From: an uncultured Gemmatimonadota bacterium
GTDB taxonomy: Bacteria; JAAXHH01
Direction of reading: 5' to 3'
DNA length: 64,000 bases
Assembly: GCA_951812955.1 (NCBI GenBank)
Contig: OX638340.1
Location: forward strand, 480,001 to 544,000
In this document: piece by piece, positions 1-64,000 of the stretch
How the letters are laid out: each line of letters begins with the position of its first letter
How positions within the stretch are numbered: the first letter of the stretch is position 1
Program-made: the position numbers and the translations under genes
Notes under the pieces: generated by a model
What the model saw: the letters and a program-made list of their open reading frames with translations, nothing else
Told to the model about the DNA's origin: nothing
The model's database searches: none

Positions 1-1770
1 GACCACCATGCCTATGGGATGGAGCGGCCACCACGGCAGGAGAATCCTTCCGGCCAGGAGCACGAACATCATTACAACGCCGCTCCCGAAAAACAGTACT
101 TCGAGTTCATTGATCCGGGTCGCGTTGTTGACCCAGGTCACGATCAGATCGTAAAACTGGTTGCCCCGCGAGGTGCCCAGGTCGGTCCGCAGGCTCTGGG
201 CACCGTAAGTGTTTCCGGCGTAGATCAGATATCCGATGGAAGCCGTGGCACTCAGGCAGAACGCCGCGGCCACGCTGGCGAAGAGGTGCTTTGCGGAGGG
301 CTGCCGGCGGGAAACTCCATTCTCTGTTTTGTTAATGTACTGTGCCTGCATGCGCTGCCGCCACTGTGATTTGAGCCAGGCCACGTGGGATGTGCCAATC
401 ATGGTGAAGGTGCGCCAGTTGCGCGCGAACCCGTTGGCCATGCCCAGTGTCGTCAAATCGCCGTGGCTGATCTGGGACGAACCGACGATGGCGATGGAGA
501 ACTGGTGGCTGTTGATGGGCAGATCGAGCGTCACCACGCCCGTTTCGGCCACCACGCGCGCCATGGCGATATAGAAGATGAAGAGGAGCGTGATGAACAG
601 GGCCATGATCGGCAGGGACAGACCGGCGGCGTACAGCCAGCACACGATGAAGGACATGCCAAGCAGGAATCCGAAGACGGCGGTCCGATAGGAGAACAGC
701 TCTTCGGCGTCATCCAGCCGGCTGTTTCGGCCCAGCGCGTGCCGCCAGACTTCTTTCAGATGCCTACGGGCCATCCAGAGACCGAAGAGGACGAAGGTCA
801 CCAGCCCGGCGATCGACTGGATACCTGCCAGGCCCCCGTGGATGATGGTTCCGGAGGTGGAACCGATGCCGACCATGTTGAGCGTACCCTCCTGGAGCAC
901 GTAAAAGACCAGGAAGAACCACATGCTGAACAGGACGTCCCGGTTTACGAAGATCAGCAGGCAGAAGACGAAAACGTTCATCTGAAAGTTGAGCCCGGGA
1001 AAAGCGGGATCGAGGGTAAGAACCTGGGAATTCTCCGCCATGATTGGGAACGGGGGCCACGCACCCCAGAATGAGATGATGTTACAGATCATGAAAAGCG
1101 ACATGACCACCGCACCGGACAGGGTCCAGCGGCTGATGCCGTCTGACTTTCCTTCGCCCAGTGAGATCAGGTGCAGGCCCACTTCTCCCAGGGGAAACTG
1201 GAGGCGTTCGTGTTCGACCCACTGTTTCCTGAGCATTACTACAATGCACGCGCCGACAAAAAGCAGGACTAGAATGAAGGAACCCCACCAGAACAGAGGG
1301 GACAGCCAGGCGCCCCAGGGGATGGACTGGCCGGACTGAAGTCCTTCGTAGAACACCCTTACCGCTGCCCGGTCACTGAGGACCAGCCATTCTGGCAGAT
1401 AAGGAAAGAAGATGGATTCCCAGGCATTTTCCGGTGAAGCGAAGTAGAACGGCGCGGTGATCACGACGAGCAGGTACTTGGTCATGGCCTGGTCGGGCAC
1501 CGTGGAGGCGATCCAGCCCATGGCGAAGATGACGATCATTTCATAGAAAGAAAGGGCCCAGGCGGGACGTATCCGACCGATTAAAACGTTGGGCAGCAGT
1601 ACGCAGAACAGGAACGGGACGAGGAACACCGGTGGGAGATGGGTCGCTGCCGGTTCGATTCCGATCTGGTTGGCGGCGTATTCTCCCGTGAAACCGATGA
1701 ATATCGAAAGCGCGGCCCCGATGAGGACCGCGCGGAAGGATCGGATATACTGAAGTATAATCGTTGTCAT
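1..1770 (-). CDS. Large polytopic membrane protein of unknown function. The 3' end is cut by the window edge. Paralog of 28949..30931.
   Basis: The minus-strand frame is open from the ATG at 1768-1770 to the window edge. It is absent from the ORF track because its stop lies outside the window. No frame-0 minus-strand sub-ORFs are listed, which is consistent with one continuous ORF. Translated blocks match the 660-aa protein at 28949..30931: FVGACIVVMLRKQWVEHERL, FYFASPEN, ELFSYRTAVFG and MARVVAETG. The translation is very hydrophobic. Confidence 0.55.
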   Translation of the reverse strand, partial: MTTIILQYIRSFRAVLIGAALSIFIGFTGEYAANQIGIEPAATHLPPVFLVPFLFCVLLPNVLIGRIRPAWALSFYEMIVIFAMGWIASTVPDQAMTKYLLVVITAPFYFASPENAWESIFFPYLPEWLVLSDRAAVRVFYEGLQSGQSIPWGAWLSPLFWWGSFILVLLFVGACIVVMLRKQWVEHERLQFPLGEVGLHLISLGEGKSDGISRWTLSGAVVMSLFMICNIISFWGAWPPFPIMAENSQVLTLDPAFPGLNFQMNVFVFCLLIFVNRDVLFSMWFFLVFYVLQEGTLNMVGIGSTSGTIIHGGLAGIQSIAGLVTFVLFGLWMARRHLKEVWRHALGRNSRLDDAEELFSYRTAVFGFLLGMSFIVCWLYAAGLSLPIMALFITLLFIFYIAMARVVAETGVVTLDLPINSHQFSIAIVGSSQISHGDLTTLGMANGFARNWRTFTMIGTSHVAWLKSQWRQRMQAQYINKTENGVSRRQPSAKHLFASVAAAFCLSATASIGYLIYAGNTYGAQSLRTDLGTSRGNQFYDLIVTWVNNATRINELEVLFFGSGVVMMFVLLAGRILLPWWPLHPIGMVV

Positions 1771-1889
1771 TGGACGGCTAAGGGAACCGGATCATGTCCA
1801 TAGTACCTGGGCTGCGCGATCAGGACCACGCGGTCAGGTCCACGTGGTCAGATCCACACGGTCAATCGCAATCGGTCAGTTGCAGACAA

Positions 1890-3296
1890 TCAGGACCACA
1901 CGGTCAGCCCCATGACGAGATATACGACACCTGTGAGCACGGCGGCGATCATCGCATAAGGGATCTGCGTTCTGACGTGATCGATATGGTCGGATGCGGC
2001 GCCTGTCGAGGCGAGGATGGAGGTGTCAGAGAGCGGAGAGCAGTGATCGCCGAAGACCCCGCCGCCGGCCACGGCCGCTATGGTCGCGTATACGATGTCG
2101 GTCAATACGTCCCCCGAATATACCAGGGCCACGGGCACCGCGATCGGCAGCATGATGGCAAAGGTACCCCAGGAAGTTCCGGTGGAAAAGGCCATCACGG
2201 CCGCCAGCACGTAGGCGCACAAGGGGAGCATGGACGGGGTGAGGAAATCCCTCGAAATCGATACCATGTAGTCGGCCGTGCCCATGTCTTTGCTCAGCTG
2301 GTTGATGGTATAGGCGAAAGCCAGGATCATAATGGCCGGCATGATCCCCTTGATACCCGTCATCGCCGTGTCCATGATGTCGTTTAGCTGAATGCCCTGT
2401 ATACGAATCGAAATACCCAGGAAAATCACGACGGCGAGATAGGCTTCGAGCGTCTTCGCGGACCCGGTTAGAATGAACGAGCCCAGGACGATGACGATAA
2501 TCAGGATGACCGGCAGGATGAAGTTCAGGAACAGGCGCGGCTTGATTTCCGGGAACATCGGGGTCTCGGTCAGTTCCCGTCCGATGAGCGGTACCGCCCC
2601 GTCTCTGAGCACCTTGCCTTCCTTCAAAGCCCTGCGTTCCGCTTTCTTCATGGGACCGAATTCGGGGACCAGCCCGGCGGAGAACAGACCGACCAGAATT
2701 ACCGCCGCGAAGGCATAGATATTGTAGGGAATGGAATGTATGAAGGCGTTCAACGCATCGCCGGGATTGGCTATGGGGCCCATGCCGATGGTGAGTCCCG
2801 ATATGTAGATCGCCCATCCCGTGAAGGGCATGAGCACGATGACCGGGGCCGAGGTGGAGTCTGCGATATAGGCCAGCTTCTCCCTGGAAATCCGCGCCTT
2901 GTCGGCCAGGCTCCGCATCGTGGTCCCGACGAACAACGGGCTGAAGTAATCGCTGAAGAAGACGAACATGCCCAGCACCCACGTCCAGAGCTGCACGCCC
3001 TTGCGCGACAGCTGTCGGTACGCCACCCACTGGGTAAACGTCTGGATGGCGCCGGTTCGGATGAAAAAGGCGATCATGATCCCGATGCAGATCTCGAGAA
3101 GGAATACCCAGGAGAAACTGGTGTTTCCGATCGCGTTGATCATCAACTCGGAAAACCCCAGGGGACCCTGACCCGATATCAGGACGCCGACCAGGCAGGC
3201 CACCGCCAGGGAATACACGGCGTTCCGGGTCGTGAAGGCCAGCACGATGGCAAGGGCCGGTGGCACGATGGAGAGGATGCCGAGGTTTGTTTCCAT
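1890..3296 (-). CDS. NhaC-family Na+/H+ antiporter-like membrane transporter
   Basis: A 468-aa polytopic membrane protein. Its overall length, hydrophobicity pattern and conserved glycine-rich helices look like the NhaC family. Confidence 0.65.
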   Translation of the reverse strand: METNLGILSIVPPALAIVLAFTTRNAVYSLAVACLVGVLISGQGPLGFSELMINAIGNTSFSWVFLLEICIGIMIAFFIRTGAIQTFTQWVAYRQLSRKGVQLWTWVLGMFVFFSDYFSPLFVGTTMRSLADKARISREKLAYIADSTSAPVIVLMPFTGWAIYISGLTIGMGPIANPGDALNAFIHSIPYNIYAFAAVILVGLFSAGLVPEFGPMKKAERRALKEGKVLRDGAVPLIGRELTETPMFPEIKPRLFLNFILPVILIIVIVLGSFILTGSAKTLEAYLAVVIFLGISIRIQGIQLNDIMDTAMTGIKGIMPAIMILAFAYTINQLSKDMGTADYMVSISRDFLTPSMLPLCAYVLAAVMAFSTGTSWGTFAIMLPIAVPVALVYSGDVLTDIVYATIAAVAGGGVFGDHCSPLSDTSILASTGAASDHIDHVRTQIPYAMIAAVLTGVVYLVMGLTVWS

Positions 3297-3467
3297 GCTG
3301 GTTCCGGGAATCAGGTACTGGACAGGATTTCAACTAAGAAACATCTATCGGGTTCCTCAGGCAACAACCTATATTGTCGGGGACAATGAGAATCTGGCAC
3401 ACTGAGTTGAGATTTCTGCCATCTACCACGTTTTGATCGGCGAGAGCACCCCCGAGGCCCTGAATCC

Positions 3468-4265
3468 ATGGAACACCTCAGCTACATGCTGATCGATCCC
3501 CCAGCTCGATGGGGCGGGAGTATCGACGATACCTTCGGTTTCATAAGAAACAGCGGATATACCGGCGTGGAACTTAACCTCACACCGGAACTGGTGAGCC
3601 GGCTGGATGAAATCGAACGCGCTGCCCGCGGAAATCAACTGCGCGTTGTTTCCCTGCTCACGGGTGTGGCATACGAGGACGGGCTCTGTCTCAGCTCCCC
3701 AGATGAATCAATCCGCGAAATGACCGTCGCCCGTCTGGTGGAGAACCTGGAGACCGCGGAACGGTTCAACGCCATACTCGTGGTCGGATTGCTTCAGGGA
3801 CTGCGGTCCGATGAACCGGACCCGGATGTCGCCAACGAACGGATCGTCTCCTGCCTGCAGCTTGTTGGAAGGGAAGCGGAATCGAAAAGTATAGACATTG
3901 TGATCGAGCCGGTAAACCACCTTCAAGTGGGGTTCAATCACAGCGTGGGCGAGGTCCGTAAACTGATCCGCACCATCGGGTCGAGCGCTTTTCATCCCAT
4001 GGTCGATACGATTCACATGAATATCGAAGAGACCTCTCTCGTCAAGCCGATCCAAGACTGCGGCGCCAGTCTCAGGCACGTGCATCTCTGTGAAAGCCAC
4101 GGCGGCCTGCCGGGAACCGGCCGAATCGACTTCGCGGAAGTACTCCATGCCCTGAAAGGCATAAACTATCCGCATTTTGCATCGGTGAAGGTCTACCGAA
4201 AGGCCGGGTTGCGGGAAGCGGTGGAGCGGAGTATGGCTTACTTCAGGGGCTTGCGGTCGGGATAG
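3468..4265 (+). CDS. Sugar phosphate isomerase/epimerase (xylose-isomerase-like TIM barrel)
   Basis: A 265-aa protein with the AP-endonuclease-2/TIM-barrel signature. It has a conserved E in the IEP motif and an HxH.E...G..P.TG region. Confidence 0.7.
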   Translation: MEHLSYMLIDPPARWGGSIDDTFGFIRNSGYTGVELNLTPELVSRLDEIERAARGNQLRVVSLLTGVAYEDGLCLSSPDESIREMTVARLVENLETAERFNAILVVGLLQGLRSDEPDPDVANERIVSCLQLVGREAESKSIDIVIEPVNHLQVGFNHSVGEVRKLIRTIGSSAFHPMVDTIHMNIEETSLVKPIQDCGASLRHVHLCESHGGLPGTGRIDFAEVLHALKGINYPHFASVKVYRKAGLREAVERSMAYFRGLRSG

Positions 4266-4311
4266 GCTTGCTGCCAGTGGCTTGCGGTCGGGATAGGCTT
4301 GCTGCCGGTGA
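4246..4311. repeat. Tandem direct duplication, 2 x about 32 nt, that copies the 3' end and stop codon of the upstream gene
   Basis: ggcttgcggtcgggataggcttgctgccagtg is followed immediately by ggcttgcggtcgggataggcttgctgccggtg. The first copy encodes the C-terminal GLRSG plus the TAG of the 3468..4265 gene. A second, unrelated pair, gggccatttcggcttttgtgg and gggccattccggcttttgcgg, sits at about 4334-4396. Confidence 0.8.
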
Positions 4312-4369
4312 ATCGGGATAGGTGGGCCTCTCCGTAAGGGCCATTTCGGCTTTTGTGGATGACACGTCT

Positions 4370-5386
4370 TCAGGGCCATTCCGGCTTTTGCGGGTGGCCG
4401 GTGCGGATGGATGCCAACCCCGCTTCGCATACCGCCACGACGCGCGCGCCGATTCGTGCCGGGATCGGGTTTTCCATTTTTCCGTCGAGCGTGTCCAGGA
4501 AGTCCACGACGGACCGGCCCCAGCCATGGCCGCCCACGGCGGCATCGTCCGAGGCATTGGGTAGTACGATCGGTTCCTTCCCGCGGCGGTACAGCTTGCC
4601 ATTCCATAGCGTCCCCTCGGTGCCATAGACGGCCAGCATGCCGCCTCCCATGCCTTCCCCCGAGCAGCCGCTGGTGACGAAAACCTTTCCGAGCACCCCG
4701 TTCTCGAATTTCAGCATGACGATATAGCAGTCGTCCGAGGGAAACTCGGGCACGCTCAGTTTGCTGCTGTAGGCGAAGACCTCGCCGACGGGCGAATCGA
4801 CTGTGGACAGGATGTTGTCTATGGGATGGCAGCCGCCGCCCAGGAGTATGTTCTGCGGGTTATCCCGGTCGATCCGCCACGGCGTGTGGCCCCGCCCGCC
4901 CGGATGGTAGATAGACCACATGTCGTGGATATAGTCGCCCTGGACAAAAAACACGTCGCCGATCTCACCCGATCGGGCTGCCATGGACATTTCCCGCCAG
5001 GGGTACATGTACCGGATAGTATGATCCGTCATCACCGTCCGGCCCGTCCGGTCGGCGGCGTCGATGATGCGGTGTGCGTCGGCGACGGTCGTGGCCAACG
5101 GCTTCTCCACGAGGGCGTGGGCGCCGAGTTCCAGCGCCATGACGGTCTGATCGGCGTGCAGGTGGTCCGGTCCGGCCACGGCGACGATGTCCGGCCGTGT
5201 TCTAGAGATCAATGTCCGAAGGTCGTCACCGGTAGCGGCATCGCGATAGAGCGACCTGGCCGCTGCAAGTTTCGCCTCGATGGGGTCGAAGAGGGCGGTA
5301 ACTCGGGCGCGGCCGCTTTGCTCGGCCACGTGCGCCACGTATTTGCCGGCGCTGCCGCAACCGCTCAGAAGTAAGGAATAGGACAT
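4370..5386 (-). CDS. Gfo/Idh/MocA-family NAD(P)-dependent oxidoreductase
   Basis: A 338-aa protein with an N-terminal Rossmann region, then the EKP motif and C-terminal alpha/beta domain typical of Gfo/Idh/MocA dehydrogenases. Confidence 0.8.
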   Translation of the reverse strand: MSYSLLLSGCGSAGKYVAHVAEQSGRARVTALFDPIEAKLAAARSLYRDAATGDDLRTLISRTRPDIVAVAGPDHLHADQTVMALELGAHALVEKPLATTVADAHRIIDAADRTGRTVMTDHTIRYMYPWREMSMAARSGEIGDVFFVQGDYIHDMWSIYHPGGRGHTPWRIDRDNPQNILLGGGCHPIDNILSTVDSPVGEVFAYSSKLSVPEFPSDDCYIVMLKFENGVLGKVFVTSGCSGEGMGGGMLAVYGTEGTLWNGKLYRRGKEPIVLPNASDDAAVGGHGWGRSVVDFLDTLDGKMENPIPARIGARVVAVCEAGLASIRTGHPQKPEWP

Positions 5387-5413
5387 GTCAGTTATGGCCT
5401 CAACGAGCCGCGG

Positions 5414-6748
5414 TCACTTCATCTGCTCCAGCCTGGTCCGGTACTTGTCATACAGGTCGGTGTGCTTGCTGCTGATATCGACCGGCCGGCCCTGGATGAA
5501 GGCCCGTTCCACCTGGGTCATGATCTCGAGGGGGTCCCCGTCGGTCACGATCAGGGTGGCGTCCTTGCCCGTCTCCAGGGAACCGAGCCTGTCTTCCACC
5601 CCGAGGATACGCGCCGGATAGAGGGTGACGGATTTCAACGCCTCTTCCCTGGGCAGGCCGTAGGCCGCCGCGGTCGCGGCGTGGTAGGGCAGGTTCCGTA
5701 CGTTCGAACCGCCGCCGCCTTCGAGCCATACCCTGCGCTCGCCGATGCAGAAATCCAGGCCGGCTTCATAGAGTTTCAGGGCATTGGTGAACGGCGCGTC
5801 ATAGGCTTCCCAACGGCGAGCGGGCAGGTAATGCACGGCGCCGATGATCACAGGGATCGCGTTTTCCTTCAAGCGGTCCGCCACCCGCCATACGTCCGCC
5901 CCGCCGACCAGGACGATCTTGAGATCTTCGGCGAGGGCCCAGTCGATGGCGGCGTGGATCTGTTTTACTTCAGATGCGTGTACGAGAACGGGAAGTTCTT
6001 TCTTAAGCACCGGGATCATCGACTCCCAGCCGAGGTCGGAGGGATGAAACGGCCCGCCGGTGCGTTCGGCCTCCTTGGCGATCATGTATGCCCTGGCTTC
6101 GCGAAAGGCGTCGCGAAGTCTGGTAAGGGCTTCCCTGCGCGCTTCGACCTGCTTCTCCCGGCTGTCCGCACCGGGAAAATCGAATATGCGGTAGGATGGC
6201 CAGCGTACGTGAAGTCCCACCGTCGATTGCAGCGTCATTTCCTCAGTGGTCCAGCCATCCAGCGCGATAAGGCCGGAAAGCCCAGAGATCAGGCCGCCAC
6301 TGGGCATGGTCAGGGCGGTCAGTATCCCGTTCGCACGGGCAACAGGGAAGTACTCGCTGTCGGGATTCACGGCGGTAACCGCGCGGACGCTCGGGGTAAC
6401 GTCCCCGATTTCCACGTTGTCCTGGGTCGCCCGCACCGAGCTGATCTCGGTCAGTCCCAGGGTCGTCGGCGCGGCGATCAGCCCGGGATACACATGTTTC
6501 CCCGTAACGTCGATGACCAGCGTGTTTTCGGGCAGGGCCAGATCGGTCCCGATACCTGTTATAACGCCGGCATCAAAGAGCACCGTGGCGCCTTCGAGGA
6601 CAGCGCCGCTCACCGTATGCACGGTTCCGCCAGTCAGGGCGATGGGACGAGCCTGCGGCCCGGACGGTTTCTGCTTGGAAGCAGCCGCCTCGTGGACCAT
6701 GGGACCGGATGCGAGACCAGCAATCAACAATACAGCCATCGTTCGCAT
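5414..6748 (-). CDS. Secreted amidohydrolase-family protein lacking the N-terminal HxH metal motif
   Basis: It has amidohydrolase-fold hallmarks: PGLI near the N-terminus and a C-terminal G.LE.GKDA.L.V.DGDPL. Where HxH is expected the sequence reads PGLIAAPTTLG. The most probable start is the ATG at 6746-6748, giving MRTMAVLLIAGLASG, a signal-peptide-like N-terminus. The ORF track extends to 6892 through in-frame tandem repeats. Confidence 0.65.
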   Translation of the reverse strand: MRTMAVLLIAGLASGPMVHEAAASKQKPSGPQARPIALTGGTVHTVSGAVLEGATVLFDAGVITGIGTDLALPENTLVIDVTGKHVYPGLIAAPTTLGLTEISSVRATQDNVEIGDVTPSVRAVTAVNPDSEYFPVARANGILTALTMPSGGLISGLSGLIALDGWTTEEMTLQSTVGLHVRWPSYRIFDFPGADSREKQVEARREALTRLRDAFREARAYMIAKEAERTGGPFHPSDLGWESMIPVLKKELPVLVHASEVKQIHAAIDWALAEDLKIVLVGGADVWRVADRLKENAIPVIIGAVHYLPARRWEAYDAPFTNALKLYEAGLDFCIGERRVWLEGGGGSNVRNLPYHAATAAAYGLPREEALKSVTLYPARILGVEDRLGSLETGKDATLIVTDGDPLEIMTQVERAFIQGRPVDISSKHTDLYDKYRTRLEQMK

Positions 6749-6834
6749 CCAACAAGCGCCTGCGAGTACAGCCATTGTCCGCCTCCAACAAGCGCCTGCG
6801 AGTACAGCCATCGTTCGATTCCAACAGGCGCTGG
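6732..6834. repeat. In-frame 36-nt tandem repeat, about 2.9 copies, spanning the start codon region of the 5414..6748 gene
   Basis: The three units are acagccatcgttcgcatccaacaagcgcctgcgagt, acagccattgtccgcctccaacaagcgcctgcgagt and acagccatcgttcgattccaacaggcgctgg. Each carries an in-frame ATG on the minus strand. In the extended ORF the repeat shows up as the peptide TMAVLAGACW(R/M)R repeated. Confidence 0.85.
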
Positions 6835-6900
6835 AAGACTTCGCCGAACGCCGCGTCCCCTGGATTGTCCGGGGCAATATCACCATCTCCAACCTCCATT

Positions 6901-6940
6901 CGCCGGGAAACCGGCCTGTCCGCCGGGAAACCGGCCTGTC
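6901..6940. repeat. Perfect tandem 20-mer x2 in the intergenic region between the two amidohydrolase genes
   Basis: cgccgggaaaccggcctgtc repeated twice back to back. Confidence 0.9.
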
Positions 6941-6945
6941 CGGTC

Positions 6946-9936
6946 CTACGCCTCCGGCGACGCTTCCCCGGTCTCGGACGAACCTTCGTCCGCATCGGGC
7001 GACTTGAGCAGTTTCTGAATCAGTCTCGTTCTTTCTTCTTCCACTTCTTTCCTCATCTGCCTGTCTTCATCGATATCGAAGTATCTTCTTCCGTCGATCC
7101 AGGTCTGTTCGCATTTCGTATACGTGGACAGGGGATGGCCGTTCCAGATCACAAAATCGGCGTCCTTGCCCGGCTCGAGCGATCCGACCCAGGGATCGAT
7201 GGCCAGTTGCTTCGCCGCGTTGAGCGTGACGAACTTCAGGGCTTCTACCTCGTCGACCCCGCCGTATTTCACCGCCTTTGCCGCCTCGGTGTTCAGTCGC
7301 CGGGCGAGTTCATCGCTGTCGGAGTTGAAGGTGACCAGTACGCCCGCGTCGTGCATCAAGGCCCCGTTGTAGGGAATGGCGTCGTAGGCTTCCACCTTGA
7401 ACGCCCACCAGTCGCTGAAGGCAGAAGCACCCGCGCCGTGGGCGGCCAGTTCGGGTGCGACCTTGTACCCCTCCAGCACGTGTTGAAAGGTGCCGATCGT
7501 AAAACCGAAATCTTCGGCCACCCGAAGGAGCATCAGGATCTCGTCCTGCCGATAGGAATGACAGTGGACGAGACGTTCGCCGGCCAGGATCTCCTGCAGT
7601 GTTTCCAGTTCGAGGTCGCGCCGGGGAGGGACGACGCCGGATTTATCTTCCAGAGCGTTGTACCGGTCCCACGACTGTTGATATTCCCGGGCCGCGCGGA
7701 AACGGTCGCGGATGATCTGTTCGACCCCCATGCGGGTCTGTGGATAGCGGTCGCTGAGAATGCGCCAGTTGCTGCGCTTGACGTTCTCGCCCAGGGCGAA
7801 CTTGATCCCCGCCTTGGCTTCGGAGAATTTGAGTTCCTCGGGGCCTGTACCCCATCTCAGCTTGATGACCTGGTTCTTGCCGCCAATCGGATTGGCCGAC
7901 CCGTGCAATACATTGGCCACGGTGAGACCGCCGGCCAGCTCTCGGTACATGGCGATATCGTAGCTGTCGATGACGTCTCCGATACCCACCTCGGCGGTCA
8001 CGGCCTGCGTGCCCTCGTTGATGCCCTCCATGATGGCCGTGTGCGAATGGGCGTCGATGATGCCGGGCGTGACGTGCTTGCCGGTACCGTCGATTTCTAC
8101 GGCATCCTCTGGCGCTTCGAGGTTCGTACCCACCTCGTCGATTTTCCCCGCGCGGATCAGCACGTCCGCGTTTTCCAGTTTGCCCCGCTCGTCCAGCGTC
8201 CACACCGTGGCGTTCCGCACGACGAAGTATTCCGGCTGCGCTGGCGCGCTTTCTCTACCGAAGGCTCCGGGTGGATACAGCGCCGGCGGTTCGTCTGCCG
8301 CGGCGGACTTCGGAATCTCCAGCGTTACCGCTTCATGCTCCGCGATGCGTTCCGCTGACCAGCTCACGCTTTCGCCGCCGGGGCGGACCCCCCGGCCCGA
8401 GATCCGGTCTCCCTGGACAGAACCCGAAAAACGCCAAACACCGGCTTCACCCAGCGCTTCATGCTCAATGCTGAATGCGATTCGGGTATCGTCCAGGTCC
8501 ATGCGGACCGTCTTGATCGTGGTACCGTCTTTGTCGATGGTGCCCTTCGGCGAACCCGCCGATCCTTCAATGGCCAGCGACAGGCTGTCTCCCTGCAGGA
8601 CGATCAGCCACGTCCCCCGTGGATCGACTACCGGGCGTGGGGTGACCACGTGACGGTTACCCGCGACCCACACATCCTGCACGCGCACGCCCTCAGCGAA
8701 CAGGGGGCCGTCGGTAATCGTCATGTTGGCCAGTTTCCCGGACTCCAGCGTACCGAGCTGGCGGCTAATGCCAAGCATGGATGCAGGGGTCGTAGTCAAC
8801 GAGGCCAGCGCGGCTTCATAATCCAGCCCGTGCTCGATCGCTTCCCGCACCCTTTCGTGAAAGTCGGCGCTTTTACCCAGCCTTGTACTGCTCAGCGCAA
8901 TGGGGATCCCGGCCCGGTGCAATTGGCCCGGATTCCCGGGCGCCAGGTCCCAGTGCCGCAGTTCTTCCAACGTGACGTCCACGGCGTCTTCCGGCGTGGA
9001 TACGGAGAGATCTTCCGACCGTGGAAAATCGAGCGGCAGGATGACCGGCGCGCCCACTTCGCGCACCGCGTCCAGCATGCGGTATTCATGGCCGCTGCCC
9101 CGGACGAGGAATCGAAGTCCGAATTCATCCGCCAGACTGGCGGCACGCAGAAAGGCGTGGTCGTCATCGACACTCATGAGAACGGCCTGGCCGCGGGCGA
9201 TCACCCCGTCCAGCGCCGCCAGCGCGTCATTGTCCTCCGGGCGTTCCTGCTGGGGATTCTCTGCGAAAGCCGCATGGGCGTCCCGGTACCATTGCGCGTC
9301 CAGGATCGTCTGCCGTATGAGGGCCGCGACGCCCATCATGGAGGCCGGATAGGTGCGGTTCCGGTTTCTCTTCATGCGCAGATGCTGGAACACATCGCGC
9401 TTCAGTATGTTCTCGTTGGGCGATCCGGAACCCAGGTTCACCACCGCGCTGCTGCCAGAGAAAACTCCCCGATCGGCTACGACCATGGCCGCCGCGAAAC
9501 CGGATTTACGCAGCCGGGCGAGTTCCTGCTCACTGACGCGGTATGCTTCGCCGGCGGCGCGTTCAGGACGGACACCGGGATTCCAGTGGGTCGATCCCGT
9601 GGACTTCTCCGCTTCCTCTTCCGGCAGGCCGGCCTGTGTGAACATCTCGATCAATCCGGGATAAATGGTCTTGCCGGAATAGTCCCACCGCTGGGCGTCC
9701 GGTGGAATGTCGACGGACGCTCCGGCTTCCACGATCAGCCCGTCCCGGACGATCACGACGCCCCTGTTGATCACGAGATCGGGCCGGACGTAAATCCGGG
9801 CGTCCTCCAGGGCGTGGACGCGTGAAGGATTCTCCCGCAGTCCCGTCTGCGGCGCCGTCTGCTGGGCTTCCGCGGCAAGGGTGACCGCCCCGGACAGCAG
9901 CATGGCCTGGATCATGATCCAACAGGTTTTCAGCAT
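6946..9936 (-). CDS. Large secreted two-domain amidohydrolase-family protein. The first domain lacks HxH; the second has it.
   Basis: Start chosen at the ATG at 9934-9936 (MLKTCWIMIQAMLLSGAVTLAAEA), which is signal-like and preceded by GGAGGAG. The first amidohydrolase-like domain has YPGLIEMFTQ with no HxH and a C-terminal GKLANMTITDGPL. The second domain has TPGIIDAHSHTAIMEG and a C-terminal GKDADFVIWNGHPL. Confidence 0.7.
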   Translation of the reverse strand: MLKTCWIMIQAMLLSGAVTLAAEAQQTAPQTGLRENPSRVHALEDARIYVRPDLVINRGVVIVRDGLIVEAGASVDIPPDAQRWDYSGKTIYPGLIEMFTQAGLPEEEAEKSTGSTHWNPGVRPERAAGEAYRVSEQELARLRKSGFAAAMVVADRGVFSGSSAVVNLGSGSPNENILKRDVFQHLRMKRNRNRTYPASMMGVAALIRQTILDAQWYRDAHAAFAENPQQERPEDNDALAALDGVIARGQAVLMSVDDDHAFLRAASLADEFGLRFLVRGSGHEYRMLDAVREVGAPVILPLDFPRSEDLSVSTPEDAVDVTLEELRHWDLAPGNPGQLHRAGIPIALSSTRLGKSADFHERVREAIEHGLDYEAALASLTTTPASMLGISRQLGTLESGKLANMTITDGPLFAEGVRVQDVWVAGNRHVVTPRPVVDPRGTWLIVLQGDSLSLAIEGSAGSPKGTIDKDGTTIKTVRMDLDDTRIAFSIEHEALGEAGVWRFSGSVQGDRISGRGVRPGGESVSWSAERIAEHEAVTLEIPKSAAADEPPALYPPGAFGRESAPAQPEYFVVRNATVWTLDERGKLENADVLIRAGKIDEVGTNLEAPEDAVEIDGTGKHVTPGIIDAHSHTAIMEGINEGTQAVTAEVGIGDVIDSYDIAMYRELAGGLTVANVLHGSANPIGGKNQVIKLRWGTGPEELKFSEAKAGIKFALGENVKRSNWRILSDRYPQTRMGVEQIIRDRFRAAREYQQSWDRYNALEDKSGVVPPRRDLELETLQEILAGERLVHCHSYRQDEILMLLRVAEDFGFTIGTFQHVLEGYKVAPELAAHGAGASAFSDWWAFKVEAYDAIPYNGALMHDAGVLVTFNSDSDELARRLNTEAAKAVKYGGVDEVEALKFVTLNAAKQLAIDPWVGSLEPGKDADFVIWNGHPLSTYTKCEQTWIDGRRYFDIDEDRQMRKEVEEERTRLIQKLLKSPDADEGSSETGEASPEA

Positions 9937-10008
9937 GATTCTCCTCCTGCAGAAAAGATTCAGATACTGATTAAAACCCAAAGCAGCACAATAACTTACT
10001 AACATTCA

Positions 10009-10548
10009 CTACATTAATTGTTCAATGACTTTGTCCAGTGCCTGGTCGATCTGGGCAGCGAGTGCTTTCCCGTCCAACCGGCCGATGGGATGATCGATCT
10101 CGACGATGGGATAGCCACCGTTTCCCAGTTGTTCGGCCATCACCCGTGCGGTGTGTGTGAAGTTGGACGTACAAAGCAGTGCGGCCGGTAGTCCAAGGTG
10201 CTCGAGCATGAGGACATCGTGCATGCTGCACGCGCTGCAGGACCCTCAGTCTCCGACTCCCACGAGTGCGAAATTGCAGCGCCTTACGATAAGATCGGTC
10301 ATCTCTTCTGACAGCACGCGACTTGCGCTTTCCTTGGTGTATTCAACCGAATCCACAGGATGGGCCAGGCGAATCGTTAACTGCTCGAAGAGGCCGCGCA
10401 GGATCACGTCGGAATTGGGCTTGCCGTTTCCCACCAGCGCGGCTGTGACATGCTGAACACCCAGGGGCCGCAGCGCCATGCGAAGGGTCGATGTGTCGGC
10501 CGAGGCCGTGGGATCAACGAGGGTTACCGACATTTTCACACGCTCCAT
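10009..10548 (-). CDS. UGSC-motif selenoprotein candidate. An in-frame TGA at 10246..10248 is read as selenocysteine. The ORF track splits it into 10246..10548 and 10009..10224.
   Basis: The upstream ORF ends ...RCNFALVGVGD-TGA. The same frame continues GSCSACSMHDVLMLEHLG... for 78 more codons to the stop at 10009. This yields a U-G-S-C redox-type motif. GC-rich palindromes lie directly 3' of the UGA: CUGCA-GCGCG-UGCAG and CGUGCA-GCA-UGCACG. Confidence 0.5.
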
Positions 10549-10583
10549 GTTTCCGCGGAAGGCGGGTATTCAGTACGTTCCGT

Positions 10584-11603
10584 TCATTGCCTGGTGGTGC
10601 AGGTTGAGATCCAGCGCGTAACCGGCCGCGACCCTACGCCTCTGCCCGAACCCAGCCACGGCGGAATGATGGCGGAATGTCCGCCGGCCGATCCTCCAGC
10701 GAACATGATCCATATGCCATCCCGGTCCGGCGTCAGCGTGACGGGTTCTTCGGGACCCAGGTCGTCGTGCCTGCCCGTTGCCTGGATTTCACGTCCCGTG
10801 GCCGCCGTGCGTTCAAAAAGCGCTTCACGGATCATTTCACGAGTCCACCCGGCCCGGCTGAATACCGATCGGTGTTCCGGGCAGATGATGAATACGATGG
10901 CTGCGCCGGCGTAGTTGGTCGTCCGGGCGACGCGCGCAAACGAGTCGATCAGGCCATCGGGCTGGTCGTTAACGTGGTCGGCTACGGAGTGGGGTGCTTC
11001 GGCGGCAAGGACCGTGACGGCGTTTTTGTCCGGGGAAACGCCCAGTTCTTCGCCCTGGGTCGGCCATCCGGCGCAACGGGCTTCCGGCAGACAGTACGCA
11101 ATGCGTCCGGCATGGGCTATCGTCGCCCGGTCCAGGTCACCCGGCACACTGCCGACACCGTTTCGTATGACCAGGTTCAAGGCACGCCCCAGCGTCAGAT
11201 TGGACCGGTTGCCCGCACCGAGCACGGCCGTTTCCGGATTGAAACGCAACGACTCCACAACGGGACCGTGGACGATCGCCAGGGGGGCGGCGCCGCCAGT
11301 GCTGGCCGACGGTCCGACGATATTGAACGCCGGGTCCAGGATGGCCTCGACCGTGGCAAGGACGACAGGGAACAGCGAATCAGTGCATCCCGCCATAACC
11401 GCGTTCGCCGCCACCAGTTCGGCTGAGATGGATCTGTTCCGCTCAGGCACCGTGCCGATTTCACGGTCCGGTTCGATGCCGTGCGCATCGAGCATCCGAT
11501 CAATGCGATCGCGGACGGGCGGCACCACGGGAAGGCCATCCGACCAGCCCCGGTCGAAGGCGTATTCTATGGCATCAATTTCGGATTCGACCTGGTGGGC
11601 CAT
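10584..11603 (-). CDS. Hypothetical protein, about 340 aa, Cys-containing, function unknown
   Basis: A long ORF. Its start is set at the ATG at 11601-11603 (MAHQVESEIDAIEYAF...), just after the upstream cytochrome gene stop. I recognise no family. It sits between the cytochrome c gene and the selenoprotein candidate on the same strand, with gaps of 8 and 35 nt. Confidence 0.45.
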   Translation of the reverse strand: MAHQVESEIDAIEYAFDRGWSDGLPVVPPVRDRIDRMLDAHGIEPDREIGTVPERNRSISAELVAANAVMAGCTDSLFPVVLATVEAILDPAFNIVGPSASTGGAAPLAIVHGPVVESLRFNPETAVLGAGNRSNLTLGRALNLVIRNGVGSVPGDLDRATIAHAGRIAYCLPEARCAGWPTQGEELGVSPDKNAVTVLAAEAPHSVADHVNDQPDGLIDSFARVARTTNYAGAAIVFIICPEHRSVFSRAGWTREMIREALFERTAATGREIQATGRHDDLGPEEPVTLTPDRDGIWIMFAGGSAGGHSAIIPPWLGSGRGVGSRPVTRWISTCTTRQ

Positions 11604-11611
11604 TAGCAGCG

Positions 11612-12004
11612 TTACCTGCCGTAGTAGTTTTCCAGATAGGTAAGAATGGTTTCTTCGGTTTTCGAATCGAATTTCTTCAATCCCTTTTCCGCCTGCATCC
11701 AACGGATAGCATCAAGCCACTCCGCGCGGTTCGCCCGATAGGAACGGATGATCTGGGTAGGATGGCATTGGGCGCATTCCCTTTCCACGACGGGGTAGCC
11801 GTCGCCCATGATCAGCCGGGTCCGGTGGTTCAGTTCCAGGCCCGTTCGCGGGTCGAACATCGTTACGGGCTTGGCCGCCTCGGCCCTGGCATTGGCCTGT
11901 GCGACTTTCGATCGCTCCGCTTCGTAGTAGATCAGACCGACTACCAGGACATCCAGGATGATGACGAAGGCAAACTGGCCAAGTACGCGCAGAAACGAAT
12001 TCAT
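11612..12004 (-). CDS. Membrane-anchored monoheme cytochrome c family protein
   Basis: A 130-aa protein with an N-terminal hydrophobic helix (FAFVIILDVLVVGLIYY) and a single CxxCH heme-binding motif (CAQCH). Confidence 0.55.
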   Translation of the reverse strand: MNSFLRVLGQFAFVIILDVLVVGLIYYEAERSKVAQANARAEAAKPVTMFDPRTGLELNHRTRLIMGDGYPVVERECAQCHPTQIIRSYRANRAEWLDAIRWMQAEKGLKKFDSKTEETILTYLENYYGR

Positions 12005-12052
12005 GGACCACTCCTGTGATTGTGCAGACAGGGATGTGCGGCTATACGGGTA

Positions 12053-14248
12053 CTAACGCGCTCTCGCGCCGATGGGGAGTCCGAACCCTATGTACCACGT
12101 TCGGCCCGCCGCCGGTTCGAAAAAGCGGTCTCCAAAGGCATTTGGGACGATGGAACCATTGTAACGGGTGTCGAACAGGTTGTTGACGCCCGCGAAGAGG
12201 ACGCCGCCGATCATGTCCCCATTATAGGTAATACCCGCACGTAAATCAAACAGCGCGTATCCCTCGTTGATGAAGTCCGATTTCGGCTTACTGCTTCCCG
12301 GTGCGGGACCGTTGAAGTCGTTGGCAAAGTACTCCGCGGTCCACTGCGCGTTCATTTCCACGAAGGCACCGCTGCAGGGGTGAGTGTATGTGATACCGGC
12401 GAACAGATGATGGGGTGGTACACCGGGCACTTCGTTGTCCGAAAGCTGGTACAGCCTGGTGTCACCTTCGACCTCCCGTTCGAGTTCAAAATCGCTGAAT
12501 TGGAACTGCATCCCCGTGTAGGCCAGCGCCATGTCGAGCGCGGGGAGTGGTGACCAGGTCAGCTTCAGTTCGATGCCCCGGTTCCGCGTCTGGCCGGCGT
12601 TCCTGAAGAAGATCTCGTCCGTCTCAGGATTGTCGATCTGGAAGGGCAAAAGCATGTTGCGGATCCCAAAGGCGAAAACGGCCGCGTCATAGGACAACCC
12701 GGCTTCCGGCAAAAATCCCTTCACACCTGCCTCGAATCCCCGCAGTTGTTCGGGTTCCAGGCCGGGATTGAATCCCCCGGCTTCCGTGGGCCGGTTGCTC
12801 AGTTCCGACGTGGTAGGGGTCTGGAAAGCCGTGGAAAAATTGCCGTAGAACGCCGTGAGGGGAGCCGGCCGGAATGCCACACCCAGCTGGGGACTGAACT
12901 GTGCCATGTTCCGTGTCCCAGAGTCGTCGGTCCGGTCGGAAAGATACCGGTCCGTCGCCTCGAACTTGAACCGGTCATAACGACCGCCGGCGGTTACGAT
13001 GATATCCGGCCACGGCGTCCATTCGAATTCCACGAAGGGTCCGATGCCGTCAACGTTTTCCTCCTGATCCAGCCTGAGATCCCCCAGCGAAAGTTCGTCG
13101 AATACGCGTCCGTCGTCCAGTGCGCCCACAAGGTCGCCGGGTATGCCCTCGTTCCCGTATTCAAGTCGTTCATCCCGCTGTATCTCCACGTCCATTCCCA
13201 AGGTCATTCTCAATCCGCCCGAACCGATTCCGGTCTGATGGCTGTAAACGCCCCGGGCTCCGGCGCCACGGCGGTCCAGGTCGATGACCCGTCCCGGGAT
13301 AGGGTTGAACAGCGAGCGCCCCATGCCGAACACCGTAATCTCTCCCTGCCTTCCTTCTGTTTCGTACCGCAAGGAAACGCCACCCTGGGCCTGCCTGACC
13401 CGCTTCGAAGCGCCCTGGCTCCGGACGAAGAACCTCGCGCCGGCGGGGTCCGTCTCGGCCGTGGCCTTGTCCAGCGAACTCGGATTGAACTGGTAAGGCG
13501 CGTTGAAGTAGTTGATGACGGTAGTCAGATGCCAGGTCTCGTTGATCGCACGTTTACCCACCACGTTGATCCCGGTCGACCGTGCGAAGGCGTGGTCGCG
13601 GTACCCATCGATCCATAACGTGTTGTAATTGACGAGAAACTGGTTGTCGCCGGCGCTGCCGGTTGCCTTGCCCTGTATACGCCGAAAACCGTGAGAGCCG
13701 GTGATGAAGCGCGGCGTGACTTGAAAAGGCCGGTCCGAAGCCTCCTCCGAGCGAATCTGGATGACCCCACCCGCCGCATTGCCGTAAAGCGATGAACTGG
13801 GTCCGCGAAGAACCTCGATCTGCCCTGCTGAAGTGAGGTCGAGGTTATTCAGCTGTGACTGGCCGTCGGCCATGGTCAGGGGAATGCCGTCCAGCACCAG
13901 TTTCACGCCACGGACGCCGAATGAAGCCCGGCTTCCCAGGCCCCGGATGCTGATCCGGTCGCCCTGGGACACGTTGTTGCGATTGTGCACGATAATGCCG
14001 GGCAGGCTGCGCACGCTCTCCTCCAGCGACAGCCCCGGTTCGGCAAGCTGAATCGCGTCCCGGTCCACCACGTCCACTGCGTAGGGTACGTCGAGCACGG
14101 GGCGGACGTACCTCGTGGCCCTCACCTCGACGGGCTGGAGGATGTAATCGACGGAAGCGTCGGTGGTATCCGGGTCGGACTGCTGCCAGGCGTTGGCGGG
14201 AAGCAGGTAGGACAGAATTACAAAACAAAAAGGAAGGAATGGTCTCAT
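12053..14248 (-). CDS. TonB-dependent outer-membrane receptor
   Basis: A 731-aa protein with a signal peptide, an N-terminal plug region with a TonB-box-like motif, beta-barrel repeats, and a C-terminal aromatic terminus ending in ...ARAR. Confidence 0.85.
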   Translation of the reverse strand: MRPFLPFCFVILSYLLPANAWQQSDPDTTDASVDYILQPVEVRATRYVRPVLDVPYAVDVVDRDAIQLAEPGLSLEESVRSLPGIIVHNRNNVSQGDRISIRGLGSRASFGVRGVKLVLDGIPLTMADGQSQLNNLDLTSAGQIEVLRGPSSSLYGNAAGGVIQIRSEEASDRPFQVTPRFITGSHGFRRIQGKATGSAGDNQFLVNYNTLWIDGYRDHAFARSTGINVVGKRAINETWHLTTVINYFNAPYQFNPSSLDKATAETDPAGARFFVRSQGASKRVRQAQGGVSLRYETEGRQGEITVFGMGRSLFNPIPGRVIDLDRRGAGARGVYSHQTGIGSGGLRMTLGMDVEIQRDERLEYGNEGIPGDLVGALDDGRVFDELSLGDLRLDQEENVDGIGPFVEFEWTPWPDIIVTAGGRYDRFKFEATDRYLSDRTDDSGTRNMAQFSPQLGVAFRPAPLTAFYGNFSTAFQTPTTSELSNRPTEAGGFNPGLEPEQLRGFEAGVKGFLPEAGLSYDAAVFAFGIRNMLLPFQIDNPETDEIFFRNAGQTRNRGIELKLTWSPLPALDMALAYTGMQFQFSDFELEREVEGDTRLYQLSDNEVPGVPPHHLFAGITYTHPCSGAFVEMNAQWTAEYFANDFNGPAPGSSKPKSDFINEGYALFDLRAGITYNGDMIGGVLFAGVNNLFDTRYNGSIVPNAFGDRFFEPAAGRTWYIGFGLPIGARAR

Positions 14249-14305
14249 CGTGTACCGAATCTATATGGCGGGGCGGACGCTGGGCCCGCCACGCTTTGTT
14301 CACCA

Positions 14306-14935
14306 CTAATCCAATGCACGAATTTTGACATTCTTGAAACGGATTTTGCCCTGGCCGAAGGCCTGCAGCACGACGACGCCGCTGTAATGGGAGGAATCCT
14401 GGATCTTAACGGCTTCTTCCCCGTTGAGCGTGACCGTGATGTCGCGTCCGTCGGCGGTGATGACCATGGTGTTCCACTGGCCTTCGGTTTTCGGTGGCGG
14501 TTCGTATATGGCCAGCGCCACGATGCTGCCCGTGGTATATCCCGAGCTATGGGTGTCTGCGATATTGATCTCGTAGAAAGAATACTGATTCACCCTCGCC
14601 CCGGTATCGCGCGGTCCCCGGACGAATACGCCGCTGTTATGTCCGGCGTCCTGGTTGAACTGCACACTCAGCTCGAAATCGGTGAATTCGTCGTAGGTAC
14701 CGATGTATCCGGGACCCCGGCCCGTTACTTCACCGGTGAGCATGCCGTCCTCCACCGTCCAGGTTGCCGTTCCGCCCCGGTGGGTCCATCCCAGGAGGGT
14801 ATTGCCGTCGAAAAGGAGCTTCCAGCCCGCCTCTTTCTCGGCGTCGGTCAGCATGTTGTCCTGCGCGGCGGCCGTGCCGTGTATACCGACAAGGATCATG
14901 ACGGCGGCCGCCACGCTCCACATGTAGCGTTTCAT
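14306..14935 (-). CDS. DUF1080 (3-keto-disaccharide hydrolase-like) domain protein, secreted
   Basis: A 209-aa protein with a signal peptide. It carries GWKLLFDGNTLLGW...DFELSVQF...GHNSGVF...G, which is characteristic of DUF1080 concanavalin-like proteins. Confidence 0.75.
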   Translation of the reverse strand: MKRYMWSVAAAVMILVGIHGTAAAQDNMLTDAEKEAGWKLLFDGNTLLGWTHRGGTATWTVEDGMLTGEVTGRGPGYIGTYDEFTDFELSVQFNQDAGHNSGVFVRGPRDTGARVNQYSFYEINIADTHSSGYTTGSIVALAIYEPPPKTEGQWNTMVITADGRDITVTLNGEEAVKIQDSSHYSGVVVLQAFGQGKIRFKNVKIRALD

Positions 14936-14983
14936 TGCGTATCTCCTCTGTTTTTCGTTTGCTCAGGCTCTCAGTCTTTCCGA

Positions 14984-17038
14984 CTATTCGCCTTCTTCTG
15001 CTTCGGGTTCTTCACCCAGTTTCAACGCGACCAGTTCGGCGGGATGGCCGCTGGCGCCTACGGTCATGATGATGTACTGCACGTCGTTATGCATATAGGT
15101 CATGGGCATGCCGCTCTGGGAGGCGGGCAGTTCGATTGAGGCAACGACCTCGCCCGTCGCCTTGTCGTAGGCATGGAAATACGGATCACCGCCGTAACCT
15201 TCACCGGCGAAGAGCAGCGTGCTCGTCACCAGGGAACCGATCCGGGTGGCCTTGCCGGTCTTCGGAAGATCGACACCGGCGAGCTCGGGCAGATCCTTGA
15301 TGGCCTGCGGCGTATCTCCGTTCGGCGCCATCCATACGTGGTCGCCCGAATTCATGTCGACCGCGGTGATGCGGCCCCAGGGCGGCTTGACCAGCGGAAT
15401 CTCTCCGAATACTCTCGGCGCACGCAGACCGGCCGAGAAGTAGTCCATGTCCGATTCTTCAGGATCCGGCGCACGTAACGCCAGTTTGGAAATGCTGGTG
15501 TTGGAGGGGATGAAGTTCACGCCGGAAACCGGATCCAGGCAGGTCATGTTCCAGTTGACCCCGCCATTGGCGCCCGGGATCTGAATCGTCCCGATCGTTC
15601 CATCCGGCGCCTCGGCAAGGGATGGAGGCTGGAAAAGCGGACCATACCGGTGATTCCCCATCAGGTTGATCGCTTCCTGGCGGACCGCAGGCGTGAAGTC
15701 GACCAGATCGTCCTGACTGATGCCCTGGTGTTCCCAGGGAGCCGGCTTGACAGGGATCGGCTGCGTGGGTGACGCCCGGTCGCCGGGCACGTCGCTCGCA
15801 GGAACGTCCGTCTCGGGCATATCCCAGATCGGTTCGCCGGTCACCCGGTCGAAGACATAGGAATACCCCTGCTTGGTGTTCTGGATAACGATCTTCCGAG
15901 CCTCGCCGTCGATCATTACGTCGGCCAGGATCGGCGCGGCGGGGTTGTCGTAATCCCAGATGTCATGGTGGACGATCTGGAAGTGCCAGATCTTCTCGCC
16001 GGTGTTGTAATCGACGGCCACCAGGCTGTTAGCGAACAGGTTGTCACCCAGGCGGTGTCCACCGTAATAGTCGTTCGTCGGCGCTTCGATGGGCAGATAC
16101 GCATAGCCCAGTTCCTCGTCGACTGAAATGGAGGTCCACACGCCGGCGTTCCCGGTATAGGACTTCGAATTCTGCTCCCAGGTTTCGGATCCTTCCTCGC
16201 CCTCCTCCGGTATGACCTTGAACTTCCAGACGATCGCGCCGGTTCGGGCGTCGTAGGCCACGACGTCACCAGGTGAATTGGTCATCGACCTTGGCCGGAA
16301 TCCCGCGGCGAGCGCGGGCGGAACGAGAACGAGATCCCCCACGACCGTCGCGGGAGACGTATTCGCCAGGTTGCCCACCGGGCTGACGTTTTCCGAATTT
16401 CGCCAGCCTTCCATCATGTCGACGACGCCGTTATTGCCGAAACCGGACACGGGGATCCCCGTATCAGCGTCTAGGGCTACCAGGTAGAATCCCCGGGTGA
16501 TCAGGATGACGCGGTTGTCGCCCTGGCCGTCGGTCCAGAAGGAGACGCCGCGGCCCGAATTGCGTCGGGGAGCCGAAGCCCAGCGTTCTTCGTCCTCGAC
16601 CGGCCGGTAGGTCCACATCGTCTCGCCCGTTTCAGGCTCGATGGCCATGGCACTGCGCCGCGTGCCCGCCGTGGAATACAGCATGCCGTCGACATAGATC
16701 GGCACAGGCTGCGCATAGAACTCGGGCCGGGGGCCGAAGTTGTCTTGTTTCCACGTCCAGGCGACCTCGAGACGGCCCACATTATCCGCGTTGACCTGAT
16801 CCAGCGGAGAATACCGCGTGTAGGCCAGGTCGCGACCGAGCATGCGCCATTCGCTGTCGGACTGCTCAACGGATATAATCCTGCCCGGCTGTCTCTCGAC
16901 CGCGGGTTCGCACGCTGAAACTACCAGGAACGCCAGAACCAGGCCAATCGCCGGGGGCGTCCATCGACACATACGGAAATATCGGATCATTACGCACTGC
17001 CTCCCATGATACAAATTAAATGATGCCGCGAATCGCAT
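14984..17038 (-). CDS. PQQ-dependent dehydrogenase (quinoprotein), secreted or lipoprotein
   Basis: A 684-aa protein with repeated W-containing beta-propeller motifs (AWTWKQD, WTY, WHFQ) typical of the PQQ quinoprotein dehydrogenase family. The N-terminus is signal- or lipobox-like (LVVSAC). Confidence 0.8.
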   Translation of the reverse strand: MRFAASFNLYHGRQCVMIRYFRMCRWTPPAIGLVLAFLVVSACEPAVERQPGRIISVEQSDSEWRMLGRDLAYTRYSPLDQVNADNVGRLEVAWTWKQDNFGPRPEFYAQPVPIYVDGMLYSTAGTRRSAMAIEPETGETMWTYRPVEDEERWASAPRRNSGRGVSFWTDGQGDNRVILITRGFYLVALDADTGIPVSGFGNNGVVDMMEGWRNSENVSPVGNLANTSPATVVGDLVLVPPALAAGFRPRSMTNSPGDVVAYDARTGAIVWKFKVIPEEGEEGSETWEQNSKSYTGNAGVWTSISVDEELGYAYLPIEAPTNDYYGGHRLGDNLFANSLVAVDYNTGEKIWHFQIVHHDIWDYDNPAAPILADVMIDGEARKIVIQNTKQGYSYVFDRVTGEPIWDMPETDVPASDVPGDRASPTQPIPVKPAPWEHQGISQDDLVDFTPAVRQEAINLMGNHRYGPLFQPPSLAEAPDGTIGTIQIPGANGGVNWNMTCLDPVSGVNFIPSNTSISKLALRAPDPEESDMDYFSAGLRAPRVFGEIPLVKPPWGRITAVDMNSGDHVWMAPNGDTPQAIKDLPELAGVDLPKTGKATRIGSLVTSTLLFAGEGYGGDPYFHAYDKATGEVVASIELPASQSGMPMTYMHNDVQYIIMTVGASGHPAELVALKLGEEPEAEEGE

Positions 17039-17246
17039 GGAAACCTGTCCGGATACGGGGATACCGGATCACACAGCAACAGGTCTGGCCTGCATGCCTT
17101 GGATTCCACGAATGCTCTGCAATTCAAACGCGATTTAACGCAAGTATCTCACCAATGTATTTGTCCGGATTACTGATGTAAAGCCCTTTGTGTCTGGTAC
17201 CGCCCGACGGCGCCGGTCTCGAAGGTGGTTTCACCGCGCAGGCGTC

Positions 17247-17855
17247 TCATCCCGGCAAAATGTAACTTTCCAATTCGTACTTGAGTCCATCGAGCGTCGC
17301 GTAATGATAACCGTGGATTCCGATTCCGGTTGCGGCGTCGACGTTTTCGATTTTGTCGTCGATGAACAGCGCCTCGCCCGGTTTGACACTTAAAAGATCT
17401 AACGCCGCATTGAATATCCCGGGATGAGGTTTGGCATGGCCGATCGAAGAGGAGTTGACTATGTGGTCGAATGTCCGGCTGATTCCCAGCCGCTTGAGAT
17501 CGGTTTCAAGCCGGGTCGTGGCATTCGTGACGAGCACCAGGCTCGCGCATTCGCGGCATTCCTGCAGAAGTTCCAGCACGTCGGTATCGATCTCGCCCGG
17601 CGAAAGAGACCACAATCGCACCGCTTCCGCCGCGTCTGCATCCGGAAAACGAAGCTGAAGACGTTCGGCAACCTCCGTCCTCCAGCTGGAATCCGAAATC
17701 CGGCCGGTGATGGCGCGTACCAGCAAGTCGGGTTCGAATGCAGTATTGGGAAGCGCGTCACGGGGAAGACCCGCGGCAGCTTCGGCCTGTTGAATGATCT
17801 CGGGGTCCCACTTGCGAACAACGCCGTCCAGATCTGTCAGAACCGCCTTGATCAT
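17247..17855 (-). CDS. HAD-superfamily hydrolase
   Basis: A 202-aa protein with the LTDLDGVV motif I, a conserved T/S motif II, and a C-terminal K...FIDD motif. Confidence 0.75.
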   Translation of the reverse strand: MIKAVLTDLDGVVRKWDPEIIQQAEAAAGLPRDALPNTAFEPDLLVRAITGRISDSSWRTEVAERLQLRFPDADAAEAVRLWSLSPGEIDTDVLELLQECRECASLVLVTNATTRLETDLKRLGISRTFDHIVNSSSIGHAKPHPGIFNAALDLLSVKPGEALFIDDKIENVDAATGIGIHGYHYATLDGLKYELESYILPG

Positions 17856-17858
17856 GGA

Positions 17859-19640
17859 TCAATATCTTCTCGGCCAGGGCATCTTGGGCGGACCGAAATC
17901 CGGCTCGCCCAGCAAGGGGGTCGACAGGCAGTAGAATCCGTGGTTGGCGAACAGCCAGACCAGGTTGCGGTCGTATTCCACATAGATGCCATGGGTCAGA
18001 TTGCCCAGTGCGTAGTCCGGGGTCCGGGATGGATCGAATTTCGGCACGAAGAAAGCGGTGATTTTCGGGTCGGAAAGGTCGGAGACATCGAAAACCTGAA
18101 CGCCGGCGTTGTAAAAGGCATAGAGAAGGATGTCTTCCTTGGGTGTACCGGGCTGGGTATAATAGCCGCTTCGTTTCGGACCGAAACTCCCGCGCCGCTG
18201 CACGAAATCCGTGAAGGGGGCGTCCGCGGGCGGTACCGGTCGGGGCAACGTGCCAAGCAGCCTGGGATTGGCGGGATCATTCACGTCGATCATGAAGATG
18301 TCTTTATACGGCTCCCAACCGTCCTCGTTCAGGGGATATCCGGAAAAATAGACCACACCGGTCTTTTCCATCTGCGTTACGTTGATGTAATCTCCCTCCG
18401 TGCCTGCTACGCTCGGGGGAAAGTTCAGGTGCCCCAGCGCCTTGATATCTGCCGGGTCCGATAGGTCCAGCGCGTAGAACCCGAGGCCGCCCATGGCGGC
18501 GTATCCGTACCTGCCGCCTTCTTCAACCGGTTTGGGCATGAAAATCGACATGCGGGCGCCGAACCAGGATGTCCGGTTGCCGGCGCGGGGATTGGCCCGG
18601 TAGGCGGCTTCATCTTCTGGATTCCCAAGTCTCTGGCCAGGTACGTTGAACTGGCTGATAAACACCGGATTGGCCGGGTCGGACATGTCCCAGGCCTGGT
18701 AGCCGGCCGAGTACAGGTCGCTCGGGTATTCGGTAAGCGCGTATTCCGCACTGGGCGCCGCGGCAACGAACATGTACTCGCCGCCGTGATAGGCGGGAAT
18801 ATCCCGAACGCCGGATCCCTGTTGCTGCCCGACAGGCGCATCGGGGTTTTCGTAGTCGGTGGTTCGCTCCGCCAGCAGCGTCCAGTCCGCCGGCAGGGGG
18901 CCGTTCATTTCATATACCTTGAATCCCTTGAGGTGATTGGCGTTTCGAATGGCTTCCACCTTGTCGGGTTCCGTGCGCTTGTCGTTGAGGACGCCGAAGC
19001 GGCGGATCTCGAAGGCCTGGACCATGACGTACTTGTCCAGGTCCTCGTTCCACTGGATGGACGCGGCGCCGAACATGTCGCCTTCGTCATAGGGGTTGAC
19101 CTCTTCGCCCGGTCCTTCCCCGGTCCAGGTGCTTCCCTTCTCGTGTACGACCTTCAAATCCTTCGGATCGGTGATATCATAGATTTTCAGGGCGCGGCGG
19201 ACGTACTGGTACATGTATCGTCGGCCGTCGAAATCGACGATGTTCTGCCAGGTATGGAACGGTTCGACCGTGATCGGGTAGTAGGCCTCGACGGTCATGT
19301 CCTTCGCGTACTCGTTCGTATCCCAGTAGTCTAGCTGGCCTTCAAATGGTTTGGATTCATGCTGATGGGGCGTGGCCGCCGGGTAGATGAATCGGCCGGT
19401 TTCCGGATCCATGCCGTAACCGGCGGGATCGGGTTCGGGTGGCGTACGGTCCTCCGCCAGCGCGTCGGCCCGGATGACGTATTCGTCGGTAACGGGCGGC
19501 GGTGCAGGCGTCTCACTGTCTGGGGAAGTACCGCAGGCCAGGGCCGCACTCAGGCAAATAACAATTCCAATGAGTGTAGTCTTGTCGCGTAAATGGCGAT
19601 GGTTCGATACATCAGCGTGGCGTTTTGGATTCATTAGCAT
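17859..19640 (-). CDS. Lipoprotein with LVIVD-type beta-propeller repeats, function unknown
   Basis: A 593-aa protein with a lipobox (LSAALACG). It has repeated D.SDPANP...G motifs, for example DLSDPADIKALG and DVNDPANPRLLG. Confidence 0.5.
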   Translation of the reverse strand: MLMNPKRHADVSNHRHLRDKTTLIGIVICLSAALACGTSPDSETPAPPPVTDEYVIRADALAEDRTPPEPDPAGYGMDPETGRFIYPAATPHQHESKPFEGQLDYWDTNEYAKDMTVEAYYPITVEPFHTWQNIVDFDGRRYMYQYVRRALKIYDITDPKDLKVVHEKGSTWTGEGPGEEVNPYDEGDMFGAASIQWNEDLDKYVMVQAFEIRRFGVLNDKRTEPDKVEAIRNANHLKGFKVYEMNGPLPADWTLLAERTTDYENPDAPVGQQQGSGVRDIPAYHGGEYMFVAAAPSAEYALTEYPSDLYSAGYQAWDMSDPANPVFISQFNVPGQRLGNPEDEAAYRANPRAGNRTSWFGARMSIFMPKPVEEGGRYGYAAMGGLGFYALDLSDPADIKALGHLNFPPSVAGTEGDYINVTQMEKTGVVYFSGYPLNEDGWEPYKDIFMIDVNDPANPRLLGTLPRPVPPADAPFTDFVQRRGSFGPKRSGYYTQPGTPKEDILLYAFYNAGVQVFDVSDLSDPKITAFFVPKFDPSRTPDYALGNLTHGIYVEYDRNLVWLFANHGFYCLSTPLLGEPDFGPPKMPWPRRY

Positions 19641-19662
19641 GGCTATCCTTCGATCACCCGGC

Positions 19663-20781
19663 TTAAGGTTTGGCTAACATGGGGGTAACAAGCTTTCCGA
19701 TGCCTTCGATCTCCATTTCTACCACGTCCCCCGGCTTGAGATACTCGGGCGGATTGCGGGCCCTTCCCACGCCGTCCGGCGTGCCCGTGGCAATCACGTC
19801 GCCCGGATAGAGGGTTTGCACAGAGGTCAGGTACCGGATCATGTGCGCCTCGTCGTAGATCATGTAGCTGGTATTGCTGTCCTGCTTGATCACGCCATTG
19901 ATCCAGGTCCTGATCTCGAGGTCATCATGCTGGATGAACTCTTTGGGCACGATGTACGGACCGAAAGGCGCGGCGCGGTCGCTGCTCTTGCTATTGAACC
20001 AGTTCGGCCCGGGGAACATCCGGTTTATCGGTTTCAGTCCGGAACCGCCCCGGCGGCTGACGTCGAACACGATGCTGTAGCCGAAGACGTAATCGTGGGC
20101 GTTCTCCAGGGTAAGGTCTAGGGCCGGCCTGCCGATGATAATGGCCAGTTCGGCTTCCCAGTCGATGTTGACGTCACTGGGGACGTAGTACGGTTCGCCC
20201 GGATCGATAATGGTTGAGCGGGGCGACTTGGCGAAGAAGTATGGTTCTTCCGCGTCCACGTCCACTTCCACGGCGGCGAATCCCGCGCCACCGATGGCCG
20301 AATCCTCCATCTCGTCCGCATGGGCCCGGTAGTTGGCCGCCGCCGCAAGCAGGTTGTAGGGGTACTTGATCGGGGCCTTGATGGACACGTCGTCCGGGTC
20401 GAAGACGAAGGGCAGGTTCCCGCCCGCCAACCGGTTCTCCGTTCCCATGTAGTTTGCGATCATGTACATACGGTTGGATACGCCGTCGTACTGCTCGATC
20501 AACGCCCGCATTTCCTTTGGAATGGAGACGATGGAAAGCCCGAGCTGCCGGGTGACATAGGCATTCGCCTCGTGCAGGTCCATCAGCTTTTCCTGGTCCG
20601 CCTGGTCCGCCTGGACGAGCATGCCGATACGGATGGCCCCCGTGGCCTCGAAGGTGGCGAGCTTGAAGGGCGTGTCTGGCTGGTCGGATACCTGGGACCG
20701 GGCTGTGCCAGGGAAAGACAGCAGGAGCATGCTGACTAAGTATACGGTAACGACCGCCAGTAGCCTCATCTGCTTCGACAT
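19663..20781 (-). CDS. Fumarylacetoacetate hydrolase (FAH) family protein, with a signal peptide
   Basis: A 372-aa protein with a FAH-fold signature (D.EAELAIIIG...P.G.G) and metal-binding acidic residues. The N-terminus is signal-peptide-like. Confidence 0.8.
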   Translation of the reverse strand: MSKQMRLLAVVTVYLVSMLLLSFPGTARSQVSDQPDTPFKLATFEATGAIRIGMLVQADQADQEKLMDLHEANAYVTRQLGLSIVSIPKEMRALIEQYDGVSNRMYMIANYMGTENRLAGGNLPFVFDPDDVSIKAPIKYPYNLLAAAANYRAHADEMEDSAIGGAGFAAVEVDVDAEEPYFFAKSPRSTIIDPGEPYYVPSDVNIDWEAELAIIIGRPALDLTLENAHDYVFGYSIVFDVSRRGGSGLKPINRMFPGPNWFNSKSSDRAAPFGPYIVPKEFIQHDDLEIRTWINGVIKQDSNTSYMIYDEAHMIRYLTSVQTLYPGDVIATGTPDGVGRARNPPEYLKPGDVVEMEIEGIGKLVTPMLAKP

Positions 20782-20976
20782 ATGTAGCTTCTCCTGGATA
20801 ATGGGTCCAACCGGCGCGCATGTATTCAGCCGCAGGGCGGATCAGTACACCGGTTGGCCGTGTTGCGTTTTTGGCGGTATGCCGGACTTCCAGGCCAGGA
20901 TTTTGCGGAGAACAACCGGGCTCAGAAGCAGTGAGGAAGGATGAAAAACAAGTCGTAAGAATCTGGAAATATCGGA

Positions 20977-21051
20977 TCGGGGCGGGGAGATTTGAACTCC
21001 CGACCTCCTGCTCCCGAAGCAGGCGCGCTGACCGGGCTGCGCTACGCCCCG
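20977..21051 (-). tRNA. tRNA-Pro (anticodon CGG)
   Basis: The minus-strand reverse complement CGGGGCGTAGCGCAGCCCGGTCAGCGCGCCTGCTTCGGGAGCAGGAGGTCGGGAGTTCAAATCTCCCCGCCCCGA folds as a cloverleaf. The anticodon loop is UUCGGGA, there is a GTTCAAATC T-arm, and there is no encoded CCA. Confidence 0.8.
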
Positions 21052-21099
21052 ATATGTGTACAAACAGGAGCAAGGACCCGGCGGGCTGCCTTGCCGAAA

Positions 21100-21173
21100 T
21101 CGGGGCGACTGGATTTGAACCAGCGACCACCAGCCCCCCATGCTGGTGCGCTACCTGACTGCGCTACGCCCCG
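21100..21173 (-). tRNA. tRNA-Pro (anticodon GGG)
   Basis: The reverse complement is CGGGGCGTAGCGCAGTCAGGTAGCGCACCAGCATGGGGGGCTGGTGGTCGCTGGTTCAAATCCAGTCGCCCCGA. The anticodon loop is AUGGGGG. Confidence 0.75.
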
Positions 21174-21252
21174 AAACTTCGGCGTGTAATTTACGGAGGC
21201 AGGGGGTTTCAGGCAAGGGAATTTTTCGGTGTCAGATCGTGGTCCGGCGTGG

Positions 21253-22209
21253 TCACATACGGCCGCGTGCCTGTTCGACAAACCATAGGTGGTCGGCGCG
21301 GATCAGGGATTCGTCCCGTTCGGCAGTGGCGAGAAAACCGAGTTTGTTCACGACGCGCAGAGCGGTGTACAGGTCCCACCACGGCAGGCAGCCGAAGTCC
21401 ACCCGATTCACGGATTCGTAGTACCGGGTGAAGGCGTCCATTATGTCTGGTCCGTAGAGCATCAGGATCTCGAACCGGGCATTCGACACGTCGTAGAGGG
21501 GATCCCCCAGGCGCGTGTCTTCCCAGTCGATGACCGCAGTGAGCCGGCCATCCCGCCAGAGCGTATTCCCCGGCCAGTAGTCTCCGTGCAGGACGACCGG
21601 AGTGTTATTCAAGGACAACGGCCAGCGTGGATTAAGCAGATCCAGCAAAGTACGTTCATCGGCCGAGACCAGGGCAGGATCACTTTTTCTACAAAACGCT
21701 TCGGTACAGTCATCCTCCAGCTTCAGCAGGAAATCGAGATCCCGTCCGGCCAGATCCATCTGGTGGACCTTGGCCAGTTCGCCCGCCATCTGCATCACGT
21801 AGTCCGTGGGATCATCGGGTTTCAGGTCGGTAACGCCTTCCATGTATTCCACGACGAGGGACGGCGTAGAGAACAATGGGTCGTTCGAGTCCAGGTAAAC
21901 CGGATTGGGCGTGGCCAGGCCTGCCGCGTGCGTTAACTGAAGGACCCGGAACTCGTCCGCGGCCACGTTCGGGTTCTGCTGAAGGTCGACCTCGCCGTGC
22001 AGACGGTGAATGAGTTTCCTCATCGTACCATCCGATAACTCGATTTCCAGGACGGTCACGTCGGCCGAATAACCACCGGGCAGGCTGAGATGGCGCTTCA
22101 GCCTGGCGTGCGGATTGAATCTGTGGACCAGTTTCTCGAACCGACTGGATTCGTCTACAGTTGCCATGTGTCTCAAGTACAGTTGGTTTCCCGACCAAGC
22201 CCGGACCAT
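21253..22209 (-). CDS. Phosphotransferase-family (APH-like) kinase
   Basis: It carries VLHGDYWPGN (catalytic HGD..N) and DWEDTRLGDP (the DxD metal-binding motif) of the aminoglycoside/choline kinase fold. The likely start is the internal MATVDES. Confidence 0.7.
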   Translation of the reverse strand: MVRAWSGNQLYLRHMATVDESSRFEKLVHRFNPHARLKRHLSLPGGYSADVTVLEIELSDGTMRKLIHRLHGEVDLQQNPNVAADEFRVLQLTHAAGLATPNPVYLDSNDPLFSTPSLVVEYMEGVTDLKPDDPTDYVMQMAGELAKVHQMDLAGRDLDFLLKLEDDCTEAFCRKSDPALVSADERTLLDLLNPRWPLSLNNTPVVLHGDYWPGNTLWRDGRLTAVIDWEDTRLGDPLYDVSNARFEILMLYGPDIMDAFTRYYESVNRVDFGCLPWWDLYTALRVVNKLGFLATAERDESLIRADHLWFVEQARGRM

Positions 22210-22300
22210 ACCGGACTAAACCGACCGATCCGGCCCAAACCGACCGATCCGGCCCAAACCGACCTATTCTGACCCAACCAGACCGATCTGGACCGGACAT
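22196..22300. repeat. Degenerate tandem 19-20-nt repeats in an intergenic region
   Basis: aaaccgaccgatccggccc appears twice exactly. It is flanked by diverged copies: aagcccggaccataccggact, aaaccgacctattctgaccc and aaccagaccgatctggacc. Confidence 0.75.
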
Positions 22301-22320
22301 TCCAGTTCGCCGAAGGATGC

Positions 22321-23769
22321 CTATTCACCCGGGTAGTCGATCGCCCACCTACCCTCGAGATTTCCGCTGCCGCTCGTTCTGCTCCAGAGGGAAACCACGT
22401 CGGCCGGTGCGTTGTTTTCCGCAAGATGAGCAAGAAACAGTGCGTGCAGGTCATCCAGTGTGTCCACGTTGTCGTCGGCGATATTGTTTTGGGTCAGGCG
22501 GTCATTCGAAAGGTCGTAGAGCTCAGGCCTGCCGTCGGCTCCGACCGGTGCGTAACCCCAACGATCCGTAACGAGGAATGGCGTCGTGGCCCGTCGGGGC
22601 AGGCCGTCACCCGGCATCGCGATGTGGCATCCGCTGACTGCGTAGTCGCGATGGGTCGGCCGGCCATCCAGCACGGCGGGGGCGAAGGAGGCTCCATCGA
22701 AAGGCTTCGGTGGTTCGACCGTGACGGCGGCCAGGTCGCAGAGACTCGGGAACAGGTCGATTGTCTGTGCGATCAGGGGCAGCCGCGTACCTCGGGGTAC
22801 CGCGCCTCCGGCCAGCATCAGCATGACGTGGCCGATCTCCGGGTAGATGGGCCAGTACCTGCCGTCGTCCTCCTGAATGTTTGATTTCCCGGTCCGATCG
22901 TGTTCTCCGATGGACATGCCGTGGTCCGACATGACGGCCACGATGGTGTCATCCCACAGTTCGAGGTCGTCGATCTTCCGCAGGACCTGGCCGATGTGAC
23001 GGTCCACGAGTTCCGCTTCTGCCGCATAATGGGCCCACAGGTTGTGAAGTTCCTCCGGCGTATAGGCGGACGATGGGCCGTAGTTCGGATGCAGCATGGG
23101 CGGACCCGAATAGTCGGGATCGTAGCGTCGCACCAGGTATTCCGGCGGATCCCAGGGTTCGTGGGGATCGAAGAAATCCACCCACAGGAAAAACGGGTTG
23201 GATTCGGCGTTCTCCTCGAGCCAGCGGATTGCGGTCTGCGCCGTCCCGGCCGAGAAGACTTCGGATTCATATCGGTAGTACCGGTTGAGCCAGCGGTGCT
23301 GGTTGACGAGCGTATGCCCGCGAAACCTGGGGTTTATACGGGTTTTTTCGTCCCGGACGACGACATCGACGGGGTCGTTGAGGTGGAGCAGCGGTTTGTC
23401 GCCTTCCTGTCCACGATGCTGGTACGCCGCGTCGAAACCATCGGGGAAACGGGCCTTGAACAGGTGGGGACAGTCACAGATCAACTGCGTGGCGTATCCC
23501 TGTTCGCCAAGCATCCTGCCAGCGTGGTTGGGACCGCTCCGGTCGATGGCCTGCCATCCGTAGTGGGGCCATCCCGTAACGCCCGTCGCAAAATCGGTCC
23601 GGTGCGGGATTGTGGGGAAGCTGCCCATGTGGCACCGCGTGATCTCCGTGGCCCGTTCCGCTCCGAAGCGATCCAGCTCGGGCGTGCGAACGGGACGCTC
23701 CGCACGGCTTCCCAGGTTGTCGTGGCGAAAGGTATCCGTAATGAGTACGACGATGTTCTTCGGCATCAT
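22321..23769 (-). CDS. Sulfatase-fold (alkaline-phosphatase superfamily) hydrolase with Thr at the nucleophile position
   Basis: A 482-aa protein with an N-terminal metal-binding D (LITDTFRHD). Where the C/S-x-P-x-R formylglycine motif would be, the sequence reads F-P-T-I-P-H-R. The C-terminal region of the sulfatase fold is present. Confidence 0.65.
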   Translation of the reverse strand: MMPKNIVVLITDTFRHDNLGSRAERPVRTPELDRFGAERATEITRCHMGSFPTIPHRTDFATGVTGWPHYGWQAIDRSGPNHAGRMLGEQGYATQLICDCPHLFKARFPDGFDAAYQHRGQEGDKPLLHLNDPVDVVVRDEKTRINPRFRGHTLVNQHRWLNRYYRYESEVFSAGTAQTAIRWLEENAESNPFFLWVDFFDPHEPWDPPEYLVRRYDPDYSGPPMLHPNYGPSSAYTPEELHNLWAHYAAEAELVDRHIGQVLRKIDDLELWDDTIVAVMSDHGMSIGEHDRTGKSNIQEDDGRYWPIYPEIGHVMLMLAGGAVPRGTRLPLIAQTIDLFPSLCDLAAVTVEPPKPFDGASFAPAVLDGRPTHRDYAVSGCHIAMPGDGLPRRATTPFLVTDRWGYAPVGADGRPELYDLSNDRLTQNNIADDNVDTLDDLHALFLAHLAENNAPADVVSLWSRTSGSGNLEGRWAIDYPGE

Positions 23770-23864
23770 AGCCCTTTCGAGTCCTGAAGTTGTGGGACAT
23801 TATGGACGCGCAAATCTGTATACATTGAATCAGGCCACCGGGAAACCGCGGTGTTTCCCCGTGC

Positions 23865-24710
23865 TCAACCGGCGATTCGGCAGGCATCCAGGTATAGGTC
23901 CACCGACGCTTTCAGGGTCATCTCCCCGCGCATCACCTGATCTTCATAGGCTCGGTACCAGCCTGGAATCAGCGACCGGGCTTCGCGGAATTCGGCGAGG
24001 ATGAGCCGGGCGAAGTCACCGCTCTCCTCCAGGTACCCGGAATCGTCGAAACACGCGATCGCCCGGGCCCGGTCATAGTCGAGCCGTATGATCTCAGCCT
24101 TCCACGCTCCATCCTCTAATGTCATCTGGGCATAGGCCGCGCGGGGATCGCCGTCGAAAGGCGCGCCTACCGCGCCCACGTTGACGACCAGGGTGCCGTC
24201 CACGTAACGGATCAGGGGCCGGTGCGTGTGTCCCACCAACAGGACCTTCGGCGCGGGAGCGATTTTCTCGCGCAGCGATTCTTCTGTATCATCGGGGAAG
24301 ATGCCCTTGCGGTCTCCCAGCATGGACGCGTGTACCATCCGGATCTCGTTTCCCGATTCGTCTATCATGTCCCACTGGACGGGTAAGTCCTCGAGCGGTT
24401 CGACGAGGCCGTTCAACTGGTCGAATGTCCATTTCGCGTGGCGGGTTATCTCGTATTCCGGGCCGTGTTCGGCCAGGGTCCCCTCAACGTATTTCAGGAC
24501 GTATCTTTCGTGGTTGCCCCGTATGACCGCCCAGTTTTCGGCCCTGGCGCGTCCGAGTACGCTTTCGGTGCAGGCGCGCGGATTCGGGCCCCGGTTGATT
24601 ATGTCGCCCGCGACGAGTACGCGATCGGGGCGCCAGCGATCAATATGGGCGAGGACGGTTTCCAGCGCGTCCAGGTTGCTGTGCACGTCGGCGAATACGG
24701 CGATCTTCAT
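23865..24710 (-). CDS. Calcineurin-like metallophosphoesterase
   Basis: It carries DVHSN, GDIINRGP, GNHE and GHTH motifs. Its stop overlaps the start of the 24707..26938 gene (ATGA). Confidence 0.85.
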   Translation of the reverse strand: MKIAVFADVHSNLDALETVLAHIDRWRPDRVLVAGDIINRGPNPRACTESVLGRARAENWAVIRGNHERYVLKYVEGTLAEHGPEYEITRHAKWTFDQLNGLVEPLEDLPVQWDMIDESGNEIRMVHASMLGDRKGIFPDDTEESLREKIAPAPKVLLVGHTHRPLIRYVDGTLVVNVGAVGAPFDGDPRAAYAQMTLEDGAWKAEIIRLDYDRARAIACFDDSGYLEESGDFARLILAEFREARSLIPGWYRAYEDQVMRGEMTLKASVDLYLDACRIAG

Positions 24711-26938
24711 GGTGATTTGGGTTTGATTATTTGTTCAGTCGACAGGAATCGACGCAACACGTTGGCTACGATCCTGGATATGTCGTTGCCGCCCTCGTTG
24801 TAAAGCAGGCTGCCGCAGAAGGTAATGGATCCCGTAGAAAAGAGCTGGCTGCCTGTATCCGACTGCTGGTAAACCATGTCCGCCCGAACCAGTCTATCGA
24901 TCGGTTCTCCGGACCAGGTGGTGATGTGGGTAAGCAGTTCCTCCGGAACGGGAATGAAGGACTCGTGATGGTTTTCGGAACTTGCGATGACGCGCGTATT
25001 TTCGGGCGTTCCCAGCCGATGGTCGGCCCGGTCGAGTTCAAATCCGGCCGCCCCGTTGCCGCTGAAACCATAATCACCCACGGTTTCGCCCGTCACGCCC
25101 TCGAAGATCCACGCGGTCTCGGGGTTGGTGCGTGCGTCCGGGCTGATACGGTAGTACGATCCGTGAAAGTTGCCCTGTGCGGAAAACCCCACGGCCGCAA
25201 GCTGCTGCGGGGGACGGCCGTTCCTGCGCCAGAGTCCCCCGTAGCCGCCGTCGAAGGCGTGGTAGTACTCGCCAGGTTCCGCCGCCCAGGCCCGGATGCC
25301 GCCTTCATTGCGCCGGATTTCCAGCGTTCCATTGTCTTCCGGGTGGACGGCGATACGCCAGTAGAATCCGTTGCCGCCCAGGTACATGAAGTGGCCGCCC
25401 CGTTCCCGGTACTGTCGCAATGCGTCGAGCGTGCGGGGCGTATGGTATTCCGGATGTGAACCCGTGGTCACGGCGCTATATTCTTTGATCGCCTCGTAAC
25501 CGTCGTCGTGCAGTTCCTGGTCGGTGACGATGTCGAAGGGGATCCCCATCTTTTCGAGCCACGCGTACAGGTGGGTGTCCGCCTGCAGATGCCGCAGCCC
25601 CGAGCAGTCCCCTTCTGTGGCGCCGAAGGTGATGTAGCCCGGCCGTAGGGAGAAGAGAGGGCGCCTGTGACTGGCATGGCAGATGCCACTCCCGTCGGTG
25701 TGGAAATTGTAGGTTGAAAGCCCGTATTTCCGGTACACCGCGGGATTCCAGGGATAGGCGTTCCATGCGCTGATCCGGTCCAGCCAGGACGGCTCGAAGT
25801 TGGGGCGGGCGTGGTTGCCATAGATGGTATAGGTGAAAGTGGACGCCAGTACGCAGAGATCCGCTGTCGGTCTGCCTCTGGGCGGACAGACATAGAACGG
25901 CATCATGTCCTCGTGCTCACCGCAACGGATACGGGCCGCGTATAGTCCCGACTTCATGCCACTTGGAATCGTGAACGTGAAGTCGGTTTCCCAGCCGAAG
26001 TCGTAGATGTCGTCTTCGTGGAAGTGTATGGCGCCGTACTGGTCCGGCGCGTGCTTCCAGGACATCTCCTCACCGGTCCACGTCGAACCGGTCATGGCAC
26101 GGACAGGCATGTTGACCAGGCGGCCTTGCAGTGACAGGGGGCCGACGTCCACCACCCGGGTCGAACTCGTGTCCCGGGCGAAGTCCCACAGAGCCCAGGC
26201 GCCTCGATGGTCTTTGATGTCGTATTCGTGGTCGTCAGTCTCTTCCACCGGAACGTCTACGAGGGCCGGCGCTTCGATCTTTCCATTGAAATGGCCGCTA
26301 ACGGGATCGCCGTCTACGCCGCCGAATATGATCCGTGCCACGTCGTCGATAGAAACGGACCCGATGGCCGCGACCGTGAAATTGGCCGGTCCAGGCAGCG
26401 CGTCCAGCGCGCGGAATCCCACGCTCACCGTGCCGTTTCCGGCATCGTAACTGGCCCACACCCGGTACCATCGCCTGGCCTTGATCGGCTCGCTTCGGCA
26501 GGTGATGAGGCGCTCCTGGTTTGCCGATAATTGGACTGCAACGGTTAAAGCGGCGCGGTCCAGGCAAAGACTCAGCACCGGCTTCCGTTCGCTGTTGCCG
26601 CAACTTACGATGCCCTGGCGTACTTTTTGAGGGGTCGTCGGCCAGATGGTGGCGGAGATGGAAATGCCATAGTCAGATTGGAAGCGGCCGTCTAGCGGGA
26701 TGACGGCGTGGGAGCCCGGATCGAACGGTTGAGACCTGGAAGGGAATTCGCCGCCGAAGGAAAGGTCCACGTCCTTGATTTGCAGGCCAGGACCAGCCGG
26801 ATTGGGATCGGCGCAGATCACGCGGACGAGACTGGCGTGAAAGGGCTCCCGGGCTTCGCTGCTTACCTTGAAGGCGATTTCGTCGCCGGGCCGGCCGGAC
26901 AACCGGTCGGAGTAGCCCAGTAAAGGAATTTCGTTCAT
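24707..26938 (-). CDS. Large (743-aa) enzyme resembling the N,N-dimethylformamidase large-subunit family
   Basis: The size and overall sequence character match my recollection of DmfA2-like proteins, which are about 760 aa. There are no signal peptide motifs. The assignment is tentative. Confidence 0.4.
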   Translation of the reverse strand: MNEIPLLGYSDRLSGRPGDEIAFKVSSEAREPFHASLVRVICADPNPAGPGLQIKDVDLSFGGEFPSRSQPFDPGSHAVIPLDGRFQSDYGISISATIWPTTPQKVRQGIVSCGNSERKPVLSLCLDRAALTVAVQLSANQERLITCRSEPIKARRWYRVWASYDAGNGTVSVGFRALDALPGPANFTVAAIGSVSIDDVARIIFGGVDGDPVSGHFNGKIEAPALVDVPVEETDDHEYDIKDHRGAWALWDFARDTSSTRVVDVGPLSLQGRLVNMPVRAMTGSTWTGEEMSWKHAPDQYGAIHFHEDDIYDFGWETDFTFTIPSGMKSGLYAARIRCGEHEDMMPFYVCPPRGRPTADLCVLASTFTYTIYGNHARPNFEPSWLDRISAWNAYPWNPAVYRKYGLSTYNFHTDGSGICHASHRRPLFSLRPGYITFGATEGDCSGLRHLQADTHLYAWLEKMGIPFDIVTDQELHDDGYEAIKEYSAVTTGSHPEYHTPRTLDALRQYRERGGHFMYLGGNGFYWRIAVHPEDNGTLEIRRNEGGIRAWAAEPGEYYHAFDGGYGGLWRRNGRPPQQLAAVGFSAQGNFHGSYYRISPDARTNPETAWIFEGVTGETVGDYGFSGNGAAGFELDRADHRLGTPENTRVIASSENHHESFIPVPEELLTHITTWSGEPIDRLVRADMVYQQSDTGSQLFSTGSITFCGSLLYNEGGNDISRIVANVLRRFLSTEQIIKPKSP

Positions 26939-27750
26939 TAGCTACCCGGAAGTAGTTCGTCGTCCGGCCGCCGCTCGCGGTAGCCGCAGACCATCAGACC
27001 GGGCCGACCGAAGCTTTGGCCGTATTCCTGCCTGTTATCGGGATTCCGGTAGCCCATGCGAACGAGTCTCCGCGGCCGTTTCGTCTGGTTAATGTAGGAA
27101 CCGTGCACGGTATCGATGCAGAACAGGACCACGTCGCCTGCCCTGGCCGGAACGGGCACCGTGTCTGCCAGATTGTACTCGTTCGTGGGCAGGTGCGGCG
27201 CACAGGGTCCCTCTTCCGTTTCCGTGATGTGCTGGAGATGGCCGGATTTATGAGATCCCGCCAGGAAGCGGATTTCGCCGTTTTCGTGACAGGTATCGTC
27301 CAGGTGCACGAGGACGTCGATGTACCGGCCGTCGTGATGGCCGTAAAAAGGGTTGTCCTGGTGCAGGGGAAATGGATGGCCTGTCTGGGGCGGCTTGATA
27401 TGCAGCGTGGTGTGGTGCAGCTCCACGTTCGGACCCAGCAGCTGCGACAGGGCCTCGACCAGCCGGGGATTGGCTACCGCACGAGACCAGGCCTGGGAAT
27501 AGAAATGGAGGTCGTGCATGGCCGTAAGCTTAGACCTGGCCTCCGTTTCCGGATCCATATACGCCAGGCGCCAGGGACCGTTCCACCCCGGGCTCGTGAA
27601 AGCCCAATCCTCGACGAGCCGGTCCATTTGTGCTGAAAGTTCGGCCGTTTCTTCCGGCGTGAAGATCTCCGGGATGTGGAGAAACCCATTTTCATGGTAG
27701 AACGCGATCCGCTCGTCGCTCAGCACGGTTTGTTCCATGACCATGGTCAT
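26938..27750 (-). CDS. Phytanoyl-CoA dioxygenase (PhyH) family Fe(II)/2-oxoglutarate oxygenase
   Basis: It has HQD...H (PLHQDNPFYGHH ... H) metal-binding motifs and a PhyH-like length. Confidence 0.8.
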   Translation of the reverse strand: MTMVMEQTVLSDERIAFYHENGFLHIPEIFTPEETAELSAQMDRLVEDWAFTSPGWNGPWRLAYMDPETEARSKLTAMHDLHFYSQAWSRAVANPRLVEALSQLLGPNVELHHTTLHIKPPQTGHPFPLHQDNPFYGHHDGRYIDVLVHLDDTCHENGEIRFLAGSHKSGHLQHITETEEGPCAPHLPTNEYNLADTVPVPARAGDVVLFCIDTVHGSYINQTKRPRRLVRMGYRNPDNRQEYGQSFGRPGLMVCGYRERRPDDELLPGS

Positions 27751-27907
27751 TGCTGATTCTCCTTGTTGGGTTTGCGTGCGGGGAGTTTAAGGCGTTTCCT
27801 TCCCTTCGAATTTAGCAAGTCGGGCACCGGCAGGCAACACCATTTCAACGCGATGCGCAATCGGCTGGTTGGAATTCCTCACGTAGGCTGATCGCCTCAT
27901 CCAAAGA

Positions 27908-28888
27908 TCACGAACGGTACACTTCAGCCAGAAGTTCGTATGACCGCAACCGGGCTTTGAAATCATGGGTGATGGTGACGGCCATGATCTCTTCAGCGCC
28001 GAACTGGTCCGCAAGCCGGTCGATGGTGTCCCGGACCTGCTCCGGACTGCCCACGGCCGCGAGCCGGAACTTGTCGTCGAGGAATGCGCGTTCGGCTTCA
28101 CTGAACTGGTGCTTCTCGGCCTCCTCCACCGTGGGCACGACGTTGCTAGGCTTGCCCGATGCGAAACGGGCGAAGAGCAGATCGCGGCTCAGGGCGAGAC
28201 GTCGGGCTTCCGCCTCGGTGTCGGCGCAGATGACGTTGATCGCAATACAGGTCTTGGCCTGGGGCGACTGGGTGGACGGCTCGAAATATTGGCGATAGAA
28301 TTCCAGGATGCGCGGGTCGATGTTGCTGTTGATGAACAGGGCAAAATTGTAGGGGAGTCCCAGACGGGCCGCCAGCATGGCGCTATCGGGACTGGAACCG
28401 AGCATCCAGACCGGAGGCGGAGACAAGATGGGCGGTGTGACCCGCGGCTCGAAATCCTTGTCTTGCAGGATCTCCACGAGTTCAGCAACCAGATCGGGAA
28501 ACTGATCGAACCGGGGTCCGGCGCCGGGCGACAGCATCCGGGCGGTCTTCATGTCGCCGCCGGGCGCACGGCCGACCCCCAGGTCGACGCGGTCCGGGTA
28601 GAGATTCGTGAGCACGGAGAAGCTTTCGGCGACCTTGAAGGGACTGTAATAGGGCAGCATGACGCCGCCGGACCCGATCCGCATGCCTCCCGTGGCGGCT
28701 CCGATGGCCGCGAGCAACACTTCGGGCGAACTTCCGGCCAGGCAGTGGGCGTTGTGGTGCTCGGACACCCAGAAGCGCTTGTAACCCAGGCGTTCAGCCG
28801 TTCTGGCCAGGGTCAGGGTCTCCTGGAAGGCCTGCACCGCCGTGACGCCTTCCCGCACGGGGGACTGATCGAGTATGGACAGGTTCAT
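27908..28888 (-). CDS. LLM-class (luciferase-like) flavin-dependent oxidoreductase
   Basis: A 326-aa protein with an N-terminal FWVSEHH motif and the bacterial-luciferase TIM-barrel pattern. Confidence 0.8.
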   Translation of the reverse strand: MNLSILDQSPVREGVTAVQAFQETLTLARTAERLGYKRFWVSEHHNAHCLAGSSPEVLLAAIGAATGGMRIGSGGVMLPYYSPFKVAESFSVLTNLYPDRVDLGVGRAPGGDMKTARMLSPGAGPRFDQFPDLVAELVEILQDKDFEPRVTPPILSPPPVWMLGSSPDSAMLAARLGLPYNFALFINSNIDPRILEFYRQYFEPSTQSPQAKTCIAINVICADTEAEARRLALSRDLLFARFASGKPSNVVPTVEEAEKHQFSEAERAFLDDKFRLAAVGSPEQVRDTIDRLADQFGAEEIMAVTITHDFKARLRSYELLAEVYRS

Positions 28889-28948
28889 TAATCAGGATTC
28901 CTATTCGTTACCAGGTTCAATTTAAACGGTTAGGTCGGGATCGCCCGA

Positions 28949-30931
28949 CTACCAGCCGTCCACGATATGGCCCGCGCCCGGAAACCAGGCCGCGTCCACC
29001 AGAAAGGTCAGAAAGACGCCGAGGACATAGCCCGCGAGAATGCCAATAAACAGGGGTTGTGCCTTGCGGTACAGCGATACGCCGCCGAGACGCAGGATCA
29101 CCGTCTTGATCAGCCAGACGATCAGAATGGAAAAGAAAGCCATGTCGGCCGCGTAGGTGGTCACGATCCCGAATCCCACGGGATGGAGGGGCCAGAAATG
29201 CAGCCGGTGATGGGCCCAGATCAGGAATCCCGAGATCAAAATCCCGTTCAACACCATGGTCAGCTGAGGTTGTGTCATGGCCTGAGGATTGGTCAGGAAG
29301 GTCTCCAACTGGGCCCAGTATCCGCTCGCGCCGGACTGAAAACCGCCGGCCTGGAGCTGGGACGCGCCCATGTCATACCCCAGGTACAGCGTGTACACGA
29401 TGGCCGTCATGAATCCGATGAAGAGTGAAAGGGCAATGGCGCCGAAAACGCCCCGGCCCACGCCGCCCATGACGTCCCCCACCTTGGCGGCGTGCGCCAT
29501 CGAACACATCCCGAGCGTCCGCCAGTTGCGCGTAAAGGTCTGGCAGAGCCACATCCCCGTGATCGTGCGGGCATTGATGTGCTCCGACCCGACGAACCGG
29601 AACGTGATCTCGTTGGCGCTGTTGTACGGCAGGTCCAGGGACGCCAGGCCGGTCTCGGCCACTACGCGGGTCACGCCGATGTACAGAACCAGCAGCACGA
29701 ACATCATGAGCATCACGACCCAGAGCGTCATGCCCGCGCTCCACAGGAGGAAAACCATGTAAAGCGAACCGCCGGCGAAAGATAGGACGGCCGTGCGATA
29801 GGAAAAGAACTCCCGTGTATCATCGATTTCCGGCGCTTTGCCGAATGCCTTCCGAAACACGTCACGGATATGCCTGCGTGCCATCCACAGACCGAACAGC
29901 ACGAAAATGAAAAAGCCGGACAGATGTTGAAAGTGCATCATCTCGAGAGGACCGGGGACGCCGACCCGCGTCATCACGCCCTGTTGAACGATGCGGATGA
30001 GATAGAACAACCAGACGCTGAGCAGCACCTCCACCCTCGTGAAGTACGCCACCCCGATCAGCAGGAAATTCAGGCGGACCTGGATCGGGTGGAAGGCTTC
30101 ATACAGGGTCAGGGGAAAGGCGTGCCCCGCGCCGAAAGGGATGGCGGGGAACAGATCGAAGAAGCTGAACATATTCCAGGTCATGATAAACAGCGTGATG
30201 CCGAACCCCCACCAGAACAGGCGCACGCGGGCAATCCTCGGGAACAGGGCCGTTTCTTCGGCCCCGTCGACCAGCGTCAATGGCACCTGGGCTAGCGGGA
30301 AGGTCAGCCGTTCGTGTTCCACCCACTGCTTCCGCAGGATGACCATGATAGACGCGCCGACCAGGAAGAGGGCGATGTAGAATGTTATCCACCAGAACAT
30401 GGGCACCCACCAGATTTGCCATCGGATGGTTGTTCCCGAATACACGCCTTCATAGAATTGGTTCAGACCGCCCAGGTTGTCCCGCACGACCAGCCAGGAA
30501 GGAAGGTAGTCGAGGAAAAGTTCCGCCCAGCGGTTTTCGGGGTTGGCGTAGTAGAAAGGACCGCTGATGATCGAGACCGCGTAATTGCTGAAGGCCCATC
30601 CGGGGATGGCGGACGCCGTGAAGACCAGGAAGAAGATCACGATCAGCTCCTGCCGGCTGAATGGACGGCCGTAACCCGCCTTTTTCAATACCGGGTTGAC
30701 CAGGAGTACCATCAGCAGGAAGGGCAGCAGCGCGGCGACGGGCAGGTGGGTGACCGTGATGAAGGATCCGCGCGTGACGAATTCGGAGGAGAGCGACCAG
30801 AGCGTCAGTAGGACGGTGAAGACGCATCCTATGGCCACGGCCCGTAGGGTAAGGCCGGCGGAAACGGGTTGCTTTACAGGCGGAGGCACGGTGGCCTGTC
30901 GGCCGGTCTGGGGCGATGAGACAGTGGGCAT
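28949..30931 (-). CDS. Large polytopic membrane protein of unknown function, 660 aa. Paralog of 1..1770.
   Basis: At least 12 predicted TM segments. It shares conserved blocks with the partial gene at the window start. Confidence 0.6.
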   Translation of the reverse strand: MPTVSSPQTGRQATVPPPVKQPVSAGLTLRAVAIGCVFTVLLTLWSLSSEFVTRGSFITVTHLPVAALLPFLLMVLLVNPVLKKAGYGRPFSRQELIVIFFLVFTASAIPGWAFSNYAVSIISGPFYYANPENRWAELFLDYLPSWLVVRDNLGGLNQFYEGVYSGTTIRWQIWWVPMFWWITFYIALFLVGASIMVILRKQWVEHERLTFPLAQVPLTLVDGAEETALFPRIARVRLFWWGFGITLFIMTWNMFSFFDLFPAIPFGAGHAFPLTLYEAFHPIQVRLNFLLIGVAYFTRVEVLLSVWLFYLIRIVQQGVMTRVGVPGPLEMMHFQHLSGFFIFVLFGLWMARRHIRDVFRKAFGKAPEIDDTREFFSYRTAVLSFAGGSLYMVFLLWSAGMTLWVVMLMMFVLLVLYIGVTRVVAETGLASLDLPYNSANEITFRFVGSEHINARTITGMWLCQTFTRNWRTLGMCSMAHAAKVGDVMGGVGRGVFGAIALSLFIGFMTAIVYTLYLGYDMGASQLQAGGFQSGASGYWAQLETFLTNPQAMTQPQLTMVLNGILISGFLIWAHHRLHFWPLHPVGFGIVTTYAADMAFFSILIVWLIKTVILRLGGVSLYRKAQPLFIGILAGYVLGVFLTFLVDAAWFPGAGHIVDGW

Positions 30932-31050
30932 GATGTCAGTGGATTCCAGGAGAGGAGGGGGCTGGACTGCGTCCTACGTTACGCGTCAACTCTAGGCGTA
31001 CGTAAATCAACTGTACTATGTGTTCCCGGGCAGCTCAAGGACATAGGGAA

Positions 31051-31881
31051 TCAACGGTTCTCAACACAGTTCCTGAGCTTTTCCAGACCCTTTTGAGCCG
31101 TGGTTACCGGTCCTTCGGCCCAGTACGCCGGATTGAACAGTTCCAGTGAAAGCATGCCCCGGTAATCCTGCTGTTCCAGGCTGGCCACGATCTCGTCCCA
31201 GGGCGCTTCGCCGTCGCCCGGATAGACCCTGTGCTCGTCCTCGATATCCACGTGGGCGGGTACCGCTGGATAGTCGTTCACGTGGACCAGACCCAGCCGG
31301 CCGGGACCGAGGTAATCCATCCCCCGCTGGTGTCCGCTTCCCTTGTACATGTGGAAGATGTCGGTCAGTAGCCTGGCATCTCGCACGCCGCTTTCCGCGG
31401 CGACGAGAAGGGCTTCGCCGACCGTGCCCAGCGTGCGGGCTATTCCCCAGAATTCCAGCAGGGGTTTCGGGGAGAAATCCGAAACGGCATCCGAAAGTTC
31501 GGCAAATCTCCTGGCGACAGAAAACAGGTCGACCTCCCGGTCGTGGATCCCCTTCGGGGCCGTGGCTACATAGGGGCATTCCAGGTCCTGGGCCATCTTG
31601 AAGCACCGTCTCGCTTCTTCAAGCCCTCTGGCATGGCGGTCGGTTTCGGGAACCGCCCATTCGAAAAATGCGATCAGGTTCACGATACGGATCCCGCGGC
31701 TGTCCGCGCGTTCGCGAATCTGTTCCACCGTTCCGCCTTCTTCGACCCAGGCATCGATTTCCTCTGCCCAGGGTTCAATGCCGTCATACCCGGCATCGGC
31801 CGCGATATCCACGTATTCCAGTACGGAAACTCCGGGCGACCGGATCGTGCTGGTATTGAGGCAGTAGTCAAAACGTCCCAT
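31051..31881 (-). CDS. Sugar phosphate isomerase/epimerase (xylose-isomerase-like TIM barrel)
   Basis: A 276-aa protein with an AP-endo-2 TIM-barrel pattern (IEPW...E, HVNDY). It lies directly upstream of, and on the same strand as, the membrane protein. Confidence 0.75.
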   Translation of the reverse strand: MGRFDYCLNTSTIRSPGVSVLEYVDIAADAGYDGIEPWAEEIDAWVEEGGTVEQIRERADSRGIRIVNLIAFFEWAVPETDRHARGLEEARRCFKMAQDLECPYVATAPKGIHDREVDLFSVARRFAELSDAVSDFSPKPLLEFWGIARTLGTVGEALLVAAESGVRDARLLTDIFHMYKGSGHQRGMDYLGPGRLGLVHVNDYPAVPAHVDIEDEHRVYPGDGEAPWDEIVASLEQQDYRGMLSLELFNPAYWAEGPVTTAQKGLEKLRNCVENR

Positions 31882-32070
31882 TTGTCACATCCCTTCTGCT
31901 GGGCCGCCGTACCGCCCGTACAGGATCCGGACGGCGCGGTTGTATGGCCATTTTTAAGGCATGCTTCAAGAGTAATAACCAATCATAGATGGCTTTACAA
32001 AATTCTGTACTTTTTTAAACGGTTTCGCCTATATTGTAAACCGCTTAAAAGAAAAACGCCATCCATAGTG

Positions 32071-33009
32071 ATGTCAGGAGCGTACGTGCGGGACTTTTCA
32101 AGCTTCTCGAGATCAATTCTGCTCTTCTGTCTTCTCCTGATTCCCCAGGCTGTTTCGGGTCAGACGAGCGTGACGGACGTCACCGGGACCACGTTTACCG
32201 TGGGTAGCACCCCGCAGAGAATCGTGTCCTTAATCCCGAGTAACACCGAACTGCTTTTCGCTGTCGGGGCGGGAAGTTCGGTCGTCGGGGTGACGAATTA
32301 CTGCGACTATCCCCCCGAAGCTCGGAAAATCGAGAAAGTCGGCGACCTCACGGCCATGAGCCTGGAAAAAGTCGTCGCCCTCGACCCTGAACTGGTACTG
32401 GCCACGAAGGGAAACTCCAAGGAACTGGTATTCAGTCTGAGGGCGCTGGGTGTCCGGGTGTTCGTCCTCGACCCACAGACAATCGAGGAAGTACTCGATG
32501 CCATTGGCAAGGTGGGTGCGCTCACAGGGCGTTCCGAGGCTTCGCGCGCGCTTGTCGACAGCTATAGACAAAGACTGGCCCATGTCGCGGACCGGATTGA
32601 CGAGCTAACGGAAAGCGAACGTCCCACGGTATTCGTCGGCAGTCCGTTCAGGGACGAAAACTGGACGCCAGGTCCCGAAACGTATACCTCGGCGGTAATC
32701 CGCCGGGCCGGTGGCCGGAACATTGCCGACGACCTGGCGCCACGTACCTGGGCGGTTTACAACCTGGAGAACATCGTCTCGAAGGACCCGCAGGTCCTGC
32801 TGTCCACCCTGGGCGTGGGACAGGACCCCTCGGAAACGAGGACGAGGTTCCTTGAGCGGGCGAAGTCGCTCGAGGGCTGGCGCGATCTGGACGCCATTCG
32901 CAACGAACGCGTCGTGCTGATTCCAGAGAACTGGCTGCTTCGGCCGGCGCCCAGGCTCTTCCAGGCGATCGAAACGCTGGCGAGTGCCCTGCATCCGAAC
33001 CTGTTCTGA
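32071..33009 (+). CDS. Periplasmic binding protein, PF01497 (BtuF/FecB-like) class, ABC transporter substrate-binding
   Basis: The start is at the ATG at 32071 (MSGAYVRDFSSFSRSILLFCLLLIPQAVSG, a signal peptide). The motif RIVSLIPSNTELLFAVGAGSSVVGVT is typical of cobalamin/siderophore/heme binding proteins. The ORF track's 31543 start overlaps the upstream gene on the other strand. Confidence 0.75.
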   Translation: MSGAYVRDFSSFSRSILLFCLLLIPQAVSGQTSVTDVTGTTFTVGSTPQRIVSLIPSNTELLFAVGAGSSVVGVTNYCDYPPEARKIEKVGDLTAMSLEKVVALDPELVLATKGNSKELVFSLRALGVRVFVLDPQTIEEVLDAIGKVGALTGRSEASRALVDSYRQRLAHVADRIDELTESERPTVFVGSPFRDENWTPGPETYTSAVIRRAGGRNIADDLAPRTWAVYNLENIVSKDPQVLLSTLGVGQDPSETRTRFLERAKSLEGWRDLDAIRNERVVLIPENWLLRPAPRLFQAIETLASALHPNLF

Positions 33010-33060
33010 AGGCGTCCACGAGTAAACGCTAACGATACCTGATACACCTGGCGATCCTTT

Positions 33061-35253
33061 ATGCCTCTTCTAAGCAAAATACCTAACGAGCTGTACAGCC
33101 TGTTACGGACCAGATTCCCGGCAGACGCGGACAAGGCGGAGCTGATTTTCGCCTGCAGAACGGATCTGGCGCCGGACGGCCGCATCCAGGAATCGATGTT
33201 GCTGGTCACCCGGCGTCACCTGGCGGTAGCCACGCTGTCCGACGGGCAGTGGTCGCTGACGCACTCCTTGCCCCTGGTGGACATCACTGGGCTGAACGTC
33301 GAGCCGCTCGTCGGCGCGAGCGCGCTAATGGCCAAGGTGGACGGCAGGGAGATCAGGCTGCTCCGGTATTCCCATGCGGTGGCCCAGGACATGTCGGACG
33401 CTGTCGAGTCCCTGTTGCATCTGATCGGTCCCGATGGCAGTCCGGACCATACGGAGCCCGTTATAGAAGACCCGGTTCCGGACTGGTCGAGCCGCGAGGC
33501 TCACCTGCGCACGTTCCGGCGCCTGTGGGCATTCTGCCTGCCGCACTGGCGCACGCTGGTCATCGCCATGGCCGTCACCATCGTGGCATCGGCCATCGAC
33601 CTGTTGCCCCCGTACCTGACCATGATCCTCGTGGACCAGGTCCTGGTGGACATGAGCACCTACATGTATCTTCCGCTGATCGTCGCGCTGCTGGCGGTGT
33701 CCCGTATCGTCCATACCGGAGTGACCGTCGTGAGCGGCAGAATGCTGGCCGTGCTGGGTGACCGGCTGGCCTTCGACGCGCGGTCGGAGTTGCTGAACGT
33801 CCTGCAACTGCTGCCTCTCAAGTACTACGATATGCAGCAGACGGGCGGACTCATGGCCCGTATCGCACGGGACGCCAAGTCGATCCACTACTTCTGGATC
33901 GATTTCGCGCCGCAGGTGATCCAGCAGGGACTGCTGGTAATCGGCATGACCGCGGTGCTTTTCTACCTGAACTGGGAGCTGGCCTTCCTCGTCCTGATCC
34001 CCATTCCCGCCATCATCTTCGCATCGATACACATCAAGCGCTACCTGATGTGGTTTTACGGAAGGTCCTGGGACAGCTGGGCGACCTTTTTCGAACGGGT
34101 CAACGACGCGCTGGCCGGCATCCGGGTCGTGAAGATCTTCGCCCAGGAGAAACGGCAAAGCCGGGACATGCATCTCGAGAACGAGAAGGTGTTTACGGCC
34201 GAACGCAACATACACGTCCGATCACGCACGGTGCGCCCCCTCCTCGCCTTCATCGTGTCCGTGGGCGGGCTCCTCGTCTGGTGGTATGGCGGGAGACAGG
34301 TTCAATCGGCGGAAATGACCATCGGCATGCTGATGGCCTTCTTCCTCTACCTGAGCATGTTCTACAATCCCGTGCAGCAACTGACCAGCATGGCCGACTG
34401 GATTCCCGAGATGATGACGGCCATAACCCGCACCTTCGAGGTCATCGACAGTCCCATCGAGGACTATACGCCAGGCGAGACCGTCGACGTGCCCCGTTTC
34501 GAGGGACGCCTGGAGCTGCAGGACGTCAACTTCGGCTACGTGGCGCACCAGCCCGTGCTAAAAGGGATCAACCTGCACGTCGAACCGGGCGAGATGATCG
34601 GGCTCGTGGGACACTCGGGCGCGGGCAAGTCCACCCTCATCAAGCTGATGTGCCGCTTCTACGACGTCGATGGGGGCGGGATACTCATCGATGGGATCGA
34701 CGTTCGACGGATGGACCTGATGCAGCTGCGCAGCCAGATCGGGTACGTGGAGCAGGATCCCTTTCTGTTCTCCGGGTCCGTGACCGACAATATCCGCTTC
34801 GGCAACCGGGAAGCGTCCCGGGAGGAGATCATCGAGGCCGCCATCAACGCGAACGCCCACGAATTCATCGTCAAGCTGCCTGATGGTTACGATACGCCCG
34901 TAGGCGAACGGGGCGGCAGACTGTCCGGCGGTGAGCGTCAGCGCGTCGCGATCGCACGGGCCATCCTGCACGATCCGCGGATCCTGATTCTCGACGAACC
35001 TACGTCGGCCCTCGACCTGGAAACGGAGAAGAAGATCCAGGAAGCCCTGGGACGGCTCATGGAGGGCCGCACGACGCTCGCCATAGCCCACCGGCTGTCC
35101 ACCCTGAGAGACGCCGACCGGCTGCTCGTACTCAAGAACGGAGAGCCGGTGGAACTGGGTACCCACGAAGAGCTGCTGAACCGGCAAGGCGAGTACTACC
35201 GGCTGGTCCAGTTGCACACCAACGTCTCCAGCATCGTGGGCGTGGAGGGGTAA
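33061..35253 (+). CDS. ABC transporter fused permease/ATPase (type I exporter fold) with an extra N-terminal soluble domain of about 150 aa
   Basis: It has six-helix TMD and NBD motifs: Walker A GHSGAGKST, signature LSGGERQR, Walker B ILILDE and an H-loop. Residues 1 to about 150 precede the first TM helix and are hydrophilic. Confidence 0.85.
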   Translation: MPLLSKIPNELYSLLRTRFPADADKAELIFACRTDLAPDGRIQESMLLVTRRHLAVATLSDGQWSLTHSLPLVDITGLNVEPLVGASALMAKVDGREIRLLRYSHAVAQDMSDAVESLLHLIGPDGSPDHTEPVIEDPVPDWSSREAHLRTFRRLWAFCLPHWRTLVIAMAVTIVASAIDLLPPYLTMILVDQVLVDMSTYMYLPLIVALLAVSRIVHTGVTVVSGRMLAVLGDRLAFDARSELLNVLQLLPLKYYDMQQTGGLMARIARDAKSIHYFWIDFAPQVIQQGLLVIGMTAVLFYLNWELAFLVLIPIPAIIFASIHIKRYLMWFYGRSWDSWATFFERVNDALAGIRVVKIFAQEKRQSRDMHLENEKVFTAERNIHVRSRTVRPLLAFIVSVGGLLVWWYGGRQVQSAEMTIGMLMAFFLYLSMFYNPVQQLTSMADWIPEMMTAITRTFEVIDSPIEDYTPGETVDVPRFEGRLELQDVNFGYVAHQPVLKGINLHVEPGEMIGLVGHSGAGKSTLIKLMCRFYDVDGGGILIDGIDVRRMDLMQLRSQIGYVEQDPFLFSGSVTDNIRFGNREASREEIIEAAINANAHEFIVKLPDGYDTPVGERGGRLSGGERQRVAIARAILHDPRILILDEPTSALDLETEKKIQEALGRLMEGRTTLAIAHRLSTLRDADRLLVLKNGEPVELGTHEELLNRQGEYYRLVQLHTNVSSIVGVEG

Positions 35254-35256
35254 GCC

Positions 35257-35736
35257 TTGTCCTTTCTCGATCCGGCCGCCATACGCCTCGAACGGCGCGA
35301 AGAACAGCCGCCAACGTTGTCCATCGCGGGCGACCTGTTCTTCAACGTCAAAATCCGTCAGGCCTTTCCGCTCTCCTTCGAAAGCCGGTACATTACTTTC
35401 TTTGATCAGGAAGATGAATATCTGGGGATCGTGGCCGACCCGGAAGCCTGCGACGAGGATACCTGTCGGATTATCCGTGATGAAATCGAATGGCGCTATT
35501 TCCGGCCGAGGATAGAGCGCGTCCTGGAAATGGAAGGCCGGGGTGGCACGTCCATATTCTCGGTGGAGACGGACCGGGGCGCGGTAAAGATCCCGATGCG
35601 GGACCTCAGGGAAGGCATGATGGAGTTGTCGCCTGGCCGAATCCTGATCACGGACGAGCACGGCAACCGGTACGAGATCCCCGACCTCGACCGGCTGGAT
35701 CGACGGAGCCGCCGCCTGATCCGCCGCCTGATCTGA
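35257..35736 (+). CDS. DUF1854-like small cytoplasmic protein coupled to the ABC exporter gene
   Basis: A 159-aa protein whose start codon is 4 nt after the ABC gene stop. The family call is from memory of DUF1854 proteins, which follow ABC ATPase/permease genes. Confidence 0.45.
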   Translation: MSFLDPAAIRLERREEQPPTLSIAGDLFFNVKIRQAFPLSFESRYITFFDQEDEYLGIVADPEACDEDTCRIIRDEIEWRYFRPRIERVLEMEGRGGTSIFSVETDRGAVKIPMRDLREGMMELSPGRILITDEHGNRYEIPDLDRLDRRSRRLIRRLI

Positions 35737-35740
35737 CGAC

Positions 35741-36160
35741 TTAACCCATCAGAATCGGCACAATCTTCGCATAGGCCGTCTTGAACCCGAGCACGGCCAG
35801 GTAGATCCCAACGCCCAGCAGGACCATCAGAATGGTGCCGATCGCGACCAGGAGCGGTTTGCTGCTGGCGAACCGTAGCTTGAGCCGTTCCACCTTGGCG
35901 TAGATATCGGGGTACTTCTGTTCCAGGCGGGACAGTATGCGTCTGGCGAAGGCGTTGCGCGTGGACAGGATCGTCAGCCCGATGACGATGAACAGCACGC
36001 CCTGCAACAGGGGCAGGAGAAGGCCCAGGACCCCAAGGACGAGAAAGGTCCATCCGAGAACGGACTGGGCCATGCGAAAGAGTAGTTTCTGTTCTATCTG
36101 CTTGAATCCAATCTCTTGACGGTATATCCAGTCAGTTAACGGTACGCCCAGTCGCAGCAA
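35741..36160 (-). CDS. Small membrane protein, PGPGW/YbaN(DUF454)-like
   Basis: A 139-aa protein with two hydrophobic helices. The motif LGW..LVLGVLGLLLPLLQGVLFIVIGLTILS resembles the PGPGW-family pattern, with PLLQG in place of PGPGW. Confidence 0.45.
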   Translation of the reverse strand: MLRLGVPLTDWIYRQEIGFKQIEQKLLFRMAQSVLGWTFLVLGVLGLLLPLLQGVLFIVIGLTILSTRNAFARRILSRLEQKYPDIYAKVERLKLRFASSKPLLVAIGTILMVLLGVGIYLAVLGFKTAYAKIVPILMG

Positions 36161-36162
36161 GA

Positions 36163-36483
36163 TCAGTCAAGAAAAGCGAGGGCTTCCCGCATTTCTTCCA
36201 GGTCCTTGGCGTCGCCCTGGCGTTCCGCAACGACAATACCCCGTTCATAACATCTGCGGGCTTCTTCCTCCTGGTCCAGCTGTTCGTAAACTCGACCGGC
36301 CTGGTGATAGCCCACCGTATAGTCCGGCGACGCATCCATGAGCCGTTCCAGGATCCCCACCGCTTCTTCGAGCCGGTTCGAACTCACATATTCCAGCGCG
36401 ATCGCATACTGAATAAAGGGATCGCCGGGATCCTTCCGGGCGAGCAGTTCAAGCTGTTCGAGCCGTTCATTCATGCCGCACAT
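36163..36483 (-). CDS. Tetratricopeptide-repeat protein
   Basis: A 106-aa protein with TPR-like helical hairpins: AIALEY...EEAVGILERL and GYHQAGRVYEQLDQEEEARRCYERGI. Confidence 0.6.
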   Translation of the reverse strand: MCGMNERLEQLELLARKDPGDPFIQYAIALEYVSSNRLEEAVGILERLMDASPDYTVGYHQAGRVYEQLDQEEEARRCYERGIVVAERQGDAKDLEEMREALAFLD

Positions 36484-36499
36484 CCTGTATTAGCGCATC

Positions 36500-37270
36500 C
36501 TAAATCAGCGAACGGGACTGGCATCCGTCCACGTTGACACAGGCGCCCGTTACCCAACTCGCCCGGTCGGATGACAGGAAAACCACCACGTCCGCGATCT
36601 CTTCGGGCTTGCCGAATCGTCCGGCCGGGAGTTCCTGTTCCACGAACTTTCCAATCCCCTCGGGGTCCGCGTCCAGCCGTTTCTGCCAGTTTCCACCGGG
36701 GAATATCACCGAGCCCGGCGCCACCGTGTTCACGCGGATTCCTGTATTGGCCACTTCCTTGGCAAGCGTCTTTCCCATGGAGATCTCCGCGGCCTTGGTG
36801 GCGTTGTAGGTGGCGGGCCCGCCTGCTTCGCGGCCGAAGATCGAGGATATGGTGATGATCGATCCGCGCTCGCGGGTACGCATCGACGGGAGCACCGCCC
36901 GCGTCGCCCGTACGGCGGCGAACATGTTCAAGTTGAACACGTACAGCCATTCGTCATCGGAAACATCGTCGAAAGGGTTCCAGACGCTGCCGCCCACGTT
37001 GTTGACCAGGATATCGATGCGTCCCCAGCGGTCCAGGGTGGCTTTCACGATCCTGTCGATTCCTTCGGCCGTGGTCAGGTCCCCTGCCGTCGCCAGCGTT
37101 TCGACGCCCTTTTGTGCGACTTCCCGTTCGGTCTCAAGCAGCCGCTCTTCCCCCCTGGCGCTCAGGCTGACGTGGCATCCCTCGTCCGCGAAGCCCAGGG
37201 CGATCGATCGTCCGATGCCCCGGCTCGAGCCGGTTACCAGGGCGACTTTGTCCTTCAGACCCAGATCCAT
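36500..37270 (-). CDS. SDR-family oxidoreductase (FabG-like)
   Basis: It carries TGSSRGIG cofactor motif, NNVG, and the catalytic S...Y..AK triad. Confidence 0.85.
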   Translation of the reverse strand: MDLGLKDKVALVTGSSRGIGRSIALGFADEGCHVSLSARGEERLLETEREVAQKGVETLATAGDLTTAEGIDRIVKATLDRWGRIDILVNNVGGSVWNPFDDVSDDEWLYVFNLNMFAAVRATRAVLPSMRTRERGSIITISSIFGREAGGPATYNATKAAEISMGKTLAKEVANTGIRVNTVAPGSVIFPGGNWQKRLDADPEGIGKFVEQELPAGRFGKPEEIADVVVFLSSDRASWVTGACVNVDGCQSRSLI

Positions 37271-37327
37271 TGGAATCCCTTTCGTTAGTGTTCTTTTCGT
37301 TGGTGTCCCCTGGTCGGCAGCGTTTCC

Positions 37328-38353
37328 CTAGTCGACCGGTTCGAACAGTATCTTCATGCCTTCTTTGTTTAAAAGCCGACGGAACGCGTTCTCCCACTCG
37401 AATAAAGGAACCACGTCCGACACGATTGGTTCCAGTTCGATCCTGCGTTGGTCCAGCATTACCATGGTGCGGTCCCAAGCATCCAGGGACCCGGCGAAGG
37501 AGGTCCGTATATCAATTTCCTTCAGTTCCGCCGGAAAGAAATCAACCTCGAACGGGGCGCCATGCAGTCCGATCTGCATAATGGTGCCCTGTTTTCTCAC
37601 CAGTTCGATGGCTGATCGTGTGGCCGCCGCCGACCCTGAACATTCGTAAATCACGTCGGCGCCGTAACCCTGGGTTCGATCCCTGACGAGCCCGAGCAGG
37701 TCGACCTCGTCGATGTTGACGGTTTCGTCCGCCCAGCGCGCGCCGAGTTCGAGCCTCTCCCTATCTTCCGAAGTGCCGGTCAGGATGACGTACGCGCCTT
37801 CCGCTTTCGCCACCTGCGTCGTCAGCATGCCGATGGGACCCGGTCCCGTCACCACCGCCACGTCACCGGCGGCAACGGACGTGCGTATGGAGACGGCCTT
37901 GACGCAGCAGCACAAGGGTTCGCTCAACGCGCCGATGGTGAGGTCCAGATGTTCCGGAATCCTTCGCAACGCCCAGGCCGGCATGACCACGTACTTCGTA
38001 AATACACCATGCACACCGCTGCCGATGGACAGGCGGCTGTCGCACAGACTGTGCTGTCCCGCCGTACAATACCTGCACACGCCGCAGACTACGGTGGTCG
38101 GTATGCCGGTCACCGCGTCGCCCAGGCGGTATTCGTCCGTGTCCGCTACCTCGTCCACGATGCCGGAGAACTCGTGGCCCATGATCACGGGCGGATTGTA
38201 GGGGTATTCGTCCTTGTAAATGTGGATATCGGTGCCACAGATCCCAGCGGCCCGGATTTCCACCCGGACTTCTCCGGGCTTGAGCTCCGGAACCGGCAAC
38301 TCCCGGACTTCCATGTTGACCGGTCCGTGGTCGTATTTGACCAGTCCTTTCAT
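37328..38353 (-). CDS. Zinc-dependent medium-chain alcohol dehydrogenase (threonine/sorbitol dehydrogenase-like)
   Basis: The start is at the ATG at 38351-38353, which has an RBS. It carries GICGTDIH, GHEFSG, a structural Zn C-x2-C-x2-C-x7-C (CGVCRYCTAGQHSLC) and a GxGxxG Rossmann motif. Confidence 0.85.
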   Translation of the reverse strand: MKGLVKYDHGPVNMEVRELPVPELKPGEVRVEIRAAGICGTDIHIYKDEYPYNPPVIMGHEFSGIVDEVADTDEYRLGDAVTGIPTTVVCGVCRYCTAGQHSLCDSRLSIGSGVHGVFTKYVVMPAWALRRIPEHLDLTIGALSEPLCCCVKAVSIRTSVAAGDVAVVTGPGPIGMLTTQVAKAEGAYVILTGTSEDRERLELGARWADETVNIDEVDLLGLVRDRTQGYGADVIYECSGSAAATRSAIELVRKQGTIMQIGLHGAPFEVDFFPAELKEIDIRTSFAGSLDAWDRTMVMLDQRRIELEPIVSDVVPLFEWENAFRRLLNKEGMKILFEPVD

Positions 38354-38516
38354 CCTTCGGATCTCCGCTCCAGCGTTCGTCATCGACAAGGAAGGTTTGA
38401 ATATAGGGCGGCAGGTTTGGGATGACAAGATCAATCAAAGCCGGACTGCCGCAATAAGCCGTTGACAATCCGACAGGCGCATTCTTATGTTGAGCACGGA
38501 CCGGAATCAGGCTCCA

Positions 38517-38589
38517 GCCCCCGTAGCTCAGAGGATAGAGCAGCGGTTTCCTAAACCGTTGGTCGGGTGTTCGACTCACCCCGGGGGTA
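38517..38589 (+). tRNA. tRNA-Arg (anticodon CCU)
   Basis: GCCCCCGTAGCTCAGAGGATAGAGCAGCGGTTTCCTAAACCGTTGGTCGGGTGTTCGACTCACCCCGGGGGTA folds as a cloverleaf. The anticodon loop is UUCCUAA and there is a GTTCGACTC T-arm. The first acceptor pair is G1-U72, which is unusual, so the ends may be off by a base. Confidence 0.7.
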
Positions 38590-38646
38590 TTCCCGGTCCC
38601 CGCCTGTATCAACCTGATCCCGACGCACGCAACGCAGGAGGTCGTC

Positions 38647-39948
38647 ATGTCCGATCTGTCCCGGTACATCCACGAGACACCACTCATCGACACACACGAG
38701 CATCTAAGGTTTGAAGAGGATTGGGTCGCCCACGGACCGGACGTGCTGCAGGATCTCTTCGAGAACTATGTCCCGGCTGATCTCGTGGTCGCCGGCGCGT
38801 CACAGGAAGCGGTCGATGTCCTACTGGATCCCGGTAAGGGAGACGTGTCGGCGCGCTTCGAACCGATCCGGAATGCCTGGGAGGCCGTGAAGCACACGGG
38901 ATACGGCGAAGCGGTACGCATTCTTGCGGAAGACGTATACGGCATGGCTGAAATCACGATCGACGGGCTGGTCGCGGCGCAGGCCGAGAACGACAGGTTG
39001 CGGTCACCGGGCCAACGGTTAGCCCTGTTGCGGAACCGCGCGGGCCTGGACCACGTGCAGATCGACAACTTCGTCTGGGCCTGCGAGCCGGACGTTTCCG
39101 GACCGGAATTCTTCCTCTACGATCTTTCGTGGGTGGGATTCTGCAATGGCGAGGTGCCCGTGGAGAAAATCGCGGAGGAAACGGGGATTACCGTGGACAG
39201 CCTGGGCAGTCTGCGCGAAGCCATGGCCGCGCTCTTCGCGAAATTCGGTCCCCACGCCATCGCGGTCAAGGCGCAGCACGCCTATTCCAGGACGCTCCGG
39301 TGGGAGGAACGGAGCGACGAAGAAGCGGCACGGGCCCTGGAAATCGTCCTGAAGGACCCCGGCAACCCGCCGGAGGAAGCCGCGCTGTGCCTGGGAGACT
39401 GGGGTTGGGCGCGTGGCGTGGAACTTTCCATCGAACACAATCTCCCGTTCAAGATCCACACGGGCTACTACGCGGGACACAGCCGGATGCCGGTGGACCG
39501 CATCAAGAGCGGTAACCTCTGCGGATTGCTGGCCCGGTACCTCGATGCCCGGTTCGTGCTGATGCACATCGCCTATCCCTACAGCCACGAACTGATCGCC
39601 CTCGCCAAGCACTACCCGAACGTCTGGGTGGACCTCTGCTGGGCCTGGTCCATCGATCCGTACAGTTCCTGCGATTTCGTCCGCCGATTCATCCACGCCG
39701 TCCCGATCAACAAGCTCTTCGCCTTCGGCGGCGACACCGGTTGGCCCACCAGTGCCTACGCCTACGCCGTACAGGCCCGGAAATGGCTGGCCAGCGCTTT
39801 GGAAGCCGAGGTTAGCGACGGCCTCCTCACCGAGAAACAGGCGATGGACGTGGCGCTCCGGCTCATGCAGACCAACCAGCGGGACTGCTTCGATATCGAG
39901 GGAACTCGGGGGCAAATCGCGCGGACGATGGCATCCGCCACGACCTAA
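38647..39948 (+). CDS. Amidohydrolase-2 family (TIM-barrel metal-dependent hydrolase)
   Basis: A 433-aa protein with an N-terminal IDTHEHL (HxH) motif, a central H, and a C-terminal D of the amidohydrolase_2 fold. Confidence 0.7.
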   Translation: MSDLSRYIHETPLIDTHEHLRFEEDWVAHGPDVLQDLFENYVPADLVVAGASQEAVDVLLDPGKGDVSARFEPIRNAWEAVKHTGYGEAVRILAEDVYGMAEITIDGLVAAQAENDRLRSPGQRLALLRNRAGLDHVQIDNFVWACEPDVSGPEFFLYDLSWVGFCNGEVPVEKIAEETGITVDSLGSLREAMAALFAKFGPHAIAVKAQHAYSRTLRWEERSDEEAARALEIVLKDPGNPPEEAALCLGDWGWARGVELSIEHNLPFKIHTGYYAGHSRMPVDRIKSGNLCGLLARYLDARFVLMHIAYPYSHELIALAKHYPNVWVDLCWAWSIDPYSSCDFVRRFIHAVPINKLFAFGGDTGWPTSAYAYAVQARKWLASALEAEVSDGLLTEKQAMDVALRLMQTNQRDCFDIEGTRGQIARTMASATT

Positions 39949-40001
39949 AAACGGGTTGCGTCCAGGGCTATTGAAGCTTATATTGTCAGCGGATTTAACA
40001 G

Positions 40002-40074
40002 GCCACGATAGCTCAGCTGGTAGAGCAATTCATTCGTAATGAATAGGTCGTCGGTTCGAGTCCGACTCGTGGCT
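40002..40074 (+). tRNA. tRNA-Thr (anticodon CGU)
   Basis: GCCACGATAGCTCAGCTGGTAGAGCAATTCATTCGTAATGAATAGGTCGTCGGTTCGAGTCCGACTCGTGGCT has a perfect 7-bp acceptor stem, U8 A9, and a GTTCGAGTC T-arm. The anticodon loop is UUCGUAA. Confidence 0.8.
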
Positions 40075-40270
40075 TTCTTCCGCAGTCTGGTTCCCATAAA
40101 GATCACCTCGCATCATCCGTCTTCCCGGCAAAAAGACGTTCGAAGTCTTCGAACGATCCGCTCTGCCGTACCGGACGAGCCACAGTACCCGGTAAACAGA
40201 CTCCGTAAAACCTAACCAACCTCTTTCCTTCTTTCGTGAGAAGGATTTAGGGGTTTTCTCTATGCGGTAC

Positions 40271-41014
40271 CTACGATTTCTCTCTGTCCTGTTCGGCCCT
40301 GGCCTTTGACAGTGCCGACGCGATTATTCCCGATGGAATCGCAATGACACCTAATCCGATCATCAGGAGGATGAATGTGAAAATCCTTCCCCCTCCGGTC
40401 ACCGGATATGTATCGCCGTAACCCACGGTAGTCAATGTTACAACCGCCCACCACAGTCCATCCAGCACCGAACCGAATTTACCTGGCTGTACGGCGCTTT
40501 CAAAATACCAGATTCCCGCCGCCGCCAGGTAAATCAGTATCACGGACAGGACTGCGAACATTATGATTTCTTCCTTCACGATGACGACGGCTCGCTGTAA
40601 TCGATCTACCGCCTGGTTGTATCTGAACAGTCTGATAATCCTGAAGATACGCAATACACGAACGACGCGAAGTATTCGGCCGTCGACGTAACCAAAGCCG
40701 ATCAACATTAGGTAAAATGGCAGGATAGCTAACAGATCTATGATTCCATAGAAACTAAAAACATATTGCGTTCTGTTGTATGCAACAAAGCATCGCAAGC
40801 AGTATTCGAATGTGAATAACACGACGGTAATGGTTTCCACTAAATGGAGGAAAGACTGAGTCTGGCCGGTTATACCAGGGATTGTTCTTAACGTAAATGT
40901 GATCAGAGATAACAAGATCATGCCAAGTATGAAATCGTCAAACGTACGGCCCTGCCATGAGTCTCGACGTTCGACCACATGCCTGATTCGTTCAATGTAT
41001 GTTGTCTGGTTCAT
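40271..41014 (-). CDS. Voltage-gated potassium channel (6TM Kv-like)
   Basis: It has an S4 voltage sensor (RILRVVRVLRIFRIIRLFR), a pore helix, and the K+ selectivity filter TVGYGD. The gene is visibly lower in G+C than its surroundings. Confidence 0.85.
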   Translation of the reverse strand: MNQTTYIERIRHVVERRDSWQGRTFDDFILGMILLSLITFTLRTIPGITGQTQSFLHLVETITVVLFTFEYCLRCFVAYNRTQYVFSFYGIIDLLAILPFYLMLIGFGYVDGRILRVVRVLRIFRIIRLFRYNQAVDRLQRAVVIVKEEIIMFAVLSVILIYLAAAGIWYFESAVQPGKFGSVLDGLWWAVVTLTTVGYGDTYPVTGGGRIFTFILLMIGLGVIAIPSGIIASALSKARAEQDREKS

Positions 41015-41190
41015 GTCCTTCCCTCCAGGTCTGGATTCACGTCCAGGACAGTGTGAACGCGTTTCTCACCCTCGTCGATTACGAATATGTCCTTGTCTAT
41101 GAAGGTCGGTAACCGGTTAAGTGGCCGGGGCGACTGCTGCAGAGCGTGGATCGAACTTGGTGAAATCGATTGTTGCACTTGGGGTTACAA

Positions 41191-44100
41191 CTAACACTCA
41201 GCCACGGCTCGTGGATTCAACCCCTCCAACAACGTGTCGATCGTCTGACTGATGGCGGTCTCAGACTGCAAGGTCTCGACCGGAATCGACACGTGCAATC
41301 CTGCCTCGATCCTGTTTCGTAACTCCACGGCCATGAGGGAATCCACGCCCAGGCTGCGCCAGGTCTGCCCGGTCTCCACGCTCCCTGGGTCCACTTCCAA
41401 GATCCGGCTGATCGCATCGGTCACGAATTCCTCGATGTAGTCGCGCATTATGTCAGGGGATAGCGCGCTCAGATCGGCTTTCGATAGGGGTGGAATCGCC
41501 CGTGTCGCCTGCGCTCCGCGAACATCCGGTGGCAGGAACCGGGCAAGAAGCGTATCTGCTTTTGGCTCAGTCGTGGGGATTACGCCGACGCGGTGGACAT
41601 CGCGACGGAGTATTCGATCAAGCAGCGCGCCTGCCTCATCGGGCGGGATCGATCGCAGGCCCTGCCGCCTCATACGATCGACGGCTCGTTCGTCGGTCAT
41701 CATGCCCGTATCTTCCCAGGGCCCCCAGTTTACTGTCGTCACCGGCAGACCCTCCTGACTCCTGAGGTCCGCCAGGCCGTCGAGAAACGCGTTCGCAGCG
41801 GCGTAGGATGCCTGTCCGGCCGTACCGAGCAGGGAGGCCACCGACGAAAAGAGGACGAAGAGGTCCAGTTCGCGGTCGCGGGTAATCGCATGCAGGTTCC
41901 ACGCGCCGACCGTCTTGGGTTCGAGTACCCGGCGGAACCTTTCCGCATTCTGGGTGAGCAAAATGCCATCGTCCAGCACGCCGGCCCCGTGGAAGACGCC
42001 CCTGACCGGTCCGTGCTCGATTTCCAGGCCTGCCAAGAGACCTTCCATCGCATCACGCTCGGTCGCATCGGCCTGAACGTACTTCACTTTGCCGTTGGGA
42101 TCACTTTCCAGTGACGTATCCACATGATGTCTTCGCCCCGTCACGACGACCAGGCCGGCTCCCCGGTCGAGTAGCCAACCCGTCAGGAAGCGGCCGATCC
42201 CACCCGCGCCGCCCGTGACGAGGTAGGTTCCGCCCGGACGAATGATCGGATCATCTTCTCCCAGGGCAACAGGGACGGACGCACCGTCGTCTACGAGCAC
42301 CAGTTTGCCCATGTGCCGCGCCTGCGACATGAACCGGAAGGCATCCCGCGCCTCGGCAAGCGGGTATGCATGGTACGGCAGGGGACGTATGCTGCCATCC
42401 GCAGCCAAGTCGGCGATTTTCTGTAGCATGGCGCCCGCACGGTCCGGCTGTTCCTCGATGAACTGTGCAAGATCGATGGGATGATAGGATTTGTTGCGGT
42501 CGAACCGGTTGAGATCGATGAGTCCATGGTTCAGCACATCGGTTTTGCCGATCTCAATGAAACGTCCGTGGGGCGCAAGTACGGCCAGAGAAGCCATCAT
42601 GGCGGGACCAGACAGTGTGTTCAGGACGATATCCATTCCCTTCCCGTCCGTCTTCTCAATGATCTCTTCTGCGAAGTCCAGGGAACGGGAATCCATCACA
42701 TGCGAAACGCCTATTTCCCGCAGAAAGGCTCGTTTTTCATCAGATCCGGCCGTGGCAAACACCTCGGCCTCTGCCTGACGGGCGAGTTGAAGAGCGGCCA
42801 GCCCCACCCCTCCTGTCGCGTTGTGTACAAGAACGCGGTCGCCGGCGGATATTCCGCCACGTACCACGAGCCCGAGGTATGCCGTCAGGAAGGCCACGGG
42901 CAGCGTAGCGGCTTCTTCGATACCCAGGCTATCCGGCTTCCGGACGACCAGGGCGGCCTTCGCGGTCACGTAACCGGCCATGGCCATCGGCACCATGCCC
43001 ATGACCAAATCACCGACTTCCACAGAGTCAGTCCGGCTTCCGCGTGCAACCACCTCGCCGACGCATTCCCAACCGAAGGAAGGTGGACGCGGCAATGAGG
43101 CTCGCAGCATGCCGAGGGCGGTAAGTACGTCCCTGAAGTTCAGCGCGGTTGCCTGCATGCGGATGACGACCTCGTCCGGTGCTGGTTCACGCTCCCGCTC
43201 CGACACAAAGTGGAGATCGTCAATCGAACCGGGCGTCGACTGTGTAAGTCTGTAACTGGTATTAAAATATGAAGATGCGGAAACACGCTTCGCTTTGGTG
43301 TTTGACAGGTCTAACGGAACGAGACGACGGGTATACAGCTCGGTCTCCCGTACCGCGATCTCGCCGGTCAGTTTGTCCGCGGCCACGATACAGGCGAGAT
43401 GTTCCAAATCGATCTCGTCGGTTCCGGCTGGAAGGTCGATCATCGCACAGTTCAACTCGGGGTGCTCCTGCGCGGCGACCCGTCCGCATCCCCAGATCGT
43501 CCCGAGTTCCGGCTTCGACCGGTCGCCATCAACCACGGACTGGGCACCCGCCGTAATCAACCTCAGGCGGTACGACAGATCGGGACTGTCCAGCACCGCC
43601 CTGACCATTTCAAAGGATTCCAGCGCGGGGCCGGTATGTCGGTTCGACCGCCTGGCGCCTTTTCCAGTCCAGATTCCCACGACGCCGACCGGTTCCCCGG
43701 ATTCGGATCTCACTGAGCCCAGTCTGCCGGCGAGGGCGTCGGCCGGGCTTGCCTTGCACTCACTGGACGCATCGATGAATTCACTCTTCCCGCCGCGTCG
43801 AGCCAGGGCATTAGCCAGGCCGGTTCCGAGTCGCGGGTCCTCCGTAATCACGTACCAGTGCGATGTTGTGCCGGGTTCCACCTGGTCTTCCGGGATTGGC
43901 ATGGCCATCCAGGCTTCCCGGTAGATTCCCTGTGGGTTATCAAGGCCATGCCGGCCTGCGCCTGTCCTGAACAGACCCCCTCCTGCCCGGAACAGGGACA
44001 CGCCTTCCAGTTGTACCACAGGAAGGCCCTTGTCATCTACGAGGTACACATCGGCCAGCAGCCCACCGTCACTTGATTTCTCCCTCAGTCTGGCGTATGC

Positions 44101-47100
44101 AACCAGGACATCATGCTCGTCCGGAAGCTTCTGCAGCACAACGGTTTCCACGCTGACGGGCAGATGCGGATCGTCTTCAGGAACGAGCATCAGCAGGACC
44201 TGCAGACCGGCATCCAGAACACCGGGGTGCAGGCGGTAGGGATTCTGATCATCATCTCGTACGGCCAGGACGGCCAGGACTTCCCGTTCGGAGTACACAA
44301 GCTCGTCAATCTGGCGGAAGGACGGGCCGTATTGAAACCCCAGAGCTGCTGCGCGTTCGTAGAATCGACCGCTCGCGACCCGGCGGTCGCAACGGGATCT
44401 GACGGCTTCCAGTTCTACGCGTTCTGTTATCTCATCTACGCGGGTTCGTTCGGCTAGCATGTTTGACAGCCAGCTCGAACCAGTCTCCTGGGATTCCGGC
44501 CTGGAGGAAAGCGTATACCGGTTCTGCCTGCGTACAACCTGGACGAGATGTGCGCCGATATCTGGCAATAACAGGGGGTTCAGGAGTTCAAGGTCCCGAA
44601 ATGCGACTGGAGCATCCTCCTCGTCGAGGGTCTCGAAGAGCATTTCTATCTGCCCTGCGAGCGGCATGATCGATCGGTCCAGTACGGTGTGATCCGCCAG
44701 CATAGGATGGGAGTCCAGGCTAATCGGCCGTTCCCACACGAAGGTTTCGGGGTCCACGGACGATTCGATGCCGGTACCGATCAATGGGTGCGGGTACTGG
44801 CTTCGCGGGCCACCCGGTTGATTCGTCATCCCGTCCAACCAGAAACGTTCCTTCTGCCAGGGATAGGTCGGCAACGGAACAGGAGTTCTCGGTGGATCCA
44901 CCAGGTGTTGCCATCGTATATCGTGGCCGTGGACGTAACATTTCGCCATGGCTTCGAGCAGGACGTCCCAGGTTCCGCGGTCTCGTCGTAGCGAGGCAAC
45001 CGCGTGCCCCGTCCAATTCAGATGAGCCAGGTTTTCATATATGATCGTCGAAAGCACGGGATGAGGGCCGATCTGGACGAACAGCGCCTCTCCGCCATCT
45101 GGAATCGCTTCGAATGAACGGCTGAACAGGACGGGACTCCGGATATTTCGCCACCAGTGATCCGCGTCGAGGTCCATTCCTTCAACCCGCGTACCCGTGA
45201 CCGTCGAGAACAGAGGTACGTGGGATTTCGAGGGAGACAGTCCATTCAGGGACGCCAGGAAATCGTCGCGGATCCCGTCCATTTGCCTGCTGTGATAGGC
45301 GATATCCGTATGTAGTTTGCGGCAGAAAATCCGTCGTCCATCCAACTCCGCCTGTAACCGGTCGATAGCCGCGGTCTCCCCGGATATGGTCACGGAAACC
45401 GGACTGTTGACCGCAGCAACGGACAGGCTGTCTCCGAAGGGTTCTATGGCCTCTTCCGCCTCGTCCGGCGACAGGCCCACCGCAAGCATCTCGCCCCGTC
45501 CCTGCCACGCCTTCTGCAGCCTGCTGCGCTGGTATATGATGCGAACGCCCTCTTCCAGGGAAAGGGCGCCCGCGACACAGGCTCCGGTGATTTCCCCGAC
45601 GCTGTGGCCAATGACGAACCGCGGCTCAATACCAAAGGACCGCCATAGGGCCGCCAGGGCCCACTGCAGCGCCATGTTGGCGGGCTGAGCGATCTCGACG
45701 CCGGTGATGCGCTCCCCGGCTGCACCGCGCCACATCTCATCCTTAATGGAATTTCCCGCAGCTGCCGAGTACAGGCGGTCGAACTCGTCCAGGGCTTCGC
45801 TGAACGGGGGCGCCGAATTATAGAGCGCCCGCCCCATACCGAACCACTGCGGCCCCATGCCGGTGAAGACGAAGACGACAGGTGTGGGATGCGATCCGAC
45901 ACGTGCCGTCTCGAACCGATCTGGGATGCCGCCTGCACGAAACGTCTCAAGGCCCTGCGCCGCCCCCCCGGCCTCCTCGAACACCAGGCCAAGGCGGTGG
46001 TCCAGATGGGACCTGTACAGGGCGAGCGCGGCCGCCAGATCGTCGGGTGGCGTATCGGGTTGGCTTCGGAGCAGAGATACTGTATCCGACGCCTTTTGCT
46101 TCAGCGCGGCGGCGTTATGGGCGGACAGGACCAGGAGCCGGGTAGCGCGCTGATCGTCCGTACGGCACGGGTCGGACGTGCCGGGTGAACCGCCCGATTC
46201 GACTTCCGCCGGGCCAGGCGGGGATCCCAGCACCACGTGGGCGTTGGCACCGCCGAATCCGAAGGAATTAACCCCGGCGTAACAGGATACGGGGATGTTT
46301 TCCGGTTCGGTGACCACCTTTAGCCCGAGCGCTTCAAAGGGTATATCGGGGTTTGGCTGATCGAAATGCAGGGAGGGCGGCAGGACGCCATGTTTCAGGG
46401 ACAGCGCTGTTTTGATGAGTCCGGCGACGCCGGCCGCCGCCTCGGCATGGCCGATATTGGTCTTCACCGACCCGATCAGGCAACCGGTGGATCCCGTGGC
46501 ACGGCCGATGGCCATGGCTTCCACGGGGTCGCCAGTGGGCGTTCCCGTACCGTGAGCTTCTACGAAGGCCAGGCGTTGCGCGTCCACGCCACCGGCCCGG
46601 GCGGCCGACTCGATGACGGTTTGCTGAGCGTTCTGGTCAGGTACGGTAAGCCCGCGCCCTTCCTGGCCACGCCCGTCCTGGTTTATCGCGGAGCCGAGAA
46701 TGACCGCGTAGATCGGATCGTCGTCCTCCACCGCGTCGGACAGGCGTTTCAGCACGACGATTCCCGCGCCGTCGCTCCGTCCGTACCCGCTCGCCCCCTG
46801 GTCGAAGGCCCTGCAGCGCCCATCCGGCGACAACATTTGCGCCTGTTGAAAGCCGCGCGTCGTCTGCGGAGTCAGGAGGAGATTCGCGCCACCGGCAAGT
46901 GCGGCCGAACAGATACCGGCCTGTATATCCCTGCAGGCCAGGTGAACGGCGGTCAGCGAAGAAGAACAGGCCGTATCCACCGCGATACTCGGGCCCTTCA
47001 GATCCAGGAAGTAGGAGATCCGGTTCGCCGCGATACTCAGCGTGCCACCCGTATTGGTGTGCATGCCGACGGCTGACGGCGCCGCGTACCGCTGCAGGTC

Positions 47101-47478
47101 CCAGTATTCGTCCAGGAAGATCCCCATGTACACGCCAACGGGCCGGCCTTCAAGCTTCGCCGGCGGAATCTGCGCGTCTTCCAGCGCTTCCCAGGCAAGT
47201 TCGAGCAGGACGCGCTGCTGGGGATCGATGTGGCGGGCTTCCCGTGGCGAGATATTGAAAAACGCTGCGTCGAATCGGTCGATCTCGTCGACGAACCCGC
47301 CATGGGCGGGATAGTCTTTATGGCCCGTCCACGGTTCCCACAGCGATTTGCGCTCATCCGGCACGGCGCGTATGGCGTCACCGCCGTTCAGGACGAATTC
47401 CCAGAAAGATCGGGGCGAAGATATCTCCCCGGGAAAACGGCAGGCGATACCTGTTATGGCAATGGGTTCACCGGACAT
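41191..47478 (-). CDS. Type I polyketide synthase, single fully reducing module KS-AT-DH-ER-KR-ACP (FAS-like)
   Basis: A 2095-aa protein. The KS active site is DTACSSSL. The AT motif is GHSVGE. The DH motif is HxxxDxxxxP (HPMLADHTVLDRSIMP). The ER NADPH motif is HNATGGVG. The KR motif is TGGAGGIG. The ACP motif is LGVDSLMAVELRN. Confidence 0.9.
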   Translation of the reverse strand: MSGEPIAITGIACRFPGEISSPRSFWEFVLNGGDAIRAVPDERKSLWEPWTGHKDYPAHGGFVDEIDRFDAAFFNISPREARHIDPQQRVLLELAWEALEDAQIPPAKLEGRPVGVYMGIFLDEYWDLQRYAAPSAVGMHTNTGGTLSIAANRISYFLDLKGPSIAVDTACSSSLTAVHLACRDIQAGICSAALAGGANLLLTPQTTRGFQQAQMLSPDGRCRAFDQGASGYGRSDGAGIVVLKRLSDAVEDDDPIYAVILGSAINQDGRGQEGRGLTVPDQNAQQTVIESAARAGGVDAQRLAFVEAHGTGTPTGDPVEAMAIGRATGSTGCLIGSVKTNIGHAEAAAGVAGLIKTALSLKHGVLPPSLHFDQPNPDIPFEALGLKVVTEPENIPVSCYAGVNSFGFGGANAHVVLGSPPGPAEVESGGSPGTSDPCRTDDQRATRLLVLSAHNAAALKQKASDTVSLLRSQPDTPPDDLAAALALYRSHLDHRLGLVFEEAGGAAQGLETFRAGGIPDRFETARVGSHPTPVVFVFTGMGPQWFGMGRALYNSAPPFSEALDEFDRLYSAAAGNSIKDEMWRGAAGERITGVEIAQPANMALQWALAALWRSFGIEPRFVIGHSVGEITGACVAGALSLEEGVRIIYQRSRLQKAWQGRGEMLAVGLSPDEAEEAIEPFGDSLSVAAVNSPVSVTISGETAAIDRLQAELDGRRIFCRKLHTDIAYHSRQMDGIRDDFLASLNGLSPSKSHVPLFSTVTGTRVEGMDLDADHWWRNIRSPVLFSRSFEAIPDGGEALFVQIGPHPVLSTIIYENLAHLNWTGHAVASLRRDRGTWDVLLEAMAKCYVHGHDIRWQHLVDPPRTPVPLPTYPWQKERFWLDGMTNQPGGPRSQYPHPLIGTGIESSVDPETFVWERPISLDSHPMLADHTVLDRSIMPLAGQIEMLFETLDEEDAPVAFRDLELLNPLLLPDIGAHLVQVVRRQNRYTLSSRPESQETGSSWLSNMLAERTRVDEITERVELEAVRSRCDRRVASGRFYERAAALGFQYGPSFRQIDELVYSEREVLAVLAVRDDDQNPYRLHPGVLDAGLQVLLMLVPEDDPHLPVSVETVVLQKLPDEHDVLVAYARLREKSSDGGLLADVYLVDDKGLPVVQLEGVSLFRAGGGLFRTGAGRHGLDNPQGIYREAWMAMPIPEDQVEPGTTSHWYVITEDPRLGTGLANALARRGGKSEFIDASSECKASPADALAGRLGSVRSESGEPVGVVGIWTGKGARRSNRHTGPALESFEMVRAVLDSPDLSYRLRLITAGAQSVVDGDRSKPELGTIWGCGRVAAQEHPELNCAMIDLPAGTDEIDLEHLACIVAADKLTGEIAVRETELYTRRLVPLDLSNTKAKRVSASSYFNTSYRLTQSTPGSIDDLHFVSEREREPAPDEVVIRMQATALNFRDVLTALGMLRASLPRPPSFGWECVGEVVARGSRTDSVEVGDLVMGMVPMAMAGYVTAKAALVVRKPDSLGIEEAATLPVAFLTAYLGLVVRGGISAGDRVLVHNATGGVGLAALQLARQAEAEVFATAGSDEKRAFLREIGVSHVMDSRSLDFAEEIIEKTDGKGMDIVLNTLSGPAMMASLAVLAPHGRFIEIGKTDVLNHGLIDLNRFDRNKSYHPIDLAQFIEEQPDRAGAMLQKIADLAADGSIRPLPYHAYPLAEARDAFRFMSQARHMGKLVLVDDGASVPVALGEDDPIIRPGGTYLVTGGAGGIGRFLTGWLLDRGAGLVVVTGRRHHVDTSLESDPNGKVKYVQADATERDAMEGLLAGLEIEHGPVRGVFHGAGVLDDGILLTQNAERFRRVLEPKTVGAWNLHAITRDRELDLFVLFSSVASLLGTAGQASYAAANAFLDGLADLRSQEGLPVTTVNWGPWEDTGMMTDERAVDRMRRQGLRSIPPDEAGALLDRILRRDVHRVGVIPTTEPKADTLLARFLPPDVRGAQATRAIPPLSKADLSALSPDIMRDYIEEFVTDAISRILEVDPGSVETGQTWRSLGVDSLMAVELRNRIEAGLHVSIPVETLQSETAISQTIDTLLEGLNPRAVAEC

Positions 47479-48295
47479 GACTCAGGGGTCTTCGAAAGGT
47501 CCATTCGGCGTTTCCGTACCGGGTTCTGACCAGCTCCTCGGTCGCGTGCCGTTCTTCATCGTTCAGCACGTCCCTTCGTCCTTCGAGGTTGAAATGTTCC
47601 ATGAACGACCGGGAAAGGCCGTCGGCCCATTCCTCGAAAGTCGGTAGACCGGAAGTCAATTCAGAAACGGTTATGGTCCGCTGATCCAGCAACCGGGCGA
47701 TGGTCTCCCGGCGTTGCTGGTCCTGGGAAGGTATCAGCAAAGGCAGTCTTTTGTGTCCCGGTCCCAGCAGGACGGATCCGTGGTGCAATACCCGTCCACC
47801 CGACCGGCGCTGGGCGCTTCCAGCCAGTTTTCTGCCTCGCGCTGTAATCTCGTAACGTCCCGTGGCCGTGAAGCATACGTCGCTATTGCCTCCAATGCCA
47901 CAGCTTGCTTCCAGCGCCGGATCTGCCGGGATTCCGAAGTGCCGTAACGTCCTGGCCAGCGCTTCCCCGGCCCCGCGGAACATAGCGCCGGACAGGGTAT
48001 TCATTGCGGGATGGGATTCCGGAAACACCAGGCTGTACGTCAGTTCCTGGTCATGCAGCACCGTGCGCCCACCGGTGATCCGGCGGACCAGGTCGATGCC
48101 ATACCGGTCGCATCGGCCGGGGTCGACCTCGTCTTCCACGTCTTGTCCATATCCGACGGACACAGCCGGAGGATGCCATGTGTAGATGCGCAGCGTCATC
48201 ATCTTCGTGTCCCGCCGGCACGCGCCGAACAGCGCTTCATCGACGGCCATGTTGTAAGCGGCGGAACACCCGGGGGAGGTCAGTATGCGGATCAT
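47468..48295 (-). CDS. Lipoate/octanoyl-protein ligase family protein (BPL/LplA/LipB catalytic domain only)
   Basis: A 275-aa protein with the BPL_LPL catalytic domain pattern (RRITGGRTVLHD ... KLAGSAQRR). Its start overlaps rnc's stop by 4 nt and its stop overlaps the PKS start by 11 nt. Confidence 0.65.
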   Translation of the reverse strand: MIRILTSPGCSAAYNMAVDEALFGACRRDTKMMTLRIYTWHPPAVSVGYGQDVEDEVDPGRCDRYGIDLVRRITGGRTVLHDQELTYSLVFPESHPAMNTLSGAMFRGAGEALARTLRHFGIPADPALEASCGIGGNSDVCFTATGRYEITARGRKLAGSAQRRSGGRVLHHGSVLLGPGHKRLPLLIPSQDQQRRETIARLLDQRTITVSELTSGLPTFEEWADGLSRSFMEHFNLEGRRDVLNDEERHATEELVRTRYGNAEWTFRRPLSHVR

Positions 48296-49119
48296 GACCC
48301 TTCGCTGTCCCGGGCGGACTGCAACCGCTCTACTGCCTGCCGCGCCGCGTCCTGCTCCGCGTTCTTCTTGCTGGTTCCGGTGCCTTTGCTGACGGCGTTT
48401 CCGGCTACGAAGACCTCGATTGTAAAGACTTTCTCATGGTCGGGGCCGACGGCGGAATCGATGCGGTATTCCGGCTGCCCGATGCCTTCGCCCTGCGTAA
48501 ATTCCAGCAGCGCGCTCTTGTAGTTGCGCGAGTCATCGTCATCGGTGGGACGTTCATCGTTCAGTTCCTGCAGCAGGGTTCGATGCAGGAAGCGCCTGAC
48601 CGGCTGCAGCCCGCCGTCCAGGTATATGGCGCCGATGATGGATTCGTAGGCGTCAGACAGGATCGAGTGGCGAAAACGGCCGCCTGAACGCGCTTCGCTG
48701 GAACTCAGCAGCACGAAGCGCCCGAGTTTCATTTCCCGGGCCTGCCGGGCGAGCGCCTTGCGGTTAACCAGCGTGGAACGGAGCTGCGTCAACTGCCCCT
48801 CGCGGCACCTCGGGTACTTATCGTATATGAACTCGCCCACGACGAGATCCAGCACCGCGTCGCCCAGGAACTCCAGCCGTTCGTTGGAGTAAACTCCGGA
48901 CTGCTCCCGGGAATACACGTAGGAACGGTGTTTGAGGGCAGTTATCAGGTAATCGGGGTTCTTGAAACGGTAGTTGATATACTTCTGTACCTGGCGTGCG
49001 TTTTCCCGTTCGGCTGCGGTCCGGTTCACGGCGTTGCGGGATGCGCCGCGTTTCAGGCGGAAAAACAGGGTCGCGGCCACGCGCCGTAGTTTTTGCAGGA
49101 TAGGATGCCGTTTCGACAC
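48292..49119 (-). CDS. rnc: Ribonuclease III
   Basis: It has the RNase III signature ERLEFLGDAVL and a C-terminal dsRBD (GPDHEKVFTIEVFVAG...G.G.SKK.AEQ.AA). Confidence 0.9.
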   Translation of the reverse strand: MSKRHPILQKLRRVAATLFFRLKRGASRNAVNRTAAERENARQVQKYINYRFKNPDYLITALKHRSYVYSREQSGVYSNERLEFLGDAVLDLVVGEFIYDKYPRCREGQLTQLRSTLVNRKALARQAREMKLGRFVLLSSSEARSGGRFRHSILSDAYESIIGAIYLDGGLQPVRRFLHRTLLQELNDERPTDDDDSRNYKSALLEFTQGEGIGQPEYRIDSAVGPDHEKVFTIEVFVAGNAVSKGTGTSKKNAEQDAARQAVERLQSARDSEGS

Positions 49120-49158
49120 GGTAATCCCCGGAACACGTTCGAGGCGTTTCGGAGGACG

Positions 49159-50445
49159 TTACGCCGTGTACTTCTTTACCACGAGTGTTACGTTATGCCC
49201 ACCGAATCCGAATGAATTGGTCAAGGCCGCCCGTACTTCCCGTTCCCTGCCGGTGTTGGGAACGTAGTCCAGGTCGCAATCGGGATCGGGTACCTCGTAG
49301 TTGATGGTAGGATGGACGAAATCGCGGGCGACGGACAGTGTGGTCGCGATGAACTCTACTCCTCCTGAAGCTCCGAGCAGATGACCGACAAGTGACTTCG
49401 TGGAGCTGATGGCGAGACTTTTCGCGTGTTCACCAAAGACCTTTTTGATGGCCAGGGTTTCAATGCGATCGTTAAAGGGAGTGGACGTTCCGTGGGCGTT
49501 GATATAATCGATCCCGTCCGCGTCCAGCCCGGCGTTCTGCAATGCCAGTTTCATGGATCGCATAGCGCCTTCGCCGGATTCATGGGGCTGTGTGATATGA
49601 AAGGCATCCGCTGTCGCGGCGTAACCTGCCAGTTCGGCGTAGACAGTCGCATTGCGCCGCCGCGCGTGCGACAGGGTCTCGAGGACGACTATGCCCGCGC
49701 CTTCACCCAGGACGAATCCGTCCCTTTCGGCGTCGAAGGGCCGGCTGGCCCGCTCCGGTTCATCGTTGCGGAGTGAAAGGGCCCGCATATTGCTGAACCC
49801 GGCCACGGCCATGGGCGAAATGCTGGCTTCCGTGCCGCCGGTGATCATTACGTCGGCGTCCCCGTGCTGCAGGATCCGGAAGGCGTCGCCAATTCCGTGG
49901 GCGCCGCTGGAACAGGCCGATACCGTGGTGTAATTGGGTCCTTTCAAACCGTGTATCATCGAGATATAGCCGGGGGCCATGTCCGCGATCATCATCGGGA
50001 TGAAAAAGGGGCTCACGCGCCCCGGACCCTTGTTCACCAGGTTCGAATGCTGGTTCTCGAAGGTCCAAATGCCTCCGACGCCCGTACCCATGACCACCCC
50101 GATGCGTTCCCGGTCCTCTACATCGAGGTCCAACCCGGAGTCGTCGATCGCCATCTGCGCCGCAATGACCGCGTACTGGACGTTTTCGTCCATGCGCCGC
50201 ACTTCCTTCCGGTCGATGTAATCTGCCGCGTTGAAATCCTTCAACTCGGCGGCGATTTTCGCCGGAAAGGCGTCCACATCGAACTTGGTTATGGGCCCTA
50301 TGCCGCTTTGGCCGCTGCAAAGGGCATTCCAATAGGTATCGAGCCTGAGACCCACGGGGCTCAGGACGCCCATACCGGTGACGACTACGCGCTCGGCCAC
50401 GCCGATCCTCCCGAATTCAACCGGTCGCATTTCCAGGGACTGCAT
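49159..50445 (-). CDS. fabF: 3-oxoacyl-ACP synthase II
   Basis: It has the KAS II active-site region SACSSG and the C-terminal His-His and Lys of KS enzymes. The length is about 415 aa. The true start may be a few codons downstream of the listed ATG. Confidence 0.9.
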   Translation of the reverse strand: MQSLEMRPVEFGRIGVAERVVVTGMGVLSPVGLRLDTYWNALCSGQSGIGPITKFDVDAFPAKIAAELKDFNAADYIDRKEVRRMDENVQYAVIAAQMAIDDSGLDLDVEDRERIGVVMGTGVGGIWTFENQHSNLVNKGPGRVSPFFIPMMIADMAPGYISMIHGLKGPNYTTVSACSSGAHGIGDAFRILQHGDADVMITGGTEASISPMAVAGFSNMRALSLRNDEPERASRPFDAERDGFVLGEGAGIVVLETLSHARRRNATVYAELAGYAATADAFHITQPHESGEGAMRSMKLALQNAGLDADGIDYINAHGTSTPFNDRIETLAIKKVFGEHAKSLAISSTKSLVGHLLGASGGVEFIATTLSVARDFVHPTINYEVPDPDCDLDYVPNTGREREVRAALTNSFGFGGHNVTLVVKKYTA

Positions 50446-50473
50446 AGGAACAAGGACCGGGCCTTGAGATGAA

Positions 50474-50704
50474 TCAGCCGTCTACATTGGCCTGGAGATA
50501 CTTGATCGCGTCACTAACCGTGACGATCTTTTCGGCGTCCTCGTCGGGAATCTCGAGATCGAATTCCTCCTCGAGCGCCATGACGAGTTCGACCGTATCG
50601 AGCGAGTCGGCGCCCAGGTCGTCGGTAAACGAGGCATTGTCGGTAACCTGGTCACCGTCAACGCCAAGTTGCTCGGCGATGATCTCCTTTACGCGATCTT
50701 CCAT
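50474..50704 (-). CDS. acpP: Acyl carrier protein
   Basis: [15 protein letters not shown]...[20 protein letters not shown] carries the DSLD phosphopantetheine site. The start is at the ATG at 50702-50704, preceded by AGGAGG. Confidence 0.9.
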
Positions 50705-50789
50705 CTTCTTTCCTCCTGTCCGTATGAATTGTTGGCTTTCTTGACTACATGTTGAAATCAAATTCCCGCTTCAGTTGCGAATGATCTAT

Positions 50790-50861
50790 TTGTTTGCTCG
50801 ACTGTTTGCTCAATTGTGAGCTCGACGGTGAGCTCAATTGTCTGCTCAACTGTCTGCTCGT
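50790..50861. repeat. Six tandem 12-nt repeats in the fabG-acpP intergenic region
   Basis: The units are tgtttgctcgac, tgtttgctcaat, tgtgagctcgac, ggtgagctcaat, tgtctgctcaac and tgtctgctcgtt, contiguous, with a core TGnnnGCTCnac. Confidence 0.85.
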
Positions 50862-50887
50862 TCGGTTTGCTGTAGATTGTTTTGCAC

Positions 50888-51631
50888 CTACATCCCCATG
50901 CCGCCGTCGACACGCATTACCTGCCCCGTGATGAAGGCGGCGTCGTCGGACGCCAGGAACGTCGCGATGCCGGCCACGTCGTCGGGTTGCCCGGCCCGGG
51001 ATAACGGTGTGGCGTCCAGGAACGCGGCCCGCACCGTTTCGGGAAGCGACTCCGTCATGGCTGTTTCGATAAACCCCGGTGCGATCGCATTGACCGTGAT
51101 CCCCCGGCTTCCGACCTCCTTCGCCACCGACTTGGTGAATCCGATGATACCAGCCTTGGAGGCAGAATAGTTGGCCTGTCCCGCGTTACCCGTGAGGCCG
51201 ACGATCGAGGTCATATTGATGATCCTGCCGCTCCGCTGTCTCATCATTTGCCGGATGACCGCCTGGGTGCAAATGAACACGCCGCCCAGGTTGACGTGCA
51301 TGACTTCGTCCCAGTCGGCCTGTTTCATACGCATCAGCAGCGTGTCCCGGACCGTGGCCGCGTTGTTGACCAGTACGTCGATGGAACCGTAAGTCTCGAC
51401 CACGCCGTCGATCAGGTCTTTCACGCTGTCCCGGTCGTCTATGCGAACAGCCAGGCCTCGGGCTTCGCCACCTTGTTGCTTCAGCGCTTCGGCGGCTTCC
51501 TCGGCCTTGGTCCCGTCGCGGCTCGTAATGATTACCCGGGCGCCTTCTGCGGCGAACCGTTCGGCGACGGCGGAACCGATCCCCTGCGCTCCGCCCGTAA
51601 CGACGGCAACTTTGCCACTTACGCCGCGCAA
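50888..51631 (-). CDS. fabG: 3-oxoacyl-ACP reductase
   Basis: It has TGGAQGIG, NNAA, and a catalytic S...Y..SK. The length is 247 aa. Confidence 0.9.
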   Translation of the reverse strand: MRGVSGKVAVVTGGAQGIGSAVAERFAAEGARVIITSRDGTKAEEAAEALKQQGGEARGLAVRIDDRDSVKDLIDGVVETYGSIDVLVNNAATVRDTLLMRMKQADWDEVMHVNLGGVFICTQAVIRQMMRQRSGRIINMTSIVGLTGNAGQANYSASKAGIIGFTKSVAKEVGSRGITVNAIAPGFIETAMTESLPETVRAAFLDATPLSRAGQPDDVAGIATFLASDDAAFITGQVMRVDGGMGM

Positions 51632-51673
51632 ATCAGGAACTCCTGTGGATAACTGCAGTTTAGCGCTCTGTCA

Positions 51674-52633
51674 TTACCGTTCTACCGCGAGCTGACCGAG
51701 CGTTTCTACTGCTGAAGACACGTCCTCTAGCTTGTCCGCATTCAGGATATTGACGCCTCGGTGCATTCTTTTCATGAGACCCGATAGTACGTTGCCCGGT
51801 CCGGCTTCCACCACCGTGTCCACCCCCCGGTCGGTCAGGGTCTGCATCGATTCCGCCCAGCGAACCGGGCTGGTCAATTGCTCGATCAACAGGCGGCGAA
51901 TTTCATCGGGCTCCGACACGATCCGGGCAGTCACGTTCGCAACCACAGGCGTTTTCGCTCGGCAGATGGAGGCCTTTTCGATCGCCTCCGCAAGATCCCG
52001 CCGCGCGTATTCCATGAGTTCGGAATGAAAAGCACCGCTGACCTTGAGCGCAACGACCTTTTTGGCCCCCGCCGCGCGAGCGTTTTCCATGGCCCGTTCC
52101 ACGGCCGGTACGGCTCCGGCGATGACCGTCTGCTTCGGCGAGTTGTAGTTGGCGGATTGAACGGGTTCGCCTTCCTCACTCGCAGACCGGCAGACTTCAT
52201 CGACTTCCAGCGGTGAAAGACCGATCACGGCCGCCATGGTGCCCGGCCGTTTTTGCCCGGCCTCGTGCATCAATCTACTGCGCAGGTGAATCAGGCGCAC
52301 CGATTCCTCGAATGAGAGTGAACCCGCGGCGACCAGCGCCGCGTATTCTCCCACGCTGTGTCCGGCGACGTAATCCGGATGGATCCCGTGCTCGTTCAGC
52401 TGGGACGCCACCGCCACGCTGTGCACCAGAATGGCCAGTTGCGTGTAATTCGTTTGCTTCAGGGTTTCCGCAGGGCCGTCAAAGGAGACTCCGGCGATAT
52501 CGGCGCCGGTGATCTCACGGGCCTGCCGGTACAGCGTCTGAATCCGAGGATACCGGTCGTGCAGGTCCCGTCCCATGCCCACGTACTGGGAAGCCTGCCC
52601 CGGAAACAAGAATGCGATCCTGGCTTGGGTCAT
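51674..52633 (-). CDS. fabD: Malonyl-CoA:ACP transacylase
   Basis: It starts FLFPGQASQYVGMG and has the active-site motif GHSVGE. Confidence 0.9.
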   Translation of the reverse strand: MTQARIAFLFPGQASQYVGMGRDLHDRYPRIQTLYRQAREITGADIAGVSFDGPAETLKQTNYTQLAILVHSVAVASQLNEHGIHPDYVAGHSVGEYAALVAAGSLSFEESVRLIHLRSRLMHEAGQKRPGTMAAVIGLSPLEVDEVCRSASEEGEPVQSANYNSPKQTVIAGAVPAVERAMENARAAGAKKVVALKVSGAFHSELMEYARRDLAEAIEKASICRAKTPVVANVTARIVSEPDEIRRLLIEQLTSPVRWAESMQTLTDRGVDTVVEAGPGNVLSGLMKRMHRGVNILNADKLEDVSSAVETLGQLAVER

Positions 52634-52651
52634 GGATTGGCGGCGCCGAAC

Positions 52652-52834
52652 CTATATCGCTTCGACTTCCTGCACTTCCCTTCCCTGATAATATCCGCAA
52701 TGAGGACAAACACGGTGCGCGCGTTTCTTCTCTCCGCAATGCGAGCATTCCACCAGTGCCGGCATCGACAGTACCCAATGCGTACGTCGTTTACGACTCC
52801 GTGTCCGTGACTGGCGTCGCTTGGGCAGAGCCAT
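52652..52834 (-). CDS. rpmF: 50S ribosomal protein L32
   Basis: [20 protein letters not shown]...[20 protein letters not shown] is the L32 N-terminus plus a zinc ribbon. The start at 52832-52834 is preceded by AGGAGG. Confidence 0.85.
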
Positions 52835-52836
52835 TT

Positions 52837-53358
52837 CTATTCCTCCTTCAGCAACGTTTTCAGTGTGTGCCAGCGCGGGTCCTCTTGCCGCGTACCACAA
52901 TCGCAGGTGCCCTCGTTGAGGTTTCTGCCGCATTCGGCACAGAGGCCCTTGCAGTCATCGCTGCACAGGGGTTTCATCGGTAAGTTCAGGTTTACAAGTT
53001 CCGCGATGCGCCGGCGTAGATCAATCGTCTTCGCGCCGTAGTCCAGTATTTCCACATCGTCGGATTCGGTCAACTCCTCGCCCTCGGGTATGGCGCGGTC
53101 GGTCTTCTCGTAATAGGTCGCGATTTCGCCGCTGATATGTTCCTTCATGTCTTCAAGGCACCTGCCGCAGGAGAAGGCCAGATCGACACCTATGTCCGCC
53201 TGCAGCACCAGCGAATTCTCGGATACCGTGAGCGTGCCATCCACCTTAACGGGTGACGCGAATCGGCAGTCTTCGTCCGGTAGAAAGTCGGCGGCGGGCA
53301 TGTCTTCTATATGGATGGGATGTAGACCTTCGGACAGATGCTCGATCGCAATTTGCAT
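52837..53358 (-). CDS. yceD: YceD/DUF177 family protein
   Basis: A 173-aa acidic protein with a C-terminal CxxC...CxxC ([19 protein letters not shown]), immediately upstream of rpmF. Confidence 0.8.
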
Positions 53359-53460
53359 ATCGGCTGCTTGTTCAGTATCGCTCGATCAGACTTCACACGC
53401 GTATCCCGTACCACGATCCGGATGTTGCCAGGCTTTCCGTCAATTGCCCGGAAGCCATTA

Positions 53461-53490
53461 ATAATACGAGGGTTACCCCAGTCATGTCAA
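53461..53490 (-). promoter_or_regulatory. Candidate sigma-70-type promoter for the yceD-rpmF-fab operon
   Basis: On the minus strand there is TTGACA (53490..53485), an 18-nt spacer, then TATTAT (53466..53461), in the 148-bp gap between sucD and yceD. A near-inverted repeat, GGCTTTCCG-n9-CGGAAGCC, lies just downstream of the -10. Confidence 0.4.
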
Positions 53491-53506
53491 GAGGAAAATC
53501 CCCGGA

Positions 53507-54376
53507 TCAGGCGAGGGCGGAACCGACCAAATCGACCACGTCGGCCGATCGGTCGGCCACCGGAATTCCGGCGTCGTTCAGCGCGCGCACTTTCTCCTCG
53601 GCTCCTCCCGTTCCCCCAGATATGATCGCGCCGGCGTGCCCCATGCGTTTTCCGGGCGGGGCCGTGCGGCCCGCAATGAACCCAACCACTGGTTTATTCA
53701 TGTGCTGCCTGATGAATTCGGCCGCCCTTTCCTCGTCTGAGCCGCCGATTTCGCCAATCATGACTACAGCGTGGGTATCGGGGTCCGATTCGAAGGCCTC
53801 GAGGGCGTCGATGAAGCCGGTCCCGATGATCGGATCGCCGCCGATGCCCAGGCAGGTCGATTGACCTATGCCCGCGCTCGTCAACTGGTGAACGATTTCG
53901 TAGGTCAACGTGCCGCTTCGGGAAACCACGCCCACGTGGCCGGGTTGGTGAATGTGGCCGGGCATGATGCCCACCTTGGTGACTCCAGGTGTGATGGCGC
54001 CGGGACAGTTCGGTCCGAGCAGGCGTGCGTTGGATTGCTGCAGGACGGCGTATACACGGGCCATGTCAAGGGTCGGGATGCCTTCCGTGATGCATATCAC
54101 CAGGTCCATTTCGGCATCGACGGCTTCGTGGATCGCGTCGGCCGCGAACGCGGGACGGACGTAGATGATCGAGGTGTTGGCCCCGGTCGATTCGGCCGCT
54201 TCCGCCAGTGTATCGTAGACCGGTATGCCGTCCAGGTCCTGGCCGCCTTTTCCCGGTGTGACCCCGGCTACGATGTTCGTGCCGTATTCCACCATCTGGC
54301 GGGTGTGAAAAGAACCGTCCCGTCCGGTAATCCCCTGCACGACGACGCTGGTGTTTTCATTTACCAGTATACTCAT
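53507..54376 (-). CDS. sucD: Succinyl-CoA synthetase alpha subunit
   Basis: It has a CoA-binding N-terminus ([13 protein letters not shown]), the phospho-His loop (SRSGTLTYE) and a GHAGA motif. Confidence 0.9.
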
Positions 54377-55530
54377 CTTCCCGCCTCCCCCAGTTCAACG
54401 GCTTTCTGAACGGCTTCCGCCATCGTGTCTACGGCGACCAGTCCCACGGATTCGAGTATGCGCCGGCCCTCTGCTTCGTTCGTTCCGGTCAACCGGATGA
54501 CGATGGGCAGGGCGAGCGGACCGCCGGGTCCTTCGGCGATGCGGTTCAGGGCGGTCACGATGCCGTTGGCTACGTCGTCGCAGCGCGTGATGCCGCCGAA
54601 TATGTTGAAAAGCACGGCCTTCACCCGGTTGTCGGACGTGATGATGTTCATGGCGGTGACGACTTTGTCCGGGTTCGAACTGCCGCCGATGTCGAGAAAG
54701 TTGGCCGGCATGCCCCCGTAGAACTTCACCATGTCCATGGTCGCCATGGCCAGGCCCGCGCCGTTGACGATGCAACCGATGTCGCCGTCGAGTTTGACGA
54801 AGCTTAGATCGGCGTCACGCGCTTCGGCCTCGGTTGCCTCTTCGGAGTCGGGATCGCGCATGGCCTCAATTTCTTCGTGCCTGAACAGGGCGTTGTCGTC
54901 GATGTTCATCTTGCCGTCCAGGGCCCATAGTTTCCCATCCGGCGTCGTCACAAGCGGGTTGATTTCCGCCAGGGAAGCATCGCTTTCGATAAACACGTCG
55001 TAGAGCTGTGTGAGCATACGGGCGGCCTGCCTCGCCACGGCGGGATCGGCATAGAGTTTGTGGGCAAGGGATCGGGCCTGGTACGGCATGAGCCCCAGCA
55101 GGGGATCGACGGCCAGTTTGTGGATCTTCTCCGGTGTCTCGCGGGCGACTTCCTCGATATCGACGCCGCCCGCGGCGCTGACCATGAACACCGCCCGACG
55201 GGTCTGCCGGTCGAGGATGATGCCTACATAAGCTTCATGATCGATCTCCACGGCCTCGGCCACCAGCACCTGCCGGACCGTCAGTCCTTTGATGTCCATG
55301 CCCAGGATCTGATCCGCCTTTTCGAAGGCCTCTTCAGGCGTCGATGCCAGTTTAACGCCTCCCGCCTTACCCCGGCCGCCGACGTGCACCTGGGCCTTGA
55401 CGACTACCCGCACACCCAGATGCTCCGCGATACGCCTGGCATCTTCCGGCGTTCGAGCTACCTGTTCCCTGGGAATCGCCATCCCGTGCCGGGCGAATAT
55501 GTCCTTCGCCTGGAATTCGTGTATGTTCAA
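54373..55530 (-). CDS. sucC: Succinyl-CoA synthetase beta subunit
   Basis: It starts [12 protein letters not shown], has an ATP-grasp domain, and has a C-terminal CoA-ligase domain. It overlaps the sucD start by 4 nt. Confidence 0.9.
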
Positions 55531-55581
55531 TGCGTGCTCCTTCGGTATCGGATTTCTTCCGCTTCTATTAAGACTGCGCCG

Positions 55582-55657
55582 GCCCTTCCGTTCCGGCCGT
55601 CGCTCTTCCGTTCAGCTCTGCCCTTCCGTTCAGGTTTGCCTTTCCGTTCCGGCCGTC
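55582..55657. repeat. Four tandem 18-20-nt repeats immediately upstream of sucC
   Basis: The units are gcccttccgttccggccgtc, gctcttccgttcagctct, gcccttccgttcaggttt and gcctttccgttccggccgtc. Confidence 0.8.
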
Positions 55658-55670
55658 GTCCTACGCGTTT

Positions 55671-57209
55671 TCAAACCTGTCTGGCCACCAACCCGCCCAG
55701 GGTATCGAAACCAGGTTTCAGGGCCGGGTACAAGGACCTGAAAACTTCGTAGTATTCGTCGTACCGCGCCGAGGCTTCCCGTTCCGGCTCCGTCGCGGAA
55801 ACGATTGTGACTAGGTCGTCCGCGGCCTCCTCGACGGTGCCGTACACGCCAGTACCTACAGCGGCGAGGATCGCGGCACCGAAAGCAGGCCCTTCCTCGG
55901 CGTTCACGGTGACCACTTCGGCGCCGTAGATATCCGCCTGGATTTGCCGCCAGAGGCTGCTCCGCGCACCGCCTCCCGTGGACCGGACCTGTTCGACGGA
56001 CAGTCCCAGCGCACGCATGATTTCTATGGAATCCCGTAGGGCGAAGGTCACGCCTTCCATGACGGACCGGATCATGTGGGAACGGCCGTGCCGCCCGGTG
56101 ATGCCGATGAATGCGCCCCGCGCGTTGGCGTCCTTGTGTGGGGTGCGTTCGCCCATGAGATAGGGAAGAAACACCAGCCCCTCGCTGCCCACAGGCGCCC
56201 GGGCCGCCTGGGCAGTCATCAGTTCATAGGGATCGGTGTCCAGCATCCGTGCCGCGCTCATCTCGACTTCGCCCAGGGTGTTGCGCAGCCATTGGAAGGC
56301 GCCGCCTGCAAAGAGGGTAACGCCCATCAGGTACCACTTGTCCGGAACGCTGTGACAGAAGGTGTGGACGCGCAGTTCCGGATCCACATGGACTTCGTCG
56401 GTGTGGGCGAAGACCACGCCCGATGTTCCCAGACTGGAAAGGATCCGCCCGGGGCGCACGATCCCGGCTCCCACGGCGCCGCAGGTGTTGTCGGCCCCGC
56501 CGCCGACAACGGGCGTGCCGGGCCTGAGTCCCATTTCCTCGGCCACTTCTTCCGTCACGTGGCCGCATACGTCGATGGATTCGTAAGTGGGCGGCATGAA
56601 TTCCGCCGGAAGGCCGATGGCGTCCAGCATGGGAGCCGACCATCGCCTTTCGCGTACGTCGAACAGCAGCGTGCCCGCGGCGTCGGACACCTCCATGGCG
56701 AATTCGCCTGTCATCCGGAACCGAATGTAGTCCTTGGGCAGCAAGACGCGCCGGATCCGTTCGTATATCCGTGGCTCATGGTCGCGGACCCAGATCAGTT
56801 TGGGTGCGGTGAAGCCTTCGAGGGCGGGATTGGACACCCACCGCACCAGGTTTTCCTCGCCCGCCTTTTCCGTAATCCAGCGGCACTGTTCTGTGGTTCG
56901 CGTATCGCACCACAGGATGGACGGCCGGAGCACCTCGTTCCGCGCGTCGAGCAGCACCGAACTGTGCATCTGTCCCGACAGGCCGATTCCGACGATGGAG
57001 TCGGCGGGAACTCCGGCGGCGCCCATGGCTTCGCGCACCGTGTTCGAAGCCGCACGCCACCAGTCCGCCGGATCCTGTTCCGCCCAGTTCGGCCGGGGGG
57101 TGTGCAGGGGGATCTCTTCGAAGGCCCGGGCCGCCAGTTCGCCCCGTTCATCGACTATGATCGTCTTGATGCCCGAGGTACCGATATCGATGCCAATGAG
57201 GTGTCTCAT
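55671..57209 (-). CDS. xylB: Xylulokinase (FGGY carbohydrate kinase)
   Basis: It has the FGGY N-terminal motif GIDIGTSGIK, WVRDHEP, and the C-terminal motif YLMGERTPH. The length is 512 aa. Confidence 0.85.
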   Translation of the reverse strand: MRHLIGIDIGTSGIKTIIVDERGELAARAFEEIPLHTPRPNWAEQDPADWWRAASNTVREAMGAAGVPADSIVGIGLSGQMHSSVLLDARNEVLRPSILWCDTRTTEQCRWITEKAGEENLVRWVSNPALEGFTAPKLIWVRDHEPRIYERIRRVLLPKDYIRFRMTGEFAMEVSDAAGTLLFDVRERRWSAPMLDAIGLPAEFMPPTYESIDVCGHVTEEVAEEMGLRPGTPVVGGGADNTCGAVGAGIVRPGRILSSLGTSGVVFAHTDEVHVDPELRVHTFCHSVPDKWYLMGVTLFAGGAFQWLRNTLGEVEMSAARMLDTDPYELMTAQAARAPVGSEGLVFLPYLMGERTPHKDANARGAFIGITGRHGRSHMIRSVMEGVTFALRDSIEIMRALGLSVEQVRSTGGGARSSLWRQIQADIYGAEVVTVNAEEGPAFGAAILAAVGTGVYGTVEEAADDLVTIVSATEPEREASARYDEYYEVFRSLYPALKPGFDTLGGLVARQV

Positions 57210-57303
57210 ACACGAACCGTTGCCTGCCGGAGAAGTGTCTCACCGGCACAAAAAAACCTGCGCAAAATCGCAGGAACTTGATGGTTGGAGCTGGAAGCCG
57301 GGT

Positions 57304-58188
57304 TCAACTCATGTAAGCGTGCAGCCGGACACTGCGGGAGGTGTGGCGCAATCGCCGGATCGCCCGTTCCTTGATCTGGCGCACCCGCTCGCGGGTCAGG
57401 CCGAACTGCTTGCCGATCTCGTCCAGGGTCATCGGCTTATCCTTGTTGATCCCGAAATAGTAACGGATCACGGTAGCTTCGCGGTCCGTGAGGGTATTCA
57501 GAGCCCAGAACACTTCCTCCTTAAGCGATTTATCCATGACCTGCGTTTCCGGCGATTCGACGTTCGTATCTTCAATCACGTCGAGCAGGCGTCCCTCCTC
57601 TCCCGGTGAAAAAGGCGCGTCAAGCGACAGGTGCGGGCTGAACGTCCGCATGATGGCAACCACATCCTTGTGATCCAGCGATAACCTGTCTGCGATTTCG
57701 TGGGTCGTGGGCTCCCGGCCCAGTTCCTGTTTAAGACCGCGTACGACCTTGTTGACCCGCCGCAATTCTTCCGCCCGGTTCAACGGAAGACGGAATATCC
57801 TGGACTGTTCGGCCAGGGCCTGCATGATTGCCTGCCGCACCCACCAGACCGCGTAGGAAATGAACTTGAACCCCTTGTGCTCATCGTATCGCTGCGCGGC
57901 TTTGATCAATCCGATATTGCCCTCGTTAATCAGATCGGAAAGGGGCAGACCCTGGTTCTGGTACTGCCTCGCTACCACGACGACAAATCTAAGATTGGCC
58001 TGTATGAGCTTGTTTAGTGCGCCGCGCACCCCGTTTCGCGCGTCGCGCGCCAGGGTCATTTCCTCTTCCAGGTTCAGCACCGGTATGGTCCGGATTTCTT
58101 TCAGGTAGGTGTCGAGCGAACGGTCATCACCGGGATTCCGCGATCCAACCCGGGAAATGCGGACTTCCGTTTGGGCGGACTTGGGCAT
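57304..58188 (-). CDS. RNA polymerase sigma-70 factor, short RpoD/SigA-like form lacking region 1.1
   Basis: It has regions 1.2 through 4: DTYLKEIRTIPVL, the RpoD box LIQANLRFVVVVARQY, and region 4 HTH (LTDREATVIRYYFG...TLDEIG...TRERVRQI). The start is at the ATG at 58186-58188, which has GAGGAAG upstream. Confidence 0.85.
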   Translation of the reverse strand: MPKSAQTEVRISRVGSRNPGDDRSLDTYLKEIRTIPVLNLEEEMTLARDARNGVRGALNKLIQANLRFVVVVARQYQNQGLPLSDLINEGNIGLIKAAQRYDEHKGFKFISYAVWWVRQAIMQALAEQSRIFRLPLNRAEELRRVNKVVRGLKQELGREPTTHEIADRLSLDHKDVVAIMRTFSPHLSLDAPFSPGEEGRLLDVIEDTNVESPETQVMDKSLKEEVFWALNTLTDREATVIRYYFGINKDKPMTLDEIGKQFGLTRERVRQIKERAIRRLRHTSRSVRLHAYMS

Positions 58189-58324
58189 GGACTTCCTCGG
58201 GTACCGCATGCAGACCGTTTTAAGACAGTCGGTAACTGTCACGCCGAACCGATAGGGCACCGGTTGTTGCGAATATCGATCTGATTACGTAGAACCTGCT
58301 TTACGTGATTCCCAGTCTACCAGC

Positions 58325-58354
58325 ACTATAATGGCGTGCCGGAATGGGCGTCAA
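58325..58354 (-). promoter_or_regulatory. Candidate promoter for the sigma-factor gene
   Basis: On the minus strand there is TTGACG (58354..58349), an 18-nt spacer, then TATAGT (58330..58325). It is preceded by an A-rich tract (aaaaaaac). Confidence 0.35.
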
Positions 58355-58391
58355 GTTTTTTTAGGTTATATCGGCAGTTATTCATCCCCAC

Positions 58392-60119
58392 TCAGAAGAC
58401 CCGCTCTTCGACGTTGTTTCCAATATAGATGTCCATCATCGTGGTCCGGTTTCCCCAGAACAGATCCTGTCCCCAGGCATTGGGTTCGAGCCCCTTGAAC
58501 CAGGGCTTGCGCAGTTCCAGCACATGCGTGTGGTAGATGAACACGCCGCCGACGTCTTCCACGAGAATGCGCTCCGCCCTGGCGTAGTATGCCATGCGTT
58601 CAGCGTGGTCAAGCGTCGTGCCGCCTGCCCGGAGCAATCTGTCGAACTCGTCGTTCTTCCAGTCGTGCCTGCCATGGCCCACTGGCTGTGAATGCCATAC
58701 CTGGGAAAGCATGTTGTCCGGATCGGGATAGTCGTACTGGTAGGGAATCAGTCCGAAGGGGATCGTATACTGGTACATGTTATCCATGTAGAGGCCGATT
58801 TCCTGGTTACGGATGTCGACGCGCAAGCCCAGGGTTTCCTTCAGCATGCCCTGGATGGCCTGGGCAATGGACATCTGCGTGGGATCAGCCTGGCGTAGCC
58901 AGAATTCGATGGGCGGCAAGCCCCTGCCTTCCGGATAGCCGGCTTCCTCGAGCAGGCGCCGGGCCTCGGACGGATCGAAGCGCTGGACATCCTTCAGCTG
59001 GTCGCCCGTATAGCCTGGGAAATTAGGTGGGAGCATCGTATAGGCCGGGGTGCCGTGACCCTGCAGGATGACCCGGCAGATGGTCTCCCGGTCGATAGCG
59101 TGGCTGACGGCCCTCCGTATCCGCACGTCGTCGAAGGGCGGCACGGTTGTCCGGAAGAAGAGATACCAGGTCTGGAAGTGGGGATTGGAGGTCAGCTCGC
59201 GAGTCAAGTCCGGACTGTTTTCGATCTCGCCCAGGTACTGGGCAAATACGCCTTGCCGGTCGACCTCGTTGTTCTCGTAAGGAGCTATGCCCGGATGGGT
59301 GCCGGCGATGATGAACTTCAGCTTGATCTTTTCCAGGAATCCGGGGTAACGCCCGTTGTAGTAGGGGTTCAAGTCGTAGGAGATGTATCGGTCCGTGATC
59401 CATTCGTCCAGCTTGTAGCTGTAGTTGCTGACCATGTTGCCCGGCTCGGTCCAGCGGCGGCCGTGTTTCTCCACCTGCCAGGGGGGTACGGGCGCCGCGG
59501 AGTTGTAGGCCATGATGTGGGGGAGGTAGGGACAGGGCGCCTCGGCCTCGATCTCGAGGGTCAGATCGTCGATGGCGCGCACGCCTACCGAATCGGGGTC
59601 GCTGATATTGCCGTGATTGAAGTCCCGGGCGTTCTTGATATTGTAGAAGAGAAACGCGAAGACGTTGCCCTCGTCCGGATCCAGGAATCGCTTGAAGGTG
59701 TACTCGAAATCGTGGGCGGTAACCGCCCTGCCATCGCTCCAGCGCGCGCCTTCCCGGAGATGAAAGGTCCAGGTACGCCCGTCTTCGGACGGCTCCCAGC
59801 TGTCGGCGGCCCCGGGAATGAGGACGTCGTCGGCGTCGAACATGGTTAGCCGTTCAAACAGGTGGGGATCCGAGCCTTTGACACCGTAATTGTCCAGGCT
59901 CACGTCCAGGGTCTTGGGCTCTTCGATGAAATACATCAGGACCTGTTCGTGCAGGGGGGCGGCGTCCGGCGGCAGTTCTATACCCAGGCTGTTAATGACT
60001 GGACCGGCCGTGGGCTGGACCGCGTTATTCTCATCGCCGCCGCAACCGGTCAGGACGAGCAGAAGAATCAGGATGCAGCGGGATGTGCTGGCATGGTTAG
60101 GTAAGACATGGTAAGGCAT
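58392..60119 (-). CDS. ABC transporter substrate-binding lipoprotein, family 5 (oligopeptide/nickel-type)
   Basis: The start is at the ATG at 60117-60119, giving MPYHVLPNHASTSRCILILLLVLTGCGG with a lipobox. The SBP_bac_5 length and conserved W/Y-rich core are present. Confidence 0.8.
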   Translation of the reverse strand: MPYHVLPNHASTSRCILILLLVLTGCGGDENNAVQPTAGPVINSLGIELPPDAAPLHEQVLMYFIEEPKTLDVSLDNYGVKGSDPHLFERLTMFDADDVLIPGAADSWEPSEDGRTWTFHLREGARWSDGRAVTAHDFEYTFKRFLDPDEGNVFAFLFYNIKNARDFNHGNISDPDSVGVRAIDDLTLEIEAEAPCPYLPHIMAYNSAAPVPPWQVEKHGRRWTEPGNMVSNYSYKLDEWITDRYISYDLNPYYNGRYPGFLEKIKLKFIIAGTHPGIAPYENNEVDRQGVFAQYLGEIENSPDLTRELTSNPHFQTWYLFFRTTVPPFDDVRIRRAVSHAIDRETICRVILQGHGTPAYTMLPPNFPGYTGDQLKDVQRFDPSEARRLLEEAGYPEGRGLPPIEFWLRQADPTQMSIAQAIQGMLKETLGLRVDIRNQEIGLYMDNMYQYTIPFGLIPYQYDYPDPDNMLSQVWHSQPVGHGRHDWKNDEFDRLLRAGGTTLDHAERMAYYARAERILVEDVGGVFIYHTHVLELRKPWFKGLEPNAWGQDLFWGNRTTMMDIYIGNNVEERVF

Positions 60120-60310
60120 GGTACGCGCCACCTTCGAACGAGCGTCGGTCCGGGATCGGGCTGGCAATTCCAAAGTAGAACCATCCGCAAGCGACGAGGA
60201 AACAACGCCCGGCAAACTGGTGGGTATTCGGCTTTCGGGTGTTTTCTGTAAGATGGTCGCGGCTCGTACCGGGGTCAATAGAAAAGGGGACCGATTGCCG
60301 GGGTCGTTGC

Positions 60311-60339
60311 TTGACATCGGTACGCCGTGAGGATACGTT
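60311..60339 (+). promoter_or_regulatory. Candidate promoter upstream of the amino-acid permease gene
   Basis: TTGACA (60311-60316), a 17-nt spacer, then TACGTT (60334-60339). The tandem 20-mers at 60340-60379 follow immediately. Confidence 0.3.
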
Positions 60340-60379
60340 GGGTGCGACCCTTTATCCTCGGGTGCGACTCTTTATCTTC
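60340..60379. repeat. Tandem 20-mer x2 in the 5' leader of the amino-acid permease gene
   Basis: gggtgcgaccctttatcctc is followed by gggtgcgactctttatcttc. Confidence 0.85.
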
Positions 60380-60398
60380 AAATTCGGAAAGCCCATCC

Positions 60399-61739
60399 AT
60401 GCCTGATAATCCATCGGGACCGTCCCGTCCCACGCTGCGCAAGTCCCTTGGGCTTTTCGATGGAATCACTATCCTCGTGGGCATCACCATCGGGGCCGGC
60501 ATCTTCTCGGCGCCCCAGATTATCGCGGGCTTCACCGATTCATTCACCCCCATTCTCTGGCTCTGGATCGCGGGCGGCGCCTTCATTTTCATCGGTGGAC
60601 TCGTGTACGCGGAACTGGGCAGCCGGCTTCCGGAAACGGGTGGTGAATACATGTACATCAGCCGCGCCTTCGGCCCCTTCGCCGGGTTCATGTTCGGCTG
60701 GTCTCAGCTGTTTATCATACGCACCAGCCCCCTGGCCGGACTGGCGATCGTGACGGTCAACTACCTGACCTATTTCGTCGACCTGTCCCGGACCGAACAG
60801 ATCGCCGCCGCCCTGTTCATCATCCTGATGTTGGCCATCCTGAATTACGTCGGCGTGCAACGGGCGGGGTTCTACCAGCGGCTGACCACCGTGCTCAAGG
60901 TCGGCGGCCTGATGCTCCTGGTCGTGCTCGGATTCACCCTGGACTACGGTGGTGACAACCTGCTGGAGACCACCGCGGCGCCGACGGGAACGCTAGGGCC
61001 CGTAGGAAATATCATCGCGGCCGCGTTCATGGTCGTCTTCGCCTACATGGGCTTCGAACGGGTAGGCTACTCGGCTGGAGAGATGAAGGATCCCCGCCGT
61101 ACCATACCCCTGACCATGTTCCTTGGCATCTCGGCGATCATCGTGATCTACGTCCTGGCGAATCTCCTCTACCACCAGACGCTCGGCATGGAAGGCGTCC
61201 GTACGAGCAACATCGTGGCCTCGGACACGGCCGTCCTGCTGCTGGGCCCCCTCGGTGCGGGATTCATCGCCATCACCGTGATGATCTCCACGACCGGCAG
61301 CATGAACGGGACCTTCATGACCGCCACGCGGGTCTACTACGCCATGGCGCGGGATGGACTCTTCTTCAAGTGGCTGGACTACATCCATCCCGTGTACCGC
61401 ACGCCTTCGCGGGCCATCATTGCCCATGCCGTGTGGGGATCGGCCATCCTGCTGTTTCGTGGAACCTTCGAGACCATCATGGCAGGCATGGTCTTCGCGG
61501 TGCTCATCTTCTTCGGCGCCAATACCCTGGCCCTGTTCAAGCTGCGCCGCATGGGCGCAGGAGTCGACGGGGGCTACAGGGTGCCGCTGTATCCCTGGAC
61601 GCCGTCCCTCTTCCTGGCCGGGATCGTCGCACTGGTCGTCCTGCGGGCCACCTTCGAATGGTACAATTCGCTCATCGACCTCGCCTTCATCGTCACGGGA
61701 CTGCCGTTCTGGTTGATCTGGCGCAAGACGCGCAGTTAG
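60399..61739 (+). CDS. APC-superfamily amino acid permease
   Basis: The start is at 60399 (MPDNPSGPS). There are 12 TM segments. The N-terminal GAGIF motif and APC conserved glycine patterns are present. Confidence 0.85.
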   Translation: MPDNPSGPSRPTLRKSLGLFDGITILVGITIGAGIFSAPQIIAGFTDSFTPILWLWIAGGAFIFIGGLVYAELGSRLPETGGEYMYISRAFGPFAGFMFGWSQLFIIRTSPLAGLAIVTVNYLTYFVDLSRTEQIAAALFIILMLAILNYVGVQRAGFYQRLTTVLKVGGLMLLVVLGFTLDYGGDNLLETTAAPTGTLGPVGNIIAAAFMVVFAYMGFERVGYSAGEMKDPRRTIPLTMFLGISAIIVIYVLANLLYHQTLGMEGVRTSNIVASDTAVLLLGPLGAGFIAITVMISTTGSMNGTFMTATRVYYAMARDGLFFKWLDYIHPVYRTPSRAIIAHAVWGSAILLFRGTFETIMAGMVFAVLIFFGANTLALFKLRRMGAGVDGGYRVPLYPWTPSLFLAGIVALVVLRATFEWYNSLIDLAFIVTGLPFWLIWRKTRS

Positions 61740-61909
61740 GTCCGGCCTTCAAAACGAAGCCGGGTGAAAAGCATATACTTCCTCCGACGAATACGCCGCG
61801 ATCCCCGCCTCAATCATACTTAAAATCGAATATCGGGCTGAAAGAAACCGCGTTCATGCCGGCGACCGGGACGTCCTCCCAGGATTCCGTCTTCTTCATG
61901 TAACCGATA

Positions 61910-62674
61910 CTACCTCCCGATACGCCTCGATATGGAATCGACAAAATCCGCTAGATTGACCATGCAGTGTGCAACAATACCGGGACGGACGCTGCGCGAA
62001 TGGATCGTTGTGTAGATGAGCGGCAGGATACCCAACGTGCGGACCGGAATCATCCATGGGGCGTCAAAATGGTATATGGAGAAAAGTAAGCTGTGTATGG
62101 CGGGCTTCAGGCGGCCGAACTGGCCTGGCATTCTTGGGAGCAGATACCCGCGGAAATAAAGCTCTTCAGTTATGGGTACGAGCATGCCGGTGAGCACGAT
62201 ATTTGCTATCAGAACGATTCCTGTGACGTCCGAAATCCCTATCATCTGGTACTTAGCGAAGACGCTGAATCCTACTAGATTTTCAAGCCGGTGGGTGATC
62301 GGCTCAAACGCTACGAAGATAATTGCGGTTGGTACCAGGATCGTGGGAACCCAAATGAAATAGCGGAAACCGGAGACTGGCTGATTGTATACAACGATGC
62401 CTTCAAGCGACCACCCGGGGTTGTGCCGCTTCTTGGCCAGGTAGTAGAGGTAGCCCAGCTGCATGGGAATCAGCACGAATACGTTTGACAATACGCCGAT
62501 TAATAGCTCCGGCGGTAACGACGGGTTCCATAGCGTCGCAAATCCCAGCAAGGTCGCCGCTACGTTTGCGATGCCGGGAGCAAAATGGAGGAATAGACAC
62601 TTCCCGAGAGAATGAGGTTTAATAGCCGAACCGGTCGGACCTTCTTCGGTGCGGTTTGACGCAAGTGCATTCAT
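61910..62674 (-). CDS. CPBP-family (CAAX-like) intramembrane metalloprotease
   Basis: It has EELYFRG (motif 1), FxxxH (SIYHFD) and a C-terminal HxxxN (HCMVN) on a multi-TM scaffold. G+C is lower than in the flanking genes. Confidence 0.75.
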   Translation of the reverse strand: MNALASNRTEEGPTGSAIKPHSLGKCLFLHFAPGIANVAATLLGFATLWNPSLPPELLIGVLSNVFVLIPMQLGYLYYLAKKRHNPGWSLEGIVVYNQPVSGFRYFIWVPTILVPTAIIFVAFEPITHRLENLVGFSVFAKYQMIGISDVTGIVLIANIVLTGMLVPITEELYFRGYLLPRMPGQFGRLKPAIHSLLFSIYHFDAPWMIPVRTLGILPLIYTTIHSRSVRPGIVAHCMVNLADFVDSISRRIGR

Positions 62675-62873
62675 CCTGGATCTCCTCCAGTCTCATTCCC
62701 TTGAAGTGAGCAGGTATTTTCGCGATTATACGCTGTGACAACTTTCAAAGCCAGGATGAAAGTACCATCAGTTTTCCCTTTACTGATATGCATTCAGCGT
62801 GTATATTAAGCCGTCCAAATTAAGTGTATTCAATCATTAAACAATCGCCTCCCGTACAATTGCGAGACATCGG

Positions 62874-63866
62874 ATGAGCTACCAGCTAACGGATAGTTTC
62901 GGCCGAACGATCAACAACCTGCGGGTATCCGTAACGGATCAGTGCAATTTCCGCTGTATTTACTGCATGCCCGAAGTTGGGATGATCTTTCAGCCGCGGG
63001 AAGAGATCCTGACCTTCGAGGAGATCACCCGTTTCGTCGGGATCGTAACGGAACTCGGCATATCCAAGCTGCGGTTGACCGGCGGGGAGCCTACCGTTCG
63101 AAAGGATCTTCCGGTGCTGTTGCGCATGCTGGCGGCTGTCCCCGGCGTCCAGGACATGGCCATGACGACCAACGGGTTCCTGCTGAAGAAGATGTCGCGG
63201 GACATGTTCGAGGCGGGGTTGCCGCGGATCAACGTCAGCATGGATTCGCTGGACGAAGAGAAATTCAAGGAGATGACCCGCCGGGACGTCCTGCACAAGG
63301 TGCTGGATGGACTCGATGAGGCGACCCGGTATTTTCAGTTGCCGATCAAGATCAACGTGGTCGCCATGAAGGGATACACCGAAGACGAACTGCTGGATTT
63401 CGCGGAATTGGCGCGGACCGGCCCCTACCAGGTACGTTTCATCGAGTTCATGCCCCTCGACGCAGACCGGTCGTGGACCCGGGACCAGGTGCTGGACGGC
63501 GCTGAGATCATCGAACGGATCGGGGCGCGGTGGCCCCTGGACGCGGTGAAGCGTCCGGACCAGCGGGAGCCGGCCGACCTGTTCCAGTTCAGAGACGGCA
63601 AGGGCGAGATCGGTCTCATCGCATCGGTGAGCGAACCCTTTTGCAGCAGCTGCAACCGCATACGCATCACGGCGGACGGCAAGCTTCGGACCTGCCTGTT
63701 CTCGATTAATGAAACGGACATCAAGGCGTTGCTGCGAGGTGGCGCTTCCGATGGCGATATTGCCGAGACAGTCATCGAAGCGGTGCGCCACAAGGAGCCG
63801 GGGCATCACATCAACGAACCCGACTTCGTCCAGCCGGAACGGACCATGTCCTCCATCGGCGGATAG
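62874..63866 (+). CDS. moaA: GTP 3',8-cyclase (molybdenum cofactor biosynthesis protein A), radical SAM
   Basis: It has the N-terminal radical-SAM cluster CNFRCIYC and the C-terminal second cluster CSSCNRIRITADGKLRTC. The GGEPT motif is present. Confidence 0.9.
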   Translation: MSYQLTDSFGRTINNLRVSVTDQCNFRCIYCMPEVGMIFQPREEILTFEEITRFVGIVTELGISKLRLTGGEPTVRKDLPVLLRMLAAVPGVQDMAMTTNGFLLKKMSRDMFEAGLPRINVSMDSLDEEKFKEMTRRDVLHKVLDGLDEATRYFQLPIKINVVAMKGYTEDELLDFAELARTGPYQVRFIEFMPLDADRSWTRDQVLDGAEIIERIGARWPLDAVKRPDQREPADLFQFRDGKGEIGLIASVSEPFCSSCNRIRITADGKLRTCLFSINETDIKALLRGGASDGDIAETVIEAVRHKEPGHHINEPDFVQPERTMSSIGG

Positions 63867-64000
63867 CACGAAAGCAGTCATACAATACAAAAGTAGCGCC
63901 TGTGTGAAGGCCACTTTAACCGGATTGAACGAATTCAGAACCTGAGCGTATGTCAGAACCTGAATTGTCCGGGCGCACGAGCGTCTAACTCGGCGCCCGG

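Follow-up and report, generated by a model that had tools for sequence, protein, structure and literature searches.

The 36-nt tandem array at the 5′ end of the small amidohydrolase gene in this window (the whole stretch of DNA that was analysed, 64,000 nucleotides) is probably an in-frame coding VNTR in the signal peptide of a secreted or periplasmic amidohydrolase, produced by slippage-type duplication that is nearly neutral. The array has the features of an in-frame coding tandem repeat, with head-to-tail copies, a unit length that is a multiple of 3, and a polymorphic copy number. A second repeat, a 20-mer pair, lies in the spacer just upstream of the gene. Features are listed below by window position.

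5414..6886, minus strand: small amidohydrolase CDS, 490 aa counted from the conserved ATG, with Pfam domains Amidohydro_1 and Amidohydro_3
6680..6886, minus strand: predicted Sec-type signal peptide of 69 residues, with a long basic n-region holding the repeat, the h-region MAVLLIAGLASGPMV, and a predicted cut between AAA and SKQ
6731..6766, minus strand: 36-nt unit C, encoding LAGACWMRTMAV and continuing into the hydrophobic core MAVLLIAGLASG, with ATGs at 6748-6746 and 6739-6737
6767..6802, minus strand: 36-nt unit B, encoding LAGACWRRTMAV, with GGAGG (6786-6782) 6 nt ahead of ATG 6775-6773
6803..6838, minus strand: 36-nt unit A, lying furthest upstream and the most diverged of the three, encoding SSSACWNRTMAV, with an internal ATG at 6811-6809
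6884..6897, minus strand: probable translation initiation region, with Shine-Dalgarno (SD) sequence GGAGG (6897-6893), a 6-nt spacer, and ATG (6886-6884)
6901..6940, minus strand: 20-mer pair GACAGGCCGGTTTCCCGGCG in the spacer between the large amidohydrolase stop and the small amidohydrolase SD, with the palindrome GCCGG-TTTC-CCGGC in each copy
6946..10005, minus strand: large amidohydrolase gene, upstream of the small one, 1019-aa ORF as listed

The small amidohydrolase has 6697 homologues in a protein search, and among solved structures 3ooq ('amidohydrolase') is the closest to it (E = 9e-39). An exact look-up of its sequence, starting at either ATG 6886 or TTG 6892, found it absent from the collection searched. 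The large gene ends at the stop TAG 6948-6946, 5 nt before the first 20-mer, and the large-then-small gene order is kept in all relatives examined. Metagenome-assembled genomes of the related uncultured lineage carry the labels Gemmatimonadetes or Ca. Latescibacterota.

TRF places the array at 6731-6831 (period 36, 2.8 copies, 87% matches, score 160), and a repeat search divides it into three 36-nt units at 6731-6766, 6767-6802, and 6803-6838, which are 100%, 92%, and 75% identical to the reference unit. These results bear out a preliminary description of this DNA, which reported a 36-nt unit repeated about 2.9 times in frame, each copy with its own ATG. Each unit is 12 codons long and lies in the reading frame of the conserved ATG 6886 (frame 0), with in-frame ATGs at 6811, 6775, and 6739. 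Units B and C match at 33/36 positions, while unit A matches them at 25-27/36. The two 20-mers (each CGCCGGGAAACCGGCCTGTC, at 6901-6920 and 6921-6940) are identical, as was first described, and TRF reports them at 6901-6942 (period 20, 2.1 copies, 100% matches, score 84). A 33/36 match between neighbouring 36-mers and a perfect 20-mer pair are far beyond chance.

The preliminary description placed both repeats upstream of the small amidohydrolase gene. This is correct for the 20-mer pair, which is in the intergenic spacer, but the 36-mer array is within the CDS. Nor does the array span the start codon, as had been thought: unit A begins at 6838, and the array is 46 nt downstream of the conserved start ATG 6886-6884.

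Relatives' sequences are given L-numbers (e.g., L001), with W for the window. An assembly artefact, which the preliminary description had considered, is rejected: the same layout of three 36-mers and two 20-mers was independently assembled in L047, a 2.47-Mb contig of another assembly. Five further assemblies, one of them a 3.9-Mb chromosome, have two-copy alleles.

Translation start and signal peptide

The sequence GGAGG-N6-ATG (6897-6884) lies upstream of the repeat and is invariant in 18/18 close relatives, with a spacer of 6 nt, but 7 nt in L003. Frame 0 from this ATG has no stop in any of the 18, and frame +1 has stops in all of them. The distance from ATG to cleavage site takes seven lengths in these relatives (138, 147, 150, 168, 171, 177, and 207 nt), all multiples of 3. 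The Met codons of the repeat, however, are missing in six relatives (L004, L006, L008, L009, L011, and L013). An invariant SD-ATG, an always-open frame, and unconserved repeat Mets together point to ATG 6886 as most likely the true start, and the ATGs of the units would then be internal Met codons. The ORF listing instead starts the gene at TTG 6892, which abuts the SD and is implausible.

This bears on the earlier claim that the duplication multiplies the initiation region. On that reading, there would be several in-frame starts, and copy number would tune expression or yield different precursor N-termini. Every unit does contain an in-frame ATG, and in the window and L047 a T-to-G substitution has created an exact GGAGG-N6-ATG in copy B (6786-6773), with the same geometry as the true start. 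The public gene call for L047 (P0134, 453 aa) even begins at the copy B ATG. However, copies A and C have GGAAT and GGATG ahead of them, neither of which is a canonical SD, and GGAGG is missing from the 2-copy alleles. The six relatives that lack the repeat Mets have a single copy, and there too the upstream SD-ATG is kept and the frame is open. A product translated from 6775 would begin MAVLAGACW and would lack a charged n-region ahead of its first run of hydrophobic residues. We therefore do not retain the claim and consider multiple starts quite unlikely as the main explanation, though the copy B site could act as an extra internal start in the window and L047.

The N-terminus has the features of a Sec-type (SPase I) signal peptide, i.e., a basic n-region, a hydrophobic h-region, and small residues at -3/-1, and this class is predicted. 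We deduced the cleavage site between AAA and SKQ by the -3/-1 Ala rule. In the window, hydropathy peaks at residues 49-53, over MAVLLIAGL, with a net charge of +8 ahead of the peak. The predicted signal peptide is 69 aa long in the window versus 46-50 aa in single-copy relatives, and the net charge ahead of the hydrophobic core is +5 in the one-copy form but +8 in the three-copy form. Precursor length thus follows copy number, in line with the earlier suggestion that copy number alters signal-peptide length.

Distant homologues have plain signal peptides of 22-30 aa that end right before a conserved AS(K/D)Q(K/I)P motif. Close relatives carry a ~25-codon N-terminal extension after the SD-ATG, and its first ten codons (M-x-x-L-P-R-x-x-x-G) are better conserved. 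We also considered other kinds of export signal. A Tat signal is rejected: TRRSAK is confined to the window's subclade and lies at least 12 residues from the core, other relatives have GTGRS or GTNPS, and an NCBIfam scan of the N-terminal 79 aa gave no match. A lipoprotein signal is rejected by inspection: the spacing of LAGAC is non-canonical, an Arg falls within the 6 residues before it, and the Cys is absent in most relatives. For ESPR (PF13018), there was no Pfam match at E <=10 with either the full protein or the N-terminal 79 aa. A CbtB match in the Pfam scan at this threshold was judged to be chance.

Copy number and constraint among relatives

Strains differ in the number of copies, which the preliminary description had proposed as a check: the 36-mer is present one to three times and the 20-mer once or twice. 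The window and L047 have three 36-mers and two 20-mers, L044 and L002 have two of each, L001 and L054 have two 36-mers and one 20-mer, and L049 and L050 have one of each. L048 has three diverged 36-mer copies and a 12-nt repeat present twice. The mature CDS is 94.5-98.7% identical at the nucleotide level among W, L047, L044, L001, L002, L049, and L050 (L049 and L050 are the same), and that of L048 is 88.5-89.4% identical to these. Within a 90% protein cluster, alleles are 466 aa (one copy), 478 aa (two copies), and 495 aa (three diverged copies). We scanned metagenomes for higher copy numbers with a unit-junction 20-mer and found one relevant contig, L054, which has two copies; six other matches were to an unrelated gene.

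The distribution of units suggests successive rounds of duplication. The junction CTCGCAGGCGC is common to all multi-copy alleles in the 95-99% identity group, and a homologue of unit A is found in every 2-copy and 3-copy relative. Unit B is the extra copy, present in the window and L047 only and absent from 2-copy L001, L002, and L044 and from 1-copy L049 and L050. In the tree, 1-copy L049 joins 2-copy L044 with 100% bootstrap, so contraction also occurs. Other relatives have separate in-frame duplications at the same place: 39 nt twice in L045, 27 nt twice (perfect) in L018, and 15 nt twice in L034. In-frame units with a copy number that differs between strains agree with the slipped-strand-type duplication first proposed, and slippage is the probable mechanism.

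The extension evolves nearly neutrally. In its first 26 codons, substitutions are spread evenly over the three codon positions (78, 86, and 87), and codon differences are 49 synonymous versus 143 non-synonymous. Taken alone, this flat pattern would equally suit an untranslated leader, and only frame conservation and the invariant SD-ATG favour translation of the extension and, with it, the array. Short repeats are also a habit of this genome: 6/7 window tandem repeats with a TRF score of at least 60 are in non-coding DNA, which makes up ~8% of the window, and the homologous spacers of relatives hold other repeat units. The preliminary description had noted that this is one of several such duplications at the 5′ ends of genes in the window. 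Other strong repeats do exist, some of them at 5′ ends, but they are intergenic, some are at 3′ ends, and none is in frame within a CDS.

The location of the duplications raises a different possibility, adaptive length tuning. The boundary between n-region and core would then be a selected or mutational hotspot, and a longer, more basic peptide would alter export route, rate, or membrane retention in a host-associated niche. The independent in-frame duplications, at least four in number (15, 27, 36, and 39 nt) or five events with the L048 12-nt repeat, all overlap the same three codons (23-25). In a simulation with uniform placement, such clustering has p = 0.02-0.045 for five events, which gives some indication of a local hotspot or of selection and not of neutrality alone, but p = 0.12-0.21 for four, which is not significant. 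The rise in charge with copy number fits this reading, and L048 has kept diverged triplicate copies, which indicates that extra units can last long and is compatible with some benefit. On the other hand, the better conservation of the first ten codons means that the apparent hotspot may be just the least constrained stretch. One-copy alleles persist, one of them derived by contraction, substitution is near-neutral, and tandem repeats are scattered through the spacers of the same genomes. We therefore regard length tuning as unlikely. We would give slightly less credence to a composite version, in which the junction of extension and core is a true hotspot (12-, 15-, 27-, 36-, and 39-nt units) kept because length/charge tunes export, and the window strain's point change may add a second ribosome-binding site and start, giving two precursor isoforms.

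The spacer palindrome

The 20-mer contains a perfect palindrome, GCCGG-N4-CCGGC, whose stem is invariant in relatives while the loop varies (TTTC, TATC, ATTC, or GATC), and the conserved palindrome sits 4 nt ahead of the ribosome-binding site. Every relative has an intact SD-proximal 20-mer copy. The distal one is decaying: it is missing from L001, L048, L049, and L050 and carries mutations in L002, L044, and L047, with the stem broken in L002 (CCTGAC) and L047 (CCCGAC).

An invariant stem could mark a non-coding regulatory element, i.e., the repeats could bind proteins as operator- or iteron-like sites or could form a structured leader RNA, and the CDS would start further downstream. The flat codon-position pattern of the extension would also suit this reading. 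However, the 36-mer region changes length only in multiples of 3, and frame 0 is open in every sequence. We found no sigma-70-like promoter in a scan and no intrinsic terminator candidate in 6400-7300. Nor is the palindrome dispersed through the window: the 64 kb hold only these two exact copies, and four other matches have 2 mismatches and lie in non-comparable contexts.

A structured cis-regulatory RNA in particular is rejected, with neither an Rfam match nor a covariation-supported structure. An Rfam scan of 6600-7100 at E <=1 returned only a chance sRNA match (E = 0.4, far below the gathering score). The spacer and repeat fold no better than shuffled sequences (z = -0.2, -0.6, and +0.4). 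RNAalifold with 15 relatives found 0 covarying pairs, i.e., no compensatory changes, though both small stems are invariant, so covariation is uninformative here. Overall, a regulatory element in place of a coding repeat is highly improbable.

Proposed origin and known systems

Our preferred explanation, a nearly neutral coding VNTR in a signal peptide, would run as follows. Translation would begin at the conserved GGAGG-N6-ATG, and the clade's signal peptide would have a ~25-residue, weakly constrained N-terminal extension before its hydrophobic core. Slippage in replication or unequal exchange would have doubled 12 codons at the boundary between the two, and a second duplication round would have made the third copy in the window. 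Every added unit would place a short hydrophobic stub and one or two arginines in the n-region, and signal peptidase, cutting between AAA and SKQ, would leave the mature enzyme unaltered. The 20-mer pair would be a separate event of the same kind, doubling the conserved palindrome near the ribosome-binding site. Both repeats would reflect frequent short tandem duplication throughout the lineage, with copies kept where constraint is low, and both are most likely nearly neutral.

The array is thus genuine, but as a length polymorphism of the slippage type it is fairly ordinary, and it reveals no new mechanism. It has several practical consequences. Public gene calls for this family use at least four different ATGs (441, 453, 466, and 478 aa), and the start codon can now be fixed, most likely at ATG 6886. 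The repeats are real strain-level polymorphism rather than assembly errors, and the natural series of 1-, 2-, and 3-copy alleles can be used to test n-region length against Sec export. More generally, this symbiont-like lineage gathers short tandem duplications in weakly constrained DNA, which bears on assembly, strain typing, and annotation.

We found no direct precedent in the literature for tandem duplications in bacterial signal peptides, and engineered tandem signal-peptide cassettes are only loosely related. Several known systems share some of the features. In Neisseria opa genes, CTCTT pentamer repeats lie in the signal-peptide coding region, and a change in copy number shifts the frame and switches the gene on or off. 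The array likewise lies in the signal-peptide-coding part and would change copy number by slippage, but its unit is 36 nt rather than 5 nt, its copies are 69-92% identical, and every allele is in frame. A phase-variable simple-sequence locus (1-7 nt unit) is therefore rejected: the units here are 36 and 20 nt, the 36-mer alleles are all in frame, and the 20-mer is upstream of the SD with no promoter-like site.

In Helicobacter pylori vacA s1/s2, the s2 insertion changes the cleavage site and mature N-terminus. There, too, strains are told apart by a natural insertion or length difference in a secreted protein's signal region, but here the c-region and predicted cleavage site (HEAAA before SKQ) are untouched. 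The ESPR of autotransporters and two-partner secretion proteins resembles the extension in that the signal peptide is unusually long, with an extra N-terminal charged, weakly hydrophobic segment before the n-h-c signal. However, there is no sequence similarity, the passenger here is a soluble amidohydrolase, and the extension is poorly conserved.

Bacterial in-frame coding VNTRs/minisatellites arise by slipped-strand mispairing or unequal recombination. Those in surface-exposed mature domains differ from this array, which is in a predicted cleaved signal peptide, would leave the mature protein unchanged, and has only 1-3 copies. In other respects the array is like them: its units are head-to-tail and a multiple of three in length, the frame is kept, both expansion and contraction occur among close strains, and the copies diverge with age.

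Layout of the repeats

TRF scores the 36-nt tandem array, 2.8 copies with 87% matches over 6731-6831, at 160; it also detects a perfect 20-nt pair at 6901-6942. A separate repeat search resolves the array into three 36-nt units (6731-6766, 6767-6802 and 6803-6838) and the pair into two identical copies, 6901-6920 and 6921-6940. Units B and C share 33/36 positions, while unit A matches them at 25/36 and 27/36. Chance is thereby ruled out, and the repeats are present as noted in the preliminary description. In this region almost every gene lies on the minus strand, and the locus reads as follows in that direction:

6948-6946, minus: TAG stop of the 1019-aa two-domain amidohydrolase (the large gene)
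6940-6901, minus: two 20-mers, GACAGGCCGGTTTCCCGGCG
6900-6898, minus: AAT
6897-6893, minus: GGAGG
6892-6887, minus: TTGGAG
6886-6884, minus: ATG
6883-6839, minus: 15 codons between the ATG and unit A
6838-6731, minus: 36-nt units A, B and C
to 5414, minus: remainder of the 490-aa amidohydrolase (the small gene)

The probable translation start

We gathered 43 homologous loci (L handles) from species-representative genomes and added extra contigs via exact protein look-ups. In 18 close relatives, the spacer 3' of the large gene is approximately 40 nt and has the form TAG-N10-GCCGG-N4-CCGGC-GAATGGAGG-N6-ATG. GGAGG and the ATG are invariant, and the gap between them is always 6 nt except in L003 (7 nt). 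The frame from this ATG is open to the conserved AS-KQKP motif in 18/18 relatives, and frame +1 contains stop codons in all 18. ATG-to-motif distance takes seven values (138, 147, 150, 168, 171, 177 and 207 nt), each a multiple of three. The repeats are unlikely to be a non-coding regulatory element, because the frame is strictly preserved and RNA tests were negative.

The Met codons of the window's repeat unit (W-M-R-T-M) are absent from L004, L006, L008, L009, L011 and L013, so they are not the family's start. Because the Shine-Dalgarno (SD) and ATG are invariant, the frame is kept and the internal Mets are not conserved, the most likely start, judged from sequence, is the ATG at 6886-6884. 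TTG 6892, the start in a mechanical ORF list, was rejected as it abuts the SD. The 36-mer unit had been described as spanning the start codon, but the array sits within the CDS, 46 nt 3' of that codon.

The invariant upstream start and unconserved internal Mets also contradict the idea that the duplication multiplies the initiation region. On its side, copy B acquires a perfect GGAGG-N6-ATG (6786-6773) through a T-to-G change (Met to Arg) in the window and in the L047 contig, whose copy B has the same GGAGG; public gene call P0134 starts at that ATG. An extra internal start at copy B is possible in the window's strain.

Start-codon annotation across the gene family is inconsistent: public protein calls (P0121, P0123, P0134, P0124, P0001) begin at several ATGs, giving 441, 453, 466 or 478 aa, and 428-aa and 431-aa calls entirely lack the signal-peptide hydrophobic core. 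Shortly 3' of the start, at codons 5-10 (L-P-R ... G), nearly all relatives keep CCCC-N10-GGGG (window 6863-6846, CCCCGG...CAGGGG), with a single one-sided change seen. Either a small stem in the mRNA or simple conservation of Pro/Gly codons could account for this.

Predicted signal-peptide length and copy number

In distant homologues (~60% identity), signal peptides are of the ordinary kind, 22-30 residues long, and end right before the conserved AS(D/K)Q(I/K)P motif. In the window's clade, the hydrophobic core MAVLLIAGLASGPMV (the hydropathy peak) is followed by HEAAA|SKQ, a putative cleavage site consistent with the -3/-1 rule for signal peptidase I. The core is preceded by an extra basic extension of ~25 residues, M-x-x-L-P-R-x-x-x-G ... 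S-A-K ... W-x-R. Pfam and NCBIfam searches with the extension gave no match, and it did not qualify as a Tat, lipoprotein or ESPR signal. Its substitutions are level across codon positions (78, 86 and 87), its codon differences are 49 synonymous vs 143 non-synonymous, and it appears to be translated yet weakly constrained.

Three units give a predicted signal peptide of 69 residues, vs 46-50 in single-copy relatives, and net charge ahead of the core goes from +5 to +8 between one and three units. Copy number thus changes predicted signal-peptide length, as had been proposed. The mature enzyme would be unchanged by copy number; we infer export and cleavage.

Alleles were compared within the closest match's 90%-identity protein cluster. 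One-unit alleles have 466 aa (P0124, P0126, P0127, P0132), two-unit alleles 478 aa (P0001, P0125, P0128, P0130, P0133), and one 495-aa allele (P0129) has three diverged units.

Repeat copies in the window and in contigs of relatives
Window: 36-mer x3, 20-mer x2
L047 (2.47-Mb contig; mature CDS 98.7% identical to the window): 36-mer x3, 20-mer x2
L044, L002: 36-mer x2, 20-mer x2
L001, L054: 36-mer x2, 20-mer x1
L049, L050: 36-mer x1, 20-mer x1
L048 (~89% identical to the others): 36-mer x3 (diverged), 20-mer x1, plus a 12-nt x2 repeat

The preliminary description suggested comparing strains for copy-number variation. Strains have 1, 2 or 3 units of the 36-mer, so copy number is not invariant, and L047 repeats the window's 3x36 and 2x20, so the repeats are not artefacts. 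Going by their contig names and sizes, the L047, L048 and L002 assemblies look to us like long-read assemblies. Every multi-copy allele of the 95-99% group shares the junction CTCGCAGGCGC, and these alleles therefore trace to one duplication. In a tree, single-copy L049 clusters with two-copy L044 inside this group (100% bootstrap), implying a secondary contraction. The array appears both to expand and to contract.

In-frame duplications arose independently in three other lineages at the homologous site (L045, 39 nt x2; L018, perfect 27 nt x2; L034, 15 nt x2), where L007 and L014 have a 30-nt insertion. Codons 23-25 are shared by all of these. If events were placed uniformly, such sharing would have p = 0.12-0.21 with four events and p = 0.02-0.045 when the L048 12-nt repeat is included, which is suggestive, not decisive, of clustering beyond chance. 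It is possible that selection tunes signal-peptide length, given that the independent events cluster and that L048 has kept its diverged copies for a long time.

The 20-mer pair and other repeats

Each 20-mer copy (6901-6940) contains the palindrome GCCGG-TTTC-CCGGC. The GCCGG-N4-CCGGC palindrome is 4 nt upstream of the SD, and its stem is invariant in 18 relatives (L001-L018); the loop (TTTC, TATC, ATTC, GATC) and surrounding spacer vary. Fold energy of the region is ordinary (z = -0.2), there is no T-run, a terminator scan gave no call, and the motif is not a dispersed element within the window. The palindrome could serve as a protein site, as structure at the mRNA 5' end or as a means of coupling the two cistrons. 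Only the SD-proximal copy is conserved among relatives. The distal copy is absent from L001, L048, L049 and L050; its stem is disrupted by changes in L002 and L047, and its loop is changed in L044. The 20-mer duplication has the look of a passenger event; in the window its two copies are still perfect. In L002 (complete-chromosome MAG OY762445.1, ~3840-3905, homologous to window 6886-6950), the large amidohydrolase has CAG in place of its TAG stop, and its ORF continues across both 20-mers, ending at a TGA that overlaps the small gene's ATG.

The window holds seven tandem repeats with a TRF score of at least 60: the signal-peptide array and six in the ~8% of DNA that is non-coding. Four strong repeats elsewhere in the window are all intergenic:

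1815-1907: 14-mer x6, 3' of a Na+/H+ antiporter gene
22201-22294: 19-mer x4.4, just upstream of ORF 21253..22209
50791-50859: 12/24-mer array, ~100 nt upstream of an acyl-carrier-protein-like ORF
55605-55649: 18-mer x2.5, upstream of a succinyl-CoA-synthetase-beta-like ORF

At 4244-4305, between convergent oxidoreductase and xylose-isomerase-like genes, a 31-nt x2 repeat (97% identical; also in L047 and L050) overlaps the 3' end of the xylose-isomerase-like ORF. At 4337-4361 and 4372-4396, a direct repeat (35-nt spacing, 88% identity) places a second copy of the final codons and stop of a Gfo/Idh/MocA oxidoreductase (4370..5386, minus) in the spacer downstream of that gene; L050 has 2.9 copies in the homologous spacer and L002 has 3.4.

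Because relatives' homologous spacers hold their own, differing repeat units and copy numbers, tandem-repeat formation seems to be a lineage-wide habit. The lineage would often generate short tandem duplications, and these would persist where constraint is low, i.e., in spacers and the nearly neutral signal-peptide extension. The six non-coding repeats and differing spacer units support this model. Of the preliminary reading, three points hold: duplication of the slippage type, copy number that varies between strains, and a changed signal-peptide length. The spanning of the start does not hold. The 36-mer array is an in-frame coding VNTR (variable-copy tandem repeat), an already known kind of repeat in an unusual but harmless place.

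What the first reader, a model, noticed from the sequence alone, without database searches (positions are those of the whole stretch)
10009..10548. An in-frame TGA joins two ORFs into a UGSC-motif selenoprotein candidate with SECIS-like palindromes
On the minus strand, the 100-codon ORF 10246..10548 ends ...RCNFALVGVGD-TGA. The same frame then continues with no further stop: GSCSACSMHDVLMLEHLGLPAALLCTSNF..., down to the stop at 10009. The ORF track sees that tail as a separate 71-aa ORF starting 8 codons after the TGA.

Reading the TGA as selenocysteine gives a single 179-codon protein. The redox-type motif U-G-S-C sits exactly at the junction. This matches the UGSC-containing selenoprotein family that I recall from marine-metagenome selenoproteome surveys.

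Directly 3' of the UGA, the mRNA carries two overlapping GC-rich hairpins. One is CUGCA-GCGCG-UGCAG at +7 to +21. The other is CGUGCA-GCA-UGCACG at +14 to +28. Bacterial SECIS elements sit at about this distance.

Standard gene callers would annotate this as two small hypothetical proteins.
Basis: partly seen in the sequence, partly recalled or inferred. Interest (0 to 1): 0.75.

Follow-up and report, generated by a model that had tools for sequence, protein, structure and literature searches.

The report
UGSC-family selenoprotein gene, mis-annotated as truncated
The in-frame TGA is most likely a real selenocysteine codon in a member of the known but uncharacterised "UGSC" selenoprotein family; it is followed by a small conserved RNA hairpin and sits next to a conserved unknown partner gene, so the gene is real but not a new kind of thing.

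Summary
On the minus strand, ORF 10548..10246 ends in TGA (10248-10246), and the same frame runs on to TAG at 10011-10009. The reading as a UGSC selenoprotein is supported. Pfam PF24696 (UGSC) matches across both halves (E 8e-42). Cys homologs carry an invariant VGVGD-C-GSCS, with that Cys aligned to the TGA. The TGA is kept in all 13 species-level relatives and at 67 of 83 family sites. dN/dS is equal before and after it (0.19 and 0.20). The four codons just after it (G-S-C-S) never change in amino acid but use 2-5 synonymous codons each. The other is a by-product of repeated UGCA. No Sec machinery lies in the 64 kb, so that test stays open. The family has been known since 2007, with function unknown. 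Extras found here: public annotation truncates this gene to a 95-aa hypothetical protein; a 339-aa partner without a Pfam or NCBIfam match adjoins UGSC genes in 76 of 80 loci; the predicted fold is Rossmann-like, not thioredoxin-like.

The parts
10009..10533 (-). UGSC-family selenoprotein CDS: 174 aa from the ATG at 10533, plus the TAG stop at 10011-10009.
   Evidence: Pfam PF24696 at E 8e-42 across both halves. Homolog starts align with MSVTLVDPT. The 95-aa product from this ATG is on record. dN/dS is 0.19 upstream and 0.20 downstream of the TGA.
10246..10248 (-). In-frame UGA read as selenocysteine: the U of the U-G-S-C motif.
   Evidence: It aligns with the invariant Cys of CGSC homologs. 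TGA is kept in 13 of 13 close relatives and at 67 of 83 family sites.
10218..10232 (-). SECIS-type hairpin CGUGCA-GCA-UGCACG (mRNA positions 17-31, counting the U of UGA as 1). It has 6 bp and a 3-nt loop with an invariant G at position 23 (window 10226).
   Evidence: It pairs in 67 of 67 Sec forms. Three pairs show changes on both sides, and 0 of 500 shuffles reach the observed covariation score. It is broken in Cys forms. Synonymous sites are constrained only in Sec forms.
10226..10240 (-). It is not a conserved element. It arises from two copies of the self-complementary UGCA in the Cys-Ser codons.
   Evidence: Two of its pairs form in only 28-40 of 67 sequences. There are no compensatory changes, and it scores no better than shuffles. 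Its pairing probability in this mRNA is about 0-0.01.
10584..11603 (-). Conserved partner gene: 339 aa from the ATG at 11603 plus its stop, ending 50 nt upstream of the UGSC start. It has no Pfam or NCBIfam match. Invariant features include GW.DGLPVVPP, NAVMAGC, two His, and GG...FS..IP.W.

Best explanation
Window 10533..10009 (minus strand) is a single gene for a 174-aa selenoprotein of the UGSC family.

How the UGA is read. During translation, the UGA at 10248-10246 is decoded as selenocysteine. The signal is a small SECIS-type hairpin in the coding sequence that starts 13 nt after the UGA: CGUGCA-GCA-UGCACG, with a loop G. By analogy with the E. coli system (established knowledge), SelB carrying GTP and Sec-tRNA(Sec) binds such a hairpin and delivers Sec to the ribosomal A site. 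That the gene is one translated unit, and that the hairpin is under RNA-level selection only in Sec-encoding members, is shown here by comparative analysis. That the inserted residue is Sec and that SelB binds the hairpin are inferred.

What the protein does. Sec96 and Cys99 (U-G-S-C) sit at the end of strand beta3 and the N-terminus of helix alpha3 of a Rossmann/flavodoxin-like alpha/beta domain. This placement comes from a model of a homolog that is 36% identical. It suits a selenol/thiol pair that cycles through a selenenylsulfide. The protein most likely acts as the redox-active subunit of a two-protein enzyme, together with the 339-aa partner encoded immediately upstream. This is inferred from gene neighbourhood, from fusions of the partner to a CxxC thioredoxin-like domain, and from a weak, recurrent similarity to the UxxC-containing GrdB/PrdB reductase subunits. 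The substrate is unknown.
For: Family and Sec/Cys pairing:
- Pfam UGSC matches at E 8e-42 over residues 10-178.
- All 15 diverse family members match PF24696 and NF041046.
- Cys homologs have an invariant VGVGDCGSCSA with the Cys on the TGA.
- There are 67 TGA and 16 Cys codons across 80 loci.

One translated unit:
- TGA is kept in 13 of 13 relatives at 70-94% identity.
- dN/dS is 0.19 upstream and 0.20 downstream, with third-position differences dominating on both sides.
- Codons +1 to +4 after the UGA encode G, S, C, S in 67 of 67 sites while using 4, 4, 2 and 5 synonymous codons, including Ser AGY<->TCN switches. These codons lie before the ATG of the supposed second ORF.

SECIS hairpin:
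- Helix 17-22/26-31 pairs in 100% of cells.
- Pairs 19:29 (UA<->GC), 20:28 (GC<->CG) and 18:30 (GC->CG) change on both sides.
- The covariation score is 0.333 against a shuffle mean of 0.080 (0 of 500 shuffles reach it). Versions with the 3' partners slid by 1-3 columns score 0.081 or less.
- The same helix is broken in Cys forms (6-8 of 16 paired at three positions).
- The loop Ser codon is AGY in 67 of 67 Sec forms, and wobble G18 is fixed in 66 of 67. The equivalent sites vary freely in Cys forms.

Not a reassigned code: TGA ends 19 of 40 gene calls in the window.

Protein function:
- The AF2 model of homolog P0150 has pLDDT 91.5 and a beta-alpha-beta Rossmann-like topology, with the motif between E91-97 and H100-115.
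- The partner is adjacent in 76 of 80 loci.
- P0087 and P0108 are fusions of a Trx-like CPTC domain to the partner.
- 11 of 15 members hit the GrdB model, and 7, 5 and 4 hit the related selenoprotein-B, GrdF and PrdB models; best E is 3.5e-5.

Literature: UGSC-containing protein is an established selenoprotein family (PMC1976440, PMC2398784, PMC13188914).
Against: - No selA, selB, selD or tRNA-Sec lies in the 64-kb window or in the 13 related loci. The rest of the genome could not be searched, so the decoding trait is unverified for this organism.
- The NCBIfam equivalog score is 119.8 bits, just under its 125-bit cutoff.
- The hairpin is small, at -6.3 kcal/mol on its own. Its ensemble probability in this mRNA is only 0.11-0.35 because of competing folds, and the region folds no better than shuffles.
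- In this clade the loop reads G-C-A, whereas the other 53 Sec forms have G-U-N.
- The compensatory changes trace to few independent events: essentially one clade split, one single-sequence swap, and two G-U wobbles.
- The functional model is indirect. The fold comes from a Cys homolog and not from this protein. The GrdB similarity is far below family thresholds (16 against 602 bits). A direct profile alignment to GOS GrdB fragments gave only 4.8 bits.
Confidence: 0.88

Rival explanations
1. The TGA is a genuine stop. The gene is a pseudogene or a truncated 95-100-aa protein, and the downstream frame is a decaying remnant.
For: Gene callers and one NCBI record annotate exactly that: a 95-aa 'hypothetical protein', MCY4545669.1. 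No Sec machinery is seen in the window.
Against: The downstream 78 codons evolve under the same purifying selection as the upstream 95 (dN/dS 0.20 against 0.19). They have no stop or frameshift in 14 genomes that have diverged to 70% identity. The TGA itself is kept at 67 sites in three phylum-level groups.
Confidence: 0.02
2. It is a split gene. Two separate polypeptides are made, with the second starting at the NUG codon 8 codons after the TGA (ATG here, GTG, TTG or CTG elsewhere).
For: Codon +8 is always a potential start (ATG 16, GTG 21, TTG 23, CTG 7). The ORF lister calls a 71-aa ORF from it.
Against: The seven codons between the TGA and that NUG would be untranslated. Yet codons +1 to +4 are invariant G-S-C-S at the protein level with freely varying synonymous codons, and they contain the family's signature motif. 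The U and G of the NUG are explained by the hairpin (U26 pairs with A22, G27 with C21). No Shine-Dalgarno sequence precedes it. Cys homologs are single chains. The 71-aa product is not on record.
Confidence: 0.02
3. The UGA is read through, but with an amino acid other than selenocysteine. That could be a TGA reassignment (Trp or Gly codes), Cys insertion, or near-cognate suppression.
For: Sec machinery is unverified for this genome. One database entry (P0143) translates the homologous codon as Trp.
Against: TGA is the commonest stop in the window (19 of 40 genes), and several TGA-terminated products reach the end of their Pfam models. Homologs have Cys, not Trp or Gly, at this site. A hairpin with a loop G at SECIS distance is conserved only in TGA-bearing members, as expected for SelB-dependent decoding.
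Confidence: 0.06
4. The TGA is a sequencing or assembly error for TGC or TGT.
For: A single-base difference from a Cys codon.
Against: The same TGA occurs in 13 independently assembled relatives and in 53 further sites in other phyla. The identical 95-aa truncated product is on record from independent sources.
Confidence: 0.01

Closest known systems
UGSC-containing protein / 'UGSC family (seleno)protein' (Pfam PF24696, NCBIfam NF041046). First noted in Hyphomonas neptunium and in Olavius symbiont and ocean metagenomes (PMC1976440). One of the most abundant selenoprotein families in the GOS data: 255 Sec forms and 21 Cys forms (PMC2398784).
   Same: Full-length profile match. Identical GD-U-GSC-S signature. 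Sec/Cys pairing at the same column. A predominance of Sec over Cys forms (67 to 16 here). Size of about 175-185 aa.
   Different: This clade (MAGs labelled Gemmatimonadetes, Latescibacterota or just 'bacterium') is only about 35% identical to named members. It falls 5 bits short of the NCBIfam equivalog cutoff, which may be why its members are annotated as 95-aa hypotheticals. Its SECIS loop reads GCA, not GUN. The literature guessed a thioredoxin-like fold, but the AF2 model of a family member is Rossmann/flavodoxin-like.
[quoted passage not shown]
   Same: A stem-loop inside the coding sequence. It starts 13 nt after the UGA, where the E. coli fdhF minimal element sits 11 nt after it (own knowledge). 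It has a small apical loop with an invariant G. It is conserved only where the codon is UGA.
   Different: It is very short: 6 bp and a 3-nt loop, or 5 bp and a 5-nt loop AGCAU. No bulged U is evident. In this clade the base after the loop G is C, not U. No extended lower stem is conserved across clades: pairs 4:37 and 5:36 hold in only 16-26 of 67.
Selenoprotein B subunits of glycine, sarcosine, betaine and D-proline reductases (GrdB, GrdF, GrdH, PrdB; TIGR01917, TIGR01918, TIGR04483; Pfam PF07355).
   Same: The UxxC motif follows a hydrophobic beta-strand. There are recurrent weak profile hits to the Sec-bearing C-terminal region (model positions 320-411 of 431) in 11 of 15 UGSC members. They work together with a second, separately encoded subunit.
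   Different: Scores are far below the family cutoffs (16 against 602 bits). The UGSC protein is less than half the length. The partner shows no detectable similarity to GrdE or PrdA, or to anything in Pfam or the PDB. The organisms are aerobic or marine lineages, not amino-acid-fermenting clostridia.

Membership tests
UGSC family (Pfam PF24696) | Full-length match to the family profile above the gathering score | tested here: met
   143.7 bits against a cutoff of 25, E 8e-42. Residues 10-178 match profile positions 2-170 of 172. Same result from the M6 start.
UGSC family (seleno)protein (NCBIfam NF041046, equivalog) | Score at or above the curated equivalog cutoff | tested here: not met
   119.8-119.9 bits against a cutoff of 125, with Cys substituted for Sec. 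It is by far the top hit at E 9e-35, but marginally below the cutoff.
UGSC family | U/C-G-S-C motif at the conserved position, with TGA aligned to Cys of homologs | tested here: met
   VGVGD-TGA-GSCS aligns with the invariant VGVGDCGSCS. Of 83 sites, 67 carry TGA and 16 carry TGC or TGT.
Bacterial selenoprotein gene (Sec-decoded UGA) | The reading frame continues and stays under purifying selection 3' of the UGA | tested here: met
   dN/dS is 0.20 downstream and 0.19 upstream. Codons +1 to +4 are invariant in amino acid but synonymous-variable.
Bacterial selenoprotein gene (Sec-decoded UGA) | A SECIS stem-loop immediately 3' of the UGA with a G in a small apical loop | tested here: met
   Helix 17-22/26-31 is 100% paired with 3 covarying pairs, and G23 is invariant. 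It is broken in Cys forms. Caveat: thermodynamic stability is unremarkable.
Bacterial selenoprotein gene (Sec-decoded UGA) | selA, selB, selD and tRNA-Sec (selC) present in the same genome | not testable with these tools
   None in the 64-kb window (ARAGORN, Rfam, Pfam scans of 40 gene products, tblastn) or in the 13 related loci.
Bacterial selenoprotein gene (Sec-decoded UGA) | Selenium physically incorporated at the UGA position | not testable with these tools
   This needs 75Se labelling or mass spectrometry.
Thioredoxin-fold oxidoreductases (the fold proposed for UGSC proteins in PMC2398784) | Thioredoxin fold, with the UxxC/CxxC motif at the N-terminus of helix alpha1 after strand beta1 | tested here: not met
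   [not shown]
Selenoprotein B reductase subunits (GrdB/PrdB; TIGR01917, TIGR01918, TIGR04483) | Profile match above the family cutoff | tested here: not met
   16.4 bits against a cutoff of 602. Weak hits recur in 11 of 15 members, best E 3.5e-5. Sec aligns with Sec in one GOS GrdB fragment, but at only 4.8 bits. At most a remote relationship.

The most novel reading that the evidence does not exclude
The UGSC selenoprotein and the 339-aa protein with no Pfam or NCBIfam match encoded beside it form a widespread, so far undescribed two-subunit selenoenzyme. It would occur in Gemmatimonadota-like sponge/marine MAGs, Chloroflexota/Dehalococcoidia and Actinomycetota. The UGSC subunit would be a minimal, free-standing relative of the Sec-bearing domain of GrdB/PrdB-type reductases. 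It would use its Sec-x-x-Cys pair to reduce a substrate or a catalytic Cys held by a partner whose fold has no solved counterpart. If so, one of the most abundant orphan selenoprotein families in aquatic metagenomes would gain a testable function and a defined partner.
Probability: 0.3. Interest if true: 0.6.

Novelty: new member of a known kind. Interest (0 to 1): 0.33.

Why it matters
For this genome, the result corrects an annotation. A gene recorded publicly as a 95-aa hypothetical protein is a 174-aa selenoprotein, which implies that this lineage (MAGs labelled Gemmatimonadetes or Latescibacterota) decodes UGA as Sec.

For the field, the family itself is not new. Three by-products may still be useful:
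- A compact SECIS hairpin supported by covariation, whose stem changes are coupled to amino-acid changes (Cys/His to Ala/Ala).
- A near-universal partner gene, which offers a handle on the unknown function of a very abundant orphan selenoprotein family.
- A predicted Rossmann-like rather than thioredoxin-like fold, with a hint of kinship to GrdB/PrdB.

Tried and rejected
I dropped energy as evidence and used comparative analysis instead.
- An extended lower stem (1-6/35-40) holds in the close clade but is not conserved across clades. I did not include it in the element.
- Rfam at gathering thresholds found only four tRNAs.
- Looking up the source contig by exact protein failed twice.
I modelled a Cys homolog instead.
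- PDB sequence searches found nothing for either protein.
- The GOS paper's 'UGSC/Unknown_1 fusion' could not be compared with the partner, because that figure panel is held only as an image.
- The direct profile alignment to GOS GrdB fragments was too weak to count (4.8 bits).
- A scan for other read-through TGA sites in the window found none that were credible.

Full report
OBSERVATION. A 100-codon ORF ends ...RCNFALVGVGD-TGA, with the TGA at 10248-10246. The same frame continues GSCSACSMHDVL... for 78 more codons to TAG at 10011-10009. The ORF lister reports the tail as a 71-aa ORF whose ATG is the eighth codon after the TGA. Both palindromes are present. The second, CGUGCA-GCA-UGCACG, lies at +14..+28 after the UGA as stated (window 10232-10218). 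The first, CUGCA-GCGCG-UGCAG, lies at +6..+20, one base off. The likely true start is the second ATG at 10533. It has a GGAG 9 nt upstream, homologs begin at the aligned position, and the exact 95-aa product from that ATG is on record from gene callers.

FAMILY. With Cys substituted for the stop, the fused protein matches Pfam PF24696 'UGSC family' over residues 10-178, covering both halves, at E 8e-42 and 143.7 bits against a cutoff of 25. NCBIfam NF041046 'UGSC family (seleno)protein' is the top hit at 119.8 bits, just under its equivalog cutoff of 125. Six full-length Cys-containing homologs align end to end, with an invariant VGVGD-C-GSCSA whose first Cys falls on the TGA. A profile search later returned 2,419 family members, many of them named 'UGSC family (seleno)protein' by NCBI.

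IS THE TGA DECODED? A scan of one genome per species returned 80 loci. Thirteen are close relatives at 70-94% protein identity, from MAGs labelled Gemmatimonadetes, Latescibacterota or simply 'bacterium', several of them complete chromosomes of 3.7-3.9 Mb. All 13 carry TGA at this codon. Across all loci there are 83 family sites: 67 TGA, 15 TGC and 1 TGT.

In the close clade the alignment is ungapped. The 95 codons upstream and the 78 codons downstream of the TGA evolve alike. Mean pS is 0.41 and 0.38, mean pN is 0.108 and 0.106, and median dN/dS is 0.19 and 0.20. Third-position differences dominate on both sides. That excludes a pseudogene or a truncated protein.

The split-gene idea fails on the seven codons between the TGA and the downstream ATG. 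Codons +1 to +4 encode G, S, C, S in 67 of 67 sequences. They use 4, 4, 2 and 5 different synonymous codons, including Ser AGY<->TCN switches. These codons are therefore translated.

TGA is otherwise the commonest stop in the window (19 of 40 gene calls), so this is not a TGA-reassigned genome. A scan for other TGA sites with coding-like sequence on both sides found no other credible case in the 64 kb.

THE SECIS. Energy alone says little. The 72 nt after the UGA fold no better than shuffles (z = +1.72). The conserved hairpin has an ensemble probability of only 0.11-0.35 in this mRNA, and on its own it is worth -6.3 kcal/mol.

The comparative evidence is clear. Counting the U of UGA as position 1, helix 17-22/26-31 forms a standard pair in 67 of 67 Sec-encoding sites. 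On 49 distinct sequences it is 100% paired. Three of its six pairs change on both sides:
- 19:29 is UA in 32 and GC in 17.
- 20:28 is GC in 31 and CG in 17.
- 18:30 is GC in 47 and CG in 1.
Two sequences add G-U wobbles. The covariation score is 0.333 against a shuffle mean of 0.080, and 0 of 500 shuffles reach it. Versions with the 3' partners slid by 1-3 columns score 0.081 or less.

The stem swap is coupled to amino-acid changes: Cys (UGC) and His (CAC) in two clades become Ala (GCC) and Ala (GCC) in Actinomycetota. These double changes amount to few independent events, namely one clade split and one single-sequence swap, so the statistics should not be over-read.

Two controls strengthen the case. 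In the 16 Cys-encoding sites the helix is broken, with 7, 8 and 6 of 16 paired at three positions. Synonymous sites are also constrained only in Sec forms. The loop Ser codon is AGY in 67 of 67. Wobble base G18 is fixed in 66 of 67, and the one exception is compensated. The same sites vary freely in Cys forms.

G23 in the loop is invariant. The loop is G-U-N in 53 sequences and G-C-A in the window's clade (14 sequences). [quoted passage not shown] The hairpin here starts 13 nt after the UGA, compared with 11 nt for the minimal E. coli fdhF element (own knowledge).

Two of its pairs hold in only 28-40 of 67 sequences, there are no compensatory changes, and it scores no better than shuffles. It exists because UGCA, present twice in the Cys-Ser codons, is self-complementary.

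SEC MACHINERY. ARAGORN and Rfam find four ordinary tRNAs and no tRNA-Sec in the window. Pfam scans of 40 gene products found no SelA, SelB or SelD domains. The 13 related loci hold no tRNA. This is 64 kb of a genome of about 3.8 Mb, so absence here means little. This is the main untested point.

WHAT IS KNOWN. 'UGSC-containing protein' was introduced in 2007 as 'a selenoprotein of unknown function' (PMC1976440). It was among the most abundant selenoprotein families in the Global Ocean Sampling data, with 255 Sec forms against 21 Cys forms (PMC2398784). A 2026 review still lists it, under NF041046, among families whose functions 'remain largely uncharacterized' (PMC13188914). The finding is therefore a new member of a known family.

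Public annotation of this clade misses it. The exact 95-aa N-terminal fragment is on record from a 3.81-Mb contig. A 90%-cluster mate is NCBI MCY4545669.1, '95 aa, hypothetical protein [Gemmatimonadetes bacterium]'. The 71-aa C-terminal ORF is not on record. The sub-threshold NCBIfam score may explain the miss.

HOW IT MIGHT WORK. This part is inference.

(c) Remote kinship. Eleven of 15 diverse UGSC members give weak hits to the GrdB model, and 7, 5 and 4 hit the generic selenoprotein-B, GrdF and PrdB models. The best E is 3.5e-5, and the hits map to the Sec-bearing C-terminal region. One GOS GrdB fragment aligns Sec on Sec and Cys on Cys, but at only 4.8 bits. This is a lead, not a result.

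VERDICT. This is a genuine, currently mis-annotated UGSC-family selenoprotein gene, and one of the two proposed hairpins is a SECIS element supported by covariation. It is ordinary in kind. The conserved partner gene and the fold assignment are the parts worth following up.

Noticed in passing
[not shown]
   Followed up: partly
P0087 and P0108 (477 aa): These are natural fusions of an N-terminal thioredoxin-like domain (CPTC motif) to the partner-family domain. They suggest the partner takes electrons from a dithiol or selenothiol module.
   Followed up: partly
window 10009-10533 (-); NCBI MCY4545669.1: Public records annotate this gene and its clade mates as a 95-aa 'hypothetical protein' that ends at the Sec codon. 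The window protein scores 5 bits under the NCBIfam NF041046 cutoff, which may be why annotation pipelines miss the selenoprotein here.
   Followed up: yes
window 10224-10226 (-) and the same position in L001-L013: The SECIS loop reads G-C-A in all 14 sequences of this clade. The 53 Sec forms from other phyla read G-U-N. The U after the loop G matters for SelB binding in E. coli (own knowledge). This may reflect a co-evolved SelB in this lineage.
   Followed up: no
L015, sites at 4662 and 6289: One Chloroflexi MAG carries two UGSC paralogs about 1.6 kb apart. Both have in-frame TGA and the conserved hairpin.
   Followed up: no
P0143: One database protein has Trp at the Sec position (GDWGSCSSCSVH). 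A Sec-form gene was evidently translated with a TGA=Trp code table by its source.
   Followed up: no
window 11612-12004 (-): A 130-aa ORF with an N-terminal hydrophobic segment and a CAQCH (CxxCH haem-binding-type) motif lies directly upstream of the partner gene. It is conserved at 84-100% identity in all 13 close-clade loci but absent from the other phyla. It has no Pfam hit. It may be the first gene of the same operon in this clade.
   Followed up: partly
window 6946-10005 (-) and 5414-6892 (-): Two amidohydrolase-family genes (1019 aa and 492 aa) follow the UGSC gene on the same strand. They are syntenic in 11 of 13 close relatives. The 1019-aa product more likely starts at the ATG near 9936 (preceded by AGGAGG, then a signal-peptide-like MLKTCWIMIQAML) than at 10005.
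   Followed up: no
window 1-1770 (-) and 28949-30931 (-): There are two paralogous DUF6785 proteins (E 9e-100 and 2e-115), the second also carrying DUF6784. Function is unknown.
   Followed up: no
window 41191-47478 (-): A 2095-aa ORF, the largest gene in the window, was not scanned against any family library.
   Followed up: no
window 17859-19640 (-) and 62886-63914 (-): Two sizeable ORFs (593 aa and 342 aa) with coding-like composition have no Pfam hit at E <= 1e-4.
   Followed up: no

What the first reader, a model, noticed from the sequence alone, without database searches (positions are those of the whole stretch)
10009..14248. Candidate redox operon: TonB-dependent receptor, membrane-anchored cytochrome c, unknown Cys-rich protein, selenoprotein
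Four minus-strand genes are tightly spaced. The gaps are 49, 8 and 35 nt. They run in the order TonB-dependent receptor, membrane-anchored monoheme cytochrome c (CAQCH), an unrecognised Cys-containing protein of about 340 aa, and the UGSC selenoprotein candidate.

An AT-rich 70-bp gap at 9937-10008 separates the array from the downstream amidohydrolase genes.

A heme protein and a Sec protein bracketing an unknown enzyme suggests an uncharacterised periplasmic or membrane electron-transfer or detoxification module. The unknown middle protein matched no family I could recognise.
Basis: inference. Interest (0 to 1): 0.55.

Follow-up and report, generated by a model that had tools for sequence, protein, structure and literature searches.

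The report
UGSC selenoprotein and its unnamed partner
The four neighbouring genes are real, but they form two units: a periplasmic PQQ-uptake and cytochrome unit, and a widely conserved cytoplasmic pair made of the UGSC selenoprotein (function unknown since about 2005) and an unnamed 339-residue enzyme-like partner that is repeatedly fused to thioredoxin-system domains.

Summary
Four minus-strand genes lie at 10009-14248 with gaps of 48, 8 and 35-50 nt and no terminator-like sites between them.

The interpretation as a single heme-plus-selenium electron-transfer machine is not supported.

- **Conserved unit.** It is only the 339-aa protein plus UGSC. UGSC lies directly downstream in 72 of 80 genome loci from many phyla, and the key codon is TGA in 81 of 82.
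- **Recoding signal.** A hairpin 13 nt after the TGA shows compensatory changes.
- **Fusions.** Among the 64 long relatives of the partner, 35 are fused to UGSC. Others are fused to AhpC/Trx-like domains, the ferredoxin:thioredoxin reductase catalytic chain, or a thioredoxin-reductase domain.
- **The receptor and cytochrome.** The receptor is a PqqU homologue (PDB E 1e-70). It, the anchored cytochrome c, a DUF1080 protein and a PQQ dehydrogenase form a periplasmic unit. That unit occurs without the pair, and the pair occurs without it.

Best reading: a cytoplasmic, thioredoxin-linked selenol/thiol reductase with an unknown substrate, sitting next to an unrelated PQQ module and probably co-transcribed with it.

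The parts
10009..10533 (-). UGSC-family selenoprotein gene. The probable start is the ATG at 10533. An upstream in-frame ATG at 10548 is the alternative.
   Evidence: Pfam PF24696 gives E 8e-42. NCBIfam NF041046 scores 119.8 bits against a cut-off of 125. The reading frame is conserved on both sides of the TGA. The homologue start MPITLVDPT supports the 10533 start.
10246..10248 (-). In-frame TGA read as selenocysteine, the U of the D-U-G-S-C motif.
   Evidence: The same codon is TGA in 81 and TGC in 1 of 82 homologous genes across phyla. The D*GSC context is conserved.
10218..10232 (-). SECIS-like hairpin CGUGCA-GCA-UGCACG. It starts 13 nt after the UGA.
   Evidence: In 75 distinct homologous segments, 94.9% of cells are paired and 3 of 7 pairs show changes on both sides. 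No shuffle out of 500 reached the observed score, and slid registers score far lower. The window sequence alone does not fold better than shuffles. No Rfam family matches.
10584..11603 (-). 339-aa partner of UGSC, an unnamed family, probably the catalytic subunit. No signal peptide.
11385..11387 (-). Codon of Cys73 in the NAVMAGC motif, the only conserved cysteine of the partner protein.
   Evidence: It is C in 120 of 121 aligned family members. G72 is invariant.
11612..12004 (-). Membrane-anchored monoheme c-type cytochrome. The CAQCH motif lies at nt 11762-11776.
   Evidence: C77, C80, H81 and M103 are invariant in 11 homologues. There is a hydrophobic N-terminal segment. Only weak SorB and FixO hits were found. 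It always follows the receptor gene, in 11 of 11 full-length homologues.
12053..14248 (-). TonB-dependent receptor, a PqqU (PQQ importer) homologue.
   Evidence: Pfam finds Plug plus barrel. The best NCBIfam hit is PqqU at 308 bits, below the equivalog cut-off of 1200. The best PDB hits are E. coli YncD/PqqU (6v81, 9c4o) at E 1e-70, and the next receptor scores 1e-15. The equivalents of K274 and R304 are kept.
14306..14935 (-). Secreted DUF1080 / 3-keto-disaccharide hydrolase family protein. It belongs to the periplasmic module and lies outside the finding's coordinates.
   Evidence: Pfam PF06439 gives E 3e-36. It is conserved upstream of the receptor in L093, L095, L097, L098, L099 and L102.
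14984..17038 (-). PQQ-dependent dehydrogenase with a lipoprotein-type signal. It belongs to the periplasmic module and lies outside the finding's coordinates.
   Evidence: Pfam PF01011 gives E 2e-175 over the whole model. It is conserved upstream in L006, L093, L095 and L097.
9937..10008 (.). AT-rich 72-nt spacer between the UGSC stop codon and the amidohydrolase start.
   Evidence: Read directly from the sequence. No terminator-like site was scored there.

Best explanation
The stretch holds two functionally separate modules. In this lineage they lie side by side and are probably transcribed together.

**Module A (periplasm and outer membrane).** It consists of a PQQ-dependent dehydrogenase, a DUF1080 protein, a PqqU-type TonB-dependent receptor and a membrane-anchored monoheme cytochrome c. 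The receptor imports the cofactor PQQ. The cytochrome most likely takes the electrons from the quinoprotein.

**Module B (cytoplasm).** It consists of the unnamed 339-aa protein and the UGSC selenoprotein, working as a two-subunit enzyme.

Proposed mechanism of Module B:
1. The 339-aa subunit binds the still unknown substrate. It uses its single conserved cysteine (C73 in NAVMAGC) together with invariant Asp, Arg, Asn, His and Glu residues.
2. The U-G-S-C motif of UGSC sits at the N-terminus of a helix in a Rossmann/flavodoxin-like domain. It exchanges a selenenylsulfide or disulfide with that cysteine and closes to an internal Se-S bond.
3. The thioredoxin system re-reduces UGSC.

Shown:
- The genes, the TGA and the hairpin.
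- The near-obligate adjacency of the pair and its fusions.
- The fusions of the 339-aa domain to thioredoxin-system domains.
- The separability of modules A and B.

Inferred:
- The direction of electron flow.
- The role of C73.
- That the reaction is a reduction.
- That the cytochrome serves the PQQ dehydrogenase.
For: **The pair**
- UGSC lies directly downstream on the same strand in 72 of 80 genome loci, with a median spacing of 64 nt. Two more loci have it within 6 kb. The phyla include Chloroflexota, Methylomirabilota, Acidobacteriota, Actinomycetota, Alpha-, Beta- and Gammaproteobacteria, Myxococcota and Nitrospirales.
- Cys-type UGSC genes of actinomycetes are coupled to the same family in the reverse order, with overlapping stop and start codons.
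- Of the 64 long proteins among the best 150 family representatives, 35 are fused to UGSC, in both orders. Six are fused to AhpC/Redoxin. Two are fused to the ferredoxin:thioredoxin reductase catalytic chain. One is fused to a thioredoxin-reductase domain with a CAVC motif.
- Trx-fused forms still have UGSC downstream.
- C73 is conserved in 120 of 121 members. D22, R133, N135, R140, D158 and E174 are invariant.

**Selenoprotein status**
- TGA in 81 of 82 genes.
- A covarying hairpin follows the TGA.

**UGSC fold**

**Module A**
- The receptor's best PDB match is PqqU at E 1e-70.
- The neighbouring gene matches PF01011 at 2e-175.
- The receptor-cytochrome order is kept in 11 of 11 homologues.
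- PqqU is reported as common in Gemmatimonadetes, and quinoproteins pass electrons to c-type cytochromes (PMC12124388). The closest UGSC halves are named Gemmatimonadetes by their sources.

**Separability**
- L097 has module A without B.
- L086-L089 and about 70 distant loci have B without A.
Against: - No substrate, activity or complex has been demonstrated, and no characterised relative of the 339-aa protein exists.
- Nine of ten contigs of the cytochrome's clade that have enough downstream sequence keep the pair right after the cytochrome. The 8-nt gap implies co-transcription, so a lineage-specific functional link between A and B cannot be excluded.
- PQQ dehydrogenase homologues lie within 6 kb of the pair in four distant loci (L027, L036, L039, L056). 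This is a weak hint of a link.
- Five of 80 loci have no UGSC within 6 kb, so the partner can occur alone, at least locally.
- The receptor scores far below NCBIfam's PqqU equivalog cut-off. The equivalents of R365 and R536 are not aligned to Arg.
- The Sec-decoding machinery was not seen. No tRNA-Sec lies in the window.
Confidence: 0.6

Rival explanations
1. The four genes form one periplasmic or membrane electron-transfer or detoxification module. Electrons pass between the heme of the cytochrome c, the unknown enzyme and the selenoprotein. The receptor imports the substrate.
For: The gaps are tight (48, 8 and 35-50 nt) and no terminator-like sites lie between the genes. The four-gene order is kept in relatives down to about 60% identity: L006, L007, L093, L094 and L098-L103.
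Against: - The cytochrome and receptor are missing next to 60-64% identical orthologues of the pair and in all distant loci.
- The cytochrome and receptor occur without the pair in L097.
- The 339-aa protein and UGSC have no export signal, while c-type cytochromes mature in the periplasm (established knowledge).
- The fusion partners of the 339-aa domain are thioredoxin-system domains, never heme domains.
- The receptor is a PqqU homologue and sits next to a PQQ enzyme.
Confidence: 0.08
2. The pair is a glycine- or proline-reductase-like enzyme. UGSC is the catalytic selenoprotein subunit, like GrdB or PrdB, and attacks a substrate bound to a carbonyl cofactor. The 339-aa protein is the GrdE/PrdA-like proprotein. 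It cleaves itself at G72|C73 to create a pyruvoyl group.
For: - UGSC has a weak hit to NCBIfam GrdB (TIGR01917, E 0.0033), covering the region that includes the Sec.
- The UxxC motif is shared with PrdB and GrdB (table in PMC2398784).
- The invariant Gly-Cys dipeptide recalls the Gly-Ser cleavage sites of pyruvoyl enzymes (my recollection, not tested).
- The genes form a two-subunit arrangement.
Against: - The GrdB hit is 16 bits against a cut-off of 602.
- The 339-aa protein has no sequence or fold similarity to any solved or modelled family.
- In the model, C73 lies in a loop between two helices.
- The fusions to thioredoxin reductase, FTR-B and AhpC-like domains fit a dithiol relay. They would, however, also fit re-reduction of a PrdB-like Se-S bond.
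Confidence: 0.12
3. In this lineage the pair works with the PQQ module. For example, it could process in the cytoplasm a product of the periplasmic dehydrogenase, or handle imported PQQ. The six-gene cluster would then be one pathway.
For: - The adjacency of the cytochrome and the pair is conserved in 9 of 10 informative contigs of the clade.
- The gap is only 8 nt.
- PQQ dehydrogenase homologues lie near the pair in L027, L036, L039 and L056. GMC oxidoreductases lie near it in about 5 loci and in L086.
Against: - Most loci have no PQQ enzyme, receptor or cytochrome nearby.
- The neighbours of the pair are heterogeneous: SDR, thiolase, ABC transporters, luciferase-like and other genes. None is present in more than 12 of about 82 loci.
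- The apparent enrichment, 4 of 80 loci, is marginal by my rough estimate.
Confidence: 0.1
4. The TGA is a genuine stop codon. The locus encodes two small unrelated ORFs or a pseudogene, not a selenoprotein.
For: Gene callers split the gene into two ORFs of 95-100 and 75 aa. No Sec machinery was seen in the window. No Rfam SECIS family matches.
Against: - TGA sits at the same codon in 81 of 82 genes across phyla, and protein conservation continues through it.
- Cys-type full-length homologues align across the site.
- The hairpin covaries.
- The family is curated as a selenoprotein family (PF24696, NF041046; PMC13188914).
Confidence: 0.02

Closest known systems
UGSC-containing protein family (Pfam PF24696, NCBIfam NF041046)
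   Same: The window gene matches the family model and has the U-G-S-C motif with an in-frame TGA. [quoted passage not shown]
The 'UGSC/Unknown_1' fusion of Zhang and Gladyshev 2008 (PMC2398784, Fig. S1A)
   Same: That paper reports UGSC fused to a conserved domain of unknown function that carries a conserved Cys. I find that 35 of 64 long relatives of the 339-aa protein are fused to UGSC, and that the domain has one conserved Cys.
   Different: The published alignment is held only as an image, so the identity of Unknown_1 with this family could not be verified. That paper does not report the near-obligate gene pairing, the family size or the thioredoxin-system fusions.
Glycine reductase protein B and D-proline reductase (GrdB/GrdE, PrdB/PrdA)
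   Same: Each is a two-subunit enzyme. A UxxC selenoprotein works with a larger substrate-binding partner, and thiol donors re-reduce it.
   Different: Sequence similarity of UGSC to GrdB is marginal (E 0.0033). The 339-aa partner shows no similarity to GrdE or PrdA, or to any known family. The organisms are mostly aerobic heterotrophs rather than Stickland fermenters.
Thioredoxin-dependent reductases with a dedicated redox partner, such as methionine sulfoxide reductases, peroxiredoxin/AhpF and arsenate reductase
   Same: A catalytic Cys is recycled through a CxxC or UxxC partner. Fusions to thioredoxin, thioredoxin-reductase or AhpC-like domains occur in some lineages.
   Different: The catalytic domain has no detectable relationship to any of them, and its fold has no solved analogue.
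PqqU (YncD), the TonB-dependent PQQ importer of E. coli
   Same: It is the best structural-database relative of the window receptor, aligned full-length at E 1e-70. The K274 and R304 equivalents are conserved. The gene lies next to a PQQ-dependent dehydrogenase, and PqqU is reported as common in Gemmatimonadetes.
   Different: The score is far below the NCBIfam equivalog threshold (308 against 1200 bits). The equivalents of R365 and R536 are not Arg in the alignment. In this clade the gene is always followed by an anchored cytochrome c.

Membership tests
UGSC family (seleno)protein | Match to the family profile above the curated threshold. | tested here: met
   Pfam PF24696 scores 143.7 bits against a cut-off of 25. 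NCBIfam NF041046 scores 119.8 bits, just under its 125-bit cut-off.
UGSC family (seleno)protein | U/C-G-S-C motif at the conserved position. | tested here: met
   The context is VGVGD-U-GSCSAC, with TGA at 10246-10248. The same motif is present in 82 homologues.
Bacterial selenoprotein gene | In-frame UGA conserved among orthologues, with coding conservation on both sides. | tested here: met
   81 TGA and 1 TGC out of 82 genes.
Bacterial selenoprotein gene | SECIS stem-loop shortly 3' of the UGA. | tested here: met
   The hairpin is at +16 to +32. 94.9% of cells are paired, there are compensatory changes, and no shuffle out of 500 reached the score. The single-sequence fold is not significant. 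No Rfam family matches.
Bacterial selenoprotein gene | Genome encodes selA, selB, selD and tRNA-Sec. | not testable with these tools
   No tRNA-Sec lies in the 64-kb window. The rest of the genome is not available.
Thioredoxin fold (proposed for UGSC in PMC2398784) | A Trx-like beta-alpha-beta-alpha-beta-beta-alpha fold with the redox motif at a helix N-terminus. | tested here: not met
GrdB/PrdB-type selenoprotein reductase | Significant similarity to GrdB or PrdB. | tested here: not met
   TIGR01917 gives E 0.0033 and 16.4 bits against a cut-off of 602. No PF07355 hit was found at E <= 10.
GrdB/PrdB-type selenoprotein reductase | A pyruvoyl-forming proprotein partner (GrdE or PrdA). | tested here: not met
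   The 339-aa partner matches no Pfam or NCBIfam model. Self-cleavage cannot be tested in silico.
PqqU PQQ importer | Equivalog-level profile score. | tested here: not met
   NF041535 is the top hit, but at 307.7 bits against a cut-off of 1200.
PqqU PQQ importer | Closest solved relative is PqqU, and the key PQQ-binding residues are kept. | tested here: inconclusive
   6v81 and 9c4o match at E 1e-70, and the next receptor scores 1e-15. The K274 and R304 equivalents are conserved. R365 aligns to Ile and R536 to Glu in a loop-rich alignment. The residue list comes from PMC12124388.
c-type cytochrome | A CxxCH heme-attachment motif and export to the periplasm. | tested here: met
   CAQCH is invariant, as is M103. 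An N-terminal hydrophobic anchor is visible in the sequence. No Pfam cytochrome model matches, so the class is undefined.
Single four-gene operon as a conserved functional unit | The gene set is kept together across divergent genomes. | tested here: not met
   It is kept only within one clade. The pair occurs alone in L086-L089 and in distant loci. The receptor and cytochrome occur alone in L097.
Single four-gene operon as a conserved functional unit | Co-transcription in this genome. | not testable with these tools
   The short gaps and the absence of terminator-like sites are compatible with it. One promoter-like match at 12249-12221 lies inside the receptor gene.

The most novel reading that the evidence does not exclude
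The 339-aa protein and UGSC together form a very widespread, so far undescribed two-component selenoenzyme. The family has about 7800 clusters at 50% identity and spans many bacterial phyla. Its catalytic subunit has a fold with no solved analogue. The enzyme draws electrons from the thioredoxin system to reduce a substrate class that is not yet known. If so, it would give a function to one of the most abundant orphan selenoprotein families of aquatic microbiomes.
Probability: 0.5. Interest if true: 0.75.

Novelty: new variant of a known kind. Interest (0 to 1): 0.6.

Why it matters
- **An old open question.** UGSC has been listed since 2005-2008 among the most abundant selenoproteins of ocean and freshwater metagenomes. 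A 2026 review still describes the group of selenoproteins that includes it as largely uncharacterised.
- **A concrete handle.** UGSC has a near-obligate partner, adjacent in 72 of 80 loci and often fused to it. The partner is an enzyme-like protein with a single conserved Cys. Evolution has repeatedly welded this partner to thioredoxin, thioredoxin-reductase and FTR domains.
- **Testable without selenium.** The natural Cys-type pairs and the fusions can be expressed without the Sec machinery, so the question can be tackled directly at the bench.
- **An annotation gap.** The partner family has thousands of members and no Pfam or NCBIfam model. UGSC genes are routinely split into two ORFs.
- **A cautionary point.** A tight, probably co-transcribed gene row is not evidence of one machine.

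Tried and rejected
- **Family searches for the 339-aa protein.** Pfam and NCBIfam at strict and permissive thresholds, on the single protein and on 31 members, found nothing beyond the fused redoxin domains.
- **PDB by sequence profile.** Nothing was found.
- **The afdb50 library** was not available.
- **Single-sequence folding of the SECIS region** is no better than shuffles. Rfam has no match. Only the comparative count was informative.
- **A third conserved neighbour of the pair.** ORF clustering over about 82 loci found none. The commonest were SDR in 12 loci, an ABC ATPase in 8, thiolase in 7 and PQQ dehydrogenase in 6.
- **Whether Trx/AhpC fusions replace UGSC.** They do not. UGSC is still downstream.
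- **Homology of two unknown proteins.** The 593-aa unknown upstream in the window and the 595-aa unknown upstream in L086 are not homologous.
A Cys-type homologue was modelled instead.
- **The Unknown_1 alignment of the 2008 paper** is stored as an image and could not be compared.

Full report
**What is in the sequence**

On the minus strand there are four ORFs:
- a 731-aa TonB-dependent receptor (12053-14248);
- a 130-aa protein with an N-terminal hydrophobic anchor and CAQCH (11612-12004);
- a 339-aa protein starting at the ATG at 11603 (10584-11603);
- a UGSC gene (10009-10548) interrupted by an in-frame TGA at 10246-10248 in the context VGVGD-U-GSCSAC.

The gaps are 48, 8 and 35 nt. The last is 50 nt if the second ATG at 10533 is used. 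That ATG has a GGAG 9 nt upstream and matches the start of homologues. A 72-nt AT-rich spacer follows the UGSC stop codon.

The simple scan finds no terminator-like site between the genes. It finds one promoter-like match inside the 3' end of the receptor gene.

The middle protein is not Cys-rich. The co-directional row continues upstream with a DUF1080 / 3-keto-disaccharide-hydrolase gene (14306-14935) and a PQQ-dependent dehydrogenase gene (14984-17038).

**Family assignments**

- Receptor: Pfam gives Plug plus barrel.
- Fourth gene: Pfam gives UGSC (PF24696, E 8e-42).
- The other two genes: Pfam gives nothing.
- NCBIfam ranks PqqU first for the receptor (308 bits, below the equivalog cut-off of 1200). 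It puts the UGSC family model at 119.8 bits, just under its cut-off of 125.
- The 339-aa protein has no hit in either library, even when 31 family members are scanned at permissive thresholds.

**The selenoprotein call**

I collected 80 genome loci. In the UGSC genes next to relatives of the 339-aa protein, the codon aligned with the window's TGA is TGA in 81 cases and TGC in one. The D-U-G-S-C motif and the downstream residues are conserved.

A hairpin (consensus UCGUGCA-GUG-UGCACGA) begins 13 nt after the UGA. In the window it is CGUGCA-GCA-UGCACG at 10232-10218.
- Over 75 distinct sequences, 94.9% of cells are paired.
- Three of seven pairs show changes on both sides.
- No shuffle out of 500 reaches the observed covariation.
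- Slid registers collapse.

Folding the window sequence alone is not informative, and Rfam has no model for it. No tRNA-Sec lies in the window. The decoding machinery therefore cannot be checked.

**The conserved unit is a gene pair**

A database search with the 339-aa protein returned 642 relatives. All are unnamed and none has a Pfam domain, apart from fused redoxin domains.

In 72 of 80 genome loci a UGSC gene follows directly on the same strand, at a median spacing of 64 nt. Two more loci have it within 6 kb. Five have none within 6 kb, and one contig is too short to tell. The phyla represented:
- Chloroflexota, including many Dehalococcoidia;
- Methylomirabilota/Rokubacteria;
- Acidobacteriota;
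- Actinomycetota;
- Alpha-, Beta- and Gammaproteobacteria;
- Myxococcota;
- Nitrospirales.

Cys-type UGSC genes from actinomycetes are followed, with overlapping stop and start codons, by a 350-355-aa protein. hhalign assigns that protein to the same family (probability 100, E 7e-65 and 4e-56). The pairing therefore does not depend on gene order or on Sec versus Cys.

No third gene is shared. The commonest neighbours (SDR, ABC ATPase, thiolase, PQQ dehydrogenase, luciferase-like, GMC oxidoreductase) each occur in at most 12 of about 82 loci.

**Fusions**

A profile of the family, searched against 1.84 billion cluster representatives, finds:
- 7777 proteins at E <= 1e-3;
- 2323 proteins at E <= 1e-30.

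Among the best 150, 64 proteins are 400 aa or longer. Their extra domains are:

| Fused domain | Number of the 64 |
|---|---|
| UGSC | 35 |
| AhpC/TSA-Redoxin | 6 |
| Ferredoxin:thioredoxin reductase catalytic chain | 2 |
| Low-molecular-weight thioredoxin-reductase domain, CAVC motif (P0295) | 1 |

The UGSC fusions come in two forms. In some, UGSC is N-terminal and full length (P0199, P0242). In others it is C-terminal and cut by the gene caller exactly at the TGA (P0172, P0179, P0240). Tandem duplications of the 339-aa domain also exist (P0167).

Forms with an N-terminal Trx or AhpC-like domain still have UGSC downstream. Every fusion partner is a dithiol/disulfide exchange module.

**The partner protein itself**

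- Cys73, in NAVMAGC, is the only conserved cysteine (120 of 121).
- G19, D22, G23, P25, G72, G113, G131, R133, N135, R140, L144, D158, G166 and E174 are invariant.
- There is no signal peptide.
- AlphaFold2 with 121 sequences gives pLDDT 91.3 and pTM 0.91.
- Foldseek gives no hit with E below 1e-3.
- A PDB profile search by sequence is empty.

I therefore treat it as an uncharacterised family with no solved structural analogue.

**UGSC fold**

The model has pLDDT 85 and is a parallel three-layer alpha/beta domain. The U/C-G-S-C motif lies at the N-terminus of a helix after a beta-strand.

The VGVGD-U-G stretch weakly resembles a GxGxxG loop. I do not build on that.

**The receptor and cytochrome belong elsewhere**

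The receptor's best solved relatives are E. coli YncD/PqqU (6v81, 9c4o) at E 1e-70 over the full length, and the next receptor scores only 1e-15. The equivalents of the functionally critical K274 and R304 are conserved, whereas R365 and R536 are not aligned to Arg (residue roles from PMC12124388).

That paper also reports that PqqU is common in Gemmatimonadetes and that quinoproteins hand electrons to c-type cytochromes. The closest UGSC halves are named Gemmatimonadetes by their sources.

I then anchored a metagenome scan on the cytochrome. Every full-length homologue (60-100% identity, 11 of 11) has the receptor directly upstream. DUF1080 lies upstream of the receptor wherever sequence is available, and the PQQ dehydrogenase lies upstream in L093, L095 and L097.

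Two observations separate the modules:
- L097, a 627-kb contig with 71% cytochrome identity, has PQQ dehydrogenase, DUF1080, receptor and cytochrome. The pair is absent, and the next gene is a convergent xylose-isomerase-like gene.
- Orthologues of the pair at 60-64% identity (L086-L089) have neither receptor nor cytochrome.

All four proteins of the PQQ unit carry signal, lipoprotein or anchor sequences. The pair has none.

**What I conclude**

The window juxtaposes two modules and, given the 8-nt gap, probably co-transcribes them.
- A periplasmic PQQ module: dehydrogenase, DUF1080, PqqU-type importer and anchored cytochrome c.
- A cytoplasmic two-subunit selenoenzyme made of the 339-aa protein and UGSC.

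The most likely mechanism for the second is a selenol/thiol relay. The substrate is turned over at C73 of the large subunit. The resulting oxidised cysteine is resolved by the Sec of UGSC, and the Se-S bond closes within U-G-S-C. The thioredoxin system then re-reduces it.

The pairing, the fusions, the conserved residues and the recoding signals are shown. The direction of electron flow, the role of C73 and the substrate are inferred.

A conserved adjacency of the two modules within this clade (9 of 10 informative contigs) leaves room for a lineage-specific link, which I rate as unlikely but not excluded.

**Relation to what is known**

UGSC is a known but functionally orphan selenoprotein family (PMC1976440, PMC2398784, PMC13188914). 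The 2008 GOS paper mentions a fusion of UGSC with a conserved domain called Unknown_1 that carries a conserved Cys. The fusions found here make it likely that Unknown_1 is this family. The published alignment is held only as an image, so this could not be checked.

I found no paper describing the following:
- the near-obligate gene pairing;
- the size of the partner family;
- its thioredoxin-system fusions;
- its fold.

The window's genes are ordinary members of this pair. What is new is the definition of the pair as a system and the separation from the cytochrome and receptor.

Noticed in passing
window 14306-17038 (-): A PQQ-dependent dehydrogenase (PF01011, E 2e-175, lipoprotein-type signal) and a DUF1080 / 3-keto-disaccharide hydrolase protein lie directly upstream of the receptor. 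With the PqqU-like receptor and the anchored cytochrome c they form a conserved periplasmic cluster (L006, L093, L095, L097).
   Followed up: yes
window 6731-6831 and 6901-6942: A 36-nt unit repeated 2.8 times (87% matches) and a perfect 20-nt unit repeated 2.1 times lie between the two amidohydrolase genes. The first falls inside the N-terminal part of the 5414-6892 ORF as listed from its TTG start. The real start of that gene is therefore probably further downstream.
   Followed up: partly
window 17859-19640 (-): A 593-aa ORF has a lipoprotein-like N-terminus and no Pfam match. It is not related to the 595-aa unknown protein upstream of the pair in L086.
   Followed up: partly
window 12221-12249 (-): A promoter-like match, TTGATT-17-TATAAT (10 of 12), lies inside the 3' end of the receptor gene, about 215 nt upstream of the cytochrome start. 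Three such sites were found in the 7.5-kb region scanned, against 2.0 expected by chance.
   Followed up: no
L017, L020, L071, L072 (genome loci): Some genomes carry two copies of UGSC, and in several cases two copies of the partner, within 6 kb. In L017 and L020 the second pair is in the reverse order, with UGSC first.
   Followed up: partly
P0026-P0041, P0111 (alignment A1, C-terminus): A subset of partner proteins ends in a GVCxDC-type CxxC tail. The window protein has only one Cys there (C335, in ...WISTCTTRQ). The five Trx/AhpC-fused members share a PGCGS motif in the linker.
   Followed up: no
L027, L036, L039, L056; L086: PQQ dehydrogenase homologues lie within 6 kb of the pair in four distant loci, from Alphaproteobacteria and Acidobacteriota. 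GMC oxidoreductases lie near it in several others. This may be a weak association with alcohol or sugar dehydrogenases. It was not tested statistically.
   Followed up: partly
window 41191-47478 (-): A very long ORF of 2095 aa. It was not examined.
   Followed up: no
window 20974-21174 (-): Two adjacent tRNA-Pro genes, with anticodons CGG and GGG.
   Followed up: no
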